Positions 1-64,000 of a stretch of 64,000 nt of DNA are shown here, piece after piece. This DNA comes from a virus, in IMG/VR virus record IMGVR_UViG_3300036851_000176, positions 1-64,000 of that record. The stretch is one strand, 5' to 3'. How positions within the stretch are numbered: the first letter of the stretch is position 1; each line of letters starts with the position of its first letter. A program made the translations under genes and the position numbers. The notes beneath the pieces are model-generated. The model did not search any database, was not told the DNA's origin, and saw only the letters and a program-made list of their open reading frames with translations.

Positions 1-252
1 GACGGCGATGAGCGCGCGATCTACGACGCTTTCAAGACGCGCCGAGTCGTGGCCGCTCAGATCGCGGCTGCGAGTTACAAGCCCGGAGACCGCGTGCGCT
101 TCACTGACGCGGTTCGGCCGAAGTACCTCATCGGAGTCGAGGCAAATGTCGTCAAAGTCAACGCCAAGACGGTCGTTGTCAAGATGGACTCTGTGCAGGG
201 ACGCTTCGGCGGCGAGACCCGCTGTCCGGCTGAACTGATCGAGGCCGTCTAA
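1..252 (+). CDS. Hypothetical protein, 5'-partial, KOW/SH3-like C-terminus
   Basis: Frame 1 is open from position 1 (DGDERAIYDAFK...YKPGDRVRF...); TAATG overlap with next gene. Confidence 0.6.
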   Translation, partial: DGDERAIYDAFKTRRVVAAQIAAASYKPGDRVRFTDAVRPKYLIGVEANVVKVNAKTVVVKMDSVQGRFGGETRCPAELIEAV

Positions 253-629
253 TGGCTGCCAAGGTCTACAGCCTGCCGGAAGGGTTGCCCGAGCCGGACT
301 TCGACATCTGCATCACGCAGGGATCGGATGCCTACTTCGCGGCATGCGAGGAACACGAAGAGGCCGTGCGCCAGTGGTGCATCGCGAACAGCGATAGCAC
401 GAGGCTACGCGGCAACATCGTCGGCAAGGTCATCAGCTTCGGCGTGGCGGACGGCAGGGCGCAGTACATGATCTACCGCCACTCCCCTCTGTCCCTCATC
501 CACCTGCCCTACGTGGACGCCTATGAGGCTCACCCGCTCATGCTCAAAGGGCTGACGCTCTTGGAGTGCAAGCGCATGGTGCGCGCGGACGAGAACCTTG
601 CCAAGTTGTTCGGACGGAGGGCATCATGA
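252..629 (+). CDS. Hypothetical phage protein
   Basis: 125-aa ORF coupled by overlap at both ends. Confidence 0.7.
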   Translation: MAAKVYSLPEGLPEPDFDICITQGSDAYFAACEEHEEAVRQWCIANSDSTRLRGNIVGKVISFGVADGRAQYMIYRHSPLSLIHLPYVDAYEAHPLMLKGLTLLECKRMVRADENLAKLFGRRAS

Positions 630-922
630 GCGCAAGACTTCCGAGTCCTGATAGCACAACCCTTGCGACCTGGGCCGAGAACGAAGCCCTGCCGATCGCA
701 CCGTGGCCCAAGACCGGCGAGTGCTCCTGCGGCTGCGACAACTGGCGCGACGTTGAGCACGGCTACGTCCGATCCTCTGGCGCGACATTCGAGGACGGCG
801 TGCTCACTGTCTACCCTGACGGATGGGACGATCTGAGCGAGAACGGCGACGGCGAGCGCTACGTCCAGTGTGAGTCTTGCGGCAAGCGCTATGACTACAC
901 CGGCGAAGTGAGTTACTTGTGA
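626..922 (+). CDS. Zn-ribbon hypothetical protein
   Basis: ATGA overlap start at 626; CSCGC and CESCG motifs. Confidence 0.6.
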   Translation: MSARLPSPDSTTLATWAENEALPIAPWPKTGECSCGCDNWRDVEHGYVRSSGATFEDGVLTVYPDGWDDLSENGDGERYVQCESCGKRYDYTGEVSYL

Positions 923-1404
923 TCGCCACGGCTCTGACCGAGACCGCGCTGCGCGACTTCCTCGACCAGTACGCAACGGCGTCCGGCGACATTCAGGGCG
1001 ACCCGGCAACGATCGCGGCGGAAGCTGCTGCGGCCGGACTGGTTGAGCGCGACGGCGAGGCAGAGATTGAGGGCGATGCCGTCCTGCTGTATCGGGACAA
1101 GGTTGTTGTCAAGCATGACGACTATGTTGGCGATCCTCCGCTGCGCTGGATCATCGAGGAGTTAATCGCGATCGGCAGCGTGCCAGTCGTGAGCGGCTGC
1201 GAGCATGAGACCATCATCGAGTTTGACATTCCAGTCAAGTCTCTGTGGGTCGCGGCCGAGATGGTCCAGGAGTTGGACGTGACGCTCGCAGGCTACGGGG
1301 TCCATGTCAAAGATCAGCCGTTCGGATTCGCTGAGCGAAACATGGTGCGCGACGTATGGCGAAACACCTGCAACGAGGCCATGCGCCTCATGTACGCGCG
1401 ATGA
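919..1404 (+). CDS. Hypothetical protein
   Basis: 161-aa ORF, GTGA overlap. Confidence 0.65.
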   Translation: MIATALTETALRDFLDQYATASGDIQGDPATIAAEAAAAGLVERDGEAEIEGDAVLLYRDKVVVKHDDYVGDPPLRWIIEELIAIGSVPVVSGCEHETIIEFDIPVKSLWVAAEMVQELDVTLAGYGVHVKDQPFGFAERNMVRDVWRNTCNEAMRLMYAR

Positions 1405-1577
1405 TCTATCGACTCATGGAGCGGTACGGGCTGAACAGCCTTACGTTCGATCCGGCGAAGCTCGTATTCTCCATCGCGGCGATCGTATGCGCGGCCACGA
1501 CGCACTACACGGCAGGCATCATCCTGGCCGTGAGCGCTGGCACGGTCTCTCTCGGCATGACGTGGCGGCGGCTGTGA
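1401..1577 (+). CDS. Small membrane protein
   Basis: ATGA overlap; two hydrophobic segments. Confidence 0.55.
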   Translation: MIYRLMERYGLNSLTFDPAKLVFSIAAIVCAATTHYTAGIILAVSAGTVSLGMTWRRL

Positions 1578-1759
1578 GGGACATAGACCTGACCCGCTTG
1601 CAGGAGACCGGCAGCGCTCTACTGCCCCGCGCGAGCGAGACCCTAGCCTCTCTGCTGGAAGGTGTCGAGCAGTTGGGCATAGACCCCTCTCTAGTGACCG
1701 TTACGGGCGCTGGCGCGGCTCTGTGGCTCCGAGTCCAGCCGCTAGAGGACAAGCCCTGA
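1574..1759 (+). CDS. Hypothetical protein
   Basis: GTGA overlap, 61 aa. Confidence 0.5.
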   Translation: MRDIDLTRLQETGSALLPRASETLASLLEGVEQLGIDPSLVTVTGAGAALWLRVQPLEDKP

Positions 1760-1792
1760 GAACGGCTCCTGTGGCTTCCTGGGCCGACAAGA

Positions 1793-1831
1793 TCGAGCCT
1801 GCCGACTCTCTCCTGTGTTCGGCAGGCTCGA
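1793..1831 (+). terminator. 13-bp perfect hairpin, probable terminator upstream of the ligase promoter
   Basis: TCGAGCCTGCCGA-13 nt-TCGGCAGGCTCGA. Confidence 0.55.
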
Positions 1832-1839
1832 ATATCAAG

Positions 1840-1880
1840 ATCCCCCTTTCGGGTGAGAGCAGATCCCCCTTTCGGAGGAT
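1840..1880. promoter_or_regulatory. Two tandem copies of the 18-bp palindrome ATCMCCC-N4-GGGKGAT (1840-1857, 1863-1880)
   Basis: ATCCCCCTTTCGGGTGAG and ATCCCCCTTTCGGAGGAT; second copy ends 33 nt before ATG 1914. Confidence 0.75.
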
Positions 1881-1913
1881 GCGAGACTGGCTCCGATGGA
1901 CGATGATGAGAGT

Positions 1914-3056
1914 ATGGAAATGACTCCCCTGCCCACTCTCTACAAGCGAGCCAGCGACGGATCGATCCAGGAATGGACCATCCGCGTGGGCACGGACACG
2001 TCCGGCCACGGCTGGATCGTGACGGACTACGGCAAGGTCGGCGGCAAGATTCAGCGGACCGAGGACGTAGTGACCGAGGGCAAGAACGTGGGCCGCGCGA
2101 ACGAGACCACGGCGGTTGAACAGGCCGAGGCCGAGGCGCTGAGCAAGTGGGAAGGAAAACTCAAGAAGGGCTACGTCAAGACGATCGAGGAAGCGCGCGA
2201 GGGCAAGACGGACGCGCTCATCGTCGGCGGCGTGGCTCCCATGCTCGCGCATCCGTTCGCAAAGTACGGCCACAAGATCAAGTTCCCTGCGCTCGCGCAG
2301 CCGAAGCTCGACGGACACCGCTGCATCGCCGTCTATCAGAACGGCGAGGCGCGGCTGTACTCCCGGACGCGCAAGCCGATCACCGGACTGCCCCACGTCT
2401 GCCGAGCCATTGAATCATTGTGTCGGTCTATCGGCGCGACGAGCGGAGTGTTCGACGGCGAACTTTACAACCACGACTACCACGACAACTTCGAGGACCT
2501 GACGGGCTTCATTCGCTCGCAGACTCCTAAGCCTGGTAGCGAGGTAGTCCAGTATTGGATCTACGACCTTGTGAACGACTCACCGCAGTCCGCTCGCGCG
2601 GAGGCTATCGCTGCTATCTCGGAGCAGAGCGTAGGCGCGCTGGTCGCGGTTCCGACGATCGAGGTTGCAGACGAGGACGAAATGGTCGCGCTGTTCGGGG
2701 AGTTCATGGGCCAGGGCTACGAAGGTCTCATGCTCCGTAACCTGGACGGCCGCTACAAGATCGACGGCCGCAGTTACGACCTACAGAAGGTCAAACTGTT
2801 CCAGGACGCCGAGTACAAACTGGTCCACATCGAATCGGGCCGAGGCAAGATGCAGGGCAAGGCCGTGTTCCACTGTGAGGTTGAGCCTGGCAAGACCTTC
2901 AAGTGCAAGTTGGTCGGTCGCCTGGACGATCTGGAACAGTACCTCAACGAGCCGGACAAGTGGCTTGGCAAGATGGTGACTGTCCAGTTTCAGAACCTCT
3001 CATCGGACGGCATCCCCCGCTTCCCCGTCGCCCTTCGATTCAGGCAGGACGTATGA
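1914..3056 (+). CDS. lig: ATP-dependent DNA ligase with N-terminal WGR-like region
   Basis: QPKLDGHRC (KxDG), FDGELY, YEGLMLR, LQKVK, C-terminal PRFP. Confidence 0.93.
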   Translation: MEMTPLPTLYKRASDGSIQEWTIRVGTDTSGHGWIVTDYGKVGGKIQRTEDVVTEGKNVGRANETTAVEQAEAEALSKWEGKLKKGYVKTIEEAREGKTDALIVGGVAPMLAHPFAKYGHKIKFPALAQPKLDGHRCIAVYQNGEARLYSRTRKPITGLPHVCRAIESLCRSIGATSGVFDGELYNHDYHDNFEDLTGFIRSQTPKPGSEVVQYWIYDLVNDSPQSARAEAIAAISEQSVGALVAVPTIEVADEDEMVALFGEFMGQGYEGLMLRNLDGRYKIDGRSYDLQKVKLFQDAEYKLVHIESGRGKMQGKAVFHCEVEPGKTFKCKLVGRLDDLEQYLNEPDKWLGKMVTVQFQNLSSDGIPRFPVALRFRQDV

Positions 3057-3274
3057 GGGCAACCCCGCTCAGGCGCAGGCTCCCGAGCGTCGGAATCAAA
3101 CTGATCGACACCTTCAACCTTCGCACGGTCGAGGTCCTCGAAATCCACTCAGGCGAGTTGGGTAGCAAGGGCGGCAGTCCGGGCTTGCCACTCCTGTACG
3201 TTCGTGACCTTCTGACGGGCGACACCTACGGACGATGCTCGATCTACTTCTCTGACCTGGCAGAGTGCGCATGA
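3053..3274 (+). CDS. Hypothetical protein
   Basis: ATGA overlap with ligase stop. Confidence 0.5.
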   Translation: MRATPLRRRLPSVGIKLIDTFNLRTVEVLEIHSGELGSKGGSPGLPLLYVRDLLTGDTYGRCSIYFSDLAECA

Positions 3275-3471
3275 CTTTCTTCCTCTGCACTCGGTTCGAG
3301 AACAACAGCGGCATCCAGGCGATCGTCAACGCTCCAAACACAAGGGCTGCGCGGCTGCGCGCGGCTGATCCGTACTATGGCGCTCCTGGCATTGTCCGAC
3401 TCGCCACCCAGGATGAGATTGACTGGCACCTGGGATTCGGCGGCACGATCATCGAGGCGTCATCATCATGA
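3271..3471 (+). CDS. Hypothetical protein
   Basis: ATGA overlaps at both ends. Confidence 0.5.
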   Translation: MTFFLCTRFENNSGIQAIVNAPNTRAARLRAADPYYGAPGIVRLATQDEIDWHLGFGGTIIEASSS

Positions 3472-3671
3472 CGCCGAGACAGGTATTTGCTGACATCGTG
3501 TCCGAGGCTTTGGCCGAGGCTGTCGAGCGTGAGGTCAAGGTCGCCTATCGCAACGGCTACCGAGACGCGGCTGCGGCCTACGGCAATCCTCTCGAAGCCG
3601 TACAGCGCGCCTACGCGGAGGCCGACCTCAAGTCCGAGGTCTACGCGGCCGAGTTGGCAGAGGATCAATGA
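3468..3671 (+). CDS. Hypothetical protein
   Basis: 67-aa coupled ORF. Confidence 0.6.
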   Translation: MTPRQVFADIVSEALAEAVEREVKVAYRNGYRDAAAAYGNPLEAVQRAYAEADLKSEVYAAELAEDQ

Positions 3672-4075
3672 TCGATCACGTCAAAGACGACGCCGATCGG
3701 CCGAATGAGTTGGTCACGATCGGGTCGCGCTGGTTCGGCTGGCGACACCATTGGACAGTCATGGAAGAGAGGCGAGGCCACTATGGCGTAAGAGAAGTCC
3801 GGTTCGTCCGTGACGACAAGCCTGGCGTCCCCTCGACCGAGCGCCGCGTCCGAGACCAATGGCTCCCGGCATGGAGAATCCAGAGGTTCTGCGATCGGCA
3901 GGGCGACGTTGAAGTGCCCGAGCGCGAGCGCACGCGATCGAAGAGGATCGCTACGACCGAGCCGAAGGTCAAGCCCGCGCGCAAGGGGATCAAGCGCAAG
4001 GCTCCGGTCAAGCCCGCGACCGCGAAGCGGAAGCGCAAGACGACGGCGCGCAAGCGCCCGAGCGGACGGAATTAG
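3668..4075 (+). CDS. Hypothetical protein with basic K/R/A/P-rich tail
   Basis: C-terminus KPARKGIKRKAPVKPATAKRKRK. Confidence 0.6.
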   Translation: MIDHVKDDADRPNELVTIGSRWFGWRHHWTVMEERRGHYGVREVRFVRDDKPGVPSTERRVRDQWLPAWRIQRFCDRQGDVEVPERERTRSKRIATTEPKVKPARKGIKRKAPVKPATAKRKRKTTARKRPSGRN

Positions 4076-4542
4076 TGAAGGCTGGCAACAAAACGGCCGA
4101 GCCGAGAGTGTACGAGCTTTGGCTGACGAAGTACGTCAAGGACGCCTACGAGGACCAGACCGGCGCGAAGCATTGGGGCAACATCGTTTGGGGTCGCATC
4201 CTCGTCACCGAGATTGCGCGCTTCGCTGGCTACGAGGGCTACGGCCAGAAGTGGTACCCCGATGTCAACATCGCGGCCGAGGACGATGATGGTCGCATCT
4301 TCCACGGCATCGCGAACCTGATCGACTATTGGGGAGGGATGTCCTGGCGCATGGTCTACGGCGAGAGCGAGGGTGAGCCCGAGGGTTACTTCTGGCACAG
4401 CGCTCCCCATAAGCCAACAGGGTACGTCTACAAGGACGGCCATGGTCCGGTCGAGAAGTTGCTTGCCCCGAAGCCGAGACCGCTGCGCGAGGCAGAGAAG
4501 TCCACGCATCCCCCGAGACCGCCAAGGCCGTTGAAGGCATGA
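4075..4542 (+). CDS. Hypothetical protein
   Basis: 155-aa Trp/Tyr-rich ORF. Confidence 0.65.
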   Translation: MKAGNKTAEPRVYELWLTKYVKDAYEDQTGAKHWGNIVWGRILVTEIARFAGYEGYGQKWYPDVNIAAEDDDGRIFHGIANLIDYWGGMSWRMVYGESEGEPEGYFWHSAPHKPTGYVYKDGHGPVEKLLAPKPRPLREAEKSTHPPRPPRPLKA

Positions 4543-4737
4543 CGCTGCGAGAATGGCTCACGCACGAAGCCCTGCGGCACAACGTTCCCGTCTACCTCTT
4601 TCTCTCATGCTGCGGTCTCTGAGATTCATCCTCGACGCGCCTACCGTGCGCTCGTTCTTCTGGCGCATCGCATACTCGCTTGACTTCAAGACCGCAAGGG
4701 TTCTACTTGGCAATCGACCACGAAAGGAAGGGCATCG

Positions 4738-5055
4738 ATGACCCTCCTAGCACAGGACTGGTTCCAGTCCACGCACTACCATTCCGAGTCGCGAGACGAG
4801 GACGTGGAGATTCAATACATGCCGGTTCCGCATGCTCTGCATGCGCTCAACAAGATCCGGTATGACTACGGACTCGAAGCGCTCAAGACTCCGCTCGCGC
4901 GGGCGCTGGCACTGCGTGTCGCTCAGGCTGGCGACATCGAGGAAGTCCCTGGCTCCCAGGATCGGCGTCACGGCCGCGTCCTGCTGCTCGTGGACGCGCT
5001 GACCCGGACGTTCAAGGGTCTCTACCGGCGCTATCCCCTCGTGGAGTCACGCTGA
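4738..5055 (+). CDS. Hypothetical protein, paralog of 7914..8231
   Basis: YHSES...ALNKI...GLEALKTPLARAL shared pattern. Confidence 0.7.
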   Translation: MTLLAQDWFQSTHYHSESRDEDVEIQYMPVPHALHALNKIRYDYGLEALKTPLARALALRVAQAGDIEEVPGSQDRRHGRVLLLVDALTRTFKGLYRRYPLVESR

Positions 5056-5234
5056 TCCTCCCCGTCCTACTTCGGCTCGAAGAGGACGAAGCTCTGGCTC
5101 TCGATGTCGTGCTCGACTGCTTCTTTACGGAGTTGGCCGAGTACGACATTGAGCCGGACGACGCGATCGTTCGGCTGGCCGCAAAGGTCGGCATCGAGAG
5201 GATGCAGAAGATGGAGACAGAATCCCCCATTTAG
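5052..5234 (+). CDS. Hypothetical 60-aa protein, putative CTG start
   Basis: CTGA overlap with upstream stop, GGAG 5 nt upstream, fills an otherwise empty gap. Confidence 0.45.
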   Translation: MILPVLLRLEEDEALALDVVLDCFFTELAEYDIEPDDAIVRLAAKVGIERMQKMETESPI

Positions 5235-5239
5235 GGGAT
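5222..5239. promoter_or_regulatory. 18-bp palindrome copy
   Basis: ATCCCCCATTTAGGGGAT, 33 nt before ATG 5273; GATACT-N6-ATG. Confidence 0.75.
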
Positions 5240-5272
5240 GGTTCTTCGTCGTTTCCTGACGATACTTAGGCC

Positions 5273-5713
5273 ATGGCCGAATACACAAACATCACACAGG
5301 ACGAAATGGCGGACTTCCTGGGCGACCAGGGATTCCTACAGATCCTCCTGCCGGGAGTGACGGAGTTGGTCTACGCGCGGCGCGCGAACACCGACGACCT
5401 CAGCCTCTCCCTTCGCGTCTATACCGGCATCGCCCCGAGTGGCGAGAGCAGGGACGTGGGCGAGGATGCGATCCGCTGCGTGATCTTCTGGCGCAAGCCG
5501 AGCGGTGACATCGTGAAGGTAGCGACCACGAAGCGCGTCCATCGCGTCAAGGGCTGGCGCAAGAACCTCCAGGACCGCCTCGACAAGATCGGCGTCGAGA
5601 AGCGCTGCGAGTGCGGCGCTCCGATGATCCGGCGCAAGGCCAAGGCTGGCCGAGGGTCTGAATTTTACGGCTGCTCCACCTTCCCCGAGTGCCGCAAGAC
5701 GAGTTCTGTATGA
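5273..5713 (+). CDS. Protein with C-terminal topoisomerase-type C4 zinc ribbon
   Basis: CECGAPMIRR...FYGCSTFPECR. Confidence 0.75.
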   Translation: MAEYTNITQDEMADFLGDQGFLQILLPGVTELVYARRANTDDLSLSLRVYTGIAPSGESRDVGEDAIRCVIFWRKPSGDIVKVATTKRVHRVKGWRKNLQDRLDKIGVEKRCECGAPMIRRKAKAGRGSEFYGCSTFPECRKTSSV

Positions 5714-6768
5714 AGATCACTGTCCTGATCCCCTCGCACAACGAGGAAGCCGTGATCGCTCGCTCGATCGAGAGCGTCCTGGCTCAGACTCGACGGCCGG
5801 ACAGGATCATCGTTGTGGCCGACAACTGCACCGACAGGACAGAAGAGATTGCGCGCGAGTGCGGTGCGGAAGTGTTCGAGACCGTGGACAACAAGCATCG
5901 CAAGGCCGGTGGGCAGAATCAGGCGCTCGCGTGGCTGCTGCCGACGCTGAGCGACGAGGACCTCATCGTCTCGATGGACGCGGACACAATGCTCTCGCCG
6001 GAGTTCTTGCGTAACGCCTCTCGCCACTTCTCGATCCGCCCTGGTCTCGGAGCGTGCTCATCGAATCACCTGGTCCACGAGGCGAGCCGACTGGTCGAAA
6101 CTTTGCAGGAAATGGAGTACGAGCGCGACCGGCGCTACACCGGCCGAAAGCGCGGGAGGGTCGGCTGCATGACGGGCATGGCCTCCATGTTCTCCGTGAG
6201 TGCGCTCAGGCGCATCATCGAGTTGCATGGCACCGTCTACGACGAGGGCAACTGGACCGAGGATTGGAAACTGACCTTCGCGCTCAAGCACGCGGGCTAC
6301 CGCTGCATCCGTCCGCAGGACTGCACGGCGGCGACCGTCCCTGTCCCTCGCTGGCGCGAGTTGTTCGTCCAGCGCGAGCGTTGGGGTCGCGGCTACTTCC
6401 AAACGATCTGCGAGTTCGGCCTCACGCGACAGACCCTACAGCCGTGGCTCTCGCAGGCATGGGGAGCGCTCACTTCGATGATCTGGCTGGTCTGGATGAT
6501 CCTCCTGGCGGCGTCGATCGCCCGAGCGCATGAATTTCATTTCCCGCTGTGGTGCTATGCGACGACGGGCATCTTTATCACCGAGCGAGTCGTGACGGTC
6601 AGGAAGGCTGGCTGGCGCGCGGCGCTCATCGCGGGGCTGTACCTGCCCGAGATTCTGTACTCCTGGTGGCTCGTCGGAGCTACCTACTTCGGAGTTGCCA
6701 AGCATCTGCTTGGCCGTCAAGGCCAGTGGGGCGACGTTCGCGCCACCGGCAAAGCCACGATCACCTAG
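5710..6768 (+). CDS. Processive membrane GT2 glycosyltransferase (PgaC/IcaA/HAS-like)
   Basis: LIPSHNEE, DNCTD, KAG, DADT, TED, QRERW; C-terminal TM helices. Confidence 0.88.
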   Translation: MKITVLIPSHNEEAVIARSIESVLAQTRRPDRIIVVADNCTDRTEEIARECGAEVFETVDNKHRKAGGQNQALAWLLPTLSDEDLIVSMDADTMLSPEFLRNASRHFSIRPGLGACSSNHLVHEASRLVETLQEMEYERDRRYTGRKRGRVGCMTGMASMFSVSALRRIIELHGTVYDEGNWTEDWKLTFALKHAGYRCIRPQDCTAATVPVPRWRELFVQRERWGRGYFQTICEFGLTRQTLQPWLSQAWGALTSMIWLVWMILLAASIARAHEFHFPLWCYATTGIFITERVVTVRKAGWRAALIAGLYLPEILYSWWLVGATYFGVAKHLLGRQGQWGDVRATGKATIT

Positions 6769-6782
6769 AAGGGAGGTACTGC

Positions 6783-6938
6783 ATGTACGGACACTCAGCA
6801 CCGCCAAGCACCGCTGTCGGCGTGGCAGGAGTTCTGCCCTACACCGGACTTGGGCTTATCTGGATCGCCGTGATCGCTTTGACGATTCTGTCGGTCGGGT
6901 TTGCTCTGCTTCGGGTGATTCCTCGGCGCGAGGTCTGA
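6783..6938 (+). CDS. 51-aa micropeptide with LPXTG sorting signal
   Basis: MYGHSAPPSTAVGVAGV-LPYTG, hydrophobic helix, RVIPRREV tail; GGGAGG RBS. Confidence 0.8.
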   Translation: MYGHSAPPSTAVGVAGVLPYTGLGLIWIAVIALTILSVGFALLRVIPRREV

Positions 6939-7042
6939 TCGTTGCACGCTGCGGTTCCCGGATCGAGGGTCCGGGTTCCCGGAGCGCCACGACGGCGATC
7001 CTCTCACAATCCGAGCACAAGGGAGCCAAAAATGAACACAGA

Positions 7043-7060
7043 ATCCCCCGAAAGGGTGAT
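7043..7060. promoter_or_regulatory. 18-bp palindrome copy
   Basis: ATCCCCCGAAAGGGTGAT, 34 nt before ATG 7095; CATGCT-N6-ATG. Confidence 0.75.
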
Positions 7061-7094
7061 TGCAAATCAGGTCTCGATGTCACATGCTGAGACC

Positions 7095-7220
7095 ATGAAA
7101 CCAGGAATGACACTCCCCCTCAGCGCTATCGCTCTCGCAGTCGGGATCAGCCTCGTCCTTTGGGCCATCCTCTTCGCGGCCGTGATCGGCGGATACAAGG
7201 CGATTGAGGCCGTCCTGTGA
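7095..7220 (+). CDS. 41-aa single-TM protein
   Basis: Leaderless start fitting promoter spacing; hydrophobic core. Confidence 0.6.
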   Translation: MKPGMTLPLSAIALAVGISLVLWAILFAAVIGGYKAIEAVL

Positions 7221-7408
7221 ACGATCTGACGCACCCCTTCGCCAGTCGCGAGTTGAAGCGCAAGCCCGCTCCGAGTTACCTCTGGCTCGATCTTCCGGTC
7301 GAGGCCGACGAGGTTACGGACGAGCCTGCGACCATGCCCGTCCACCTGGGGCATGCGCCCCTATCGCATCACGGCCGAGCAACTGGACGCTCTGATCGAG
7401 TCCCATAG
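7217..7408 (+). CDS. Hypothetical protein
   Basis: GTGA overlap. Confidence 0.45.
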   Translation: MNDLTHPFASRELKRKPAPSYLWLDLPVEADEVTDEPATMPVHLGHAPLSHHGRATGRSDRVP

Positions 7409-7424
7409 CCGCTTCCCGCAGAAG

Positions 7425-7442
7425 ATCCCCCAAACGGGTGAT
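7425..7442. promoter_or_regulatory. 18-bp palindrome copy
   Basis: ATCCCCCAAACGGGTGAT, 34 nt before ATG 7477; AAGGAT-N6-ATG. Confidence 0.75.
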
Positions 7443-7494
7443 AGAAAAGGCTCAGAAAATGAGTAAGGATGGGACCATGAAGCAGGATGACCAT

Positions 7495-7965
7495 TCAGGA
7501 ACGAGGATGCCAACGAGCCGCCGCGCCTGCGTGAGCGAACTTCCGAATAGGGAAACCATGTTCGGCATGATGAGCAGCCTGATCGACACAGAGCTTCAGG
7601 TTCTCGATCCGGTTGTCGGCCACATCCTCGTTCCTGTGATGGACCTGCTCCTCTGGGTCCAACATTCTGCCAAGATGGTTCGCCATCACCAGACGATGCT
7701 CTCGAACGTATCCATGGCTATCCGCCATCGGATGCTCTGGAATCCTCAGCAGGATGTATCCATCCTTGTCGGTCGTCCACCCCTTTCGATTAGAGTTGTG
7801 TCCTTGGCAATATTCGCGCCAGTCTCCGCGTTTGTATCCAAGGCGAGAGTTAGAACGAGTGTGGCGGCTTACGGGCCTGCCGCAGTTGCACTTGCAGAGA
7901 GGGGCGGGGTCAGATGACGGGGGCAATTCCAGGACTTCCAATTTCTGTTGAGGAATATTTCTCAC
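7495..7965 (-). mobile_element. HNH homing endonuclease, antisense to the surrounding arm (start uncertain)
   Basis: CKCNCG, EHRLVMANHLGR, VHHRNEDVADNRIENL. Confidence 0.85.
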
Positions 7966-8231
7966 AGGACGAATGGTACTGGTCGGAGAGTAAGCAAGAG
8001 CGGATTCAGATCAAGAAATGTCCATGCCCGGTCGCGATGCGCGCGCTGGCGAAGATCGAGAGGACTCTTGGGTATGAAGCCCTCGAATCCCCGCTCGCTC
8101 AGGCTCTCAAGGCCCGAGCCGAGCAGGGGATCGGGGCAGAGTTGGTCGAGTTCGACGGACCGACCGGCCCGCGCATGATGCTCCGAGACAAAGAGACCAA
8201 GACGTTCCGCGCAGGCGCGAGTCGGATCTAA
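7914..8231 (+). CDS. Hypothetical protein, paralog of 4738..5055
   Basis: YWSES...ALAKI...GYEALESPLAQAL. Confidence 0.7.
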   Translation: MTGAIPGLPISVEEYFSQDEWYWSESKQERIQIKKCPCPVAMRALAKIERTLGYEALESPLAQALKARAEQGIGAELVEFDGPTGPRMMLRDKETKTFRAGASRI

Positions 8232-8232
8232 G

Positions 8233-8505
8233 GTGCGATCCGTTGCGGGCATCCTGCTCACACCCATCGCTCTCGTCCTCGGCAGCCTGCCGGGAAAGTG
8301 GTTCGATCCTCCCGAGGTTCCCGAGGAAGCGGACGATGAGACCCGGTGGGACTCCTACCATCCCTGCATGGGCTGCGGGACGCCCCTCTCGACGCGGCGG
8401 AAGTTCTGCGACGATCAGTGTCGGCGCGAGTACCGCATGCGGGAGATCAACGCGGAAGCCCCGACTGAACGAATTGATCCCTCGACTACGGACATTCCCT
8501 TCTGA
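8233..8505 (+). CDS. DUF2116-like Zn-ribbon protein with N-terminal hydrophobic segment
   Basis: HPCMGCGTPL...FCDDQC. Confidence 0.55.
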   Translation: MRSVAGILLTPIALVLGSLPGKWFDPPEVPEEADDETRWDSYHPCMGCGTPLSTRRKFCDDQCRREYRMREINAEAPTERIDPSTTDIPF

Positions 8506-8729
8506 TGCCTGACTTCGACAAGAGCGCGAGGAAGCGCATTAACCGAGCCATCCAGACCGCTCGCGAGTGTGCGAGTGCCGACCCCGGACTGGCAGACATT
8601 CGGCTAAAGCGCTTCCACCGCGCCATGGACGATCTTGTGTCCGAGGACGAGGGCTACGAGGTCTACAAGACGCTGCGCACCGAAGGCTGGTACGAGCAAG
8701 CTGCAGCGGCGTTGGAGCGATCGAAGTGA
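8505..8729 (+). CDS. Hypothetical protein
   Basis: Coupled 74-aa ORF. Confidence 0.6.
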   Translation: MPDFDKSARKRINRAIQTARECASADPGLADIRLKRFHRAMDDLVSEDEGYEVYKTLRTEGWYEQAAAALERSK

Positions 8730-9259
8730 AGTCTCGCGACGAGTGCAACTGCCTCTGCCACACGATGCCGAACGTGCGTCACGTCATGGCGTGCTGCGAC
8801 GGCCTGCCGTTTGGCGAAGGTAAGGACGCGATGATTCGCGAGGCCGATCGCCTGCTTGGGTGGGCTGAGTTCAACCTGACCAAGGGCAAGGTCGAGGCCA
8901 CACTCACCCTCATCGCCAAGGCACGGCGCGCTCTCGGAAGCGAGAGCATCAACACTCAGTTTCCTCCGCTCCCCATGGAACCGGCCGAGGCTCCGCATGC
9001 TCGCGTTCCTGTCGCCGGTCGCTTCGTGCTCCTGTCTCACCCCGACGAGGGCTACTGCACGTCTTGGGACACCTGGGAAGAGGCTAGCGTTGCGTTCGAG
9101 CGATCGGACGGGACCGGAGCGGCGCGGCGCATCCCCACAGGCAGGTTCGATCGAGACCTGACTGCGCGCATGCCAGCGGGGTTCAAGTTGTTCGACCAGG
9201 AGACCGGCCGGACGTGGCTCCCTGGCGCTCGTTACTACTGGGAGGACGCGGCAACCTAA
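8726..9259 (+). CDS. Hypothetical protein, Cys-rich N-terminus
   Basis: GTGA overlap; CNCLCH...HVMACC. Confidence 0.6.
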   Translation: MKSRDECNCLCHTMPNVRHVMACCDGLPFGEGKDAMIREADRLLGWAEFNLTKGKVEATLTLIAKARRALGSESINTQFPPLPMEPAEAPHARVPVAGRFVLLSHPDEGYCTSWDTWEEASVAFERSDGTGAARRIPTGRFDRDLTARMPAGFKLFDQETGRTWLPGARYYWEDAAT

Positions 9260-9498
9260 TGGCTGCGCGAGACTTCCCAGGATTCTCCGACGCCGAGCAG
9301 AACCTCGTCTTGAGGCTCATGCTGCACAACGCCGAGAGCCGCGAGCGGACGAGGGAAATGCTCTACAACTCGGAACGAGCGGCGCACGAGCGCACGCGAG
9401 CCGAGATGGAGCGCCTGAGCCACATGCTCGACGCACGAGACCGGCGTATGGCCTGGCTCGCGGGCGAAGAGTGGGACGACGATCAAGGAGACTGGTGA
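9259..9498 (+). CDS. Hypothetical coiled-coil protein
   Basis: TAATG overlap. Confidence 0.55.
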   Translation: MAARDFPGFSDAEQNLVLRLMLHNAESRERTREMLYNSERAAHERTRAEMERLSHMLDARDRRMAWLAGEEWDDDQGDW

Positions 9499-9713
9499 TG
9501 CCGGAACTTGCCGAGCAGCGGAATCTTTTCTCTCTGCGGGCAGACATCACGTCTGTCTGCCACGACGGGCTGCATGGACTGTGCTCGACGCGCCTCTGCG
9601 TCAACCCGGAGGACGGCTGGCACAACGCTCGCTATCAAGCGTGCGGGTGCGAGTGTCATCAGGTGCCACCGCATCTGGCGTACCTGTACTCCGACGACAA
9701 CGCGCTCGACTGA
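9498..9713 (+). CDS. Cys/His-rich small protein
   Basis: CHDGLHGLC...CGCECH. Confidence 0.55.
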   Translation: MPELAEQRNLFSLRADITSVCHDGLHGLCSTRLCVNPEDGWHNARYQACGCECHQVPPHLAYLYSDDNALD

Positions 9714-9964
9714 TGATCGACTTCAAGGACGCCGTTCTCGGCGTGGTGCAGGGTGATCCCGACGCGGCTCAACTCTTGCATCAGCTTAGAAGCACAATGC
9801 CAGCAGAGTACGAGCGGCTGGTCATGCACCTGTACGAGCGAGGCCCACGAGGTCATGCGCTCTGCGAGCAGTTCGAGGATCGGTGCGACCGAGATGTTCT
9901 CGTCCTGGGCCGGGACCTGATCGCCCGAGCCAGTGAATTTGACAAGGCAGGGTGGGATGCCTGA
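9713..9964 (+). CDS. Hypothetical protein
   Basis: TGATG overlap. Confidence 0.55.
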   Translation: MIDFKDAVLGVVQGDPDAAQLLHQLRSTMPAEYERLVMHLYERGPRGHALCEQFEDRCDRDVLVLGRDLIARASEFDKAGWDA

Positions 9965-10214
9965 AACGAATCCACACAAGAAGAAAAGCAAGGGTTGGGG
10001 TCATGAGAGTGAATACACTCGCCAGTTGCGGGAGAAATCGCTCGACAATGTGATCGTGACCGAATGCCTCTTGTGCGGCAGCAGCGTCAAGAAGCCCGCT
10101 CGCGAAGGGATCGCCTGGTTTCGTAAGCATGCAGAGACCGCTAGACATAAGCGCAACCTCGCGAAACACAAGATCACCCGTTCGGGTGATAGCGCTCCGA
10201 AGAGAAAGAGGTAA
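9957..10214 (+). CDS. Basic protein with CxxC...H...H zinc-finger-like motif
   Basis: CLLCG...RKHAETARH. Confidence 0.55.
   Translation: MPETNPHKKKSKGWGHESEYTRQLREKSLDNVIVTECLLCGSSVKKPAREGIAWFRKHAETARHKRNLAKHKITRSGDSAPKRKR
10173..10190. promoter_or_regulatory. 18-bp palindrome copy with perfectly inverted arms, inside a CDS
   Basis: ATCACCCGTTCGGGTGAT, 34 nt before ATG 10225; AATGAT-N6-ATG. Confidence 0.8.
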
Positions 10215-10224
10215 TGATCTGACT

Positions 10225-10410
10225 ATGAGCAGGGAGGAATTCAAGGAAGCAACCGGGTTCTACCCCACGCCGAACATGCTGCTTCTCGCCAACGAGATGC
10301 AGGACGTGGCAGTTCGCATGTGCCTCGAAGAGAGCGTGGACTTCACGATCCTCGCTCTCGAAGGAATCGTGATCGGTCTCCGACCGATGTCCACCGGAGG
10401 AATGAACTGA
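10225..10410 (+). CDS. Hypothetical protein (leaderless)
   Basis: Start fits the conserved promoter spacing. Confidence 0.6.
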   Translation: MSREEFKEATGFYPTPNMLLLANEMQDVAVRMCLEESVDFTILALEGIVIGLRPMSTGGMN

Positions 10411-10664
10411 TGGGACGAATTCTTATCTGGCACGACAAGCATGGCCCTGCCCACTACTCGGCTGATACCGATGTTCAGTTGCACGAAGCAGCCCTGACCG
10501 TTTTGGCCGAGCGCGTCGAGTATGGGTACATCTTCTGGCCAGAGAATGCCGAGGAGACCGCTTATGGAATTCTCGATCGCCAAGACGGGGTTGCGGCTCT
10601 GGCGTTCCTTCAAGAACGAAACGACCACGAGTACGAGAGAATCAGCATCGAGGAAACGAGATGA
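10410..10664 (+). CDS. Hypothetical protein
   Basis: TGATG overlap. Confidence 0.6.
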   Translation: MGRILIWHDKHGPAHYSADTDVQLHEAALTVLAERVEYGYIFWPENAEETAYGILDRQDGVAALAFLQERNDHEYERISIEETR

Positions 10665-10942
10665 ACGAAGGCTCCCGCAAGACTGGACACAAGATCGGCT
10701 CGAATCGCGGCATCCTTTCCGCTCGTCGTGAGCGACGGCGCGAAGAGGCCGAGGCTCGTCAGCGCGAGCACGATAAACTGACTCCCGACGAGAAGCTGCG
10801 CAAGTTGGACAAACGGCACAACGTCGGGAAGGCAAGCGGATTCTCAGAGCGAGAGCGCGCCAAGTTGCGCGCGGCTGCCGAGAAGGTCTCCCTCAAAGAG
10901 CGACGAAAGAAGAAAGGAAGAAAGAATGACTCTGTTTCCTGA
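10661..10942 (+). CDS. Basic hypothetical protein
   Basis: R/K/E-rich coupled ORF. Confidence 0.6.
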   Translation: MNEGSRKTGHKIGSNRGILSARRERRREEAEARQREHDKLTPDEKLRKLDKRHNVGKASGFSERERAKLRAAAEKVSLKERRKKKGRKNDSVS

Positions 10943-11156
10943 TTGGGAAGCCCGACACGCAATCGAGCAGATCGTCGAAGCGCTGAACAAGACTGCTCAG
11001 ACGATCGTTACCGTCGCGAACGGCGAGAGAAAAACCGCCGAGAAGTTCCTGGACCTGTTCGAGAAAATCGCGAACAATCAGACGCTACTCGCCACGGCCG
11101 TTTCAGAACTGTCCGGTCGAATCGATCGTCTGGAAAGGCTCAACGAGATCCGGTGA
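10926..11156 (+). CDS. Coiled-coil hypothetical protein
   Basis: 76-aa ORF with RBS. Confidence 0.55.
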   Translation: MTLFPDWEARHAIEQIVEALNKTAQTIVTVANGERKTAEKFLDLFEKIANNQTLLATAVSELSGRIDRLERLNEIR

Positions 11157-11533
11157 GGACCGTCGCCTGCAAAGAGTTATCCGCCAGCGAAGGCAAGGTG
11201 GTAGTTGTCGGAACCACCTGCCCCTTCTGCGGCAGGGCGCTCAGCGAGCACAAGGAAGTCGAAGATGTCCCCGAAGTCCACAAAGTCCACACGATCGAGG
11301 CGAAGGAGGTAGGCACCGATGGCGCAGTCGTCCACAAAGCCAAGCGGGAGCGAGCGGCCTGATGCCTCGATGGATGCCAAACTCAACGGCGTGGTCGTAG
11401 GGGAGAACGGCAACGTGATCGTTCCTGTCCCCTACGACAAGTCGGTCGAGGGTAAGGTGGCGTGGGCAGTCGCCTTCCCGCGAGACCACTGGACTCCCGA
11501 GTTCTGGGCGTCTTGCCGACCGGGTGAACTTTA

Positions 11534-11824
11534 ATGGGCAAGCGCGCGCCATGGGATCGCACCGTTCACGCCGAGTACCAGGACGTAGAGATCGTGCGCT
11601 ACGACCGACAGGGACACTGGTACATCGAGCCAATCGGTTTCGCAACTCTTCGGCGCCAGAAGGTCAACCTTCGGGCAGCAGTAGAGCAAGCGATCTGGGC
11701 GATCAACTATCCCGGGGTGAACGGACGAGTCTACATCGGCCTTCCGGGAGGCGGCGCATTCGATGCTCGCTTCCGCAAACTCACGGGCATAGACATCAGG
11801 CATGGTCAGGTCTACGGCCAATGA
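11534..11824 (+). CDS. Hypothetical protein
   Basis: 96-aa coupled ORF. Confidence 0.6.
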   Translation: MGKRAPWDRTVHAEYQDVEIVRYDRQGHWYIEPIGFATLRRQKVNLRAAVEQAIWAINYPGVNGRVYIGLPGGGAFDARFRKLTGIDIRHGQVYGQ

Positions 11825-12029
11825 AGCCTTGGGAGCACCCCGACGCAGCGGACCAGATTCCGAACCCCGAAGGGAGCGACGACGGCAGCGCATCGGCCAA
11901 GAATTTGTACGACCAGGGAGTCATCAAGGCGATGGAGGCAGTGCTCATCGCCATAGACTCCGGAGCATCCATCTCGCAAATCCGCGAGGCAGCGGAACAG
12001 ACAATCTCACGACTAGGAAAGGAAGACAC

Positions 12030-12458
12030 ATGAGCAGTTTCTACGAGAACCCGACCGAGAGAGGCATCGTGGCCCGAATCATCGGCTACACAGTGCTTGC
12101 TGTCATCGTGGTCGGGATCATCAGCGCAGCCCTATGGGGTGCGGGAGTTCTCTTCGCCGGACCGAAGGGTCAGGGCGAGGCGTACAAGCAGAAGGAGTCG
12201 GCGGTCAATCGCATCGAGAAGCAGGAAATGTTCGTTCAGCTCAATGAGGATTTCCAAGGCTTCATCGCGAAGATCGAGGTTGCCAAGCAGGCTTACCAGC
12301 GCGACCCGAGCGATGTCAACTCGACGAACCTCACCGGCGTGACTCAGATCTGCATCGACACGGCACAGCAGTACAACGCCGAGTCACAGAAGTACACGTC
12401 TCGCGACTTCAAGAGCGCGGGGCTTCCCTATCGACTCGATCCGGCTGATTGCCGGTAG
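12030..12458 (+). CDS. Membrane-anchored protein
   Basis: N-terminal TM helix, ATGA overlap, strong RBS. Confidence 0.7.
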   Translation: MSSFYENPTERGIVARIIGYTVLAVIVVGIISAALWGAGVLFAGPKGQGEAYKQKESAVNRIEKQEMFVQLNEDFQGFIAKIEVAKQAYQRDPSDVNSTNLTGVTQICIDTAQQYNAESQKYTSRDFKSAGLPYRLDPADCR

Positions 12459-12469
12459 GAGGACAACAC

Positions 12470-13036
12470 ATGAAGCGCTTTTCCAAGACGACTTTCGTCG
12501 TCGCCCTCGTCGCCCTCATCGTCGTGGCGGTAGCCATTGCCGGAAAGCCGAAGTGGCAGAAGGCCGACGAGAAAGTCTCGGACTACATCGCGACTGTCAT
12601 GGAGCGAGCAGTCCCGTACCCGCAGGCACAGATGAAGGACTCGCAGGAGCGCCGAAACCTGCGAGAGCGCCTGCTCCGCTTCAACAAGCAGAAGAAGATC
12701 GGCTACGTCTACCTGCTGGGAATGAACGGAAACTTCGTCGGCTACTACGCCATCAACGGCAAGGTGTCGAGCACTTCGTCTCAGCTAACGACGACTGAGC
12801 AGACCTGGGACTGCGGCAATGCAGACGGCGCATGCTCTGTCCCTTCGATCGGTGACGATGGCTCGTTCGGACCGAACGAAGGCGGCGATGACGGCGTGTT
12901 CTTCTTCACCACAAACGGAGTCCTAGTCGAGACGACCATGGACTTCATCTACTCCGACAGTCCGCTTCCTGTCCATGCGGCAAGGCTGAACCCTGCCAGG
13001 GGACAGCAGGACCTGTCGAACCGCAAAGGTCGCTGA
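12470..13036 (+). CDS. Secreted or membrane-anchored protein
   Basis: MKRFSK plus hydrophobic signal; GKVSS...DDGSFG...GVFFFT; AGGAGG RBS. Confidence 0.75.
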   Translation: MKRFSKTTFVVALVALIVVAVAIAGKPKWQKADEKVSDYIATVMERAVPYPQAQMKDSQERRNLRERLLRFNKQKKIGYVYLLGMNGNFVGYYAINGKVSSTSSQLTTTEQTWDCGNADGACSVPSIGDDGSFGPNEGGDDGVFFFTTNGVLVETTMDFIYSDSPLPVHAARLNPARGQQDLSNRKGR

Positions 13037-13037
13037 C

Positions 13038-13235
13038 CTGAAACGGATCGTGATTCTGTCGGCAGCGGTGGTCGCCTTCGCGGCCACCGCCACCGGCTGC
13101 TCAGTAGATTTTGGCCCATGCAATCAAAGCGATGGACACCGCTATCACCACAAGAGCGGAGACACCGGCTGTAACACCCCCGAACGAACCCGGAGGCATG
13201 AACGAATGATGAACCGAACGGAAGGAAGACAATGA
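13038..13235 (+). CDS. Putative lipoprotein, probable CTG start
   Basis: MKRIVILSAAVVAFAATATGC lipobox-like signal. Confidence 0.5.
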   Translation: MKRIVILSAAVVAFAATATGCSVDFGPCNQSDGHRYHHKSGDTGCNTPERTRRHERMMNRTEGRQ

Positions 13236-13837
13236 TCCCCGAGAAAACCCTCGCAGAAGCCATCCTGCGCCACGCTGACGCCTTTGAATGGTCGATCCAG
13301 GGTCTCGGCATGCTCCGGACGTACATCGACGCAGAGAAGACCCTGCGGCTTCACGTCTGGAGCCGAGAGCACGCCGTCCCAGGAGTGAGCCAGATGCACA
13401 CTCATCCCTGGCACATGAAATCTCACGTCTTGGCCGGAGTGGTCATGCAGTATCGCTACACGCTCGAAGGCACCGAGGCCGAAGTTCCCGATCGTGAAGT
13501 CACGTATCGAATGGGCCTCTACAACCGACAGTCCCTCAAGTGCGGCGTCGGCGGACACCTGGAAGAGGCTCCCGATAAAGTGTGGCTCCGACAGGGAGAC
13601 TTCGAGCAGTACAACGCTGGCGAGGCGTACACGCAGCGCGCGGACGAGATTCACGTCTCGAACCCGCTCAGCGGCACGGTCACGCTGCTCGACCGCAAGG
13701 TCCCCGAGGGAGCGAATCCTGATCTGGCCTACGTGTTCTGGCCCGCAAACGAAGAGTGGGTCTCGGCCGAGCCACGACCGGCAACCGACGAAGAGCGCGA
13801 CGAGATCATCGGCGTAGCTCTGGAGACGTGGTTCTAA
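13232..13837 (+). CDS. Cupin/double-stranded beta-helix protein
   Basis: LRLHVW...MHTHPW...DEIHVS. Confidence 0.65.
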   Translation: MIPEKTLAEAILRHADAFEWSIQGLGMLRTYIDAEKTLRLHVWSREHAVPGVSQMHTHPWHMKSHVLAGVVMQYRYTLEGTEAEVPDREVTYRMGLYNRQSLKCGVGGHLEEAPDKVWLRQGDFEQYNAGEAYTQRADEIHVSNPLSGTVTLLDRKVPEGANPDLAYVFWPANEEWVSAEPRPATDEERDEIIGVALETWF

Positions 13838-14034
13838 TGACGCGAAGAGAAAATGGTCCAACTCCTGCTCGACATCCGATCGCAGGCAACACGCAAAGAT
13901 CGGGCGTCAGAGGACAAGCCCTACCTCCTCACCGACCTGGAAATCATCGCCAGGAAGGCTCAGCAGGCCCTCGACGCGCGAGACGACGGCCCTCGCCCTC
14001 CCTTTTACGGAATGATGGAACTGGTGGGAGACTG

Positions 14035-14334
14035 ATGACCAGGATCAACGAAGAGGCTCTCGAAGCCGCTCGTCTTGCCGTCGAGGACGCTCTGATCGAA
14101 CTCAGGGATGCCCGCATCGGCATCCTGAACGGCGGCAACGGATTCGTCGTTCGCGAGTACGACGGAAAAGAGTCCTCGATCATGCGCATGAGCACGCGCG
14201 ACGGACTGCGTATTGGAATCAAGGCGTACCTGGCGGCGCTGGACGGCGAGTACGAAATGGAGCATGCTGACAACTGCAACGACTACACTGGATGCCAGGA
14301 AGGGTGCCGGTGGGTGCGAAAGGTGAGCGTATGA
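14035..14334 (+). CDS. Hypothetical protein
   Basis: TGATG overlap. Confidence 0.6.
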   Translation: MTRINEEALEAARLAVEDALIELRDARIGILNGGNGFVVREYDGKESSIMRMSTRDGLRIGIKAYLAALDGEYEMEHADNCNDYTGCQEGCRWVRKVSV

Positions 14335-14747
14335 TCCTGTTCGCGACCATTCTCGGCGCGGCCGTATTCTGCGCTCCGGCGAACGATGAAGGCCCAAGTC
14401 GGTTCTATCCAGGCTATGGGATCGTCATGGATCACACGCTTTGCCAGTCGTTGAAGCGCGCGCCAAAGGTGGATCAGAACACGGCCATCGCGGTTTACGT
14501 TCTCGCTCATGAAGAGGGTCACGCGCACGATCCAAGCGCTCTCGCCGAAGTAGAGGCTGGCGATTGCAATAGGCGAGGGAAGTGCGAAGGATTCGCCGAC
14601 TGTTGGGCTGTCGGGAACCTTGTGCTGGTCGCCCGCGCGGTCGGGTACTCGCAGAAGAACGCCCTGCGGATCCGCCGCCAAGTCCATGAATTTTTGTCCA
14701 ACGCCGTATCGAACTACGGCCCGATCCCGAGGAGCTGCTGGAGATGA
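14331..14747 (+). CDS. Secreted HExxH zinc metalloprotease-like protein
   Basis: Signal-like N-terminus; VLAHEEGHA...EGFADC. Confidence 0.55.
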   Translation: MILFATILGAAVFCAPANDEGPSRFYPGYGIVMDHTLCQSLKRAPKVDQNTAIAVYVLAHEEGHAHDPSALAEVEAGDCNRRGKCEGFADCWAVGNLVLVARAVGYSQKNALRIRRQVHEFLSNAVSNYGPIPRSCWR

Positions 14748-15089
14748 AATTCCGAGCAGAAATCGACGTGGAGATCGAGGCAGACTCAATCGAGACAGCC
14801 GACCGGCTGGCCGAAGAGGCTGCTGCGACGATCTTCCGAGCCAACAACAGCGGCACGATCGTGAGCGGCACTGTCGCCGCCGTCGCGCCCAGGAGGGAAT
14901 CATGAAGATCCAGGACCACGAAATCGAATTGCGAGAGGGAGTCGTGATCGACCTCGACAGCGACCTCCAGCGCTCTACGTTCAAGTACATCATCGATTGC
15001 GGCCTGCGCGAAATCGCCGGTCCCGGCAACGAGGCCGCATACGGACAGATGCTCGTCTGGAAGGAACTCGCCCAGGAGGGTAAGACCTG

Positions 15090-15716
15090 ATGAGCGCGCC
15101 AATGAAGGACTCTCCGCTGGTCTGGATCGATCTGGAGACAACCGGACTTGTGCCGGGTGTGGACCAGGTGATCGAGATCGGACTCGTCGCCACCGATGGT
15201 GATCTGCTTCCTCTTTTGGATGCGACGGATCGTCCGATCATTCCGTTCCAGACCATCCTCAGGCCAGAAGGTCTTCAGCTCGAGGACCTGGATCCGTTCA
15301 TCGTCGAGATGCACACGAAGAGCGGCCTGCTTCCGCAACTCTTCGATCGGGAGCCGGAGTCTGCGGCCGACCTGCTCGACCTCGATGAAGCCATCGCTGA
15401 TTGGGTACGCGTCGTGGCCTGTCAGCAAGAGGACTACCGACAGGGAGTGCTCATGGCCGGAAGCACGGTCGGTCAGTTCGACCGGCAGTTCTTCAAGATT
15501 CTCTGCCCGCAGGCGCACGCCATGTTTCAGTACAGGAACGTGGACGTGTCAAGCGTCAAGGAGATCGTCCGGCGATGGTATGGCGAGGAAGCCCTCTACA
15601 CGCATGGCAAGAAACTCCACCGTGCGCTGCCGGACATCGATGACTCGATCGCAGAACTTCGGCATTACCGAGCGGGCGCGTTCCGTTCGGAATGGAGAGG
15701 AATCACGATCAGGTAG
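15090..15716 (+). CDS. orn: Oligoribonuclease (DEDDh exonuclease)
   Basis: LVWIDLETTGL, MHTKSGL, FDRQF, DVSSVKE, HRALPDIDDSIAEL. Confidence 0.9.
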   Translation: MSAPMKDSPLVWIDLETTGLVPGVDQVIEIGLVATDGDLLPLLDATDRPIIPFQTILRPEGLQLEDLDPFIVEMHTKSGLLPQLFDREPESAADLLDLDEAIADWVRVVACQQEDYRQGVLMAGSTVGQFDRQFFKILCPQAHAMFQYRNVDVSSVKEIVRRWYGEEALYTHGKKLHRALPDIDDSIAELRHYRAGAFRSEWRGITIR

Positions 15717-16244
15717 TTGTCAGTTTAGGCAACGAAACCCTCGAGCTACCAATCCAAAATTTCGAAGGAGACTCAATGCTCGAAAACCGAAAACCAGTAA
15801 GTGAAAAGTTCCTGGCCGATCTGGAACTGAGGCTCCGAACCCTGCACGAACGCCCCGTTCTGATCGACGCCGGTCTTGTGACCGACGACGGCCATTTCGT
15901 GAAAGGCACTCGTACTGAGGAGCCGATGAGCGAAACCGCGATCCAGAGGATCGTCGAGAGTTACCGTGATCGCTGATCGCCTCAAGGAAGCGCCCGAAGA
16001 TGTCCAGGATACGTTCGCTCGCGGGCGCGCGGCGCTTCAAGGACTCGAAGTCAACGACGGCAAACTCTCAAATCTGGACGAGGACGGCGTGGAGGCTCTG
16101 CGAGAGATGCTTCTTCTGCGCCAGGAACTAGGATGGGACGACGAATGAACGATCGGATGAACAAGAAGTACATGCGAGTGAAAGCCGAGCAGTGCGCGGG
16201 TCTGCTCGCCATGCGCCAGACTTTCACACCAAAGGAGTTGAAGC

Positions 16245-16700
16245 ATGTTTAGTGAGAAATGGGAGCGCTACTTCATGGGCATGGCCCAATACGTCTCGAC
16301 CATCTCGAAGGACCCGAGCACTAAAGTCGGTGCTGTCATCGTCAACGAACTCAAAGAGATCGTCGGCACGGGCTACAACGGCTTCCCTCGCGGTGTCGAT
16401 GACCGAGAGGATCGGCTGAACGACAGGCCGACCAAGTACGCACTGGTCGTCCACGCCGAACTGAATGCGATCATTCAGGCCGGACATCGCGCTCGCGGCG
16501 GGACAATCTACGTATGGCCTCCGTTCGGACAACCTCCGTGCTGCTCCGGGTGCGCCAAGGCGATCATCCAGGCTGGCATCAAGCGAGTCGTCGGCTACAC
16601 GCCGGAAGGGACAGTTGAGCGTTGGTCGGAGGACCTGGCCGTCGCTCGTAGTCTGCTCGAAGAGGCAGGCGTGATGATGAACTACTGGAGCGAATCATGA
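16245..16700 (+). CDS. dCMP deaminase
   Basis: SKDPSTKVGAVIV, GYNGFP, HAELNA, PCCSGC. Confidence 0.92.
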   Translation: MFSEKWERYFMGMAQYVSTISKDPSTKVGAVIVNELKEIVGTGYNGFPRGVDDREDRLNDRPTKYALVVHAELNAIIQAGHRARGGTIYVWPPFGQPPCCSGCAKAIIQAGIKRVVGYTPEGTVERWSEDLAVARSLLEEAGVMMNYWSES

Positions 16701-17065
16701 ACATTCTGCTCGTAGATGACCATGACGTTGAGTCGCTTTCGTCGTTGCTCGAAATGCGCGACTACAGAGTGCAGACAGCGAAGTCGCTTCAAGGAGCGAT
16801 GGACGTACTCCTGCTCGATCAGGATGATCCTCAGTGCGACCCCGTCCACGTCGTGATCACGGATTACGACCTCGGCCCTCTGAGCAACGGTGACGGAGAT
16901 CAACTCTTGGCTGCGGTCAAGAGAAACTGGCCGACGATCGGAACGTGTCTTTGGAGTGGACTCGATCGCCCTCCGTGCGATGCTGCTGACCTCCAAATCA
17001 CCAAGATGGACATCGACGACCTCCTCGACTGGCTTAGGGAAGAGGCGCTGATTCATGGAGAGTGA
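16697..17065 (+). CDS. Stand-alone response-regulator receiver (CheY-like) domain
   Basis: ILLVDD, VVITDYDL, WSG, conserved K. Confidence 0.82.
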   Translation: MNILLVDDHDVESLSSLLEMRDYRVQTAKSLQGAMDVLLLDQDDPQCDPVHVVITDYDLGPLSNGDGDQLLAAVKRNWPTIGTCLWSGLDRPPCDAADLQITKMDIDDLLDWLREEALIHGE

Positions 17066-17071
17066 TAGAAC

Positions 17072-17326
17072 ATGATTGGCCACGAAGAATTTGCTCGCTT
17101 CCAGGCTCAGTGCTGCACAATGGAGAGCGCCGACGAAGTGCTGGCGGCGTGGGGAATCGACATGGAGGCATTCGCCATCATGGTCGATCAGTTCGCGCAC
17201 ATGCAGGCGGCTCAGGTTGAACCGATCGGGCCGTTGGCTCCGTATCAGGCTCTATACACGATGTTCCTGTCGGGGTTCGAGATGGGCTACCTGTCACGGC
17301 TCGAAGCGGAGTTGCAACAGGCATGA
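17072..17326 (+). CDS. Hypothetical protein
   Basis: 84-aa ORF. Confidence 0.55.
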   Translation: MIGHEEFARFQAQCCTMESADEVLAAWGIDMEAFAIMVDQFAHMQAAQVEPIGPLAPYQALYTMFLSGFEMGYLSRLEAELQQA

Positions 17327-17562
17327 AGACCATCGTTGCGTCCACGATCCGGCAGGCCGACCTAGCTGCTCGAATTCTTATGCTCGACCGCAAAGAGTGG
17401 CGCTATGCGAGCCGTATTGAGCACCTTAACGGCGTGTTCGCCGAGGACATCGTGATCGCGTACCCGACTCTCGGATTTGACTCAGCCATCGCGGAGATCT
17501 ATAGGTTCGCCCTTTATCGCTGCAATATGGCGATGATCGAACCAACCACGGTCACCACCTAA
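17323..17562 (+). CDS. Hypothetical protein
   Basis: ATGA overlap. Confidence 0.5.
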   Translation: MKTIVASTIRQADLAARILMLDRKEWRYASRIEHLNGVFAEDIVIAYPTLGFDSAIAEIYRFALYRCNMAMIEPTTVTT

Positions 17563-17630
17563 GCGGCATTTCTGCCTCTTCACGTACCATGACGATGTCG
17601 ATCGACAAGCAAGACGAAAGGAGCAACTGA

Positions 17631-18062
17631 ATGAAGAAGTACCTCAGGTGGCTTCCTTTGCTGCTCGCTGCGGTGTCACTGGCTTTCGCCAGTGTCGCTG
17701 TCGCGGGTTCGCTGGACAAGCCACCGTCGCCACCCGGCCAGGATCCGTGCTCGCACGGAAACACCGGCAAGCCATGCAAACCCGATCCCCAGCCAACGAA
17801 TGGCAAGGACTGCGACAAGCATGGCAACAACGGAGGGGTGAACGAGGATCACTGCGCTGGCGTAACCACGCCACCAACGACCTCGTCGAATCCGCCGAGC
17901 AATCCACCGGCGAATCCTCCGGCAAAGCCGAACACGCCTTCGACTCCCGGCAAGCCTCCGGTCAACAAGCCTCCGGTCGCAAAGCCAGGAAAGCCGAAGC
18001 CGCAGGCTCCACCCGCTCGTCCGAATCGCCCCGCAACGGCGAAGCTGGCCCACACGACCTAA
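17631..18062 (+). CDS. Secreted Cys/Pro-rich protein ending in LAHTT, candidate sortase substrate
   Basis: Sec signal MKKYLRW...AVA; four Cys; Pro-rich linker; AAGGAG RBS. Confidence 0.8.
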   Translation: MKKYLRWLPLLLAAVSLAFASVAVAGSLDKPPSPPGQDPCSHGNTGKPCKPDPQPTNGKDCDKHGNNGGVNEDHCAGVTTPPTTSSNPPSNPPANPPAKPNTPSTPGKPPVNKPPVAKPGKPKPQAPPARPNRPATAKLAHTT

Positions 18063-18063
18063 C

Positions 18064-18540
18064 GTGGGCATCGGCTGGCTACTAGCGGCAGCACTCGCGA
18101 TCTCGTCTCCTCCGGCGCACATACCGGAGGGGGCGCGGATCGGGGTCATAACTGTCCCTCGAATTCATCTGCGCGCCCGCGTCCTACAGGGCGGGATGAA
18201 TCTTTACACGAAAGACTGGCCTCGCACTCTTAACGGAGGTCCGGCTCACTACCCTGACACGTCTCTGCCCTGGCAGTACGGCACCATGGGCATCGCCGGT
18301 CACCGAGTCACACACACGCATCCATTCCTTCATCTGGATCGCATGCGTCGAGGCGACAAGATCTATCTCAAAACTCGCTATGGGACGTATACCTATCGGG
18401 TATACAAAGTGATCGTCGTACCGCCAAATGCGCTCTGGATTCTGAATGGGCGTAAGGTTCAGCACCTGGTTCTCACGGCCTGCAACCCGCCGCACTTCGC
18501 AACGACTCGCATCGCCGTGTTCGCTCGCCTGGTTACTTAA
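18064..18540 (+). CDS. Sortase, class E-like
   Basis: HYPDT, IAGHRVTH (His), LVLTACNP (Cys), TTRIAV (Arg); N-terminal hydrophobic anchor. Confidence 0.92.
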   Translation: MGIGWLLAAALAISSPPAHIPEGARIGVITVPRIHLRARVLQGGMNLYTKDWPRTLNGGPAHYPDTSLPWQYGTMGIAGHRVTHTHPFLHLDRMRRGDKIYLKTRYGTYTYRVYKVIVVPPNALWILNGRKVQHLVLTACNPPHFATTRIAVFARLVT

Positions 18541-18859
18541 CCGGTGCCGACCGACCGGAATTAGTCGGCTGCACGCAGTTGTCTTTCGGTCCTGCGATGT
18601 GAGTTCCTCCTGACCGAGAGCCTGCGTTAGCGATTCTCTCGCCACAAGTCGGAGGAGTGTATGTGCCAGCCGTCCCGGCCATGATCGCCATGAGGACGAC
18701 GAAGATCGTGAAGCCCCAGACGAGCCACGCGGTTGTCTCCCACGGCATCCACTTGCAATGGTCGCAGCCCTTCTCCTCCCTCTTCGATTTTCGGTCGTGT
18801 CTCCAGTCATCCCGGTCGGGGTCTGGATCGACAGGCGGGAATTGATGCGGTGAAAACAT
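18533..18859 (-). CDS. Membrane protein
   Basis: Central TM helix; converges with the sortase gene. Confidence 0.55.
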   Translation of the reverse strand: MFSPHQFPPVDPDPDRDDWRHDRKSKREEKGCDHCKWMPWETTAWLVWGFTIFVVLMAIMAGTAGTYTPPTCGERIANAGSRSGGTHIAGPKDNCVQPTNSGRSAPVK

Positions 18860-18872
18860 GGGTTACCAAAGT

Positions 18873-19136
18873 TTACACATCAATGGCAGCCTCGATGGCA
18901 GAAATCTCTCGCTGAGCGAACTCGATAACCATCTCTAGGAAGTCGATCAATTCCTTCTTCGAGGAACCACGAGCGGAGAAGGCCGTATCGCAGAGCATCG
19001 GATCGACCTGATCGTAGTCACCGCGCAGGAGAACGACAAAACCTCGCTTCTCTTTCCGCAAAGCTGAAAGAGCACGAGCCTGGACCTGATCAAACTCGTG
19101 GATCGCCTTTCCTCCCAGGGCGAACTCTCCCACCAT
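18873..19136 (-). CDS. Hypothetical protein
   Basis: 87-aa ORF with AAGGA RBS. Confidence 0.55.
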   Translation of the reverse strand: MVGEFALGGKAIHEFDQVQARALSALRKEKRGFVVLLRGDYDQVDPMLCDTAFSARGSSKKELIDFLEMVIEFAQREISAIEAAIDV

Positions 19137-19143
19137 GAGATCC

Positions 19144-20046
19144 TTATTTCAGGACTCGTGTGAGCGTGATCGTCTTCGCCGCACGTACCGTGTCAAGATG
19201 GGAGTCCAACCAGTCGATACAGCGCGTGAGTCCAGTGTCAAGCGGACTGGTCGAGAATGTGACCGCACGCTGCTCGAATAGAACCTGAGTTCCTACCTTG
19301 ACCTGCCACCAGCCGACCTTGGGAGACGGCGGAGGGGGAGGCGGAGGTGGCTGCTCTGGATTGACCTTGCCCCATGCGACCCACTGATCGCCCGTCATTG
19401 GCTCAGCAAGATAGACACCAAAGATCCGCCCCTGCTTATCGAGGCCAGCATAGGCGCTTGGCATCTCACCCCGATACGTCCCGCAGAGAGAGATGAGTGC
19501 ATCCTTCGGGATGCCGTAAATCTCTCCTTGCCCGAGCATCTGATCCAAGTTCGCGTGGCTGTCGGCGTCCGCCTTGTAGCACTCGACGAAGGCAGCCTTG
19601 ACGCCAAGAGAGGCAATCTTCTTCCACTTCGAGCCAGATCGGATCGTCGTATCGTTCGTCGGATCGTACAGGCCCCAGTAGGTCGTGACCACAGCGAGAG
19701 GCAGCGTGTTCCCCGCCGCCTTCAGTGCTTCTAGCGCCTGGACGCACGAGTCGTACTGCCCTGGCCCTTCGATCTGCGGCATGATTCCGTTCGGCTTGAA
19801 GTCGCGCACGATCTGAACGATGCTAGCGTCCATGACGTTCCAGAGAACGACAAAGATCCCTCCGTCCTGAAGGGTCTTCACATCGGCGGGCGTACACTGG
19901 CCGGTCTGGAGGCACACGGTCTTGAAGCCGGTGCTCTTCGCCCAATCGCGCAGAGCGCTGGCGTCCCCGAACCGATCACCCGGAGTGCCTGACATAAGCC
20001 CCCAGGCGACGAAAATCAACGGAGAAGGAAAGGGCGAAATTGGCAT
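19144..20046 (-). CDS. Hypothetical protein, possible glycoside-hydrolase-like domain plus poly-Pro linker
   Basis: Alternating alpha/beta pattern, poly-Pro run, own TACACT-N6-ATG promoter. Confidence 0.55.
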   Translation of the reverse strand: MPISPFPSPLIFVAWGLMSGTPGDRFGDASALRDWAKSTGFKTVCLQTGQCTPADVKTLQDGGIFVVLWNVMDASIVQIVRDFKPNGIMPQIEGPGQYDSCVQALEALKAAGNTLPLAVVTTYWGLYDPTNDTTIRSGSKWKKIASLGVKAAFVECYKADADSHANLDQMLGQGEIYGIPKDALISLCGTYRGEMPSAYAGLDKQGRIFGVYLAEPMTGDQWVAWGKVNPEQPPPPPPPPSPKVGWWQVKVGTQVLFEQRAVTFSTSPLDTGLTRCIDWLDSHLDTVRAAKTITLTRVLK

Positions 20047-20082
20047 GCCCTCAGTGTATCACCTTCATCCTCGATACGCCAC

Positions 20083-20700
20083 TTACGAAGTCAGCGCGTT
20101 GAACGCCTTTCTGAACTCGCGGCGAGCGATCTTTGGCTCCCAGCAGTGAGGCTTGGGCGTGCTCGGATCGGGCACCGGCCAGCGGGCCGAGAACTCCGGC
20201 CCAAACAGATTGTAGATCTCCGAGGCGAGCATCATGTTGTCTGCCGTCTTCACTACTTCCGGATACGGGAAGATCAGGTTGAACCTCTCGGCGATGGCGA
20301 TTTCGAGTCGCTCCTCCGCCGCGAGGTAGAACTCACCGAAGCCCTCGGCCTTCTTGACTGGACGCGCCATGTCGCTGAGGTAGCCCTCGCTGCCGTCGTG
20401 CAGAAGCGTCGTCAGTAGCAGACGTACCGAAGCATTCGGCTTCAGGATCTCGCGGACGATCTTCAGGCACAGCGTGCAATGTTCAGCTACGGAATAAAAT
20501 TCCTTAGTATGGCCGGTGAAGCGACACTGGTTCGACAGCGAGTGGGCGATGTCGTCGATGTTGATGTCCTCTGGGTCGGGGTCCAGCGGGCGAATCCATC
20601 CGCCTGAGTACGTAGCGATGGCGTCCGGTGTGCTGGTCAGCAGGCCGTCCGCGTTCAGGACGGCGATCCCCTCTGCTGGCAGTTGTTCGGCTGCCCTCAT
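20083..20700 (-). CDS. HD-domain 5'-deoxynucleotidase (YfbR/YfdR-like)
   Basis: DIAHSLSNQCRFTGH, YSVAEH, LLHDGSEGY. Confidence 0.88.
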   Translation of the reverse strand: MRAAEQLPAEGIAVLNADGLLTSTPDAIATYSGGWIRPLDPDPEDINIDDIAHSLSNQCRFTGHTKEFYSVAEHCTLCLKIVREILKPNASVRLLLTTLLHDGSEGYLSDMARPVKKAEGFGEFYLAAEERLEIAIAERFNLIFPYPEVVKTADNMMLASEIYNLFGPEFSARWPVPDPSTPKPHCWEPKIARREFRKAFNALTS

Positions 20701-20713
20701 GATCTGCTCCTTC

Positions 20714-21649
20714 CTAGGTTCGCTCGCGGAACGATTCTGCTCTCGCTCCGTCCGTGAGTTTGATCCACTCGGCATTCGTGTAGAGTTCGTAGAGGTTGCG
20801 CGCACCGGCATAACTGATGCCGGAGCGCAATCCCCACGCGAGCCTCTTCACGATGTCTTCGAGTGGCTCTTTCTCCTGTGTGATCGTAATGCTTACACCT
20901 TCTGGCGCGCGATGCCCGTTAAGCACGTTAGACGCGCAGCCGTAAAACTCTCCGTTGTTTGGAGCCTCCTTGGCGGAGGCGAAGAGACTCCCGATCATGA
21001 CCGCGACAGCACCAGCGGCCAGAGCCTTCACTACGTCCCCTGAGTTTCGGATCCCTCCGTCCGCGATGATCGGGGCCTCTGCGGCCTCGGCGCATTCCAT
21101 GATCGCAGAGAGTTGTGGCACTCCGAACCCGGTTACGGTGCGCGTCATGCACGCAGCTCCCGGACCGATGCCTACCTTGATCGTATCTGCTCCCGCCTCT
21201 TCCAGATCGAGCGTGCCCTCGGCGGTCGCGACGTTTCCGACCATCCAAGTCTCTCCTCGAATGCTCGCGTTGGTTGCGACAAATTCGAGCACAGGATCCG
21301 AATGGGCATGAGCAACGTCCAGACAGAATCGATAGCATCCAGCAAGCCGCAAGGCGTCAAGTCGGCGCTCGTCCAGACCGATCGCGCAATATGCATCGAA
21401 CCCGGCAACCGCCAGTTCTCGAATCTGGCTGGCGACATCTTGGAAGCGATGAATCACACCGATGCCTCCTAGTCCCCACATCTCACTCGCCAAATAGCCG
21501 TCCGTCACGCTCGGCATCGGTGCGGAGACAAAAGGAACCTCGTACTGGTCTCCTCCGAAACTTGTGGAAATGTCTGCGTCTGCGCGCGTGCGCAGGAGAC
21601 CTCTTTTAGGTCGGAGAAGTACGTCGTCGAAGGTGAGATAGTCTCTCAT
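20714..21649 (-). CDS. guaC: IMPDH/GMP reductase family, GMP reductase-like
   Basis: [33 protein letters not shown]; no CBS domain and no flap RY dyad. Confidence 0.8.
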
Positions 21650-22150
21650 TTACAGGATCAAGTGCGGCATGCCAGCAGCGCTACCGGGACAGGGTGCTCC
21701 TGCGACGGGATTGCGTTGACCACACGTAGCACATTCTAGCCCCTTTGCGACCTGTCCGGTAGCCCCTAGAACCCGTCGCTCCTTCTCGGCTCGCTTGCGT
21801 TTCCTTTTGTCACCGTGTTTCGGAGCCACCAGGGACCTTCCAGTTCGTCTGCTGAGGGACAATGCGCACCGCTGTTGGGCAGTGATGGATGAGATTCTCG
21901 TACATCTGATAGCCGCACTTCGGGCAGTTTCCAGCCGGTCGCGGGGTAGTCGTCGATGGCGGACAAAGATGGCACATCAGCAGCGACACTTTCCGATTGC
22001 CTTCAGACAACCTGAGCAGCGAAGGGTATACCCATCTGCATCCCAGGTGTGGATTCGAGTCCCCCATTTGCCGCAAGGGCATCTGGGAGCCGCCCTTCGC
22101 CTCGTCAGTTCGTCCAGTAACTCTTGGACTGAGTAGTTAGACAGGCTCAT
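21650..22150 (-). CDS. Three consecutive Cys-rich zinc-ribbon microproteins
   Basis: CPCGK...CSGC, CPKCG and CATCG in three consecutive short ORFs. Confidence 0.5.
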
Positions 22151-22974
22151 GCGGCGACCGCTCCCGTCCAACGATCGATCGTGTCATCCAGGAAGTCACT
22201 CCGCAAGTCAATCCCTATACAGCGCCGACCGGAAGTCTTAGCGGCTGCGGCTGTGGATCCAGAACCGATGAAGGGATCGAGCACGATGCCTTTGGGCTTA
22301 CAGCCCAGGCGCATGCATCGTTCAGCTAGGGCAGGAGGGAAGGCGGCGTCATGCCGTCCCCTGTAGGGCTTCGTGGGCATAGACCAGACCGTACGGACGG
22401 GCTTGCCCTCCTGGCGACGCCGATCCAGCGAATTCATGTCGATTGGCTTGATGCCTCGGTACTCCTTCACGATGGTCTGCTTGCCCCATCGCTCCCACTT
22501 CGCCGGGACCATAACCGCGCGGCGGTCGTAGTCGTAGTCAGCATTCTTCGCGAGCAGGAACACGTACTCATGATCCTGCGTCTGACGGCGCTTGGCTCCG
22601 TACGGGGTGACGTTGGTCTTGTGCCAGATAAAGGTCTGTGCCAGGAGCCACCCGGATTGTCGCAGGGCCGTCATTACGTCGTACGCAGGCATGAGTTCGT
22701 TCTTCTCCCATTTATCTCCGATATTCAACCAGCAAGTTCCGTGTGGTCTCAGCACACGAAGGGCCTCTTCGAAAATCGAGCCAATGGCGTTGCAGTAATC
22801 TGACCAGGAATCTTCTTGTCCAACCTGATCTGAGTGACCGTAATCGCGCAAGCGGAAATACGGAGGAGAGGTCACGATACAGTCCACTGAGTTCTTGCGG
22901 AACTCAGACAGAGTGGCTGACGCCTCTCCTTCGTACAGCGTCAGCCCCTTCTGAAGATGATACGGAGCGACCAT
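22147..22974 (-). CDS. DNA methyltransferase, N4C/N6A beta class
   Basis: TSPPY, HDAAFP, VLDPFIGSGST. Confidence 0.92.
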   Translation of the reverse strand: MVAPYHLQKGLTLYEGEASATLSEFRKNSVDCIVTSPPYFRLRDYGHSDQVGQEDSWSDYCNAIGSIFEEALRVLRPHGTCWLNIGDKWEKNELMPAYDVMTALRQSGWLLAQTFIWHKTNVTPYGAKRRQTQDHEYVFLLAKNADYDYDRRAVMVPAKWERWGKQTIVKEYRGIKPIDMNSLDRRRQEGKPVRTVWSMPTKPYRGRHDAAFPPALAERCMRLGCKPKGIVLDPFIGSGSTAAAAKTSGRRCIGIDLRSDFLDDTIDRWTGAVAA

Positions 22975-23186
22975 CAGTCGATCAGGTAAGCCCAGACCCA
23001 GACCGTGCCAGTCTCTGGGTCAGACTCGACATTGATCGGAGTCCAGCGCTTGCGGATGCCTCGCTCGACCGTGTCTGGGATCTTGAAGAAGCTCGCATCC
23101 TCGATGTCGAGGAGACCGTCCTCGCCGACGACGGTCATGTCGAGGTCCTTCAGATTGAACGCGAACTTCGTGACGTAGGCAGGCAT
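22974..23186 (-). CDS. Hypothetical protein
   Basis: Coupled ORF. Confidence 0.55.
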   Translation of the reverse strand: MPAYVTKFAFNLKDLDMTVVGEDGLLDIEDASFFKIPDTVERGIRKRWTPINVESDPETGTVWVWAYLID

Positions 23187-23374
23187 CAGGTTCCAGCGGG
23201 GTCGGACTGTTCGTCCTCGTCTACCTGTGGACGCTTCGGTGCGTCCGGGGGAGACGGGGTGATCGGCTCGTCCGGGTCTTCGGGCGGCGTCGTGTTGATC
23301 GCTCCGCCGATGCTCTGACCTTCGTCCGCGTCGTCGTTGTACTCTTCGTCTGAGATTTCGAAACTGATTCCCAT
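23186..23374 (-). CDS. Acidic Pro-rich small protein
   Basis: Coupled ORF. Confidence 0.5.
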   Translation of the reverse strand: MGISFEISDEEYNDDADEGQSIGGAINTTPPEDPDEPITPSPPDAPKRPQVDEDEQSDPAGT

Positions 23375-23375
23375 C

Positions 23376-23663
23376 TCATCGTCCTTTCAGTTGGGCGAGG
23401 TCTGCGACACTCGCGACATGGATCCCGCCGGTAAGTCCGGCGCCGAGTTCCTTGGTCTGGTTCTCGCTGAGTTTGATCGTGTAGATCATCCCCGGCGTGA
23501 GAACCTTGATAAGGGCGATCTGCCCCTCGACAGGGTGGTTGATCTTCTCCACGCGCATGCCGAACGGGGTGATGAACAGTTCGGGGAGATCAGGCATCCC
23601 CTGCGGCGGGCCGACCTCTACGTCTTCGGCCTGACCGTTACCTTCCTGTGCTTCGTCGTTCAT
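23376..23663 (-). CDS. Hypothetical protein
   Basis: 95 aa, AAAGGT RBS. Confidence 0.6.
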   Translation of the reverse strand: MNDEAQEGNGQAEDVEVGPPQGMPDLPELFITPFGMRVEKINHPVEGQIALIKVLTPGMIYTIKLSENQTKELGAGLTGGIHVASVADLAQLKGR

Positions 23664-23721
23664 TTCTACCTTTCTGTCGTCTATTTTGACAACGTTACTT
23701 CGTATACAGCTTCAGAAAATT

Positions 23722-23835
23722 TCAGGATCCACAACATCCCTCATGCCACCCGCACTTCGAGCAGTGAAACGAACTCGTGGCCCACACGAGTTGATTCCCA
23801 CAACGCGGACATCTGCGCTTGGTCTCGCAGGTCAC
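23722..23835 (-). CDS. 37-aa zinc-ribbon microprotein
   Basis: Hand-translated MTCETKRRCPRCGNQL...CSKCGWHEGCCGS; GTGA overlap. Confidence 0.55.
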   Translation of the reverse strand: MTCETKRRCPRCGNQLVWATSSFHCSKCGWHEGCCGS

Positions 23836-24140
23836 AGGGCGGAAAGCATTTCGGGAACAGACTCAGGAGAGCAGCCAGATGCGAGCATGTCGCAGGCGAC
23901 GTGCAGATCAATTGACTCATCTGCTGCGCAAGACTTCGCGAGTTCCTTGGGCATCCCGGCGAGTTCGAGTTGCTCTTTCCGCCAGAGATAGACCCGGTGT
24001 GCCTCTTGCTCCTTGGAATCGGCGCGAGCCTTCTGGATTCGGACAGGAATCTTCTTTGGCGGCTCCTTGCCGCCTCGATCCTCTAGCCCTCTCCCGGTTG
24101 GACGCCGACCCCCTGGCACGCGACCGCTCTCCTTTGTCAT
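23832..24140 (-). CDS. Hypothetical protein
   Basis: WRKEQLELAG...IDLHVA...GCSPE. Confidence 0.6.
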   Translation of the reverse strand: MTKESGRVPGGRRPTGRGLEDRGGKEPPKKIPVRIQKARADSKEQEAHRVYLWRKEQLELAGMPKELAKSCAADESIDLHVACDMLASGCSPESVPEMLSAL

Positions 24141-24145
24141 GTGAC

Positions 24146-24568
24146 TTAGCCGATGCCCTTGAACGGCGGCTCACCCTTAGTGAACAGCCCTTCGACGGCT
24201 CGGACTCCTGATGTTGCTGCGCCGACGATCGCAGCCGAGATGGCTGCGCGCTCTAGGTGCAGATCCGGCGCCTGAAGCACTCCGATTCCGAACACGGTGA
24301 GGCTGGACAGGAACGCTCTTGCGAACGAGTCCACGATCGCGGTGTAATCCGCGAGTCCGACCTTGGCGAGCAGACGGCCGAACGACAGGGCCGGGAACTT
24401 CACCTGGAGCAGACGCAGAACGGCAGTACCGCCAGCGGTGAGAGCCGCGAGATAGGCGGCGCCCTTCTGACCAACATCCGGGACCTGGTAAAGACCGATG
24501 TACGTGACGATGGCAGTTCCGACAAAGGCTCGGACAGCTGACCTCGCCGCGACGCTGAAATTGCTCAT
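24146..24568 (-). CDS. Holin-like protein, internally duplicated, about 4 TM
   Basis: AVRAF/FARAF repeated halves; AAAGGAGG RBS; follows the lysins. Confidence 0.7.
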   Translation of the reverse strand: MSNFSVAARSAVRAFVGTAIVTYIGLYQVPDVGQKGAAYLAALTAGGTAVLRLLQVKFPALSFGRLLAKVGLADYTAIVDSFARAFLSSLTVFGIGVLQAPDLHLERAAISAAIVGAATSGVRAVEGLFTKGEPPFKGIG

Positions 24569-24595
24569 GATCCTCCTTTCGACATGTCTCTGAGT

Positions 24596-25243
24596 TTAGC
24601 AGGCCGAGACGAGAGAGACATATTCAGCGGCTCGACTGAACGAATCTTTTCCGCCTAGTTGGGGGCCTCCAGAGTCGGGCTTTCCGGCTTCTACCCAGTC
24701 CTTCGAAAAGATCCTGCCGATGGTCCAGGCTGCAATCCCGCCCTGTTCATCGCCCCCGCAGAACTCGATCGCGGCTTTGAGCCTGCGCACCCCATAGTCC
24801 AACGCCCACGCCGGATCCCAGGCATCCTCGATCGAGATCGAAGGATTGAAGTGCAACTCTACTTGCACAAGACCCTCTTCGTCCTGGGGACCCTGTGCAA
24901 CGGGGTCATTCTGGCTTCGAGCATTCTTCAACTTGAGAAGCCAATTGTTCTTGATCCCGAATCGTTTCTCAATCTCTCTCGTACGCGCGTCGAACAATGC
25001 AGCAGCCGTAATTGGTCCAATCAAACCATCGGGATCTAGATCGCGAGCCTTCTGAAAGTCGATCGTCTGCTTGAGCGTTGAGGAACAGAACACCGGCTCT
25101 CGCACATCGATCCCGATCGCGAATCCGTTGTAGACCAACTCCTTCTTGACAGCGTACAATCCGAAGGCGGACCGGCCGTACGGATCTGAAGTGAAGTTGT
25201 CGTCGCGTCCATACGACTCCGGCCAGATTCCTCGTCCAGGCAT
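24596..25243 (-). CDS. Peptidoglycan-binding domain plus SLT-like domain (catalytic Glu apparently absent)
   Basis: FQKARDLDPDGLIGPIT; ARSQNDP...GLVQ...WDP. Confidence 0.7.
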   Translation of the reverse strand: MPGRGIWPESYGRDDNFTSDPYGRSAFGLYAVKKELVYNGFAIGIDVREPVFCSSTLKQTIDFQKARDLDPDGLIGPITAAALFDARTREIEKRFGIKNNWLLKLKNARSQNDPVAQGPQDEEGLVQVELHFNPSISIEDAWDPAWALDYGVRRLKAAIEFCGGDEQGGIAAWTIGRIFSKDWVEAGKPDSGGPQLGGKDSFSRAAEYVSLVSAC

Positions 25244-25497
25244 TAGCGAGCCAGAGTTCTCCGGATCGGCGTTAGATCTTTGACTGCCGTGTAGTCCCAG
25301 TCCTTGCCAGCGGAGCCGTCCGGGTACTGGGCGACCTCCTCCTCGGTCACGGGGAGGAACTGAACGACGCAGTTGCAAGCGTCTCCCTCCGATGTGATCC
25401 GAGCGATGATGCCCTCGCGCACGTCCGGCTGGTTGTACGTCGGCCCCTTCACCCAGTCTCCGGGCTTCGCCAGTGTTCCGTCAGCGTAGTGGGGCAT
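25243..25497 (-). CDS. Hypothetical protein
   Basis: MPHYADGTLAKPGD, coupled. Confidence 0.6.
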   Translation of the reverse strand: MPHYADGTLAKPGDWVKGPTYNQPDVREGIIARITSEGDACNCVVQFLPVTEEEVAQYPDGSAGKDWDYTAVKDLTPIRRTLAR

Positions 25498-25664
25498 CAG
25501 AAGTCCCTCCATGACCTGTAGATGCGGCTACCGACGAAGATCTCGAAGAGAAGTTCGAAGATGCCGACGATGAGAAGGATCGCTCCGATGGTGTGAATGT
25601 CCACCTTGTCGGTCTGGACGTTCACGGCCCACAGGAGGATCGCTCCAACTGCGATGAGAAACAT
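25497..25664 (-). CDS. DUF6458-like 2-TM protein
   Basis: LIAVGAILLWAV...VDIHTIGAILLIVG. Confidence 0.65.
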   Translation of the reverse strand: MFLIAVGAILLWAVNVQTDKVDIHTIGAILLIVGIFELLFEIFVGSRIYRSWRDF

Positions 25665-26329
25665 TACGCCTCCTTCTTGATCTTGCGAAGTACGACGGTC
25701 AACTGTGCATTCGACTGAGAACCCCACTTGCCATCGACCTTCTGGTGGTATTCCTTCTGGAATGCCTTTACGGCATCCTCTGTCACCGAGTCGTAGTTCC
25801 AGCGAGCGCCCTTGAGAAACCCGGCTCGCTTCAGTCGTCTCGTGAGGTTCACCACGCGCGGCCCCTTGCTTCCACGCTTGAGCGCAGGCAGTTTAAGGAC
25901 CGGCATCTTGCGAAAGTTGAGGTGGTGGTACTCGGAGCGCGAGCCTGGGTAGGTCACCGTGACCCGGTACCCGAACTTCGCCGCCGAGCGAATGAAAGCC
26001 TGGACGTGTCCATCGTCCACGTCAATACCGACCTGCCAGTAGAGGAGTTTGCGTCCGGCGGGGCCGGGGTAGGCCACTCCGTCTGAGCGCAGTTCATGTG
26101 TCGATCGACCCGGAGGGTTCGCGGGGTTCGGCTGCTCAGGGCGACCCTGGTGCTGATACAGCCAGGTCTGTGAGTGCTTTCCGCACTTGGCGAGCAGCGC
26201 TGCGGCGTCGTTGGCCCGGTAGCACGACTGAAGGTGTGCGCCGGAGTCGTCGAGGATCTGTTGCATCACCGGGGCCAGTTTCCTTGGGACCGGACAACAC
26301 TGAATGAGCACGTAAGGAGAATCGGTCAT
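25664..26329 (-). CDS. Endolysin: M15-type peptidase plus PG-binding domain
   Basis: SCYR...Q..LY...ANPPGRSTH...D...EYHH; AVKAFQKEYHQKVDGKWG. Confidence 0.8.
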   Translation of the reverse strand: MTDSPYVLIQCCPVPRKLAPVMQQILDDSGAHLQSCYRANDAAALLAKCGKHSQTWLYQHQGRPEQPNPANPPGRSTHELRSDGVAYPGPAGRKLLYWQVGIDVDDGHVQAFIRSAAKFGYRVTVTYPGSRSEYHHLNFRKMPVLKLPALKRGSKGPRVVNLTRRLKRAGFLKGARWNYDSVTEDAVKAFQKEYHQKVDGKWGSQSNAQLTVVLRKIKKEA

Positions 26330-26877
26330 CGATACTGGCCTGTGGCGAAGAGATGCGCCTCGCGCTCTCGGCGAGCCAGGAGTCCGGGCAGGTGATGACC
26401 GCCAGCCACGTCCCATTTGTCCAGTTCGCGGCGAACAGCGGCCTTGTCCAGGTCACCGACCTTGCCGTCCTTCGACACTCTCGTGAGGGTTCTTTCGAGG
26501 CCAGAGTCGTCCAGCCAGCCCGTCCCGACGTTGAATGAGAAGGAGACCAGCGCATCGAACTGCGGCTGGTTCAGCTTCCACTTGCGTTTCTTGGCGTGCG
26601 TCGCCAGGGGGCGAGCGTATCGTTCCGCGTCGGTGATGAGTAGATTGATTGCCTGCTTGACTGTCATCGGCTTCTTGTAGACCTTCTTCACTGGGTCGTA
26701 GCCGTACTTGGCCCTATCCGCCGCAGTCACATTTCCATAGTGCATCAGATGTCCGTATCCGATGGTTGCATGCCCAACTGCGTCGTTATACGGAGTCAGG
26801 CGCAGACCCTCGGAGCGGCCGATGAACTCGGCACCCTTCTTAGAGAGATGCTTCGGTCGTACGAACGGAACTTTCAT
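26326..26877 (-). CDS. Endolysin, GH24 phage lysozyme
   Basis: EGLRLTPYNDAVGHATIGYGH, FDALVSFSFNVG, GLLARRERE. Confidence 0.92.
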   Translation of the reverse strand: MKVPFVRPKHLSKKGAEFIGRSEGLRLTPYNDAVGHATIGYGHLMHYGNVTAADRAKYGYDPVKKVYKKPMTVKQAINLLITDAERYARPLATHAKKRKWKLNQPQFDALVSFSFNVGTGWLDDSGLERTLTRVSKDGKVGDLDKAAVRRELDKWDVAGGHHLPGLLARREREAHLFATGQYR

Positions 26878-26886
26878 GCTCTCAGT

Positions 26887-27196
26887 TTACCTGACGCACG
26901 GAACAGATTTCGGCGGATTCAGGCCAAAGTAAAGTGCCAACACGACTCCGACCGCCAAGATCATGTACGCGATCACAATCAAGGGCCACCCTTTTACTCT
27001 GGAAATAACGATCTCGACAGGATCGACCACGGCCACGGGGACATTTGATGCTCCACCCGATCCGCCGGTACCCCCCCGCACCGCCAGTTGTCTGGCCCTC
27101 CCCTCCGGTGCCACCAGCACCGCCGGTCCCGCCTTGGATGCCCGTGGCATCCCTTCCTGGCTCACCCGGCCTTCCCTTGCTCTTGTCCTCTTCCAT
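26887..27196 (-). pseudogene. Gly-rich membrane protein split by +1 frameshift in a G7 tract
   Basis: MEEDKSK...GGAGG continues as GGTGGSGG plus TM helix only if G7 (27071-27077) is G6. Confidence 0.65.
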
Positions 27197-27207
27197 CACT
27201 CCTCCTC

Positions 27208-28008
27208 TCAGCATCCAGGGAACGATGGAGCCACATCGCAGACGCCAGTCCCTCTAGGCCCCGGCGGTCCTGGAGGTCCTGGGGGTCCTGGGATTCCAGG
27301 GACGCCGGGAAGGCCGCGAGGTCCGGCTTCACCAGGCAACCCTCGCTCTCCAGGAATTCCTCGTTCGCCAGCCGGACCGGGGAGTCCGCGAGATCCACGC
27401 GCCCCGGGCGCGCCTTTAGGCCCTGTGTCTCCTGCCGGTCCGCGCGCGCCTCTTGGTCCAGCAGGGCCTGCTGGACCGCGAGGTCCAGCGGGGCCAGCAG
27501 GTCCTGGCCTTCCGGCGGGACCGACTGATCCTTGTCCGGGAGGAATGTCGGTGAGTGCCGTCGCGGGGATGCCCTCGGCTACGAACTTGTTGCAGTTGAG
27601 CGGCCTCAACTTCGCGATGGTCGCTTCAGCGTTCATAATTGCGCGTCGGCGTTCGGCTTCCGTGAAACCTGGGAGTTGAATCGTTCGCAACTGCGCGATT
27701 GACGCCCTCTTGTCGTCGCGGATGATCTTGTAAGAGACGTTCTGTCGATTGCAAATCGTGCGCAAGATGTGCGCCTCCCGCACGCTGCTGGCTTTCTGCT
27801 CCGCCCTCAAGTCCTTGTTGGCGTTTTGCGCCATATACAACCCGGCGACCATTCCAGCAGCAAGAATGAGGTAGCCGAGGGTGGCCGCTCCGCGTCTCGC
27901 GGATACGCCTCGTTGTCCGCGCTTTCCTGTCCGTCCGCGCTCGCCCGTCTCGCCTGCCTGTCCGCGCTCGCCCGTCTCGCCTGCCTGTCCGCGCTCGCCC
28001 GTCTTCAC
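27208..28008 (-). CDS. Membrane-anchored collagen-like protein in the lysis cassette
   Basis: GXY repeats before a TM helix and a long GPX/GER collagen C-terminus ending in Cys. Confidence 0.8.
27934..28004. repeat. 27-nt tandem repeat, about 2.6 copies (GERGQAGET)
   Basis: Repeated GTCCGCGCTCGCCCGTCTCGCCTGCCT. Confidence 0.75.
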
Positions 28009-28103
28009 GTTAGTCCCTGAATGAAGAAGTAGAGGTAGGCCCCGCCTGAGATGGCGCACCAGGCGGCGGTGAAGCGGCAGCGGTGCCACACGTCAGTCGC
28101 CAT
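28005..28103 (-). CDS. 32-aa membrane peptide
   Basis: Hand-translated [32 protein letters not shown]; GTGA overlap. Confidence 0.5.
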
Positions 28104-28266
28104 TCCGCGCCCGGTCCGCCTTGAGCACGAGCGGCAGTCCCATCAACGCACAAGAAGCCGCGATAATCGTTGGTCGGTCGATCGGACCGAAGAAGACTTC
28201 GTGAATAAAGCCCATCGCGCCGAGCACGAACATGAATGCGTCTCTGAGGGTTTTGGAATTCCACAC
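28093..28266 (-). CDS. 57-aa 2-TM holin-like protein
   Basis: Hand-translated; TACACT-N6-GTG promoter. Confidence 0.6.
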   Translation of the reverse strand: MWNSKTLRDAFMFVLGAMGFIHEVFFGPIDRPTIIAASCALMGLPLVLKADRARNGD

Positions 28267-28278
28267 CCGTAGAGTGTA

Positions 28279-28845
28279 TCAGGTGCCCCACTTGAGATTG
28301 AAGCGTCGTTCATTGGCCTCGAAATTCTCCTGCTCTCCATTGGGGCTGGGATTCCCATCCTGGCCGACATGCTTAATCGTATTTCCGCCTCCATCTCGGT
28401 GGGATACCCGTACCTCCGGAAGAGTTCGATAGGAAACTCCCGCCTCTTCCCACCTTCGAATCAGATCGTCATCCTCGAAGTACCCGATTTTGAAGCGCTC
28501 ATCGTAACCACCCACTCGCTCGTAGACCCATCGGGGCATGCAGTAGAAAGCGCGAGGTTTCTGGTCAGGCTGACCATGAATGTAGGGCTTCGTCACCGCG
28601 TCGTTCTGAGCCAGATCCCGCAGGCTGCCTCTTGTGAGCACGATGTCGTTGTTCGACATCACGAGGTAATCTCCTCGCGCGCTCTGAAATCCGAGATTAC
28701 AAGCCGCTCCGAACCCCAGACCATCGTTGGCGATCACAATCAATTCGTCGTACCCCTCCAGGCTAGCGATACACTCAGCCAGCCATTCTTCGGCGCCCGG
28801 AATGCCGTAGTGGTGTGGAATGATGACGCTAATCACCACTGCCAT
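28279..28845 (-). CDS. GT2 glycosyltransferase
   Basis: ISVIIP, GFGAACNLG, NND, GGYDERF..GYFEDDDL. Confidence 0.88.
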   Translation of the reverse strand: MAVVISVIIPHHYGIPGAEEWLAECIASLEGYDELIVIANDGLGFGAACNLGFQSARGDYLVMSNNDIVLTRGSLRDLAQNDAVTKPYIHGQPDQKPRAFYCMPRWVYERVGGYDERFKIGYFEDDDLIRRWEEAGVSYRTLPEVRVSHRDGGGNTIKHVGQDGNPSPNGEQENFEANERRFNLKWGT

Positions 28846-29302
28846 TCCTCTACTGGACAAGAAATCCGTTCCAGAATGCTGGACGGATCATCATGAAACT
28901 CGACAAGCAAAAGGGATACTCGATTGTCTGTTCCGTCCGAGATCATCTTCTCGATGATCGGAAACTCCGCTCCCTCGATGTCCATTTTCACGATGATCGA
29001 TTCGGGTTGGTCTAGAAGCCAGCGGGAGAAGTCAAAGCATCGCACTAGAGGTCCACCCATGACTGTCGTTGAGGACGCTGGCGAAGGATGCTTTAGGTAA
29101 GGGCACAGGCCGTCCTCCGTCCAGGCAGCCAAATTGCTCAACATCACCCGAGTGCCGTTCTGCATGTAATGCGCGCCATCCTTCAATTCGGGCCATGGAT
29201 CGAACCCATACAAGATGTCCGGATGAAATCTCTCGATCAGGATCGAGATCGAGTCCGTCACCGGCTCTGGTTGGGATAGCACCCAAGATCGACAACGATC
29301 AT
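28833..29302 (-). pseudogene. FkbM-like methyltransferase with apparent 1-nt frameshift near codon 10
   Basis: MIVVDLGCY (ATGA-coupled) is out of frame with ...YGFDP...VKMDIEGAEF. Confidence 0.7.
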
Positions 29303-30012
29303 TTCAGTAGCGCGCCAATCTCGTCCGGAACTGGGGCGCGGGCAGTCTCCGCAAACTGATGGGGCACCACCGGATGAAGATTCCTGGACTCCGGAGTCCA
29401 TCGAAGCCAGACCTCTTCGTACCAGTTTGGGCGAATCTCGTGAGCATGGGGCCAAGTGTTGAGCTTGATCTCCATCTCTTCGTCCGTACGCACATAAGAC
29501 AGGTGATGCAAAGTCGCAGGCGTAATGCTTCGAAAATGAGTGTGCGCGGCGAGTCGATCCTTCGTGAATCGTTGGTCTGTCCTGATCGCGACGATCGGGG
29601 TGTCGGGCTGCGGGTCAGGGAACAGTCTGTATTCCGGCGTCTTCCAGTACACACTCATCTTAGGCGCGACTACGGCATGTGTGGGAGTATGAATGCTTTG
29701 CAACAACGTCAGGATGCTAGTACGGGTGTAGAACTCGTCGGCGTCTACCACGAGCGCCCATTCGATTCCGTTCTCTCTCATCCGGTCCAGCCCCCAGTTG
29801 CGTTGAACCTCCGCGCTCTCCCACGATTCCGTCCACACGATCGCGCCAGACTTGCTGGCGATCTCATGCGTATCGTCTGGCTTCACATCGCCAAAATAAG
29901 GGACGGTAGAGACGAGGACATAGTGAGGCAGACCCAGACCCTCGAACTGACGCACGCAAGCCCCGATAAGTCGGCGTTCCCTGAACGCGATCGTGAGAAC
30001 TGCGACGTTCAA
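29299..30012 (-). CDS. GT-A fold glycosyltransferase
   Basis: QRNWGL...LVVDADEF...HHLSY; TTG start. Confidence 0.78.
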   Translation of the reverse strand: MNVAVLTIAFRERRLIGACVRQFEGLGLPHYVLVSTVPYFGDVKPDDTHEIASKSGAIVWTESWESAEVQRNWGLDRMRENGIEWALVVDADEFYTRTSILTLLQSIHTPTHAVVAPKMSVYWKTPEYRLFPDPQPDTPIVAIRTDQRFTKDRLAAHTHFRSITPATLHHLSYVRTDEEMEIKLNTWPHAHEIRPNWYEEVWLRWTPESRNLHPVVPHQFAETARAPVPDEIGALLK

Positions 30013-30128
30013 TCTGCCAGTTTCAATCGAACCAGTGAAGCGTGGCCCTCTCCATCGAAGAAGCCTGCTGCCCACGCTAGTTCAATTACATCTCGATCGA
30101 TCACTGGGTTCGTTGCCCTCGTTGTCAT
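30009..30128 (-). pseudogene. Truncated LAGLIDADG endonuclease remnant, 39 aa
   Basis: Hand-translated ELAWAAGFFDGEGH followed by stop. Confidence 0.7.
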
Positions 30129-30200
30129 TTTGTGGGATGGCGTCCCTTGGAGGCTGGCCCCGTGGTCGGTCTGCGCCTCCAATGATACCTGTTCAGGCGA

Positions 30201-31055
30201 TCATCGTTGTCCGGTACGCAAAAACTCTACCCCACCGTACAGCGATTTGTGATAGTGCTGGTTGGCGTCACGGTGTACTTGCTGCTCCTCCCATTCCTCA
30301 GCAAAATAGTGCCGGTGAGGGAGGCTGACCGCGTGATTCTCTGGCTGGATGAAGACTTTTCGATCATCCTTGAGCGAGCACGCCCATGCAAACTGAACAT
30401 TCTCGTGCCCGATGTGCTCGCCATAGGTTTCGTCAAACTCAACGCCTCTCTCGAAAACCTCCAAAGGAAAGCAGGACCAGTTCATCTCCCAGACCTTCGG
30501 GCTGACCTCGATCAGACCCTCCATGGTGGGTAGCATCCCCGCCCTCACATCAGGCCACTCCAGATCAACCGCTCCGCCCCAGGTCTTGATCGTGAACGGG
30601 TCCTTGAAAACGGTCCAGAGTCCCTTCGGATCGTAAACCTCCTCAGCAGTCGGAGTCCTCGACATCGAGCAGAGTCCGGTGACGATCGATCCTGGCTGAT
30701 CCTTCTGTGCCTCTAGGAAGAGTTCGATGCCGTCAGAGGGCGTGGCGATGTAGTCCTGGAGGCTGATCGCCAGATCGCAGCCGTGGTCTATCGCGCGACG
30801 GGCCATGTAGTTATAGATCGCGGGCAGGTTCGAGTAGTACCCCGGTGTCTTGGTCAGCGGCTCGAAGTGCTCGACCGATGTCCCCTTCTCCCGGATGAGT
30901 TCCCGCGCCATCTTCATGACCGTATCCATGCGCTCGTACTGGTGCTCGTCCGCGATGATCCAAACATCAGCGGGAACGGTCTGCGCCATCAGGGAGGCGA
31001 AGGTCACGTCCAGACCTCCGTACCGCTTCGTCGCGGTGAGGACCGCTGTTCTCAT
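30201..31055 (-). CDS. GT-A fold glycosyltransferase
   Basis: WIIADE, SLQDY, WEMNW, FDETY. Confidence 0.68.
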   Translation of the reverse strand: MRTAVLTATKRYGGLDVTFASLMAQTVPADVWIIADEHQYERMDTVMKMARELIREKGTSVEHFEPLTKTPGYYSNLPAIYNYMARRAIDHGCDLAISLQDYIATPSDGIELFLEAQKDQPGSIVTGLCSMSRTPTAEEVYDPKGLWTVFKDPFTIKTWGGAVDLEWPDVRAGMLPTMEGLIEVSPKVWEMNWSCFPLEVFERGVEFDETYGEHIGHENVQFAWACSLKDDRKVFIQPENHAVSLPHRHYFAEEWEEQQVHRDANQHYHKSLYGGVEFLRTGQR

Positions 31056-31450
31056 GCCGCCCACCTCACCCTGGCCGCACGAGCCTTCGAGGGATCCATT
31101 TGTTCCTCGTGGCTCTTGATTTCTGCCATCATTTCTGCGATCTTGGCTGATCTTCGAGAACCCATGTGGGGAAGAATCAACTCACAGAGGGTTACTACTT
31201 CCTGCCTGCGAGAGACTGTCCAGTACCACTGATCCTTGTGGTTCGTGTTCTTCAGAGAGATAGGTCCTGTCACTCGGCCCACACCAGTTTTCTTGTGCAG
31301 TCTGCGAACAACATCTTCGTCCGTCATCCCCACCCTCACTCTGGCGTAGAAGGGTCTGGTTCTGGGCTTCAGGGGGTCGCGTCGTTGCCAGTTAAAGGTG
31401 CCCTCCCCTTCCAAGAGAGCAACCACCCAACCAAGGTCGAAGCCGTCCAT
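31052..31450 (-). mobile_element. Single-motif LAGLIDADG homing endonuclease
   Basis: LGWVVALLEGEGTF...VGMTDEDVV. Confidence 0.8.
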
Positions 31451-31863
31451 CACGCGGCCTCTGGAATGGCGGCAAGGATGTATTCGGTAACCCAAACAGC
31501 AAACCTGGCCTCCTCTTCGAATGGATTCTTGTCGTACCCGACCCTCAAATACGACAGGCTCACCTTCAGCCATCCTTCGCTCTGGAATTGCCAGACGTGG
31601 GTGAGTTCGTGCGTGTACAGGTCGTTGTTGCGCTCGAAGCCCGGGCGCATGATGATGAGCCACGGGCAGAGGGTGAATCCGTCGAAGCGGCGCAGTCCTG
31701 GGATCTTGAAGAACCAGTCCCAGAACACGATGCGGAGCCTGTCCGTTCGGACTGGTTCCGGGTACGTCAGACCAGCGGCGTCGAGCCGGATCGCGGCGAA
31801 GGCGAGGTTGATCGCCACGTCGTCACGCATCCAGTTACCGGGATAGAGCCACCGGTCCTTCAT
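31450..31863 (-). CDS. HExxH (DUF4157-like) protein
   Basis: THELTHVWQ...YDKNPFEEEA. Confidence 0.72.
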   Translation of the reverse strand: MKDRWLYPGNWMRDDVAINLAFAAIRLDAAGLTYPEPVRTDRLRIVFWDWFFKIPGLRRFDGFTLCPWLIIMRPGFERNNDLYTHELTHVWQFQSEGWLKVSLSYLRVGYDKNPFEEEARFAVWVTEYILAAIPEAA

Positions 31864-32150
31864 CAGTCCCACTTACGGCTCTGCTTCATCCACGATGAGC
31901 CGAATCGGCGCTCGGCGTAGTTCCGGTAGTCAGAATTCGGGTCTCCGAAGATTGCACGGACTCCTTGATCCCGACCTAGCGCTCTGCGAACCGAAGCGGA
32001 CCAGTTCGCTGTGATGAACTCATGGGGCATGCAAGACTCACCGCATTCTGGACAGCGAGGCGGGTAACTGGGACGGGTCCCGTCACAGGCGTAGTAGTCC
32101 TGCCACAAACATTCGGAACAGGACACCACTCGGTAGGTTCGGTCACTCAT
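31863..32150 (-). CDS. Zn-ribbon protein
   Basis: CSEC...CPECG. Confidence 0.55.
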   Translation of the reverse strand: MSDRTYRVVSCSECLWQDYYACDGTRPSYPPRCPECGESCMPHEFITANWSASVRRALGRDQGVRAIFGDPNSDYRNYAERRFGSSWMKQSRKWD

Positions 32151-32455
32151 CGCTTCCTTTCTTTCCGTTTGCCGACCAATCCCTTTCCATCCACATCTTC
32201 GATCTCTTCGAGCAGTCGGTCAAGCTTCTCCTGAATGGCCTCCGTGTCAGCGTTCTGGGACGACTGGACGAGGAAGATCATGAGGAAGGTGACGATCGTC
32301 GTGGCGGTGTTGGCGATGAGTTGCCAGGTATCTGAAAAGTGAAAGGCTGGACCTGCGAGACCCCACAGCAGGCAGAGGACCAGAGCGATGACGAAGACAA
32401 CCGGCTCACCGAGTTTCTCCGAGGCCCAGTCGGCAAACTTGTCGAAATGTTTCAT
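32147..32455 (-). CDS. Low-affinity iron permease (Fet4-like) family protein
   Basis: FSDTWQLIANTATTIVTFLMIFLVQSSQN...AIQEKLD. Confidence 0.85.
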   Translation of the reverse strand: MKHFDKFADWASEKLGEPVVFVIALVLCLLWGLAGPAFHFSDTWQLIANTATTIVTFLMIFLVQSSQNADTEAIQEKLDRLLEEIEDVDGKGLVGKRKERKR

Positions 32456-32465
32456 GGTCCATATC

Positions 32466-34796
32466 CTACCGCCCCGCGTTCGGGTAAACCGCTCGGATCA
32501 GTTCGTTCCATTTCTCGTAACTGGCATCGACACTCTGAGTCTCAGCGAATGCCCGTCCCTCTCGCCGGAACTGTGCTCGCTGTAGAGCGGCAGGCTCAGA
32601 ATCCTCGAAGATCGCTCCCATCATCCGTAGGAATCGCGTCTGGTAATCGCTGTTGCGCGGCCACCCGGAGAGTCGAAGATGTCGGCTCGCCACGTTGTCT
32701 TTCAGAGCCGCCAGATCGGTCGTGATGGGCAAGCAGCCAGCGGCCTGAGCCTGAACAGCGGTGAGACAGTATGTCTCCATGAAGTTCGTCGGATAGGCCC
32801 AGATGTCGGCCGTGAGTTGGTGCTTGGCGAGAACCTCCGGAGGCTGACGACCCATCCACACAAGACCGGCCTCTTCTGCTCCTAGCGATTCCCACTGATT
32901 CAGGATCGTTTCTTTGAGGTTAGCGATGTAGTGTCCAGGGTTCTGAGCGAGGATCTTATCGATGTAGTTCCACCCATAGAACACTTCGAGAGTCGCATCG
33001 GGCATCATCTGACGCAGACTCGGCCAAAGCGCGAGTAGCGTCTCCAGCCCTCGATCAGGAGAGGAAGACCAGATGAATTTATGGCCGTCATCGCTGCGTG
33101 CTTCCGGGTACAAACTAAGATCAATCCCATTGGGAATGACGACCATCTTGTCTACGGGAATCCCGTAGAGGTTGTGAAGATGTGTCCGATGCCAATTCGA
33201 GATGGGCACGATCGCATCCGGCTGACCGGCCACCTCTCGCAACGATGGACCAATGTTCACGTCGTGTAGCCAAAGGAACTTGGCCTTAGCGGCGATTGGT
33301 CCTGCGAAAGGGATAGCCGCGCGACTGGAGATGAAAACCGTGTGTGGCTCGTTTGGAATGAAGTCCTCTGACTTCCAGTATTCCACTCCGTCTGGACCGA
33401 TCCCTTCAGCGTCCCCCGGGCAGCCGAAGACGCTCACTCGCCACCCGTCCGCTGCGAATCGGGGAGCGAGTTCGAGCACGAGCGTCTCGGCGCCTCCGTG
33501 GCCTCCGGCGCGAAGGGTGTTCTGATTCCAGGGCTCGGCGATCGGGTTCGTGAAGAAGCAAATGCTCTTGTCTGGCTTCGTACCTCGCCGCTTTTCGAGT
33601 TGCTGTTCCGGCTTCGACTTCTTGCCCTGATCTGCGATCTTCTTGCGCAGAGCCTTGATACGCCCGCCGAGATCGTTGTTCGGGTCGTCCCAAATCTTCC
33701 TCGCCGCCGTGTAGTCAACCAAAGCGGGATCGTAAGCCCCCATCGCCTCAGCGGCGATTGCTCTCAGGAAGAGAGGGTTGAAGTCGTAGTTGTGCGGCTC
33801 CAGGGCCACCGTTGTCTCTGGACGCTCCAGATTGACAGCGATGTCCGCGAAAGAGTGCATGCGCGGCCAGTCTCGCAAGGACAGACAAGCCTTGGCGCAT
33901 CCGATCCAGCAGTCAGGCCAATCCGGTCGCTGACGAGCGGTCTGTAAATAGGCATCGATCGCCCCCGTATAGTCGCCCTTGACATGGAAGAGTTCTCCCA
34001 TGTGATAACCGGCCTTGTACTCCTGGTCGGGACTCTTCGGTGCATCCATCGAGAGGTAGCGTTTCCATGCGACGATCGCCGCCTCCGCTAGCATGACCTG
34101 ACGCATTGGATCCTTCTCGTGCAGCGCCGCCCCGTTCGCCTCATTGGCGAAGTAATAGGCATGACGAGGCTCGTTCGGCTCCTCCTTCAGCGCTCGCATA
34201 ATGATCTTCCGGTTCCGCTCGCGAGTCCCGCGCTCTTCCGACGAGTTGCGCAGATGCTTGATGAAAACTGGACCCTTGTACCGAAGCATCGGAGTGCCGT
34301 GCGGGGATCGAACGGTTTCATGGATCGGCCACTTCCAGGCCCAAGGCCAGTCCGTGCTGAAGATCCGCTCGCGCCACTGATCGATGACGACAGCTCCAGT
34401 CTTCGGCTCAATCGAGTAGGCGTAGCGCATGGTCGCGCCTTTGACGTAGGGGTTCTTCTCCAGGGCGTCAAACAGAGGGGAGAGACCTTCGGGTGCTTCC
34501 AGAACGTCGTCCTTGTCAACCCACAACCACCAGCCGTACTTATCCATCGGGATCATGTCGAGAGCGAGGTTGCGAGAGTAGGCAAAGTTTTCGATCCACT
34601 CACTGCGCGCCCAGGTAATCGGAGTTTCCGACCAGCGATTCCAAGAAGGGACATGAGACTTCTTGCCGTTGTAGTTGACGTAGATCGCCTCGATCTCTGG
34701 CTGTGCATCGAGAGAAGCCAAGAGGGGTTTCACTTCATCGGCGCGCCAGTCATCGCCCACGATCATGCTGATTGCTACGGTGCGGGGTCTGATCAT
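32466..34796 (-). CDS. Multidomain glycosyltransferase GT2-TPR-GT4
   Basis: NFAYSRN, WVDKDD, IHE; TPR-like helices; GGAET, WLHD, IPNGID, SSPDRGL, ETYCL. Confidence 0.88.
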   Translation of the reverse strand: MIRPRTVAISMIVGDDWRADEVKPLLASLDAQPEIEAIYVNYNGKKSHVPSWNRWSETPITWARSEWIENFAYSRNLALDMIPMDKYGWWLWVDKDDVLEAPEGLSPLFDALEKNPYVKGATMRYAYSIEPKTGAVVIDQWRERIFSTDWPWAWKWPIHETVRSPHGTPMLRYKGPVFIKHLRNSSEERGTRERNRKIIMRALKEEPNEPRHAYYFANEANGAALHEKDPMRQVMLAEAAIVAWKRYLSMDAPKSPDQEYKAGYHMGELFHVKGDYTGAIDAYLQTARQRPDWPDCWIGCAKACLSLRDWPRMHSFADIAVNLERPETTVALEPHNYDFNPLFLRAIAAEAMGAYDPALVDYTAARKIWDDPNNDLGGRIKALRKKIADQGKKSKPEQQLEKRRGTKPDKSICFFTNPIAEPWNQNTLRAGGHGGAETLVLELAPRFAADGWRVSVFGCPGDAEGIGPDGVEYWKSEDFIPNEPHTVFISSRAAIPFAGPIAAKAKFLWLHDVNIGPSLREVAGQPDAIVPISNWHRTHLHNLYGIPVDKMVVIPNGIDLSLYPEARSDDGHKFIWSSSPDRGLETLLALWPSLRQMMPDATLEVFYGWNYIDKILAQNPGHYIANLKETILNQWESLGAEEAGLVWMGRQPPEVLAKHQLTADIWAYPTNFMETYCLTAVQAQAAGCLPITTDLAALKDNVASRHLRLSGWPRNSDYQTRFLRMMGAIFEDSEPAALQRAQFRREGRAFAETQSVDASYEKWNELIRAVYPNAGR

Positions 34797-35431
34797 CCCT
34801 CGATCCCTTCAACACCCAGGTACGTCTCGACGCCATAGGCTTCTTCGATCATGTATGCGATCTCGCGAGGATCGATGATGGGTTTTCCGGCGTGAGCCGT
34901 CCCGTCTGCCTGGACGTAGAAATCGTAATTGTCAGGGACATAGAAATTGAGAGGGTAAGCGTACTCTGCGATGTACCCGTCTTGGTACTGAAGCACCCGG
35001 CCCCATAGTTGAACCTCGCCGATGATCGAGAACTTGGTGGTATAGAACGTGCTCCACTTGACCGCCGTCTCTACTTCCTTGACCGCGTAAATTCCGCATC
35101 CGTGCGTCTGATCCGGAGCACAATGATGAAGAGAGGACTGATCAATTCCCAGGTTCTTCTTCCACCTTCCTAGGCAGTGAGCGCGAGTGGCTCGCTTTCG
35201 GAGCCAAGGAATCGGGTGAGTGATTGATCTGATGAGAGCACGCCCTCGACCCGTTTTCTCGAAGCAGTCACAAACTCCCGGAGCGCAGACATTCCACGCT
35301 CGCCAAGCGATGATCGGTTCGATGTAGAAAGGAGCTTCGAGTTCGAAGGTGGCTTCGAGATTCTCGTCCGGCTGAGTCGATGCCATGGGTAGCGACGGTC
35401 GCCTTCCCATCATCCCCCATCCGTCAGGCAT
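34793..35431 (-). CDS. Hypothetical protein of WRAW...CGIYA type
   Basis: IAWRAW, HGCGIYA, GEVQLWGRV...GYIAEYAYP. Confidence 0.7.
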   Translation of the reverse strand: MPDGWGMMGRRPSLPMASTQPDENLEATFELEAPFYIEPIIAWRAWNVCAPGVCDCFEKTGRGRALIRSITHPIPWLRKRATRAHCLGRWKKNLGIDQSSLHHCAPDQTHGCGIYAVKEVETAVKWSTFYTTKFSIIGEVQLWGRVLQYQDGYIAEYAYPLNFYVPDNYDFYVQADGTAHAGKPIIDPREIAYMIEEAYGVETYLGVEGIEG

Positions 35432-35586
35432 TAGGCCGGAACAAGTTCGGGATCACGTTCGCGCGTGGGCGCGCGTTCGGGCAACGGATTCTCCTCAGGA
35501 ACAGGTCGTGGGTTCTCACGCGGAACCGGATCCTGCACCGGCTCAATCTCGATCTGCGGGACCTCAGAGGGCTTGCCAATCTCCAC
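35431..35586 (-). CDS. 51-aa Pro/Glu-rich peptide
   Basis: Hand-translated MEIGKPSEVPQIEIEPVQDPVP...; AAGGAGG RBS; TAATG coupling. Confidence 0.7.
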   Translation of the reverse strand: MEIGKPSEVPQIEIEPVQDPVPRENPRPVPEENPLPERAPTRERDPELVPA

Positions 35587-35595
35587 TCGTCCTCC

Positions 35596-35844
35596 TTACC
35601 CGCTGACGTACATGCCAGCAAGAGCGATTGAGCGCTTCTTCTGTGCGGCTGCGGCATCACCGGTCAAGTCGGCAATAACCGCCACATTCCGTTTGCCGAA
35701 GGTGCTGCCGTCCAGGAGAGCGGCCAACTCGGTCGCGTTGAGGGTCACCCCATCCTTGTAAGAAAACGCCTCCACGTCTACCCCGGCTCCGTTCACGTTC
35801 GCCAACTGCTCATCGGATCCGTTGATGATGGTGTAATTCGTCAC
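35596..35844 (-). CDS. 80-aa module protein, copy 1
   Basis: YTIING...NVN..GVDV..SYKDGV.L...ELAAL. Confidence 0.8.
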   Translation of the reverse strand: MTNYTIINGSDEQLANVNGAGVDVEAFSYKDGVTLNATELAALLDGSTFGKRNVAVIADLTGDAAAAQKKRSIALAGMYVSG

Positions 35845-35855
35845 TCTAGCAGACC

Positions 35856-36293
35856 TTACGTGTAGGAGAGCTTAAAGGTCGTAACGAGGGAGAACGTGGA
35901 CTGCTTGGTCAGAGACAGACCGTCAATCCCGAACATGAGGGTGGATGAGGTGGCCGAAGGGGCGCCGTTGTGGAGCGCGATCCTCGTGATCGTCTTCGTG
36001 TTCAGGTTCACGTCGGCTGCGGGCAGCGTGTAAACGTGCGTCACAACGTGGGGAGTCGCCGCCGCTGGGCTGGTTGGCGTGGAGTCCAGAACAGCCGATG
36101 AAGACTGAAGGGTAGGTCCACCCGTGCCTCCGTTTCGGAGCGTGGTGTCCGTGTTCACGAAGTTGGTGTGCCCGCCGCCGGTTACTGCCCCGTCGTCCAG
36201 AGACATGTGCGTGATTGCGGCACCCGCTCCCGCCACACCGGAGGCGCGGTCGCCCACCATTTTGAGTCCCTGCGTGAAGTTGACGTTCGCCAT
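35856..36293 (-). CDS. Putative virion structural protein
   Basis: Thr/Gly-rich beta-type composition. Confidence 0.6.
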   Translation of the reverse strand: MANVNFTQGLKMVGDRASGVAGAGAAITHMSLDDGAVTGGGHTNFVNTDTTLRNGGTGGPTLQSSSAVLDSTPTSPAAATPHVVTHVYTLPAADVNLNTKTITRIALHNGAPSATSSTLMFGIDGLSLTKQSTFSLVTTFKLSYT

Positions 36294-36482
36294 TTAGTTC
36301 TCCGCCCGCTTATACCACGTAATGATGGCGTGACTTCCATCCTCGGCGCACTCGATGTTTTCGAAGCCAGCCAGTTTGGCGTCGGCGATGGCCTGATCGA
36401 GGGTCACACCCTCAGCCGGGGTAAGGATGCTGGAGACCTCTTCGATCCGGACTTCTGGAGTTGTTTGCATGGGCCACATCAT
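36294..36482 (-). CDS. Hypothetical small protein
   Basis: Fills the gap between structural genes. Confidence 0.5.
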   Translation of the reverse strand: MMWPMQTTPEVRIEEVSSILTPAEGVTLDQAIADAKLAGFENIECAEDGSHAIITWYKRAEN

Positions 36483-36483
36483 A

Positions 36484-37782
36484 TCAGAGAGTAAAGGTGA
36501 TTCGAACTTCGCCCTTAGCTCCCGCCGAAGCAGCCTGGAGGGTCGAAGCCCCGCCTCCGCCCCCACCAATGATGTTTCCCGGGGTGGCAGGGACAGATCC
36601 GACCGCCGGGGAGGACGCTCCTGTGCCGCCCGTGCCAGATGTCCGGCCATCGATCGTCCCTGTTCCAGAGGCGTTCCCCATCGCCCCGGCTGTGCCGCCC
36701 GCTCCGCCAGCACCGGCAGCGACACCAGTGCCTCCCGTGCCGCCAGCGCCGTTATCACCGGCCCCTCCGCCGCCCCCGCCTCCAGACGTGTTAGCGCCGC
36801 CTCCGCCTCCGCCTGTTCCCCCGTTGAAGTTGCCGTTCGTGCCGGTACCGCCGGTCCCTCCCAGTCCGCCCGCTCCCTGTCCACCCACGGCGCCAGCGAC
36901 TCCCTTCAATCCCTTCTTGGCGACGACTACCGTGCTGTCGTAGGTGGAGTCGTTTCCGTCAGCGTCTACCGCTCCGCCTGCGCCGACGACGATGGCCTTG
37001 ACCTCACCTCCTGTGACCGTAACAGCGTTCGTTCGCCGATATTCTCCGCCTCCGCCTCCGCCGGATCCGTTAATGGTACCCATAGAGGCTCCTCCTCCGC
37101 CGCCTCCCCAAGCCTCCACCTTCAGAGATGTCACTCCGGAGGGGACAGTGAAGTTGTCGTTTGCAGTGTAGGCGAACGTATAGGTCCTGGCGGGAATCGT
37201 GATGGGGATACCAAGTTCGGTGTGAGTAATGTCGAAATTGGATACTGATGGAGCGATAGCGACCGAGTTGGTCGGTTCAATCTGGAACTTGTCCACGGTC
37301 GGAGAAACAGCGATCGAGGGCGCGTCAGGATTGATACTGATCTTGTCCACAGTCGGCGATACTGCAACTCCTAGAGCATCGTGGGTCGCCTCAAATTTGT
37401 CGATGGTGGGCGAGACAGAAACCAGCACAGCGTCCGGATTGATGGCGAACATGATCGACAGGGCAATGGCAACATTAAGAGCGCTGAAGAACATCTCCAG
37501 TTTGTCCACAGTCGGGGAAATGGAAACCCCATTGACGGTCACCACTTCAAAATTGTCAATGAACGCCGAGACCGCAATCATATGAGGATCGACTGCTCCG
37601 AAGCCAGGAATCCAGCGCACGATGGCATCGCCTCCTCCTCCTGCTCCTGGGACATCGATCCACGTTGTGCCGTTATAGAGCCTTCCCTTCTGGGAGGCCG
37701 TGTTGTAGTAGAACGCCCCCTCGTCTACTCCGGTCGGATCGGTGTCGGAAGGAGCGAGGACAAGGATGTCAAGAATCTTCAT
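36484..37782 (-). CDS. Virion protein: N-terminal 47-aa module, SPTVDK repeats, glycine-rich C-terminus
   Basis: FTVPSGVTSLKVEAWGGGGGG...GAKGEVRITF. Confidence 0.8.
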   Translation of the reverse strand: MKILDILVLAPSDTDPTGVDEGAFYYNTASQKGRLYNGTTWIDVPGAGGGGDAIVRWIPGFGAVDPHMIAVSAFIDNFEVVTVNGVSISPTVDKLEMFFSALNVAIALSIMFAINPDAVLVSVSPTIDKFEATHDALGVAVSPTVDKISINPDAPSIAVSPTVDKFQIEPTNSVAIAPSVSNFDITHTELGIPITIPARTYTFAYTANDNFTVPSGVTSLKVEAWGGGGGGASMGTINGSGGGGGGEYRRTNAVTVTGGEVKAIVVGAGGAVDADGNDSTYDSTVVVAKKGLKGVAGAVGGQGAGGLGGTGGTGTNGNFNGGTGGGGGGANTSGGGGGGGAGDNGAGGTGGTGVAAGAGGAGGTAGAMGNASGTGTIDGRTSGTGGTGASSPAVGSVPATPGNIIGGGGGGASTLQAASAGAKGEVRITFTL

Positions 37783-37922
37783 GCTACGTCAGTCCATACG
37801 CCAGCAATGAGAATGCGCAACTTGTGTGAGGTCGTGTTGTAGTAGAGGCTTCCGTCGTCGAGTCCGGTCGTGTCCGGGTCACTCGACTTCTGTCCCAAGT
37901 AGATCACGTCAAGCAACTTCAT
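37779..37922 (-). CDS. 47-aa stand-alone paralog of the N-terminus of 36484..37782
   Basis: Hand-translated [47 protein letters not shown]; coupled at both ends. Confidence 0.75.
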   Translation of the reverse strand: MKLLDVIYLGQKSSDPDTTGLDDGSLYYNTTSHKLRILIAGVWTDVA

Positions 37923-38839
37923 CAGTGAACCACCGCTCGGTAAGCATTGGAGGCCGGAGGAAGCAGGAAGATGATGTCCACCGTGTTCGTCGTGGTGTGC
38001 TGAACGGTCGGGAAGACCTCATCCCATGGCGATGAGTTTCGGTAGACGCGAACGTCCAAGTCGCGAGTGCCGAGGTTGTGAGTGACCGTGATGGTCGTGC
38101 TCGTTCCGTCTCCGATCGTTGCCGAGAATCGCGGGGCGTTCGATCCCGTCGCTCCTGCGGGGCCTGTAGCTCCTGTTGCTCCTTGAGTTCCCGCTGATCC
38201 GGTGGCACCAGTGAATCCTCTATCTCCCTGAAGTCCTTCTGGGCCGAGCGGTCCGGTCGCGCCTGTAGATCCTGGCCCTCCATCGCTACCAGCAGGTCCG
38301 GTCGCGCCTGTAGATCCGCTCGCGCCCACCTGTCCCGTCGCACCCGTCGATCCACTCCCGGTAGCACCAGTTGCACCGACAGTTCCAGCAACCCCGACTG
38401 GACCCGTCGCTCCAGTCGCGCCTGCGCCAGTAGCGCCCGTTGATCCCCGTGGACCAGTTTCTCCAGTCGATCCAGTTGCTCCAGTTGTTCCTGCCCCGGT
38501 TGCCCCTGTGGCACCAGTTGCTCCACCGGGATCTCCTTGCGGGCCAGTGGCTCCGGTGGCACCAGTCGGTCCACCGGGGTCTCCGGGATCCCCTTTGGGT
38601 CCTACGACAGGAGCAATTTCAACAACAGAAGTTCCCAGTTCAAGGACGCTAACTTCGGCGTCTCCCTCCTGGCGAATGACAACCTTCGTGATCGTCTCTT
38701 CAGTGACGATATCTGTATCGTCCCCCGACTCGATAACGACCTGCGCGGGAAGTTCCTCGACGCGCAGTTCGGAGCCAGAGGGGTTCTGGACTACGAGTTT
38801 CTCATCGGACTCGTTGATCTCGATTTTCGGATCGCTCAT
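37922..38839 (-). CDS. Collagen-like (GAT-rich) fibre protein
   Basis: GXT repeats; C-terminal [11 protein letters not shown] domain. Confidence 0.85.
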
Positions 38840-39231
38840 GCGCCCTGCCGTCTATGAAGAACAATTCCTCCCTCCATGAGGCGAACCACGTCGCCGCTCC
38901 CGAAGGTGATGTAGAGGTCATAGACGCCCTGCGCTCGATGCTTGTCCCAATCGAGAGCGGCAGTCGTCTCGTCGTCCATCTCGATCTCGATCGTTCCGGC
39001 CACTCCTCCGAGAGTGATTCCATCTCCGGTTGTGAGGGTGAGAAGCGTCGCTGTCTCCGCGCCAGGGTTGGGACTTCTGTCGCGCTCGCGCTTCGTGATC
39101 ACCAGAGAAGCCGTGCATCCGGTGAGGTTTTCGGGGTCCCCGTTCTCGTCGAGCCAGGTTCCCTGGAAGCGAAAGGTTGCCCCCTGGTTGACCGTCAGGG
39201 CGTATTTAGCTGGTCGGGTCGGCAGAGCCAT
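38836..39231 (-). CDS. Putative structural beta-sandwich protein
   Basis: QGATF...LTGCTA...GVYDL; own -10 element. Confidence 0.65.
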
Positions 39232-39267
39232 AGCACAATCCTACCAGGATCGCAAATTCCCTGGAGG

Positions 39268-39507
39268 TTACGGCAGCGTGTTCGCGTACGTCGAAGCGAT
39301 AGCGATGACTCGCTTGATGGCCTTGGCGTCTACGGCGCCCGTCTGATCCTTGATCACGGCAACGCCCTTCAGGACGCAGAGGGCAGCCAGTTCAGCGTCA
39401 GTGAGGGTTACTCCGTCTCGATAGGAGAGGGAACCCACGTCTACGCCTCCGACGTTAACGTTCAGGAGGTCAGCCTCGGTTCCGTTGATCACGGTGTAAG
39501 CTACCAT
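39268..39507 (-). CDS. 80-aa module protein, copy 2
   Basis: YTVINGT...NVNVGGVDV..SYRDGV. Confidence 0.8.
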   Translation of the reverse strand: MVAYTVINGTEADLLNVNVGGVDVGSLSYRDGVTLTDAELAALCVLKGVAVIKDQTGAVDAKAIKRVIAIASTYANTLP

Positions 39508-39526
39508 GGCGGCAGTGTACCACGGC

Positions 39527-40483
39527 CTAGGCCAGGGTGTTCAGGTACTTTCCGGCCTTCCAGATCGCCTTAGTCTCGGCATGGGTGAGGTCATCGGCGA
39601 AAACCATTACCCCCTTCGTGGCGCAGAGCGCCGCCAGTTCCGTATCGTTGAGAGCGACTCCCTGTCGATAAGACATGCTGGCTACATCTACTCCCGCAGC
39701 ATTCACATTCGAGAGAGTCTCCAGAGTTCCGTTGACGACCGTGTAGGTGACTGCTGCTGCGGCTGATCCGGCTGTCCACAGGTCCGAAATGTTCTGTGCG
39801 GTGAAGAGGGTACTGTGATACGAAACCTCATCCACGATCGCGTCAGGCTGGCCGAGAAGTTGGAACGAGTCGAGCGCGATGGACGTTCCGACGATGAACG
39901 GCGTGTTCGCGGCGACACCCGCCAGCACACCCTGTGACGCGCCCCCGTTCGCGCCCACGTTGTCAAAGTAGAGGTTGACATCTCCAGCGCTGTCGTACGT
40001 CACCGCGCACATATGCCGGACGCCAACAGATGGACTCACCTTGATTTGGTAATCAGTCTGCGTGGTCGGAGCCGTGAAAACAGAGAATCCCAGGAGGTCT
40101 CCGATGTCAGGGTTGGCATACTGAACTACCCATCCCTCCGCGTTCGCTCCCCCGCCTCCGATGTCCTGGTCCACGCAGTTAACGATGTCTCCGGAGACGG
40201 CCGTGCGCAGTTTGAGCCAGAAGATGAGGGTGAAGTTGGTGGGCAGGAACGCGGCCTCACCCGCGCGTCGAACTCCGCCGGAGGCGTCTCCGGTCGCGGC
40301 CTCTAGCCCAAGCGCCTTGACTGAATCGTTGACGATCCCGTCCGGGTGCGTGAACGTCTCAACGTACGTGCCGTCGCGGTTGTCGATGCCGCTGTCCTCG
40401 GCGACTGTTCCCGACGTTTCTTCTAGGCGCCAGATGAGGATCGGGTCGGCATCAATCGCAAGAAGTTCATCCAGGTAACTCAC
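39527..40483 (-). CDS. LamG/ConA-like domain fused to C-terminal 80-aa module (copy 3)
   Basis: WRLEETSGT, FTLIFW, HMCAVTYD, VDEVSY; C-terminal YTVVNGT module. Confidence 0.82.
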   Translation of the reverse strand: MSYLDELLAIDADPILIWRLEETSGTVAEDSGIDNRDGTYVETFTHPDGIVNDSVKALGLEAATGDASGGVRRAGEAAFLPTNFTLIFWLKLRTAVSGDIVNCVDQDIGGGGANAEGWVVQYANPDIGDLLGFSVFTAPTTQTDYQIKVSPSVGVRHMCAVTYDSAGDVNLYFDNVGANGGASQGVLAGVAANTPFIVGTSIALDSFQLLGQPDAIVDEVSYHSTLFTAQNISDLWTAGSAAAAVTYTVVNGTLETLSNVNAAGVDVASMSYRQGVALNDTELAALCATKGVMVFADDLTHAETKAIWKAGKYLNTLA

Positions 40484-40839
40484 AGTTCGTACCTCTGTAG
40501 GTATTCAGCACCGGCTTTGAGTAGGGCCGGGTCGTCCTGAAGGAGGCCCAAACCTCGATTGCAGGTGTTGCAAAGGAGTCCCCTGACCTGTCCTGTCTTG
40601 TGGCAATGATCCACTGACAGATGGCGCCGTCCTTGCGCCTGCTCCTCCGGCTTGCGAGGACAAAGAGCACAATGCCCTCCCTGAGCGGCCAGCATGGCGT
40701 AGTAGTCCTCCTGCGTCAGACCGTGCTTCCTGAGGATTCCGCGCCAGCGCGAGTTTCTGTTGTGCTCAGCGGCTCTCTCCGGATTTCGCGCGCACCATCT
40801 CTGATGTGGAGTCAGACCGTCCTCGATCTTGTGGCTCAT
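40480..40839 (-). mobile_element. Endonuclease VII-type homing endonuclease
   Basis: CALC...VDHCHKTGQVRGLLCNTCNRGLG. Confidence 0.9.
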
Positions 40840-41966
40840 AGCTCATACCATCCGGCTCCCCACAGCGTGTACAACTGCTTGAACCAGCGATCAAACTCCT
40901 TGCCGACCACTTCGAGGCTGTAGTTCTTCTCGGCGTACTTGCGGATCTGCGCGGGCTTGCACTTCTTGATCGCCTCTTCGGTGGCGTCCATCCCCTGCTT
41001 CAGCGTGCGGAAGCGCCGACCAGCTACCGGCTGCACGGTTTCCGCGAACGCGCCCCAGTCTGAGGCCACGACAGGCGTGCCAGAGAACATAGCCTCGACG
41101 GCCACTCCGCCGAACGGTTCGATGTAGATCGTTGGGACGATCACCGCTGCTGCACGAGACATCAAGTCAGCTCTCTGCTGAGCGCCCACCTCACCGGCGT
41201 AGAACAGATCTCCTTCCAGCCGACCTTCAGAATAGGCAATGTGATTAGGACCCCATTCCAGCGCGCCAGGTCCGGCGACAACGAGTTTGCGTCCAACTTG
41301 ACGAGCGATTTCAGCCGCGATGTGCGGCCCCTTTCGCTCGACAAGTCTCCCGATGTAAAGAAGGTAGTCGTCCTTCTTGTCCGAAACGTAGAAGTCGTCC
41401 GGATCGAAGAAGTTCGGGATCACTTGATCGAACGCCCGTCCGTTGATGAACTCTCGATTCTGGTGATAGACGCTCTGTTTGCCGTAGACGTGGTGCATCC
41501 ACGCATAGGACTCGAACGCACAGAATTTCGTGAAAATCCCCTCGTATCCAACGCCCCACTCGATCGCCAACAGGTTCGTCGCGTCAGCGATCGGCTTTTG
41601 ACAGTTACCACCGATGAGGAGAAGCAAATCTTGATCGTCTTGCACCCGCTCGCGAATCGCCGAGATGGCGCGATCGTTCATCGTTTTCCAGTAGATCTGG
41701 TTTGGATCCCAAATGAGAGGAGTCAGAACGGTGTCGAATCCTTCACCGCCAAACCAACCGGCTCTCTCTTCCTCGGTGATGAGCATGACATGCTCAGCCT
41801 GGTCGGCAGGAACCTCGTTCTGCTCACCGGCATAGAGGACGATGTCGTACATAGACGACATCATCTTGCAAAATTTGAGAACCTTCATGGTATACGCGCA
41901 ACTTAGATATTCCCTCGTTGTTGCGGTATGGGGAAGGCTCACCAGGTGCAACCTCTTCTTGCTCAT
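40836..41966 (-). CDS. GT4 glycosyltransferase
   Basis: YIGRLVERKG, EPFGGVAVEAMFSGTPVV. Confidence 0.9.
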   Translation of the reverse strand: MSKKRLHLVSLPHTATTREYLSCAYTMKVLKFCKMMSSMYDIVLYAGEQNEVPADQAEHVMLITEEERAGWFGGEGFDTVLTPLIWDPNQIYWKTMNDRAISAIRERVQDDQDLLLLIGGNCQKPIADATNLLAIEWGVGYEGIFTKFCAFESYAWMHHVYGKQSVYHQNREFINGRAFDQVIPNFFDPDDFYVSDKKDDYLLYIGRLVERKGPHIAAEIARQVGRKLVVAGPGALEWGPNHIAYSEGRLEGDLFYAGEVGAQQRADLMSRAAAVIVPTIYIEPFGGVAVEAMFSGTPVVASDWGAFAETVQPVAGRRFRTLKQGMDATEEAIKKCKPAQIRKYAEKNYSLEVVGKEFDRWFKQLYTLWGAGWYEL

Positions 41967-41994
41967 CCGCACTCCTCGAACTCGTGAAGTCGCA

Positions 41995-42687
41995 TCATGC
42001 AACCTGAGAAAAGCCGAATTGTCTTTGAACAGATGGGTGTTTGGTTTCATCAGCGACGAAGTTTGCGTCCGTTCCTTGCTTGATGAGATGACGACCGTTG
42101 CCCGAAAAGTCAGGTAGTGGAGCGGCCATGCCGTAGATCGGCGCGTAGATCATCAAACCCGATCGACGAATGAGAAGAGGAGAAACTCCCTTGTAGAGAA
42201 GACCGATCTGCGCATCCGTAAGAATTGCGTTCCAGAGAGAAAACTCAGCAATCCATCCTGCCATCCCTGATCCGGCGGAACCGCCAGAGTAGGCGTTGGC
42301 AACTCCCAACGCAACCGGCCCATCGTTAACTCCTCCAGTTCCATCTCCAGAAGTGGTCTGAATGACTCCATCCAGAGCACATGTGATCTCGTCACTTCCA
42401 CGTCTGCCGACGATGTGATGCCAAGCGTTCAGGGTAACCGCCGTCGAGTGCATCTTGTTCGGGTGCCCAGAGTTTGTCTTGGCCCCGAACTGAACTTGGT
42501 TTGTCCCTCCGCCCACACCGGCGTCCAGGTTCCAGCGCGGCTCACCTCCGCCTGGGTTCTTGCGAACCAACATCCCTGCTGTGGTCATGTAGACCCAAAT
42601 AGACACTGTGATGTTGCTGTCTACCTGCCAAGTGGTGTCGGTAGTGCCGAACCCCTTGTCGTTTCCTCCGGGAACTTTCCAGGACAT
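41995..42687 (-). CDS. LamG/ConA-like protein
   Basis: ITVSIWVY, WHHIVG, IAEFSLWNAILT. Confidence 0.8.
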   Translation of the reverse strand: MSWKVPGGNDKGFGTTDTTWQVDSNITVSIWVYMTTAGMLVRKNPGGGEPRWNLDAGVGGGTNQVQFGAKTNSGHPNKMHSTAVTLNAWHHIVGRRGSDEITCALDGVIQTTSGDGTGGVNDGPVALGVANAYSGGSAGSGMAGWIAEFSLWNAILTDAQIGLLYKGVSPLLIRRSGLMIYAPIYGMAAPLPDFSGNGRHLIKQGTDANFVADETKHPSVQRQFGFSQVA

Positions 42688-43545
42688 TTAGTTCACATCA
42701 CAGACCAGCCAAGCACCGTGCAGTTCAGTGTTGACTGTCAGATCGTCATTGGCGTGAGCGCCATCGTGTTTCACTTGGACAATGAGAAGGTCTCCGGCAG
42801 AAGGAGCGTTTGTAAGTGTAAAGGTAACCTTCTTGCGAAGACGAGCAGTCGCCGGAACGGTGATGTCCTGAGCAGTTTCGGCTGTCAACGTCGCCGGATT
42901 AAGGGATCCTCCATCAGCTACGTTCTTGCTCAGAACAATCAAACGTGTCACACCGGAAGTAGCGTTCGCACTGATTTCAAGCACGATCTTCGCAGCCGGA
43001 GTTGCGGCGAGATTCTCTGGCACGCGCACTCGTCCAAAAAGGTTGCCCAACACATCCTTCGTAAATTCCCAGTGCCAGTTCTCGTAAGCGGTCAGGACAG
43101 AAGCCGTTGGGAATACGTTTCCTTGGTTCGCATTTTGCTCAGGATTCTGAAGATCGATCGGTCGATCTTCGGTATGGGTGGCAGCGCCCGCACCCGTCGC
43201 TCCTGCGGGTCCGGTTGCTCCAGTGGATCCAACACCTCCTGATGCGCCAGTGGCTCCTGTTGCCCCAGCGGCTCCGGCTGATCCGGCTGTTCCGGTTGCT
43301 CCTGTTGATCCTTGTGGACCCGTGGCTCCCGTGTTTCCGTCAATTCCGTCTGTTCCATCCGCACCAGTCGGGCCTGTTGTTCCTTGCGGGCCAGTTGCTC
43401 CTGTTGCCCCAGCAGATCCGTTCGACCCTGCTGGTCCTGTTGCGCCCGTAACTCCCGCACCCGTCGCTCCCGTCGCACCAGTGGCACCATCTCCTGAGCC
43501 GCCCAGTGGCCCTCGGAGTTGCTCGTTGTCAATAAGAGTCGCCAT
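42688..43545 (-). CDS. Collagen-like (GAT-rich) protein with globular C-terminal head
   Basis: GXT repeats then a beta-rich domain; TATGAT-N6-ATG. Confidence 0.85.
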
Positions 43546-43560
43546 TTCTAGATCATACCT

Positions 43561-44541
43561 CTACCACGAAATCACAATGACTTCGCCACGAGCGCCAGCG
43601 CCGCCCACTGCGGACCCTGACGTTCCGGTGCCCGCCCCACCGCCACCGCCGCCGGGGATTCCTCCCGCTCCTCCTGTTGCTCCGGTACCTGATTTCCCGT
43701 TTCCGCCACCCCCGCCACCGTTAGCCAATCCCGTGCCGGTACGGGACGCTGGTGTTCCTCCTGGGTCTCCTGCGTTTCCCCCATCCCCGGCAGTTCCAGT
43801 GACGGCAAAGTGAGATCCACCGCCTGAATCTCCCACAGATGCACTGTCATTCCCCCCGCCGCCGCCACCGCCTCCGCCATACTGAGAGATGCAAGCACTT
43901 CCGATATTTCCACTTGAACCTCCTCCGCCGCCGAAGACGGGGATGCCCATGGCTTGCCCGATAGAGTAGTCTCCTCTTCGTCCGCTTGACCCACCGAACA
44001 TGGAAGCAGGCATGTTGGCTTGACCCGCAACTCCTGCGCCGCCTCCGGGTCCTCCACCCGCTCCCGGAGTAATGGTCGCATTGTTAGTTGATCCGTTTCC
44101 TCCGACCCCAAATCGTCCGCCCCCGCCTCCGCCAGCGCCCTGAGCGGTTCCACCACCGCCGCCACCCGCTCCGCCCCCAAACGCTTTGATCCAGTTTCCG
44201 AATGATGATGGATTTCCTGCTGTTCCCGCCGCGCTTCCTGTTCCTCCAGCTGCCTGAGCGCCGACCGTGACAGACTCGGTAACTGCTAGTGAAGACGTGG
44301 ATACCAATAGCCCAGCCCAGGCTCCGCCTCCACCTCCGCCTCCGCCTCTCGTGGTAGTTGTTCCGCCTCCTCCACCACCACCTCCGATGCAGATGATGTA
44401 TGACCAACGTGCGCCGAGCGGACGAATCCAAGTTCCGTTTCCAGTGAACACCTGAACATCGACCCCTTGACCAGCATTTTTTCCCATTAGTCGGGAGTCG
44501 AGAATTTCAAGAAGCCAAGGTGGTGGTGTGATGTTCTGCAT
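43561..44541 (-). CDS. Glycine-rich virion protein
   Basis: DVQVFT..GTW.RPLG.RW..IICIGGGGGGG...GEVIVISW. Confidence 0.8.
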   Translation of the reverse strand: MQNITPPPWLLEILDSRLMGKNAGQGVDVQVFTGNGTWIRPLGARWSYIICIGGGGGGGGTTTTRGGGGGGGGAWAGLLVSTSSLAVTESVTVGAQAAGGTGSAAGTAGNPSSFGNWIKAFGGGAGGGGGGTAQGAGGGGGGRFGVGGNGSTNNATITPGAGGGPGGGAGVAGQANMPASMFGGSSGRRGDYSIGQAMGIPVFGGGGGSSGNIGSACISQYGGGGGGGGGNDSASVGDSGGGSHFAVTGTAGDGGNAGDPGGTPASRTGTGLANGGGGGGNGKSGTGATGGAGGIPGGGGGGAGTGTSGSAVGGAGARGEVIVISW

Positions 44542-44547
44542 CGCGTC

Positions 44548-45513
44548 TTACCAGCAAATGACGATCACTTCGCCGCGACCTCCTGAGCCACTGACGCCAC
44601 CCGTCGTCGTTCCAGCCCCTCCGCCACCACCGCCACCCCCTGGAACCTGTCCGCTGCCTCCAATTCCTCCTGTGGTGGTGCTACCACCTCCGCCACCGCC
44701 ACCAGATCCCGCTAGACCAGATCCCGTTCTTGACGCAGGAGTCGTTCCATTTGCTCCGGTAGCGCCACCGGCGCCGCCTCCTCCGACGTTAGTGGTTGGT
44801 ACTCCACCACTTCCTCCTCCGGCGCCGCCAGAGACCGCTGCGTTTCCTCCTCCTGATCCTCCCCCTCCTCCGCCAAACACGGATGCCCCGGCCGAGTTAC
44901 CGGCCGCACCGGAAGCGCATCCTGCCCCGCCGCCACCGCCGTAATGGGGCACGCCCAGGTTCGTGGTAAGAAATGCCGTGCTGCTGGTTTGCCCTGCCCC
45001 TCCACCTCCGACTCCTGTGGGCATAGCTCCAGCCGCAGTAGCTCCCCCAGGGTTACCACCCGCGCCACCCGCTGTAGATCCGACAGACCCTCCGCCCTGT
45101 AGTCCTCCGCCGCCACCACCCCCAGATGTTGTGGATGATCCACCAGCGCCGCCTCCCCCGCCACCACCAGCCTGCAACCATCCTCCGAACGATGAAGTTC
45201 CTCCAGCCCCTCCTGCGCTGTTTGCAGCAGCATTTGAACCAGCCGCTCCGACCGTAACGGATTCGGTAACGCCTAGAGAGGAAACAAGAACAAGAGCATC
45301 CTGTCTAGCTCCACCTCCACCTCCACCCCCACCGGAGCCTGTTCCGGATCGACCACCACCACCTCCACCGCCGCCTCCGATACAGATGATCCATGCCCAG
45401 CGCTTTCCGAGCGGTCTCGTCCATGTACCGCTGATGGTGAAAACCTGAACGTCAACCTCGTCGAGCGATCCGAGGTTCGCGTCGAACAGACCCAGTGCTG
45501 GCTGCTTAGCCAA
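44548..45513 (-). CDS. Glycine-rich virion protein, tandem paralog of 43561..44541
   Basis: Same N- and C-terminal signatures. Confidence 0.8.
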   Translation of the reverse strand: MAKQPALGLFDANLGSLDEVDVQVFTISGTWTRPLGKRWAWIICIGGGGGGGGGRSGTGSGGGGGGGGARQDALVLVSSLGVTESVTVGAAGSNAAANSAGGAGGTSSFGGWLQAGGGGGGGAGGSSTTSGGGGGGGLQGGGSVGSTAGGAGGNPGGATAAGAMPTGVGGGGAGQTSSTAFLTTNLGVPHYGGGGGAGCASGAAGNSAGASVFGGGGGGSGGGNAAVSGGAGGGSGGVPTTNVGGGGAGGATGANGTTPASRTGSGLAGSGGGGGGGSTTTGGIGGSGQVPGGGGGGGGAGTTTGGVSGSGGRGEVIVICW

Positions 45514-45516
45514 GGC

Positions 45517-45834
45517 TTAACTCTGATCGAGACCGGATACCGTGAGAGTCAAACCAGTCCCGCCCGTGTTCGCCTGAAGAGTTTCAGTTCCAGCCATGAC
45601 AATGAAGCAATCATGATTGAGAATTCCGCCTGCTGGAATCGAGATTTGAGGGATGATGAGGTTGGCGTCAAGAACTCCACCGATTCCCAACTTGAAGAGA
45701 ATTGCGGCAGCACTCCCGTTCACAACTCGGATGTTCCGCAGCGTATAGGTATGTCCAGTTGTTCCAGTAAACGGTGTGCTCGTACCGCTGGCGAGGTTCG
45801 CAGGTCCGAAGATTCGTGAAAGGATGTTAGGCAT
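45517..45834 (-). CDS. Small structural beta protein
   Basis: 105 aa; TAAGAT-N6-ATG. Confidence 0.65.
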   Translation of the reverse strand: MPNILSRIFGPANLASGTSTPFTGTTGHTYTLRNIRVVNGSAAAILFKLGIGGVLDANLIIPQISIPAGGILNHDCFIVMAGTETLQANTGGTGLTLTVSGLDQS

Positions 45835-45857
45835 AGCGGTATCTTAACAGCCCGGAA

Positions 45858-47423
45858 TCATGAGATGGCCCATTGAGTAGCGAAATCCGCTGCTCCTGTT
45901 GCTCCAACGGGTCCGGTCGCTCCTGTCGCGCCCGCAACACCGGCCGGTCCAGTTGATCCGGTCGCTCCAGCGGTTCCTGTAGCACCAGCAGGACCGGTGG
46001 CTCCCGTTGCACCGTCGAATCCATCGTCTCCATCTGCTCCGCTCGCTCCCACCGGGCCTGTCGCTCCTGTTACTCCTGCTCCCGTTGCCCCGGTCGCCCC
46101 TACTGCACCAGCCGAACCAGTGGCTCCTGTGGCACCAGCCGCGCCCGCCGATCCTGCCGAGCCAGTTGCTCCTGTGGCTCCCGCTGTACCTGCGCCCGTC
46201 GCACCGGTTGCTCCAAGTGAAACAGTCGCCATCGCAAACTGGTATGTCGCCAGAAGTGTGTCTCCCGTTAGAGGGGCCGTAACAAATGTGATCGTGCTTC
46301 CGGACAGCGTGTAGTCTGCGCCACCAGCGCTCTGAAGAACTCCGTTGCGGTACAACTCCAGAGTTGTGCTTGGAGTCGGAGAATTTGCCAGCGTGTACAT
46401 GACGTTGGCTCCATTGATTGCGCCTCCGGGCGTCTCGTTCCAGATGATGTTGGCTGCTGAGAGTGCTCCCGTCGCTCCTGTGGATCCGTCAATCCCATCT
46501 GTTCCATCTACTCCCGCCGGACCGACAGGGCCAGTGGCGCCCGAGGCCCCGATGTCACCGGTTGGACCTGTTGCGCCTGTGGCGCCATTTGCGCCCGTGG
46601 CGCCCGTAGCACCGTCAATTCCGTCAATTCCGTCAATGCCCGCTGGCCCCGTTGCTCCGGTCGCTCCACCCGATCCTGTGGCGCCTGTGGCTCCGGCCGA
46701 TCCAGCCGCGCCAGTAGCTCCCGTCGCTCCGTCCACTCCCGTTCCGGTACCTCCGCCTCCGCCCGCTCCTCCAACAACCATGCTGGTCGGGCCGGGAGCG
46801 CCAATCGGGCCAGGGTCTCCTCGACGGGCTACGAGTTGCCAGTATTCGTTCGAGCGCTTGTTGTCGGCGGCGGGATCAATTCCCGCTGGAACATCCTTCT
46901 TCGGCTGATACGTGCTACCGAGACGGAAGACAAGAGGAGCAAGGGCCTTGTACTCGTCCTTGCGATTCCACGTTACGACTTCAGGGAACTCTCCAGCGGG
47001 TCCGGTCGCTCCATCCGCACCGGGCGCTCCGTCAGCGCCGTCACGACCATCCTTTCCATCCGCTCCGTCCCGACCGGCCGGTCCCGTCGCACCGGGCGTC
47101 CCATCTTCACCGTCCTTGCCATCTGCTCCGGTCGATCCCTTCGGTCCCTGCGGCCCAGTTTCTCCCTTCGGCCCCTGCGCTCCCGTTGGACCTCGACGAC
47201 CGGTCGGACCGAAGAACCCCTGCGGTCCAGGAGGGCCTTCGCCTCCCGGAGGTCCTTCTGGCCCGGTCGCGCCGGGAGGTCCAGTCGGCCCGACATCTCC
47301 TGGATCGCCCTTCTTGCCCGGAGCGCCGAACTGACCCGCAGGGCCGGTAGCGCCTGTCGCGCCGGTCTCTCCGGGCTTGGGGGCGACCACACGAGTTGGA
47401 ATCGTGTAGTTCTTCTTACCCAT
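45858..47423 (-). CDS. Collagen-like protein with three GXY tracts and two globular inserts
   Basis: GPT/GAT repeats; W...Y...YWQLVA insert; [11 protein letters not shown] domain. Confidence 0.85.
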
Positions 47424-47455
47424 TTTCCACGACCTTCCCCAGGCCGGGAATCACT

Positions 47456-49375
47456 TTAACCGCCCCCGTCATCGGGAGCGGTTTCCTCTGGGTCTGGAGC
47501 GATGGGAACACCATCGATGTTCACAGTGGTGTCCGGGACGTGGACATGAATGTCTGGTTCTTTGCGAGAGAAGAATGCCTTGACAGCCTCCATGAACCCG
47601 CGACGCTCTTCGGCATCTCGCTCGATCAAAGCGCGATCTTCTTCGGACAATCCGATCGGCTTCTCTTCCAGATCTGGATTCTGAACAGTAACGTTCACGA
47701 CCGGATCACGATTGAGAAGGCGAGATAGCAAACCGCTGAAACGGTTGAAGTCGCCATCGATCTTCTCCGACAGTTCGACGCTCTTGCTTTCCACAACCTC
47801 GCCAGCGACCTCTCGAATCCTGTCCTCCAGTCCGACCTTAATCTCTTCGATCTCCTCTTCCTTGAAATAGCGACCATTCTCGTCCACGCCAGCGAAGTTT
47901 CCGCGAGCGCTCTGGGGAGGTGGCTTCATCGACTGGAGATGCTCGATCAGGTCCTCCTGCTGCTTCTTCGCCTCGATTGGATTCAGGATCGGTACGCCTA
48001 GTCGCTTCAGAAGTTCACGAATGTCCACGGACGCGAGTTCTGCGGGAGCATTCTGCGCGAGCGCCTGCACGATCGCGCGACCCGTTTCCACATCCTGATC
48101 CTCGAAGCCGGTCGTGACGATCTCACACGTTGGTCCGCCAGGACCGAAGTTCGCTTCGAGCAACTGCGGGATCATGTAGCGGTTGATCTGGTCATCGATC
48201 TCGGCCTTGATGATCGCCTGCCCGTCCTCAAAGGTCGAACCAAGAGTGGCTGCGACGTTGCGCGATGATGTTCCGCCCTTGCCCTCGAAGAATGCCTGCT
48301 CCGGAACCATGAGCGCTCGGAGGCGAGATACGTCGAGATACTCAAACGACTCATTCAACGCGTCGAAGTTCGTGTTGACTTCCATGTGCTTCAGTTCCCA
48401 CGAACGGAGGTTGAGGGTGCGTCCATCCATCTGACTCTCGACAGCGCTACTCGGCAGCGAAACATTTGCGCCAGAGCGGAGTTTCTCGGCGAGACCCAGA
48501 GCCTCCTGCGTGAAGTTGCGAGGGTTGCCCTCGTCGTCAGTCGCGAGTTCGGTTGGGTGATACGCGATCACCGGCGGATCGGCCCACTTCTCGAATGCTC
48601 GGTCAGCCAAGCCGAAGCGATACCAGTACGCCCACCAGAATCGGTATGCGTAACCCAGGCGCGGCCAGCCATAGAGGGAGCCGAACACGGAGTCCTTCTC
48701 GTTGGTCGCCCAGAGCGCCCAGTCGAGACCAATCTTTCCGTCTGAATCTGCTTTCTCCTCGAATGGGAACCGGGACCCTGCCTGCGTGTTTCGGTAGTTG
48801 ATCCCTGCGAAGTTTCCATCTGCGTCCCATGCTGGAGTGACGTGGCGCGGGTTGAGAGGACTGAACGGTTTCCAGAGCAGAGGATCAGCGCTCGAACTCC
48901 AGACTCTTACCTCCTGCGCGTCCGGTCCATTTCCGCTCAGGTAGACCCAATCGACCGGAGCGCGCTCGAAGTTCTTGACCATGGCCTGAAAGCCGAAATC
49001 GAGACTGCCTCCGTACTGGAGGATGAAGCGGCCGTAGATCCTGCGCAGCGCTCCGTCGATGAACGCGGCTCGACGAGGGTCTGTACTCTTGATGTACCAG
49101 TTGGCGCGAGCGAGATACGCCTTGATGAACGATAGTCCGAACGAGAGGATCGGATCACGACGCATCTGTTCCAGGTCGCCGATCGTGACCTTCGTAGCAT
49201 CCGGGGTGCGTCCACCAGCTCGGAAAATATCGCCCCCAGTCTTCCACCGAGAGGTCGAGGAGGCGGTGCTAGGTCCCTTGTCAGCGGCCAGACGGTCTCT
49301 CAGCCGCTCACGGGCCTCTTCGCTATCACCTTCCGCGAAGTGTGCTCCGCCCACGCTGAGGTCGTCATCTGGCAT
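47456..49375 (-). CDS. Portal protein (DUF935-like) with C-terminal extension
   Basis: Follows terminase; LDFGFQAM, FGSLYG, AFEKWADP, LLEANFG. Confidence 0.75.
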   Translation of the reverse strand: MPDDDLSVGGAHFAEGDSEEARERLRDRLAADKGPSTASSTSRWKTGGDIFRAGGRTPDATKVTIGDLEQMRRDPILSFGLSFIKAYLARANWYIKSTDPRRAAFIDGALRRIYGRFILQYGGSLDFGFQAMVKNFERAPVDWVYLSGNGPDAQEVRVWSSSADPLLWKPFSPLNPRHVTPAWDADGNFAGINYRNTQAGSRFPFEEKADSDGKIGLDWALWATNEKDSVFGSLYGWPRLGYAYRFWWAYWYRFGLADRAFEKWADPPVIAYHPTELATDDEGNPRNFTQEALGLAEKLRSGANVSLPSSAVESQMDGRTLNLRSWELKHMEVNTNFDALNESFEYLDVSRLRALMVPEQAFFEGKGGTSSRNVAATLGSTFEDGQAIIKAEIDDQINRYMIPQLLEANFGPGGPTCEIVTTGFEDQDVETGRAIVQALAQNAPAELASVDIRELLKRLGVPILNPIEAKKQQEDLIEHLQSMKPPPQSARGNFAGVDENGRYFKEEEIEEIKVGLEDRIREVAGEVVESKSVELSEKIDGDFNRFSGLLSRLLNRDPVVNVTVQNPDLEEKPIGLSEEDRALIERDAEERRGFMEAVKAFFSRKEPDIHVHVPDTTVNIDGVPIAPDPEETAPDDGGG

Positions 49376-49381
49376 GCGAAA

Positions 49382-49403
49382 GCCTCCCAGGGTCACGGGA
49401 GGC
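49382..49403 (-). promoter_or_regulatory. Hairpin sequestering the portal RBS
   Basis: GCCTCCC-8 nt-GGGAGGC, then TTTCGC ATG. Confidence 0.5.
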
Positions 49404-49478
49404 CATGGGTACTCCCTGGTTTTGCCAGTGGGTGATGTTCGAACACTCCGATCGAATTGCTAGCCACGAAAGTGTACA

Positions 49479-51335
49479 TCATCGAGGCGTAGGCCAGCCC
49501 GGTGGTCTGGGGAAATTCGTGCTTCGAGCCGGTTCCCCGCCTCCTGGGAGATACCTGCTCGGACCGGATCCGGTTCCGGTACTTCCTCCGTATCCTGATT
49601 CTCCCGCTCCTGTTGGCGCCGCTGCGGACTGCTGGCTGCGCTTGATCGTTCGCACATTTGCGATCAGATAGCGCGTCGCGTCTACTGCATGATCGAAGTC
49701 TTTGACGGGTCGATCCGGAATGTCAATCTGTCCCGGCTTTGGGTCGGGGTTGTGCCAGACCTCGATCTCGTCGCAGAGCATGTCGCAGCGCGTCACGTCC
49801 ACGTAGAACTGGTTCTCTTCGATGAGGTCGCGCCAGTAGGTCGTGTGCAGATCTACGTCCTTCGTGGCGTAGTTGACCAACGGGATAGGAGGGTCATGCG
49901 CTCTCCATTCGAGCATCGCTCCGCGAGCCTGCACGTCATAGAAGAAGCGCTTGATGTGGAACTCAGGGAATCGCATCTTCCAGTATCCGATTCGCTTGAT
50001 CACCAGATCCGCCATCTTCGATGGGGCGAGGTTGGCCTTGTAGATCTCGTCGAACACAACGTGCGATCCTGCGGGAAGAACGATCGCTGGCTCCTCTCTA
50101 TCGGCCTGGTGGAAGCCAAGCACGATCACCGGCTTGTTGAGCACCTGGACGAACTCAATAGCTGTTGGGTTCGTTCCTCCGAAGTCCACGCTCGCGAAGA
50201 CCATTCCATTCGATGGATCGGGCATGAAATGTCGGATGCCATGACGTTGGCGGTCGAAGTCAGGGAGTCTCAGACCAGATGCGGACGGGCGCGAGCACTC
50301 CTGCTGAGCCTCCCACACGTCCCTGGTCGTCGTTCGGAAAGTCTTATGGAGGTCTCCAAGCGGGAGCCATCCTCTGCTACGCGCGAGGCGACCATTACAC
50401 ACGTCCTCGAACGTGCGGTCCTCGCCCGATTCCCACTTGCCCTTGACAACACGATTGCATTCACACTTCTCCTCTTCGGGGAGATCTGGATACGCCTTGC
50501 GGCAGTTGGGCACTTCCTGAGCGCACTCGAAGATGCACCAGGTGTAGAGACGATACGGAGGATCGAAGCCCGCCTTCTCCGCGTCGCGGATTTCGTTGAG
50601 AAGCGTCTGCATCGGACCGTGCGCGCGCTTTCGTGTTGACGTAATAAGGTCTTGCGCTCGATTGCCGCCCTTGGACAGAGAGATGTTCCGTGACTCCTGG
50701 AACACGCCAGGCTTCATGAGTTCCTGCTCGTCAACGTGGCAATGAGGGTGATGCGGCCCGTTCACCGCAGCCTCGGTGCCAGGAACGATCTCGACCTTCG
50801 CCCCGTTGTTGAAAATCGTCTCTGACATGAGGCACTTCTCTACGTCGGGATGATCTTCGGCCTGCTGAACCTTACCGTCAGTCTTGATCAATTCAGTCAG
50901 TCGGTCGTAACAGCGACCGGCGTGCTCAAGAATGGCCCCGACGCTGATTCCATCGCAGCCCTTGAACTTAGCGCTGAGCATGTGCCACAGTGCGGCCATC
51001 TGCGTCTTCGATCCGCCACGGTTCGTCATCCAGAGCGCTGAATAGTCGCGTTCGAAGTAGAGATTGCTGAACGCCTCGAACGGAGATTGATGTTCAGGAC
51101 ACACGCGCGTGCGGGGAATGTCTAGCCCATATGTGTCCAGAATGTAAGCGTGTAATTCGTCGTCAGTCTGCGGCCCTTTCGCCGACTTCCAACTCTGGTA
51201 GGCCAGCAGGCAGTCGTCCTGCTGATCCGTTGTCAATGACGGAAAACTCTCCGTCCAGAATTTCTCCGCCCTCGGACGATCCGAGGCCAAGATCCCGAAG
51301 AACTCCGGCCAAGAGATCTGTTCGTTGCTGATCAT
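49479..51335 (-). CDS. terL: Terminase large subunit
   Basis: NRGGSKT (Walker A), HVDEQE (Walker B), SVDFGG, DHAVDATRY. Confidence 0.88.
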   Translation of the reverse strand: MISNEQISWPEFFGILASDRPRAEKFWTESFPSLTTDQQDDCLLAYQSWKSAKGPQTDDELHAYILDTYGLDIPRTRVCPEHQSPFEAFSNLYFERDYSALWMTNRGGSKTQMAALWHMLSAKFKGCDGISVGAILEHAGRCYDRLTELIKTDGKVQQAEDHPDVEKCLMSETIFNNGAKVEIVPGTEAAVNGPHHPHCHVDEQELMKPGVFQESRNISLSKGGNRAQDLITSTRKRAHGPMQTLLNEIRDAEKAGFDPPYRLYTWCIFECAQEVPNCRKAYPDLPEEEKCECNRVVKGKWESGEDRTFEDVCNGRLARSRGWLPLGDLHKTFRTTTRDVWEAQQECSRPSASGLRLPDFDRQRHGIRHFMPDPSNGMVFASVDFGGTNPTAIEFVQVLNKPVIVLGFHQADREEPAIVLPAGSHVVFDEIYKANLAPSKMADLVIKRIGYWKMRFPEFHIKRFFYDVQARGAMLEWRAHDPPIPLVNYATKDVDLHTTYWRDLIEENQFYVDVTRCDMLCDEIEVWHNPDPKPGQIDIPDRPVKDFDHAVDATRYLIANVRTIKRSQQSAAAPTGAGESGYGGSTGTGSGPSRYLPGGGEPARSTNFPRPPGWPTPR

Positions 51336-51690
51336 TCAGCGCCCTCCTCTCTGCGAGTTGCTGTTTCTTGTGGGTCTCCAGCACCTCGACGAGACCCTTA
51401 GCGGCGCGCAACTTCTCGGCGCGCGTTCCATTAGCAAGGGCGTCAACGTATGCCTGAATGACCAGAACCTGAACATCCTCGGCTCCGGTCGCATCGACAA
51501 TCGACTTGATCAGATCGTCAGAAGTCTTCTTGACGGCAATCGATTTCTGAGCGCCGCCGAACTTCGCTCGCTCCTCTCCTGTCTCGGGATCCACCACTTT
51601 CTCGCGGTGCATCGCTTTGGCGCGATCAGAGCGCCGCTTGCGCTCCTCGTCTGACAGGTTGAGTTTCTCGCCTTTGTGTGATCGGCCCAT
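51163..51690 (-). CDS. Putative terminase small subunit
   Basis: Directly upstream of terL; helical; C-terminal EILDGEFSV. Confidence 0.55.
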   Translation of the reverse strand: MGRSHKGEKLNLSDEERKRRSDRAKAMHREKVVDPETGEERAKFGGAQKSIAVKKTSDDLIKSIVDATGAEDVQVLVIQAYVDALANGTRAEKLRAAKGLVEVLETHKKQQLAERRALNDQQRTDLLAGVLRDLGLGSSEGGEILDGEFSVIDNGSAGRLPAGLPELEVGERAAD

Positions 51691-51756
51691 GCACGACCAC
51701 CCTACGCTAAAGATTTCTCTAGCGGCGAATTAAAGTGTCGTCTTCTGACCCAAATC

Positions 51757-51951
51757 CTACTCGGCGGCCAGACCATGATTGCGAGAGGATGCCTCGTCCG
51801 AAATCGCGCTCTGTTCGGATGAATGAGACCCAACTCCGTCTCCGCCGCGCGTCGCTCGACGATGTTTCGTGGGGTTCCCGTCTCCGTCCAGGACGCCTTC
51901 GATCTCTTCGTAAGAGTCTCCGTACGGATCGTTTCCTGTTCCAGTCATCAT
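51757..51951 (-). CDS. Small hydrophilic protein
   Basis: AAAGGAGG RBS. Confidence 0.5.
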   Translation of the reverse strand: MMTGTGNDPYGDSYEEIEGVLDGDGNPTKHRRATRGGDGVGSHSSEQSAISDEASSRNHGLAAE

Positions 51952-51976
51952 TTGCCTCCTTTCGACTCGTAAGAGT

Positions 51977-52342
51977 CTACCTGCTCAGATAGGCGAGCAC
52001 TGCTCGCGCCTCATCGATAGTGATTCCGCCGAGTAGGCGCTTGTTGTGTCGGAAGCAGAGGAGACCGCGCGCCTTGCCTGTTTTGTGGTCGTGATCGCGA
52101 TGGAATCTGCCATTCTCATTTGGCTTGCAATCGATTCCAAGATAGCGGCCGATCCAGCAGAAGTTTCCGCCATTGACTTCGACGAAGAATTCATATGGCT
52201 CAGATAGAACCGCGCGGTGTGCGGGCGGAGCTGATTTCTTCGGCTGCAAGCGCCCGCACACCACTCCATCGACAACAGCATCGCAACGCTTCTTGTTGCG
52301 CGTCGGATGCTTCGTCTTACATTTGGTGCATGTCCACGGCAC
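51977..52342 (-). CDS. Endonuclease VII-like protein
   Basis: FHRDHDHKTGKARGLLCFRHN. Confidence 0.8.
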   Translation of the reverse strand: MPWTCTKCKTKHPTRNKKRCDAVVDGVVCGRLQPKKSAPPAHRAVLSEPYEFFVEVNGGNFCWIGRYLGIDCKPNENGRFHRDHDHKTGKARGLLCFRHNKRLLGGITIDEARAVLAYLSR

Positions 52343-52344
52343 TC

Positions 52345-52605
52345 CTAAAGAGTACCGTTTCGCCTCCGAGCCAGAGTCTTGCGGCGCTTTCGCGCGCGAC
52401 GGGTATCGAGCGCGGCTCCTCCGACCACGTATGTAACGAGGCCGAGCAGGAGTCCGCCGACGATGAATGCGACCGGACCCCAGAATGGCAGTGTTACCCA
52501 CCACCATGACCAGTCGATCACGCCGACGAGTTTGAGGACCACGAACGCCACTCCGAGAAGACTGAGCGTGCTCGGTCCACCGCGAGATTGAACAGTGTCG
52601 GCCAT
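52345..52605 (-). CDS. Small membrane protein (WSWWWV type)
   Basis: FVVLKLVGVIDWSWWWVTLPFW. Confidence 0.75.
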   Translation of the reverse strand: MADTVQSRGGPSTLSLLGVAFVVLKLVGVIDWSWWWVTLPFWGPVAFIVGGLLLGLVTYVVGGAALDTRRARKRRKTLARRRNGTL

Positions 52606-52732
52606 CAGAGTGCCCTCGAACTTCCACCAGTGAGGTCGAGAACGAGAACTACGATGAGCGACACCAGCCATGCGTTCCACTGGTGCAACGGCGGGGTGCC
52701 GCTAACCAGCCAAACGATGAGCCAGATGATTG

Positions 52733-53449
52733 TCATGTGTTTCTTACCTTTCCTGATCGCTTGTACTCATCATCCCGAAGTGTTGCTTCTCGGCTGAGTC
52801 TCGACACGTTGCCCTCATAAATTTCCTTGAGGGCCTTGTAGTCGCCGACTTGACGTTCGAGATCGAACACTTCGTCGTCGAGTTTCTTGTACTCCGGGGA
52901 TTCCTTTGCCGCCAGGTCGAGGGCTTCCTTGGTCGGCTTGACCCCGTTCTCGCGCGCCGCGACTTCTTCGGCGAGATACGCCTTGCGATAAGCGCTCTCG
53001 CGTAGTTGACGCGCACGTAGCACTCGATCCATCGTCTGCTTCAGCTGCCAGATCGCTCGGTTGAGACACGCCTGGAACTGACTCGCGAGACGACGAATCT
53101 CCTTGTCGGAGCAGTCCGAGATGTCGAACGGCATCTCCGGCGGATCGCCCTCGATCTGCCGAGGAACTGGCAGATGCTCGGCCTTGATCTCTGCCGGAGC
53201 GGGAGCGTCGTCCTCCGTCGTGGGCACGGCTTCCGGCTCCTCGTCGGTGTAGCCCGCGCCATCGCGTCCGATCGCGACGATCTGCTTGATCGTGTTGTCG
53301 GCGTCCTTCGTCTCCGCAGCCGCCTCAGCGTGCTGGAAGTAGAACTTCGCCTCCTTGATCAGTTCCTCCTCGGCCTCCGGAATCGGGTCGTCGTAATACC
53401 CGCCCTCTTTCGCACATTCGAGGATCGCGAGGGCGGTCTTAGCCTTCAC
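52733..53449 (-). CDS. Coiled-coil protein, possibly UvsY-like
   Basis: Long helical C-terminus; lies in the recombination arm. Confidence 0.55.
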   Translation of the reverse strand: MKAKTALAILECAKEGGYYDDPIPEAEEELIKEAKFYFQHAEAAAETKDADNTIKQIVAIGRDGAGYTDEEPEAVPTTEDDAPAPAEIKAEHLPVPRQIEGDPPEMPFDISDCSDKEIRRLASQFQACLNRAIWQLKQTMDRVLRARQLRESAYRKAYLAEEVAARENGVKPTKEALDLAAKESPEYKKLDDEVFDLERQVGDYKALKEIYEGNVSRLSREATLRDDEYKRSGKVRNT

Positions 53450-53590
53450 GAGCGTCCTCGATCCGAAGCATGCCCTCTTCCGCGATCGAGAGCAGGAGTG
53501 GAGATTCCACGTTCGCCAGTTCTGGCACAGCCGCGTTCAGGTAGCCGACGAGTTGAATGACCTCTCCTTCGGTGAAGATGCGCTCGCTCA

Positions 53591-53914
53591 TCAGACTTCG
53601 ATGAGGTCGATGAGGTCACGAACTCGGCTGGTCGCCTTTGCGATCAGGCGATTGTTGTCCTCGAACTTCTCGGCGAGCGGGACCTTGATCTCGCGCAAGT
53701 CCTTGTCGCTCTTCTCGCCTGGCTCGGTCTCGATGCTGCGAAGGACGCCACCGAGACGTAGTCGCATTTCGAGAGCGTCGAGGTTGTTGTGCAGCGTCTC
53801 CAGTTCCTCGACCTGACGCAGATATTCGCCGGAGACCTGACCGCGAGGGAACTCGATGTCAGGCTCGGCAGCCTTTTCCTGCTGGTCCACGTACATCTCT
53901 CCTAGGCCCATCAC
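53591..53914 (-). CDS. Hypothetical protein
   Basis: AAGGAG RBS. Confidence 0.6.
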   Translation of the reverse strand: MMGLGEMYVDQQEKAAEPDIEFPRGQVSGEYLRQVEELETLHNNLDALEMRLRLGGVLRSIETEPGEKSDKDLREIKVPLAEKFEDNNRLIAKATSRVRDLIDLIEV

Positions 53915-53936
53915 TTACTCCTTCGTTGGTAGGGAC

Positions 53937-54509
53937 TCACAGATTATAGCCTAAAGGTAGGCAAATGTTCTGCTCGGTGGTGCCCTCTTCTGGCATCTCG
54001 TTTGGGAGAGGCCCGCCCTCTCGGATGAAGTCCTCGCCTAGCGCCCAGCCAAGCAGGGTTCCCTCCTTGCCGTAGAAGATGAACAGCCACTTTTCTTTGC
54101 CCGACAGGTCGCAGCGCTTGACGTAGAGGTTGTACCTCTCCGGGTTGCCGATGAACTTGTAGTCGATGTCGTACCCGAACAGATGAGCCTCGGGCTTGCC
54201 GTCCCGCCCCGCTCCGTTCAGACGGGGCCGGGGATCTTGGCCCATGTGATCCAAGGCCGCAGACTCGATCACCCATCCGTGCAGCGCACTCCTCTGCCGA
54301 CCACTGAGAGCCTGCAAGACATCAAATCTAGAGGCTCCATCCTTGTACCGCCGCATCGCCAGGTAGCCAGGGTCGTATCCAAGTCCGCGCGTGCCGGGAT
54401 CGCTCCCGTTCGCAATTGCGACATCGAAGAACTGCTGGTACCCCAGTTTGTGGTGCTTCGTCTCGACGGTGATGTCGGTGAGAAGGGACAGCAACTCTGG
54501 CGGCATCAT
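53937..54509 (-). CDS. Putative PD-(D/E)XK-like nuclease
   Basis: ATGA-coupled to the DruA-like gene; IESAA...PE...IDYK...LLGW. Confidence 0.45.
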   Translation of the reverse strand: MMPPELLSLLTDITVETKHHKLGYQQFFDVAIANGSDPGTRGLGYDPGYLAMRRYKDGASRFDVLQALSGRQRSALHGWVIESAALDHMGQDPRPRLNGAGRDGKPEAHLFGYDIDYKFIGNPERYNLYVKRCDLSGKEKWLFIFYGKEGTLLGWALGEDFIREGGPLPNEMPEEGTTEQNICLPLGYNL

Positions 54510-55492
54510 GACAGCCCGTCCTGGTACGGAGCCTTCTCGCCCTTCTTGCTCTCCCATCGACGCAGGCCCCACCGGTCGTACCAGCCCTGGATCGTTTCTG
54601 GCCGTTGATCGGGAGGGATCGCGTCGTGGTAGTAGATGCCACGAGCCTCTCCGGTGTCCAGCGGCTCTGCCTCGTCGGGGTACACAGTGAACAGGAACTT
54701 GACGAGGCGCAACTTGGCCGACGATCCGTCGCCCCCGGTGCAAGTGCATTTCTGATCCGGATCCGGAACGATTTCGGGGACCGGCTCTCCCTCGAACCAG
54801 GCGTGCTTCAAACACGGCGTCGTGTACTTCCCTTTCGGACGCCAGCGGTTGCTGGGCAATGTCTTGGTCTCGATGTCGCCGTACCGGGCGAGCGGATGTC
54901 CGATACCCACATCGGCCTTCGTGAATCCGTCAGCGATAGCTCGAGCCTTGAGCCGCTCGAACTTTCCTGGAGTGATACCAGTGTGCGTGTGCCCGCCCTT
55001 GTCGGTGACGCCCAGGTACTCGTAGATCCGGTTGTACTGACTGCCCTTGCCCCACAGGGACGTGGTGATGATGCCGCGAAGGTCGTGCCCATAACGCCCC
55101 TCGAACACGTCTCCGAGCGTGGGTGCAATCAGCGCGAGCATCTTGCCCAGGTTCCAGTACCAGGAGACCGGCTGCGCGCCGACAAGGACGCTCGCGTTGG
55201 CGTAGTGATAGGACAACTCCTGGCTTGAAATTCCGCCCAGGCGAGCCGTGATCGGCTTCATCGCCAACGGCGACGACAGATGAATGAGTCCGAGCAGGTG
55301 CTCGTCCTGAGTCACGAGGAACGACAACTTCCGGAACGATGGCGCCCAGGGAGCCTTGCTCATCTTCGGCTGCAAGACTTTCATCACGGTCGTGCTTGTC
55401 GTGAGTACCTGCACGCGCTCAGGGATGATCTCCATCGCCGGAGTCTTGACCGGGAACTGGTCTGAGTCGGTTACATCGTACTCGTAAGACAT
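54506..55492 (-). CDS. DruA/DUF4338-like protein
   Basis: RKLSFLV...LLGLIHLSSP...GAQP...LGKMLAL...TTSLWGKGSQYNR...LGVT. Confidence 0.75.
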   Translation of the reverse strand: MSYEYDVTDSDQFPVKTPAMEIIPERVQVLTTSTTVMKVLQPKMSKAPWAPSFRKLSFLVTQDEHLLGLIHLSSPLAMKPITARLGGISSQELSYHYANASVLVGAQPVSWYWNLGKMLALIAPTLGDVFEGRYGHDLRGIITTSLWGKGSQYNRIYEYLGVTDKGGHTHTGITPGKFERLKARAIADGFTKADVGIGHPLARYGDIETKTLPSNRWRPKGKYTTPCLKHAWFEGEPVPEIVPDPDQKCTCTGGDGSSAKLRLVKFLFTVYPDEAEPLDTGEARGIYYHDAIPPDQRPETIQGWYDRWGLRRWESKKGEKAPYQDGLS

Positions 55493-55510
55493 GGGGACTA
55501 CCTCATTCTA

Positions 55511-55542
55511 CAGGAAAGGCCCGCAAAGCGGGCCTCTCCCTG
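55511..55542 (-). terminator. Hairpin terminator after the ParB-like gene
   Basis: AGGCCCGC-TTT-GCGGGCCT followed by TTCC. Confidence 0.6.
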
Positions 55543-55561
55543 GGTCGATCAGGTTCCCTCT

Positions 55562-56530
55562 TTAGGCGGCGCGGGCGCGCTGGGCCTTCTGCGTGATGCT
55601 CTTCTGCTGTGTGATGCTCTGATGGTTCTTGACCATCCCGCTACCGCTGAGAAGGTTGTCGATGAGCGCCTGCTTCTCCGGGGTGCGCTGCTTCTCCGAG
55701 AGACGCTTCCAGATCTCGTCGATCAGAAGTCCAGTGAACTCATCGCGCCGACCACCAGCCTGCTTCTCGCGCCATGCGTAATGACGCTCTTTCCTCTTGC
55801 CACGAAGGGCCAGTTTGTTCCCTGCGCGATCACGGTTCGGGGGATCCACCAGTTCGGCGAGTTCGCGAGCGATGGACTCGTCTCCGAACGTGTCATCGAG
55901 CAGTTCGCGGTAGATACCCATGATCTTCGCCTTCGGGGCGAGACCGTTCTGGACGAGCCAGATGAGAGCGCCGGTGCTTCCGGCCTGCGGGATTTTGAAC
56001 TCCTTGTTGAGTTCGGAGGCGACTGAGTAGATCGAGAGATCCGTGAAGATCGGATCGCTCAGAACCAGTTGCTCCCGCTCATAGGCGGAAAGAGCATCGC
56101 CATACGGCAGGCCGTTCAGTTGGTTGACGTAGTTCGCCGCGCCGGTGATGGCCGTGAACTGCTGGCTATGTCCCGCCAACCTCGTCATCTCTGCCCCTGT
56201 GCGAGCGCGACCCGTGTCCTGGAAGATGAACGTCTCGGGATCGACGTTCTCCTGGACATAGGTCTTGAGGGGCACCGCACACCGAGAAACGGCGATCAAG
56301 CGATGCCGACCGTTGTAGACCGCTCCATCGGGACCGAGGCGGATCGGGTCAGCGACTTCCCAACGCCAGAAACCGCCTTCGAGGGCGCGAATGTGCTTCT
56401 GCACCGCAACCTCCGAGATTCTCCGGGAGAACCCCGTCGCGGTGGGGATGGCAAGCGCCTCGTCGGCGAGACGCTTGGTGTAGGTACGAATCTTCATTCT
56501 TCCTCCTGAGGGGATGGATTCCTGCTTCAC
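55562..56530 (-). CDS. ParB/Srx-like N-terminal domain protein
   Basis: DPIRLGPDGAVYNGRHRLIAV...DTGRART. Confidence 0.75.
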   Translation of the reverse strand: MKQESIPSGGRMKIRTYTKRLADEALAIPTATGFSRRISEVAVQKHIRALEGGFWRWEVADPIRLGPDGAVYNGRHRLIAVSRCAVPLKTYVQENVDPETFIFQDTGRARTGAEMTRLAGHSQQFTAITGAANYVNQLNGLPYGDALSAYEREQLVLSDPIFTDLSIYSVASELNKEFKIPQAGSTGALIWLVQNGLAPKAKIMGIYRELLDDTFGDESIARELAELVDPPNRDRAGNKLALRGKRKERHYAWREKQAGGRRDEFTGLLIDEIWKRLSEKQRTPEKQALIDNLLSGSGMVKNHQSITQQKSITQKAQRARAA

Positions 56531-56560
56531 GATCTCAACTTAGCAGAAAGGCCCGGAAAG

Positions 56561-57580
56561 TCAACCCTCTTCTTTCCACCGCTCGATCACCTTCTGCCGG
56601 ATGGCTTCGGGGTCATAATCTGGATCCTGCCTCTGGGCGATCTTGATGGTCGTGGACTCGAACAGATCGGTCACCCCATCCTTGTTGTCCTGCTTGCAGC
56701 GCTTCTTGAAATCACAAAATTTGCAGGGATTTTCTGTCCACCGCCAATCCTTCGGGCGCTGCGGAAGTTGGTTCTTGAGGAAGGAGTCCCGCCACTCTTC
56801 GAGGAGAGCCAGCGCTCCGGCTACCTCTTCCTCGACGTAGGGAACCCAGATCGCCACGGCGTTCGATGGGTTGTCGCGCGAGACGTAGTAAACGAAGCCA
56901 CCCTGACTCCGCTCCAATCCCATTTTGTCCCAGCCCATCTCCTCGTGCCGGAGTCGGCAGACATGGATGTAGCCGATGACCTGAGCCTTGTGCTTCGGGT
57001 CGGCTACCTGATTGCGCTTGATCGAGTTGAGCACATCCTCCTTCTTCGACTTGATGTCTACCGGGACAACAAAGTTGACCTCAGGTCGAAGGTCTAGCAC
57101 GTCATCGATCGCAGACGAGTACCAGTAGCGTGGATCCTGGAGTCGGAGTTGCTGTGAGTGATCAACCGGACAGCCGATGCCGCCCTTGAGACACACGACC
57201 GGCTGCTTCGTCTCGGGATCGATCTCTTGCTTCTCGGTATGACAGATCTGCACGAGCGAGATCCCCAACTTGTCCCACAAGGCCGTGATCTGTGCTTCAA
57301 CATCGGATCCAGCCCTCGATGTGGCGAGCAGATGCGGACTTGGCTTCTCGTCGAGAGTCTTCGGGAGGTTCAGCAGCCCGTAGAGAGCCTTGCGACCACA
57401 GTGCTTCTCGTCGATACCGGCCGGAAACATGCCGCCCCAGAACGATGTTCTGAAACGTCCGTTCTCCATCTCGTGATCGCCACGCATCTGCCAAGCCTTG
57501 ATCGTCAACTTGTGCAGGCTCGGAGCGTCCGGGTGATCGATGATCCCCAGACGAGCGAAGAGTTCCTTGCGGGATACCAC
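56561..57580 (-). CDS. Cas4-like PD-(D/E)XK exonuclease
   Basis: CGRKALY, IDD...VDIKS...Q...Y, PCKFCDFKKRC. Confidence 0.8.
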   Translation of the reverse strand: MVSRKELFARLGIIDHPDAPSLHKLTIKAWQMRGDHEMENGRFRTSFWGGMFPAGIDEKHCGRKALYGLLNLPKTLDEKPSPHLLATSRAGSDVEAQITALWDKLGISLVQICHTEKQEIDPETKQPVVCLKGGIGCPVDHSQQLRLQDPRYWYSSAIDDVLDLRPEVNFVVPVDIKSKKEDVLNSIKRNQVADPKHKAQVIGYIHVCRLRHEEMGWDKMGLERSQGGFVYYVSRDNPSNAVAIWVPYVEEEVAGALALLEEWRDSFLKNQLPQRPKDWRWTENPCKFCDFKKRCKQDNKDGVTDLFESTTIKIAQRQDPDYDPEAIRQKVIERWKEEG

Positions 57581-58074
57581 TAGTTGTCGTCGGGAGAACC
57601 CGGACCTGGACCTTCATCCTGCGGAGGAGGAACAGTGAAGATGTCTGACACATCATGAAGTTCTACTGGCGGTCCTTGCTCAGCCTCGCGAGCCTTCCGT
57701 TCAGAGCGAGCGGCTTGGGCCTGCAATCGAAGTTCTTGTTCGATGTTCTTGACCAGTTCACACGAATCTGCATATCCGGTCATGAGAGTGGACAGCATGG
57801 CAATGACCTGAGGGCGCGTTAGTCCGCTACCGCTGGCGGCAGCTGTGTCCAAACCAGCGAGAAAGTGCTCGATCATCGTGGCCGACATCGCCTGAAGGCC
57901 AAGAGGGAGATGATTCGTGTACATACGCTCCTGGGGACTGATCGGGTCATCCTGCGCATATTGCGACTCGTCTTCCTCCGAAGGCTCTCCTTCCTCCCAA
58001 TCACAGGTACAACCTTCTCCGTGTGGGCCGAATGGTCTCTTGCTTCCTCCGCCAGCGTCCATCTCGTCATTCAT
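57580..58074 (-). CDS. Hypothetical acidic protein
   Basis: Starts MNDEMD after GGAGG RBS. Confidence 0.55.
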   Translation of the reverse strand: MNDEMDAGGGSKRPFGPHGEGCTCDWEEGEPSEEDESQYAQDDPISPQERMYTNHLPLGLQAMSATMIEHFLAGLDTAAASGSGLTRPQVIAMLSTLMTGYADSCELVKNIEQELRLQAQAARSERKAREAEQGPPVELHDVSDIFTVPPPQDEGPGPGSPDDN

Positions 58075-58480
58075 CTTCGTCCACCTCCCTGAGCAGTTCG
58101 GGGATCGCGGCGCGCGCCATGCGCTCCTGCGACTTGCTGTTCGGAACCGTGAGTTCGAGATCTCCGGCAACGAGCCGGAAAAACTCGTCCTTGCGCATCA
58201 TGACGAGATCCAATTCCTCTTCGCTCTCGGCGAAGAACCGAACCGCCATCAGAGCGAGCCTACCATCTCCGCCAGGGCCGAGGGTCGCCATGATCGCTTC
58301 TCGGAAATCCTCACCACTGATCTGAGCCGAGCGCGTGGCCTTGAGGCTCCAGAGGGTTCCGCGACCGCGAACGTCAAGTTTGCTGTGCCATTGATTCCCT
58401 GACCCCTGAACGCGCGAGAGATCCATTTCTTGAGCGAAGTCCTCTTCGAACTTGCGGCCGATATTGACTACGTCGCTCAC
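58067..58480 (-). CDS. Holliday-junction resolvase-like PD-(D/E)XK protein
   Basis: GRKFEE...GSGNQW..KLDV...SLK. Confidence 0.65.
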   Translation of the reverse strand: MSDVVNIGRKFEEDFAQEMDLSRVQGSGNQWHSKLDVRGRGTLWSLKATRSAQISGEDFREAIMATLGPGGDGRLALMAVRFFAESEEELDLVMMRKDEFFRLVAGDLELTVPNSKSQERMARAAIPELLREVDEDE

Positions 58481-58683
58481 ACCGGCTCGATCTTCACCTG
58501 GAGAGTGCTCGGGTCAGCCCAATCGATGGCTTCGCCGAGGTATCCCTCTTCGATGCTCTTCTGGTCGATCGCGGCCATCTGGGCGGGCGTCACGTCATCA
58601 TCCGGTGCGTCCCGATAGTTCTCCGGGATAGCGTCATACTCGCCGATGACGGTGATTCGTAGGCGAACCGTATCGTCACTCAT
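58477..58683 (-). CDS. Hypothetical protein
   Basis: ATGA overlap with recA stop. Confidence 0.55.
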   Translation of the reverse strand: MSDDTVRLRITVIGEYDAIPENYRDAPDDDVTPAQMAAIDQKSIEEGYLGEAIDWADPSTLQVKIEPV

Positions 58684-59705
58684 GCTGCCTCCTTGAACAT
58701 CTCGGCCTTGATCTTGTCCTGGAGTTTCTTGTCGCCCTCGATCAGTTCGCGGACTCCGTTTTTGCCCTGAACCTTCTGATCCCCGTACACATACCAGGAA
58801 GAGCCCTTGCCGGTTGGTTCGACGATCTTGTGGTAGATCGCGCCCTTCATAAGCGACCACAGTTCGTCGTATTGACCGGTGGCATAGTCGAGGCGGAGCC
58901 GCGCGGTTGCATTTTCCTTGCCGAACCCTCCGCTCTTGGCGACGCGAATCGCGTACTCGATCCCATCTGGCTCTTTGTCGCCAGTCAGGGATTCGCCTGC
59001 CTTCGTGTCGGGGTCGAGCACCCCGTCAGCGGTGTAGTACAGCCAGTGGGACTTGCGGAACGCCAGCGACAGACGAGAGATGTACTCGATGGCTGCGCCG
59101 CCTGTGGGATTCTCGCTCCCCCCGTACCCGAACGCGCTGCGGGTCTGGTTGATCATGATGATCGTGTTCTCGGTGTCATCGAAACGCTCGTTGACGCGCC
59201 GAATCGTCTTTCCCCACACGCGGGCACTGATGCCGGGACGCCACTCGTTCGCCTTCATGGAAAGTTCCTCCTCGGCCACGCCGAACGCGATCGAGTCAAT
59301 GACGTGGACGTGGGCTGAGGACAGGAGAGTTTCGAGCTTCGCTCCGACATGCTCGATCACCGTGCCCTCGACGACCTCCAGTTTGTTCGTGTCGATGCCA
59401 TGCTTCTTACACCACGCCTCCGAGAACTGCTTCTCGATGTTGTAGTACGCGCAAGTGAGTCCCATCGCCTGAGCATTGGCAATCACGTTATAGGCCGTCA
59501 GCGTCTTGCCACTGGCCTTCGGCCCGAAGAAGTGGCACCAGCGTCCGAGCGGTACTCCGCCGCCAATCGCGTAGTCCAGTTCCATGCTTCCGGTCGGAAT
59601 ACGCCGCAGCGCTGGCTTGTCTGAACCCTTGACGACGGCCTTCTCCCCGTACAACTTCCTGATGATCGACAGATGCTTGTCGAGATTGCTTGGATCCACA
59701 GGCAT
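58680..59705 (-). CDS. recA: RecA-like recombinase
   Basis: IPTGSMELDYAIGGGVPLGR, GPKASGKT, VIDS, INQTR, TGG. Confidence 0.92.
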   Translation of the reverse strand: MPVDPSNLDKHLSIIRKLYGEKAVVKGSDKPALRRIPTGSMELDYAIGGGVPLGRWCHFFGPKASGKTLTAYNVIANAQAMGLTCAYYNIEKQFSEAWCKKHGIDTNKLEVVEGTVIEHVGAKLETLLSSAHVHVIDSIAFGVAEEELSMKANEWRPGISARVWGKTIRRVNERFDDTENTIIMINQTRSAFGYGGSENPTGGAAIEYISRLSLAFRKSHWLYYTADGVLDPDTKAGESLTGDKEPDGIEYAIRVAKSGGFGKENATARLRLDYATGQYDELWSLMKGAIYHKIVEPTGKGSSWYVYGDQKVQGKNGVRELIEGDKKLQDKIKAEMFKEAA

Positions 59706-62700
59706 TAGTTATCCTCCTCGGCTAGTTGGGCTGCGAGACGGCTCACGGAGTCGGCTCGGGTGACGGTGAGGGAGCGACGATCTTCCTGCCACTTACCTCT
59801 TAGAAGGATAGCGTTCCCCTCGGTCAGCAGATCCTTGTATCGGCTCAATTGCTCGGACCAGAACACCGTCTCAATGTCCTGCCCGTCGAACCACAGGCGG
59901 ACGAACGCATAGGGGTCGCCCTTCTTCGTCTTCTTGCGCTTGACTTCGACGACCTCACCGGCGACGTTCACGCGCTGGCCGTCCTCTGCCTCGTCCAGAA
60001 TGTCGAGGAGGCAGAACTCGTCGAGGAACTCTCTGTACTCGGCCAGTTGAGACTTCTGGCTCGGGGAGAATCCGAGCAGGTTGCGCTCGTACTCGCCCTT
60101 CACTTCGTCGTGCATGCCGTCGCGCTGGCCGTCGAAGTCGAATGCTCCGCAGTCGATGAGCGACTGCCGAACTCGCGAATTGATCATGCGCTTGGCTTTG
60201 GCGGCGGCGATCTTCTCGTCAAACTCTTCGAGATTGGCGAAGGGACGAAGTTCCATGATCTTGCTGGCAGCGGTGTCTCCGACGTTCTGGATCCCCAGCA
60301 GTCCGAATCGGATGCTGTCGCCATCCAGCGTGAAGCCGATGCCCGACGAGTTCACGTCCGGAGGCATGACCTCGATCTTGTACGCGCGCGCCTCGCGAAT
60401 CGCCGAGTCGGCCTCCTTCGGCTTCACGGTCATGATCGCTGCGTAATACTCGACCGGGTAGTGGGTCTTGAGCCACTGATCCTGGTACGCCTGGAGCGCG
60501 TAACCGGCGGCGTGCGCGCGGTTGAACGAGTACGTGGACATCTCCAGGATGTCGGCGAAGAGTTGCTTCGCATACTCGGTCGCGACGCCACTCTTCTTGC
60601 ATCCGTCCATCCAGATCTTCCGGAACTCCTCGAGCTTCTTGCGTCCCTCGATGTCGCGAGCGACACCCTTGCCGACGACCTTGCGCGCTTTGTCCGCGAT
60701 GCCAGGGTCCACGCCCGCGAGCACGATGAAGAGCATCATCACTTGCTCCTGGTACGTGATGACTCCGTAAGTGCGTCCGAGCACGCTCTCGGCCTGCTCC
60801 GGGATCTCGTACTCCTCCTTGCCGTTCTTGCGCTTGGAGAACTTGCCGATGTAGGCCATTGGACCCGGGCGAGCCATCGCGTTCGCCGCGATCAGATGCT
60901 CAATCTCTGTCGGCTTGATCTCTGCGGCAGCGCGCATAGCGGCGGGGCCAGCGAACTGGAAGATGCCTAGATTCGATCCCTTGCCGAATCTCTCGCAGAC
61001 CTCGCGCTCTCCAACAGGAGTGACGATCTCCGGGTGGGTGATCGGATCCTCGAAGTCCACGACGACTCCGTGGCGCTCTTTGATGAACTCGATGCACTTC
61101 TGCTGGATCGTCAGCGCTTCTGTCACCAGCATGTCGATCTTGAGGAAGCCGTAGGTCGCGATCAGTTCGTTGTTCGCTCGCGCGCTCCACTGAGTCACGG
61201 CCTCCTGACCCTTGGTCTCGTCGGAATCGCCGCGCATCGACTTGAGGCCAGGGATGCGCATCGTCGGCATCAGTTCGCGCACCGGGCCGTCCGTAACGAC
61301 CACCGCTGCGGCGTGCTTCGACATGTTCTTGATCTGTCCTTCGAGACGAGTGGCCGTATCCCATGCGTCGGGATGATCCTCCCGCCACTTGGCGACCCTC
61401 TCGTGCCCCGGCTTGTCTACGACATCTTCGAGCGTCGTGCCGATCGCCTCGTCATCGAGTTCTTTCGAGACGGACTCGCCCTCCATGTACTCGAAGCGGA
61501 ACACTCGGCCGAGATCTTTGATCACAGACTTCATGCCGAACGACTGGAACGCGGCCACGTCCGCGACTTGCTCCTCTCCGTACTTGTCTACGAGGTACTG
61601 ACGCACTTCGTCGCGCCGGTCAGCCTGAAAGTCGATGTCAACGTCCGGCATCTCCGCGCGCGCGTCGTTCATAAAGCGCTCGAACAGGAGGTCGTACCCG
61701 ATGGGATCGATCGCCGTGACGCGGATCAAGTACAGAACGAGCGAGGCCCCCGCCGAACCTCGACAGGGGCCGACTCGGATACCCTGGAGTTTCGCCCAGC
61801 GTACCATGTCGCCGATGATGTAGAAGTAGTCGAACGCGTCCTTGCGATCGAACATCGCGAGTTCGTGGGCCAGGCGCTCTTCGTACTCCTGCACGCCTTC
61901 CTTACCAATTCTGGTAAGCCCTTCACGGCACCATTCGGTGATCGTCTTCTTGGCGTCAACTTCGACGCGAGGGAACTTCGGCGCATCAGAGAAAGTGAAG
62001 GCGTCTACGCTCTTCGCGATGTCGAGAGAGGTCGCAATCCCTTCATCCACGTACTTCTCTGCGACACCCATGCTTGCGAAATGCTTGCGCACCTCCTCTT
62101 CGCTCATCATCCACTGAGTCGGATAGGCATAGTCGATCGCAGTCTTATCCTTGTCCTCTTCCTTCTCGGACTTCGTTCCCATGCTCGACCTCATCGCGCG
62201 CACGGCTCCCTGAGACAAGCGCCAGTCCTCGTCGGGGTAGTGGGCATCGCACGTCGCCAGCAGCGGAACGCCACGCTCTTGAGCCATAGAAATGATGGCA
62301 TCGTTGGCGATGTTCTGTCCGTCGAAATCGTGTGGCTGGATCTCCATGTAGAAGTCATCGCCGAACAGGCCGAGGAATCGGCCGAGGATTTCTTCCGGGT
62401 CGCCGTCGATGCGCTGCTCCCACGGCTGGAGGATCAGGCGGGGGATGTACCCGTTCACGCAGCCAGAAGTGCAAATGAGACCTTCCCGGAATTTGGAAAG
62501 TAGTTCCCAGTCAATGAGAGGATTCCGGTAGAAGCGATCGTGCTCGAAGCTGACGCTCGACAGCCGCATCAGGTTCTGGAATCCCTGCGCGTTCTTCGCC
62601 AACAACAGAAGATGGTGCCCGCGCGTCTGAGTCTCTTTCGCCCATCCCTGGTACGGCTCGAAGTACGTCTCGATGCCGATGATTGGCTTGATGTCCGCGT

Positions 62701-62866
62701 CGTCGCACGCCTGCGCGTGATACAGCGCACCGGCCAGGTTCTCGTGGTCAGTCAGAGCGAAGGCGTCCTGCTTGATCTCCTTGGCGCGCTCGGCGTAGTT
62801 CTCCGCCTTGCCGCAGCCGTCCAGGAGGGAGAACTCGCCATGCAAGTGCAGGTGGCAAAAACTCAA
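59705..62866 (-). CDS. dnaE: DNA polymerase III alpha subunit
   Basis: HLHLHGEFSLLDG, RGSAGASLV, MPDVDIDF, GFLKIDML, SFNRAHA, C-terminal OB fold. Confidence 0.96.
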   Translation of the reverse strand: MSFCHLHLHGEFSLLDGCGKAENYAERAKEIKQDAFALTDHENLAGALYHAQACDDADIKPIIGIETYFEPYQGWAKETQTRGHHLLLLAKNAQGFQNLMRLSSVSFEHDRFYRNPLIDWELLSKFREGLICTSGCVNGYIPRLILQPWEQRIDGDPEEILGRFLGLFGDDFYMEIQPHDFDGQNIANDAIISMAQERGVPLLATCDAHYPDEDWRLSQGAVRAMRSSMGTKSEKEEDKDKTAIDYAYPTQWMMSEEEVRKHFASMGVAEKYVDEGIATSLDIAKSVDAFTFSDAPKFPRVEVDAKKTITEWCREGLTRIGKEGVQEYEERLAHELAMFDRKDAFDYFYIIGDMVRWAKLQGIRVGPCRGSAGASLVLYLIRVTAIDPIGYDLLFERFMNDARAEMPDVDIDFQADRRDEVRQYLVDKYGEEQVADVAAFQSFGMKSVIKDLGRVFRFEYMEGESVSKELDDEAIGTTLEDVVDKPGHERVAKWREDHPDAWDTATRLEGQIKNMSKHAAAVVVTDGPVRELMPTMRIPGLKSMRGDSDETKGQEAVTQWSARANNELIATYGFLKIDMLVTEALTIQQKCIEFIKERHGVVVDFEDPITHPEIVTPVGEREVCERFGKGSNLGIFQFAGPAAMRAAAEIKPTEIEHLIAANAMARPGPMAYIGKFSKRKNGKEEYEIPEQAESVLGRTYGVITYQEQVMMLFIVLAGVDPGIADKARKVVGKGVARDIEGRKKLEEFRKIWMDGCKKSGVATEYAKQLFADILEMSTYSFNRAHAAGYALQAYQDQWLKTHYPVEYYAAIMTVKPKEADSAIREARAYKIEVMPPDVNSSGIGFTLDGDSIRFGLLGIQNVGDTAASKIMELRPFANLEEFDEKIAAAKAKRMINSRVRQSLIDCGAFDFDGQRDGMHDEVKGEYERNLLGFSPSQKSQLAEYREFLDEFCLLDILDEAEDGQRVNVAGEVVEVKRKKTKKGDPYAFVRLWFDGQDIETVFWSEQLSRYKDLLTEGNAILLRGKWQEDRRSLTVTRADSVSRLAAQLAEEDN

Positions 62867-63177
62867 CGCTCTGGCTCCGGGGGAATGTCATGAGGGAACG
62901 CGACGTGACCAAGACGAAGAGAGCAACCGTCGTAATCACAAACTGCGCTCGCTGTATTGGAGGGGGCGTTCGCCCAGTCGCGAATGTCCTGAAAGATGTC
63001 GTGCTCTGGGTCGTCCCATGGGCGCTCCATCAGTTTCGCCAAGGGATCGTTGATCGGCACGGAGATCGTCGCCGTTCGCGGGCGAGTCAGTCCGCCCTCG
63101 ATCACAACTGCTTCCTCGGGGACGTAACCCATGAAGAGCGTGTCTCCGTTCAGGTTCTGGATCTTGACTGTGAGCAT
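62863..63177 (-). CDS. Hypothetical protein
   Basis: TAATG and TTGA coupling. Confidence 0.55.
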   Translation of the reverse strand: MLTVKIQNLNGDTLFMGYVPEEAVVIEGGLTRPRTATISVPINDPLAKLMERPWDDPEHDIFQDIRDWANAPSNTASAVCDYDGCSLRLGHVAFPHDIPPEPER

Positions 63178-63626
63178 TACGCGAAATCCTCCTCTCCCCA
63201 CATCGACAAGTGGAGTGCGGGATCCGTCGGGTGAACCAGACGCAAGATGAGGATCGCGAACTCGAACCCACCGAGCATACAGGCGACCGAGCGATGGTTT
63301 CCGTCCATGATCGTATTGCCGAGAGCGGGAAGCACAAGAGCGATCTTCTGATTCTCTCCTTCCATCTCTGCGGCGAGATCAAAGACCTCCTTGCGCCAGT
63401 CCTGACCGAACAAACTCATGTCTCCGATCACTTCGTGCAGAGAGATCTTCTGGCCTCCATCGCCCAGGATGCCACCCTTCGTGACGACGATCTTCCAGTC
63501 TCCTAGAGCCTTTCGATCATCAACCACACAATGAGCCACGCGCCATTGTTCCGCTTTTGCGCGGTCCCAGTTGATCCGGGGCATGCACCCCTTGAACAGC
63601 ATTTCGAATTCTTCGATTGAAAGCAT
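63177..63626 (-). CDS. ParB/Srx-like protein
   Basis: IMDGNHRSVA. Confidence 0.55.
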   Translation of the reverse strand: MLSIEEFEMLFKGCMPRINWDRAKAEQWRVAHCVVDDRKALGDWKIVVTKGGILGDGGQKISLHEVIGDMSLFGQDWRKEVFDLAAEMEGENQKIALVLPALGNTIMDGNHRSVACMLGGFEFAILILRLVHPTDPALHLSMWGEEDFA

Positions 63627-63633
63627 GAGAAGT

Positions 63634-63661
63634 GGGAGCGGAGTCGTGACACTCCGCTCCC
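63634..63661 (-). terminator. 11-bp hairpin downstream of the SSB gene
   Basis: GGGAGCGGAGT-6 nt-ACTCCGCTCCC. Confidence 0.65.
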
Positions 63662-63674
63662 TGACGTGCCGGAT

Positions 63675-64000
63675 TTACTCTTCCTTCTTCTTGTTGCGCT
63701 TCAGGAAGGGACTCTCCTCGCCCTCTTCCTCGTCGTCGTCCGGAGCCTCGGCCTTGGACTTCTTTACCTGGCCCCAGTCCTCGACGGACTTCATCGCGAC
63801 GCGCGCGCTCAGGTCCGGCTTCTTCTCGACGAGTTCCTTGTCGTCCTTCGTGAGCGGGGTCTTGACCGCATCACCCTCGTCGTTGGTTGCCGGATTGAGC
63901 GTGTACGTCGTGTCGAAGCCGGTGCCGCGCCGCTTCACGACGAAGTCGCGGGACGTGAGATCCTTGTATGTCAGGTGCGCCTGTTCCAGAGCATCCTGGA
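63675..64000 (-). CDS. gp32-like single-stranded DNA-binding protein, 5'-partial
   Basis: RDFVVKRRGTGFDTTYTL motif, acidic tail, upstream of dnaE. Confidence 0.7.
   Translation of the reverse strand, partial: QDALEQAHLTYKDLTSRDFVVKRRGTGFDTTYTLNPATNDEGDAVKTPLTKDDKELVEKKPDLSARVAMKSVEDWGQVKKSKAEAPDDDEEEGEESPFLKRNKKKEE

Follow-up and report, generated by a model that had tools for sequence, protein, structure and literature searches.

Palindromic boxes within one block of the phage genome

The DNA analysed here belongs to the uncultured soil actinophage record IMGVR_UViG_3300036851_000176 (146,625 bp; contig G000), of which positions 1-64,000 form the window. Near its left end the window carries an ATP-dependent DNA ligase gene, an operon coding for a Zn-ribbon protein, a GT2 glycosyltransferase and a third small ORF, and several further short ORFs, interspersed with an 18-bp palindrome (Table 1). 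The initial annotation had listed six copies of this palindrome, and all of them are present. Six sites in the window match ATCMCCC-N4-GGGKGAT with at most one mismatch vs none in 100 dinucleotide shuffles, a result that answers the objection, set down beforehand, that the motif might be equally frequent at random positions.

Table 1. Boxes, -10 hexamers and genes of the window, with the GerE/LuxR-type candidate encoded elsewhere in the record
Feature	Position	Strand	Remark
Distal box of tandem pair	1840..1857	+	1 mismatch; 23 bp centre to centre from the 1863 box; no -10/ATG of its own at module spacing
Ligase promoter box	1863..1880	+	motif match, 1 mismatch
-10 hexamer GATGAT	1902..1907	+	21 nt past the 1863 box, 6 nt ahead of ATG 1914
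ATP-dependent DNA ligase gene	1914..3056	+	read as leaderless start
Box, Zn-ribbon/GT2 operon promoter	5222..5239	+	motif match, 1 mismatch
-10 hexamer GATACT	5261..5266	+	ends 6 nt ahead of ATG 5273
Zn-ribbon/GT2/LPYTG operon	5273..6938	+	three ORFs
Zn-ribbon protein, 146 aa	5273-5713	+	first ORF of GT2 operon
GT2 glycosyltransferase	5710-6768	+	second ORF of GT2 operon
51-aa ORF	6783-6938	+	third ORF of GT2 operon
Box	7043..7060	+	motif match, 0 mismatches
-10-like hexamer CATGCT	7083..7088	+	ends 6 nt ahead of ATG 7095
Hydrophobic ORF, 41 aa	7095..7220	+	begins at module ATG
Box	7425..7442	+	motif match, 0 mismatches
-10-like hexamer AAGGAT	7465..7470	+	ends 6 nt ahead of ATG 7477
Open frame, 146 aa	7477..7917	+	from module ATG; coding status doubtful
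HNH endonuclease gene	7495..7965	-	PF13392, E 4.9e-8; inserted antisense downstream of 7425 promoter
Box	10173..10190	+	0 mismatches; 16-bp core = published BldM group I consensus, 16/16
-10-like hexamer AATGAT	10213..10218	+	ends 6 nt ahead of ATG 10225
61-aa ORF	10225..10410	+	begins at module ATG
GerE/LuxR-type stand-alone protein, 96 aa	108,760-109,050	-	activator candidate

Boxes with a promoter-like arrangement precede both the ligase gene and the GT2/LPYTG operon, which supports the proposal that both belong to one regulon. Homologues of the ligase, some of them 60-66% identical, start at about the same residue, which fits ATG 1914 better than 1896. The coding status of the frame downstream of the 7425 box is doubtful because a real HNH gene lies opposite on the minus strand. 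One box had been described as kept inside a coding sequence; this is true only if the predicted 85-aa ORF at 9957-10214 is real, in which case the 10173 box falls within its last 14 codons.

The copy number of six stands for the window but not for the record, in which the proposed full-phage scan found 15 sites at up to one mismatch, 21 at up to two and 25 by weight matrix; the palindrome observation is thus confirmed and larger than first reported. All 25 weight-matrix sites, like the 21 at up to two mismatches, lie inside 131,968-146,625 and 1-10,190, with zero in the remaining 121 kb. Since the record ends overlap, the box-bearing stretches at both ends constitute one block of ~25 kb on the plus strand, so that the sites, over-represented and skewed towards promoter regions, are confined to 17% of the genome. 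Genes of this block include those for a helicase, rIIA/rIIB-like proteins and the ligase, besides the GT2 operon and a large number of small genes. The block also includes a divergent non-coding switch (131,968-132,474) in which an array of 13 boxes lies, i.e. 13 box-like sites within 500 bp vs 9 in 100 kb of background.

Geometry of the promoter module

Five of the window boxes end 33-34 nt ahead of an ATG (1914, 5273, 7095, 7477 and 10225), and the hexamer of each ends exactly 6 nt ahead of that ATG, both as initially described. The arrangement amounts to a fixed module consisting of the box, 21-22 nt, a GATACT-type -10, 6 nt and the ATG, and an identical module was found in three more IMG/VR contigs, G001 (93.8 kb), G003 (54.9 kb) and G004 (8.4 kb). 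Across the four phage contigs, whose boxes share the overall consensus TCMCCC-N4-GGGKGA, 31 of 46 boxes are followed by NANNNT-N6-ATG, and the box-to-hexamer spacing in these 31 modules is 21 nt (n = 19) or 22 nt (n = 10), with single instances of 20 and 23 nt.

Position -11 is A and position -7 is T in the -10 hexamer of all 31 modules, and conservation extends over the region from -15 to -9 (G 21/31, C 23/31, C 28/31, G 28/31, A 31/31, T 30/31 and A 27/31). The description of the -10 elements as degenerate and weak consequently suits the window copies but fails for most copies outside the window, where the -10 region is strong and nearly invariant. At most modules a -35 is matched at no more than 2-3 of 6 positions, so that a -10 is present and a -35 absent. 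The idea that an activator compensates for weak -10 elements is unsupported or at least incomplete, as the missing element is the -35 and a weak -10 is peculiar to the window copies. No excess of canonical promoters or terminators was detected in window positions 1-18000.

From this spacing a leaderless transcript is predicted, with the midpoint of the box near -42.5; a midpoint of -42.5 or -43.5 presupposes that the ATG is the transcription start. We infer the start sites and the binding from this arrangement, which supports the earlier proposal of a dimeric site centred near -43 of leaderless promoters, namely a dyad-symmetric protein site that is not accompanied by a -35.

The half-sites themselves speak for a protein site. 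The paired bases are CC 14, AA 9, CA 7 and AC 15 at position 4, and CC 30, TC 8, CT 5 and TT 1 at position 6; the half-sites thus vary independently, indicating that there is no selection for base pairing and that the palindrome is a protein site rather than a hairpin. A terminator or processing hairpin in RNA or DNA between gene cassettes is the least probable of the readings considered: although the palindrome can form a GC-rich stem of 7 bp and two copies were flagged in a simple terminator scan, the arms do not covary (position 4 is mismatched in about half of the copies), no T tract follows, the region has no surplus of terminator-like sites (10 observed vs 11.8 expected), the box-to--10 distance is fixed, and unrelated phages and host loci have kept the very sequence of the stem.

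The module in unrelated phages and at bacterial two-component loci

G001, G003 and G004 have few or no genes in common with G000, no protein common to all four box-bearing contigs was found, and G000, G001 and G003 share a single family, that of a long protein encoded in the fibre gene cluster. In G003 a separate palindrome lies between the box and the -10 at every box promoter, and it looks like the actual operator there. Megablast of the box region and of G001 against 50,697 phage records gave no match, and neither did a short-query blastn of one module or, in search of a host, tblastn of one G003 protein; blastn of a G001 stretch returned only short matches to tail genes of Streptomyces and Gordonia phages. 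Since 80 IMG/VR loci with a homologous ligase (about 1.5 Mb) contain no box at up to one mismatch, the box does not track phage ancestry.

The same module also occurs in bacteria, where it adjoins NarL/LuxR-type two-component genes in genomes of Mycobacteriaceae and Streptomycetaceae. In eight Mycobacteriaceae/Actinomycetota genomes it stands ahead of a leaderless HAD-like gene, divergent from a REC+GerE response-regulator gene; in Streptomycetaceae it is found upstream of leaderless HisKA_3 kinase genes, and in a Pseudarthrobacter MAG upstream of a LuxR-family gene. These loci lend sequence support to the suggested link to host signalling, and the promoters of ~20 genes of the early block are, by their layout, built like self-activating actinobacterial two-component promoters. 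Where host genomes contain the exact 16-bp palindrome, it is in most cases not followed by the -10/start part, and only one exact full module was found among 121 Mycobacteriaceae genomes sampled. The host genomes examined contain about one complete module each, and a host regulator acting through it would therefore be a local autoregulator and not a known global one.

The 10173 copy had been likened to the site of BldM, and the consensus given for it proved correct. In Streptomyces the BldM group I site, a footprinted palindrome of 16 bp with the sequence TCACcCgnncGgGTGA, is the target of a NarL-type homodimer (Al-Bassam et al. 2014, PMC4125116), and the sites at 10173 and 138829 match it 16/16. 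The phage consensus nevertheless differs from the group I sites in that C is about as frequent as A at the third position. Moreover, the host loci with the full module encode ordinary kinase/regulator pairs whereas BldM is an orphan regulator, which makes BldM a possible binder, one candidate among several. A literature search for BldM and bacteriophage gave no paper linking them, and a search by motif strings gave nothing useful.

Candidate regulators and comparison with known systems

LuxR-family candidates for the binder are of two kinds, the host REC+GerE regulators adjoining the module and a predicted GerE-fold protein of 96 aa encoded by the phage. We favour the reading, at a probability of roughly 0.58, that the box is the site of a dimeric LuxR/NarL-family protein, most likely an actinobacterial host response regulator, which would activate from a lux-box-like position. 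Transcription would start at the A of the ATG, setting the box at about -42.5 in place of the absent -35, and the bound dimer would recruit host RNA polymerase in the manner of lux-box (class II) promoters. The ~20 promoters and the 13-box array would place one ~25-kb block under one regulator. Expression of these genes would then probably require a signalling protein of the host.

The main rival is a phage-encoded activator that binds the box, comparable to T4 MotA or Mu Mor/C, which would make the block a self-switched middle class; phage activators replacing the -35 element are well known, yet we regard this reading as unlikely. The proposed search for a LuxR-type HTH gene in the rest of the genome did yield the 96-aa candidate, which matches PF00196 at 19.7-20.3 bits, under the 23.5-bit cut-off, and whose AlphaFold model (mean pLDDT 75.7) is best matched in fold by the DNA-binding domains of GerE, LiaR and VraR (TM-score 0.88 normalised to the target, rmsd 1.0 Å). 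However, this ORF has no homologue in G001, G003 or G004, which have the same box and spacing, and no regulator-like protein is common to G000, G001 and G003; the GerE match is absent from G003 and G004, both incomplete contigs (68% and 20% complete, respectively) from which a regulator gene could lie off-contig. The 96-aa gene is also far from the boxes, with none nearby, and nine small ORFs tested at 132.5-139.6 kb, in the first part of the block, contain no DNA-binding domain. Weak HTH matches were seen in a 74-aa ORF at 128.3 kb of G000 and, at the C-terminus, in a 150-aa ORF of G001. Furthermore, Jay2Jay, a Streptomyces phage of cluster BE whose rIIA-like protein is 35% identical and which was the relative of cultured host tested here, has only two chance-like core matches and no box.

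Less probable still is negative control, in which the box would be an operator and a host or phage dimer lying over the -35 region would silence the block, for instance in particular states of the host, by analogy with Spo0A in phi29 or with lytic deferment of the CtrA type. Many actinobacterial promoters work without a -35, and such promoters can be constitutive, so that a site at -51 to -34 could repress rather than activate; the dense 13-box array, too, resembles a silencing or sink region. Both published cases of host regulators acting on phages include repression or gating (PMC2731898, PMC9437464). Against this, the spacing to the -10 is 21-22 nt in 29/31 modules, which is typical of stereospecific polymerase contact and unneeded for steric blocking, the same geometry recurs at host two-component promoters, and G003 has its separate operator-like palindrome.

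An alternative sigma factor of the sigma-28/WhiG type that reads the promoters, with the box merely modulating, appears very improbable. The -10 region consensus GCCGATAC/A resembles what we take to be the sigma-28 -10 element, and the conservation from -15 to -9 goes well beyond plain TANNNT, but no TAAA-type -35 follows the box, sigma-70 region 2 was not found in G000 or G001, and the Streptomyces host modules retain only GATACT/GATAAT. A promoter elsewhere in G000 pairs GATACT with a TTGCAC -35, and to our knowledge Mycobacteriaceae have no sigma of the sigma-28/WhiG type.

If a host response regulator drives the promoters, the early programme of the phage is wired to a host signalling pathway. 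A tentative extension, to which we give clearly less credence than to the host regulator itself, is that at least three unrelated actinophage lineages independently copied a host NarL-type autoregulatory promoter, with the early-type block firing only when the host pathway (envelope stress, development or other) is active; the 13-box array might then also titrate the regulator and so blunt the host's own response. Such wiring has been shown for CtrA in Alphaproteobacteria (PMC9437464) and Spo0A in Bacillus (PMC2731898), whereas our literature searches turned up no report of it in actinophages, with NarL-type regulators or in such a rigid activator geometry with leaderless transcripts. As the module is short, sharply defined and common to unrelated phages, it could mark uncultured phages whose hosts carry the cognate regulator; it could also serve actinobacterial genetics as a compact regulator-dependent leaderless promoter.

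One of the two closest published parallels is offered by the CtrA sites of pili- and flagellotropic alphaproteobacterial phages (Mascolo et al. 2022, PMC9437464), in which host-regulator sites likewise are concentrated within promoter regions of part of the genome, are packed very densely in one intergenic region and evolved in phages of unrelated lineages. CtrA is of the OmpR type and belongs to another host phylum, in contrast to the NarL/LuxR-type palindrome of G000, where the spacing from each site to a -10 and to a presumably leaderless start is constant and where we infer the binder from sequence. In the second parallel, the Bacillus phages phi29 and Nf, the host developmental response regulator Spo0A binds early promoters (Castilla-Llorente et al. 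2009, PMC2731898), coupling phage expression to the host state as proposed here. Spo0A, however, represses from few sites at variable positions, whereas the geometry in G000 points to activation at ~20 promoters. The T4 MotA box and the Mu Mor/C dyad near -43.5 mark activator-dependent middle/late promoters and resemble the present module in combining a -10, but no -35, with an upstream box by which the genes of one temporal class are set apart; in those phages the activator is encoded by the phage itself and accompanies the box, unlike the situation here, where box-sharing phages have no protein in common. In class II promoters of the lux-box (LuxR/TraR) type, the -35 gives way to a dyad of 18-20 bp with its centre near -42.5 while the -10 is present, and the G000 dyad would occupy the same place next to its -10; it differs in having no acyl-homoserine-lactone receptor, in its presumably leaderless transcripts and in being multiplied ~20-fold within a phage genome.

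Distribution of the box and its promoter module

The initial annotation described six copies of the palindrome ATCMCCC-N4-GGGKGAT, and all six were recovered in the window (1840, 1863, 5222, 7043, 7425 and 10173) with 0–1 mismatch; none arose in 100 dinucleotide shuffles. Five of these boxes end 33 or 34 nt ahead of an ATG, and the hexamers GATGAT, GATACT, CATGCT, AAGGAT and AATGAT each end 6 nt ahead of the respective ATG. The count of six holds for the window, but the whole IMG/VR virus record G000 (146,625 bp, 95% complete by CheckV, the window being its leading 64 kb) carries far more, namely 15 sites with at most one mismatch and 21 with at most two. A weight matrix applied at a threshold of ≥12 bits returned 25 sites in G000, all inside 131,968-146,625 or 1-10,190, and none in the other 121 kb. 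Since the final 127 nt of the record recur exactly near the window start and an open frame spans the junction, the two ends are contiguous in the genome, and the record, nominally linear, is effectively a closed or terminally redundant one.

Outside the window the module is plainer, consisting of the box, 21-22 nt, a -10 region with the consensus gGCCGATACT, 6 nt and the ATG. The start codon lies exactly at the module position for 13 of 21 G000 boxes, and boxes 140449 and 142357 keep the -10 with the start codon absent. A non-coding switch of ~500 bp, from which leftward and rightward genes diverge, holds 13 box-like palindromes against a background of 9 in 100 kb. They are spaced 22-44 bp apart except for two larger gaps and mostly lack a -10 and ATG; the array may serve as a sink for the regulator, as an enhancer-like region or as an origin.

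In the window, boxes lead the gene for an ATP-dependent DNA ligase, a Zn-ribbon gene with GT2 and a 51-aa ORF behind it, and a further three small ORFs, in agreement with the proposed inclusion of ligase and GT2 genes. At the right end of G000 the genes behind boxes encode a UvrD-type helicase, rIIA-like and rIIB-like proteins, a DUF2958 protein and others. Opposite the HNH gene, the plus-strand frame from 7477 is open for 146 codons and may simply represent read-through toward gene 7914. Separately, a translated stretch of ~52 residues lies just 5′ of a box in both G000 and the phage contig G001 (44% identical).

Coordinates of features and contigs carrying the module
Feature	Location or size	Strand	Remark
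HNH endonuclease gene (PF13392)	window 7495-7965	-	antisense insertion between 7425 promoter and gene 7914
96-aa stand-alone GerE/LuxR-fold protein	G000 108,760-109,050 (L006:1423-1713)	-	GerE match below Pfam cut-off; model
Array of box-like palindromes	G000 131,968-132,474 (L005:1969-2475)		
End repeat, 127 nt	G000 146,499-146,625; window 48-174		
~52-residue stretch	G000 137,877-138,029; G001 53,013-53,168		G000 copy overlaps another called gene, different frame
Cell-envelope genes common to G000 and G001	window 17866-18540, 26326-26886, 40836-42149; L006:965-1396		
12-bp palindrome of G003	825, 17740, 29068, 41322, 42326, 53639 (L059-L061)		beside 6/6 boxes
Divergent host promoters	L080:2212-2300		Mycobacteriaceae MAG
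G001	93.8 kb, 66.6% GC		16 boxes, both strands
G003	54.9 kb		6 boxes
G004	8.4 kb		3 boxes

Pattern scans of IMG/VR revealed the identical module in three further contigs, G001, G003 and G004. G000 and G001 have about a dozen proteins in common, including a small cell-envelope set (sortase, lysozyme, GT4 glycosyltransferase and MotA/ExbB-like proteins), and are otherwise unrelated; G003 has almost no proteins in common with either, the sole family present in all three being a long protein encoded in the fibre gene cluster. The rIIA-like protein of G000 is ~35% identical to counterparts in Streptomyces phages of clusters BE and BK (family Stanwilliamsviridae), and no nucleotide-level relative of G000 was found among 50,697 phage records. 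The box is missing from 80 viral loci that encode a homologous ligase, as it is from phage Jay2Jay, which indicates that it tracks something other than phage ancestry. Every box promoter of G003 carries a second palindrome, GTACCCGGGTAC, between box and -10; absent from G000, G001 and G004, it looks like an operator for a G003-specific repressor.

Host and phage candidates for the regulator

When one genome per prokaryotic species was scanned for the box together with a -10, there were 30 matches, eight of which represent a single locus conserved among Mycobacteriaceae and related Actinomycetota. There the full module precedes a leaderless gene for a ~180-aa HAD-like hydrolase, which adjoins gatB and diverges from the gene for a response regulator of the NarL family (REC+GerE); this regulator gene is also leaderless and follows a TACGGT hexamer. 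In L080 one box lies between the two divergent leaderless genes, each of which has a -10 at the same 21-nt distance from it; the hexamer on the regulator side is at least 10 nt further off in other species. Among Streptomycetaceae, box-N20-23-GATAMT occurred in 9 of 101 sampled genomes (reversed control, 0), and four of the nine sites lie ahead of leaderless genes for HisKA_3 histidine kinases; these genes are of two types, one of which is followed by a regulator gene. A Pseudarthrobacter MAG has the module ahead of a 349-aa LuxR-family gene. These loci identify the module as a kind of promoter that stands next to the genes of actinobacterial NarL/LuxR-type systems themselves, at ~1 complete module per host genome versus ~20 within 25 kb of phage DNA. 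The box core is the footprinted BldM consensus (PMC4125116), which the initial annotation had given correctly.

The search for a LuxR-type HTH gene in the rest of the phage genome yielded the 96-aa protein, and the main rival explanation makes it a possible activator in G000, or else a protein that competes for these boxes late. Its predicted fold favours this, the model superposing on the DNA-binding domains of GerE, LiaR and VraR, but no homologue was found in G001, G003 or G004, which carry the same module. Its gene overlaps the end of a glycosyltransferase-like gene and adjoins the MotA/ExbB-like gene, and a large protein database contained only one near relative, a protein of 84% identity from a 1.3-kb contig. 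In the first part of the ~25-kb plus-strand block of boxes, none of nine small ORFs tested displayed a recognisable DNA-binding domain.

Module geometry and the reader of the box

In all 31 modules the hexamer carries an A at -11 and a T at -7 and lies exactly 6 nt from the start codon, at 21 nt (n=19), 22 nt (n=10), 20 nt (n=1) or 23 nt (n=1) from the box. Conservation goes far beyond TANNNT: the bases G, C, C and G occupy -15 to -12, 28/31 modules have G at -4 and 23/31 have C at -1. The weak -10 suggested initially describes the degenerate window copies but not the strongly conserved element of most copies elsewhere. Most modules lack a -35 match, and canonical promoters show no excess in window 1-18000 (2 found, 3.4 expected). 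The -10 region resembles the sigma-28 -10 element, although a sigma-28-like reading is poorly supported; sigma-70 region 2 was not found in G000 or G001. Assuming that transcripts begin at the ATG, the box would be centred at -42.5 or -43.5, as for the lux box and other class II activators. This geometry would fit the proposed activator near -43, and the tight spacing between box and -10 fits stereospecific polymerase contact better than steric blocking.

The box was rejected as a hairpin, since the half-sites of 46 boxes, drawn from four phage contigs, vary independently (position 4 pairs: CC 14, AA 9, CA 7, AC 15; position 6 pairs: CC 30, TC 8, CT 5, TT 1) and about half of the copies would have a stem mismatch. 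No T tract lies 3′ of the box, and terminator-like sites are not enriched. Conservation of sequence and not of pairing indicates a dimeric protein as the probable reader.

The best-supported reading of these sequences is that a host NarL/LuxR-family regulator would bind the boxes and activate a block of leaderless phage genes; in this reading the regulatory direction, the start sites of transcription and the host are all inferred. The suggested tie to host signalling gains from the same module standing beside actinobacterial NarL/LuxR-type genes. Among the closest published systems are the CtrA sites in alphaproteobacterial phages (PMC9437464) and the Spo0A boxes in phi29 and Nf (PMC2731898). 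The phage case is a variant of this kind, differing in the predicted regulator family, in host phylum and in a rigid activator-type geometry on predicted leaderless transcripts.

Follow-up and report, generated by a model that had tools for sequence, protein, structure and literature searches.

The locus studied here raises a simple question: can a sortase process a protein whose C-terminus stops right after the sorting motif, with nothing left to hold it at the membrane? Characterised sortases are thought to need a substrate that is held at the membrane, and SrtA is inefficient when the carboxylate at the end of the motif is free. The two genes concerned lie in the window, i.e. the whole 64,000-nucleotide stretch of viral DNA that was analysed, and their features are listed in Table 1. 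The source record is a 146,625 bp IMG/VR virus contig that CheckV rates as 95% complete, representing a soil phage of ~147 kb. The first-pass annotation had described a full His/Cys/Arg sortase starting 1 nt past the gene of a secreted protein that ends LAHTT-stop, and had proposed that this sortase is dedicated to its soluble neighbor.

Table 1. Positions in the window of the substrate-sortase pair and of the phage hallmark genes.
Feature	Position	Strand	Basis
Shine-Dalgarno GAAAGGAG of substrate gene, strong	17616..17623	+	7 nt ahead of ATG
Substrate gene, 143 aa, secreted knob-on-stalk protein (predicted), end LAHTT-stop	17631..18062	+	ORF reading and homologs
Signal peptide (predicted), residues 1-25, MKKYLR n-region, hydrophobic core, AVA|G	17631..17705	+	Sequence; AF2 helix 2-25
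Knob mini-domain, residues ~34-75	17730..17855	+	Alignment A3, 33 homologs
Pro/Lys-rich stalk (Pro-rich at residues ~76-138)	17856..18044	+	Sequence
Putative tail-less sorting signal LAHTT	18045..18059	+	Alignment A2, 38/38 loci
Junction TAA-C-GTG (TAA at 18060-18062, sortase start 1 nt past stop)	18060..18066	+	Sequence
Minimal sortase gene, 158 aa, GTG start	18064..18540	+	Pfam, NCBIfam, AF2, Foldseek
N-terminal stub, ~15 residues, short, uncharged, hydrophobic	18064..18108	+	Comparison with long relatives
Tyr63 (GHY), counterpart of SrtE1 Tyr229	18250..18252	+	Alignment with 5CUW
Catalytic His80	18301..18303	+	Family alignment
Catalytic Cys140 (LTAC motif, LVLTAC)	18481..18483	+	Family alignment
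Catalytic Arg149	18508..18510	+	Family alignment
Ligase	1896-3056		PHROGs
Collagen-like tail fibre	45858-47423		PHROGs
Portal	47456-49396		PHROGs
Large terminase	49479-51335		PHROGs
DNA polymerase	59705-62866		PHROGs

The described gene arrangement was borne out. Given the single nucleotide between stop and start codon, translation of the two genes is likely coupled. No hydrophobic-plus-basic tail follows LAHTT in any of the frames, the sole hydrophobic stretch downstream being the N-terminus of the sortase itself, and the statement that the substrate has neither a TM segment nor a basic tail was therefore confirmed. Measured against a canonical cell-wall sorting signal, LAHTT contains L-A-H-T and has Thr where the P1' Gly is expected; the membrane-spanning segment and the basic cytoplasmic tail are both absent.

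Because the substrate stop is placed just 1 nt ahead of the sortase start, and the pair in a related locus (L002) even shares one frame, the end could in principle be an artefact, either a truncated or frameshifted LAXTG-TM substrate or the site of a programmed read-through or frameshift that fuses substrate and sortase. An indel around 18050-18070 had been named as a concern from the beginning. A Logan contig (soil run, depth ~10) produced by a second assembler is letter-identical over 17500-18700 with zero indels, and assembler slip is thus excluded, the run itself being probably the source sample and hence not a second sample. Moreover, all 38 related loci keep the stop at this position, two loci have the genes in the opposite order, and in a fusion the catalytic domain would end up at the wrong side of the membrane. 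In the relatives, the two genes overlap by up to 4 nt or lie up to 26 nt apart, in different frames; because frames and spacings vary in this way between loci, a read-through or frameshift fusion was ruled out. An artefact of either kind is therefore hardly credible.

The N-terminal part of the mature substrate is a knob with four Cys (40, 49, 61 and 75) and three His. In an alignment of 33 homologs (A3), Cys40, His42, Cys49, Asp52, Cys61, His64, Asn71, Glu72, Asp73, His74 and Cys75 are invariant. AF2 on the whole substrate gave pLDDT <50 across the knob and no confident prediction of its fold, and an ESM Atlas search with the knob returned no usable match. With the knob of a partner protein encoded by a MAG (locus L009), the phage knob shares 68% identity. 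The stalks of the bacterial homologs are mostly Thr-rich, in contrast to the Pro/Lys-rich stalk of the phage.

The enzyme was identified as a sortase by both profiles and predicted structure. Pfam PF04203 (peptidase C60) matched residues 29-157 with an E value of 2.5e-26 and 92.3 bits (cut-off 26.6), spanning the whole 125-position profile, while TIGR01076 matched with 53 bits (cut-off 39.35). The AF2 model (pLDDT 84) has the eight-stranded beta-barrel sortase fold, and Foldseek aligned it to class C, D and E sortases with TM scores of 0.72-0.75 and E values of ~1e-11 to 1e-12. His80, Cys140, Arg149 and also Tyr63 are invariant in a 28-sequence family alignment, so that the triad is complete, as first annotated.

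The proposed affinity to class E, however, stood only in part. In its favor, the nearest solved structures found by profile search all belong to class E (5GO5, 5UUS, 5CUW and 9IOK), and the tyrosine of this class is conserved. The GHY Tyr of 5CUW sits 22 residues ahead of the catalytic His, in agreement with positions 229 and 251. SrtE1 Tyr229, located in the beta3/beta4 loop, was proposed by Kattke et al. as the class-E determinant for Ala at P3 (PMC5148588); as the conserved Tyr63 is its equivalent, it fits the invariant Ala of the LAxT motif. On the other hand, the class E model NF033747 is the best-scoring NCBI sortase class and yet yields 81.3 bits against a cut-off of 160. The beta6/beta7 loop is 8-10 residues shorter than in 5GO5, 5CUW and 9IOK, with the gap placed before the Cys strand, and the class E membrane anchor is missing, as only ~15-25 residues without a charged n-region stand ahead of the sortase domain. 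His84 (THT) was also considered as a family-specific carboxylate-binding residue, and it was ruled out because it occurs in the motif-less sister clade and in SrtE1 as well.

The N-terminus is short throughout the smaller members of the family. Sortase relatives of 146-186 aa begin with 12-30 mostly uncharged hydrophobic residues that include few or no charges, and two of the sortases (L170 and L171) show a classical n-h-c leader that looks cleavable at an AxA-type site. Relatives of 232-256 aa possess a charged, membrane-spanning anchor, with a linker of ~60 residues in those of 232 aa. These long relatives have no adjacent substrate, and at the locus examined (P0030) the enzyme stands alone. 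Since loss of the substrate tail accompanies loss of the enzyme anchor, both partners read as proteins that would have become soluble and extracytoplasmic; the phage enzyme is probably a soluble mini-sortase. Export of the sortase is not assured, because its N-terminus in the window has no positive n-region and the sortase of a second phage-like contig (L175, described below) has no hydrophobic N-terminus whatsoever.

If the tail-less end were functional, it should be found elsewhere. In the first three contigs examined, all three upstream genes end with L-A-H/Y/F-T, one further residue and a stop. One of these contigs comes from a bacterial chromosome and includes ssb, rpsR and efp; another lies beside ftsH and a sigma factor. 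A GTDB scan with one genome per species gave 77 loci, 17 of which have the strict motif beside the sortase, and all 17 belong to Gaiella, Gaiellaceae, Gaiellales or unclassified Actinomycetota MAGs. Metagenome contigs supplied 28 further loci with the motif directly upstream of the sortase, and two more in which the order is reversed and the substrate gene lies downstream. Across the 38 tails of alignment A2, L, A and T never vary and the third position holds Y, F or H; in all 38, a single residue separates Thr from the stop. This last residue is Pro in 32 of the 38 and T, K, E, A, R or L in the others, mostly among the closest relatives of the phage, and it is never Gly (0/38). Neither a membrane helix nor a basic tail was found on the partner proteins of the 38 related loci; inspection of the C-termini encoded upstream of the sortase homologs therefore brought up no LAXTG-TM substrate, and the anchor-less reading of the first-pass annotation survived.

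The sortases themselves follow the same division. In a tree of the catalytic domain, motif-bearing and motif-less loci are split by a branch of length 1.44 with SH-aLRT 100, the sole exception being L016, whose partner ends RLPNR. When LTAC-type sortases with enough flank were considered, a tail-less gene adjoined the sortase in about 49 of 57 (a count that includes L003, assigned by hand), and up to about 9 had none. Of the 78 sister-clade loci whose flanks were long enough, 17 also matched a relaxed motif (any-[A/P]-any-T-any-stop). As the relaxed motif is not discriminating, only the strict L-A-x-T-x or directly inspected adjacencies were counted.

Five Gaiellales-type genomes (2.9-4.1 Mb) were then searched for the DNA pattern encoding L-A-[Y/F/H]-T-P-stop. 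It occurs once in each genome, beside the small sortase in all five, while the reversed-pattern control gave 0-2 matches per genome. A second sortase-domain match exists elsewhere in three of the five genomes: two of these are enzymes of 232-256 aa with a charged membrane anchor, and the third, in G002, is of another kind, a class-F-like domain with which a larger protein ends. Because the motif is unique in each genome and is found beside the small sortase, the pair reads as a dedicated one-enzyme, one-substrate system and not as a housekeeping sortase, which supports the pairing proposed at the outset. The passenger domains that carry LAxT-x are otherwise unrelated and include SpaA-type prealbumin folds, InlB B-repeats and unknown domains. 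What is conserved across these alignments is thus the protein end and the neighboring sortase, not the passenger domain.

The knob offers a view from the other side, as it is one member of a large family in which certain Cys, His, Asp and Glu positions are invariant and the C-termini differ. Among the 120 knob homologs listed, 40 have a canonical LP[F/Y]TG followed by a hydrophobic helix and a basic tail, 11 end with L-A-x-T-x-stop, more than 30 have other tail-less ends (APLTL, APFTL, PPFTL, APFTP, PAYTK and FPYTP), and some end with G-S/N-G. A small sortase is encoded within a few nt downstream of the other tail-less ends in all five cases looked up (APLTL, APFTP, APFTL, PAYTK and FPYTP). 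At the one canonical LP[F/Y]TG knob locus looked up there is no sortase nearby, and two further phage-like contigs with a GSG-ended knob have no sortase either. These comparisons support the view that the tail-less end behaves like a sorting signal, exchangeable with the canonical signal on the same knob domain. They also bear on the explanation that LAxT-x is not a sortase signal and that the adjacency has some other cause, for instance that the stalk protein acts on the enzyme as a chaperone, inhibitor or scaffold. Such a role would have to accommodate a motif that matches the LAXT core of class E, forms the extreme C-terminus of proteins with otherwise unrelated passenger domains, is invariant between loci, occurs once per genome, and is interchangeable with a canonical sorting signal; we regard it as very unlikely.

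The sortase-bearing contig is that of a bacteriophage, as it carries both virion and replication hallmark genes (PHROGs). Genes for an exonuclease, a dCMP deaminase and a receiver-like domain (Pfam) are located just upstream of the substrate-sortase pair, which is the last of a + strand block; genes on the - strand follow from 18533 onward. Since the pair closes the rightward block that also contains the ligase, exonuclease and dCMP deaminase genes, it would be made alongside them. A scan of 17000-19300 for sigma-70 promoters and terminators found none, and a sequencing-run search for the stretch listed one DNA run and zero RNA runs. The receiver-domain gene of the window was also compared with the ANTAR regulator beside the L002 pair, and a relationship was ruled out as there is no homology. 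From homology alone, the host of the phage would be a Gaiellales-type or related actinomycetote. In addition, a micro-ORF with LPYTG exists at 6783-6938. As this motif matches the canonical host-type LP[F/Y]TG, it may well be served by the housekeeping sortase of the host instead of the phage sortase.

Sortases had been called unusual cargo for a phage, and this holds. A search of 50,697 phage records gave only two weak sortase matches with 26-28% identity, two scans of IMG/VR viral contigs revealed no other contig with this sortase family, and a 22-kb megablast query had no match among phage records. The second phage-like contig mentioned above (L175; 81.5 kb, 46% GC) encodes a knob protein ending FPYTP-stop together with a 134-aa sortase. 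Their neighbors are small unknown ORFs, ribonucleotide reductase, a DnaC-like loader, DnaB, primase and SSB, and the contig is only distantly related to the phage of the window. In gut huge phages, according to a preprint, class B sortases are accompanied by substrates with canonical signals (bioRxiv 10.64898/2026.10.24.761521).

The substrate and the sortase are the only genes common to the phage and bacterial loci, so the acceptor of the reaction must be either a generic host component or the substrate itself. In the latter case, Thr of one stalk protein would be joined to a stalk Lys of the next, and a class C-like fibre or mesh would be built by pilus-like polymerisation. A Lys-rich segment does directly precede the motif in all substrates, but alignment A2 contains neither a conserved pilin-type motif nor a fixed Lys position. 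Similarly, class C pilin sortases are the top Foldseek matches of the sortase model, whereas its sequence is nearest to class E, which is wall-anchoring, and the lid segment typical of class C is not seen. A SpaA-type prealbumin-fold domain is present in one bacterial substrate, and if enzyme and substrate are both soluble, polymerisation could proceed at a distance from the membrane; against this, each genome has a single substrate gene. Polymerisation is therefore quite unlikely in our judgement.

We consider it reasonably probable that the pair is a self-contained two-gene surface-grafting module which uncultured Actinomycetota of the soil (Gaiellales and related groups) share with their phages, and its anchor-less design looks like an undescribed route for feeding proteins to a sortase. 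The substrate would be exported by Sec and its leader removed, leaving a soluble knob-on-stalk protein whose whole sorting signal would consist of the last five residues, L-A-H-T-T, with a free carboxylate. The stripped-down class-E-like sortase, translationally coupled to the substrate and having a short hydrophobic leader or stub in place of a membrane anchor, would bind this extreme C-terminus, and Cys140 would attack the carbonyl of Thr142. A single free amino acid would then leave, Thr in the phage and Pro in most of the bacteria. The resulting acyl-enzyme (thioacyl) would be resolved by a host amine, most likely that of a peptidoglycan stem or cross-bridge, and the knob would end up covalently displayed on the infected cell. 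Because the one-residue leaving group, especially proline, would be a poor nucleophile for the reverse reaction, the transfer may be effectively irreversible. For the phage, the likeliest benefit would be a covalent remodelling of the infected cell surface, e.g. receptor masking. It is from sequence comparison and predicted structures that we infer the export of both proteins, the cleavage after Thr, the identity of the acceptor, the timing of expression and the benefit to the phage.

The peptidoglycan step of this scheme could be replaced by another outcome. The knob protein might be transferred to a lipid, a wall glycopolymer or an S-layer protein, or the last residue might merely be trimmed by hydrolysis for maturation or release. 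It is not obvious how a soluble sortase would reach lipid II in the membrane, little is known of the Gaiellales-type envelope, and sortases are known to transfer to water as a side reaction. Nevertheless, a conserved dedicated enzyme seems an uneconomical means of removing one variable residue, other members of this knob family are anchored to the wall by a canonical signal, and no phage acceptor gene is common to the bacterial loci. We thus judge these outcomes unlikely and retain surface grafting onto peptidoglycan as the preferred reading.

A more far-reaching version of surface grafting can also be drawn, although we find it rather doubtful. Here the sortase would be membrane-independent, i.e. 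soluble and secreted (or released by lysis in some phages), and would act on a free C-terminal tag of five residues; the one amino acid set free could not attack again, so that the ligation would in effect be irreversible. With this enzyme, phages would attach a knob stabilised by metal or disulfides to the mature wall, and possibly to neighboring cells or particles, changing who adsorbs.

By definition, and in the software that predicts it, a sorting signal consists of a motif, a hydrophobic domain and a basic tail, and current predictors would miss the substrates described here. If our reading is true, a conserved family that has neither the substrate tail nor the enzyme anchor would mean that sortase systems can do without membrane tethering. 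Current ligation methods are limited by reversibility and by extra tag residues; an enzyme that takes a five-residue free C-terminal tag and releases one amino acid would, if confirmed as such, be an attractive tool for protein ligation. The pair would also represent a second, unrelated class of phage-borne sortase module, here in soil actinobacterial phages, and it supports the idea that phages covalently remodel host surfaces. It may also offer a way into the surface biology of Gaiellales-type bacteria, a group that is abundant in soil but has hardly been brought into culture.

Full-text literature searches on the motifs and on tail-less or secreted sortase systems returned nothing relevant, and the comparison was therefore made with the nearest known systems. 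The phage pair resembles class E (SrtE1 5CUW, the S. avermitilis enzyme 5GO5 and T. fusca SrtE 9IOK), whose members are the best sequence matches among solved structures, in the H/C/R triad, the GHY tyrosine, the L-A-x-T signal core and the actinobacterial host range. Unlike class E enzymes, the phage sortase has no cytoplasmic tail, membrane anchor or linker, and its beta6/beta7 loop is shorter; unlike the LAXTG substrates of class E, the phage substrate has no P1' Gly, hydrophobic domain or basic tail. S. coelicolor SrtE1 is a housekeeping sortase, whereas the phage enzyme appears to be dedicated to one adjacent substrate.

In this dedication, the pair is similar to the class GN 'marine' sortase TIGR03784, which is likewise encoded beside its single substrate. 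The match of the phage enzyme to this model is weak (E 6e-11), and lineage and motif differ between the two systems. The targets of TIGR03784 are not known to depart from the full tripartite signal.

The closest parallel in phages is given by the sortase B modules of gut huge phages (bioRxiv 10.64898/2026.10.24.761521). Those sortases are class B, Bacillota-related and from animal gut, while the present one is class-E-like and from a soil actinophage-type virus; their substrates have PXTG followed by a hydrophobic segment and a positive tail, while the present one is tail-less. In both cases, a putative substrate gene lies directly upstream of the phage sortase, and in both the role proposed is to display phage proteins on the host wall.

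The knob, the 40-residue Cys/His mini-domain of the substrate protein, is a widespread and unannotated module. Its homologs, carried by soil Actinomycetota and by phage-like contigs, share four Cys, three His and several Asp/Glu/Asn residues that are invariant in the alignment of 33 knobs (A3), and these residues could serve in metal binding or disulfide formation. The knob gave no match in Pfam or NCBIfam, and no confident fold was obtained with AF2. At least three types of C-terminal end were found on knob proteins: a canonical sorting signal, a tail-less x-[A/P]-x-T-x, and a Cys...Pro...G-S/N-G-stop. The G-S/N-G end is shared by many knob homologs and may represent a separate, undescribed C-terminal signal. 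Two of the proteins with this end type are listed in the table below, and no sortase was found near either of their genes.

Features of the window and of related loci
Feature	Position	Strand	Source or setting
Receiver-like domain, stand-alone	window 16697-17065	+	Pfam Response_reg
Knob module, 40 residues	window 17730-17855		alignment A3
Convergent ORF, 108 aa	window 18533-18859	-	
51-aa ORF with LPYTG	window 6783-6938	+	
Small-sortase clade member without motif	L016:3487-4408		
Sortase after APLTL-stop knob protein	L170:3580-4310		
Knob protein ending VVQGSG-stop	L173:3001-3717		phage-like 58-kb contig
Knob protein ending VVQGSG-stop	L174:683-1399		phage-like 58-kb contig
Knob protein and sortase	L175:4872-5910		81.5-kb Logan contig, second phage-like genome

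In the second phage-like genome, the knob protein ends in FPYTP-stop, and the accompanying sortase of 134 aa starts directly with the catalytic domain, no hydrophobic N-terminus being present in its sequence. Only a single member of the small-sortase clade lacks the strict motif (L-A-x-T, one residue, stop); this sortase (L016) carries LTTCTP, and the protein upstream of it ends in RLPNR-stop, an end preceded by a context like that of the related locus L003. At L170, where the knob protein ends in APLTL-stop, a frameshift interrupts the sortase that follows between its His and Cys regions, the gene being either misassembled or a pseudogene. In the sister clade (about 58 sortases; L011, L020-L081), which is mostly from Acidimicrobiia with a few members binned as Burkholderiales, GHY is replaced by GHW and LTAC by LFAC, and none of these loci has a strict-motif gene next to the sortase.

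Three genes upstream of the pair, the receiver-like domain scored 24.5 bits (E 3.3e-5) against Pfam Response_reg, below the cut-off of 30.2, and is unrelated to the ANTAR regulator preceding the L002 pair. The final 8 nt of the sortase gene are shared with the convergent ORF, whose product contains several Cys and a single hydrophobic helix and matched no family.

The 51-aa ORF encodes the sole canonical sorting signal of the 146.6-kb genome. A gap of 14 nt separates it from the GT2 gene upstream (5689-6768), and it is preceded by a strong Shine-Dalgarno (AAGGGAGG). In its product, which has no signal peptide, a stretch of about 17 residues leads into LPYTG, followed by a hydrophobic helix and then a basic end. 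Because its LP[F/Y]TG agrees with the canonical signals of bacterial knob-family proteins, processing by a host housekeeping sortase is just as likely as processing by the phage sortase.
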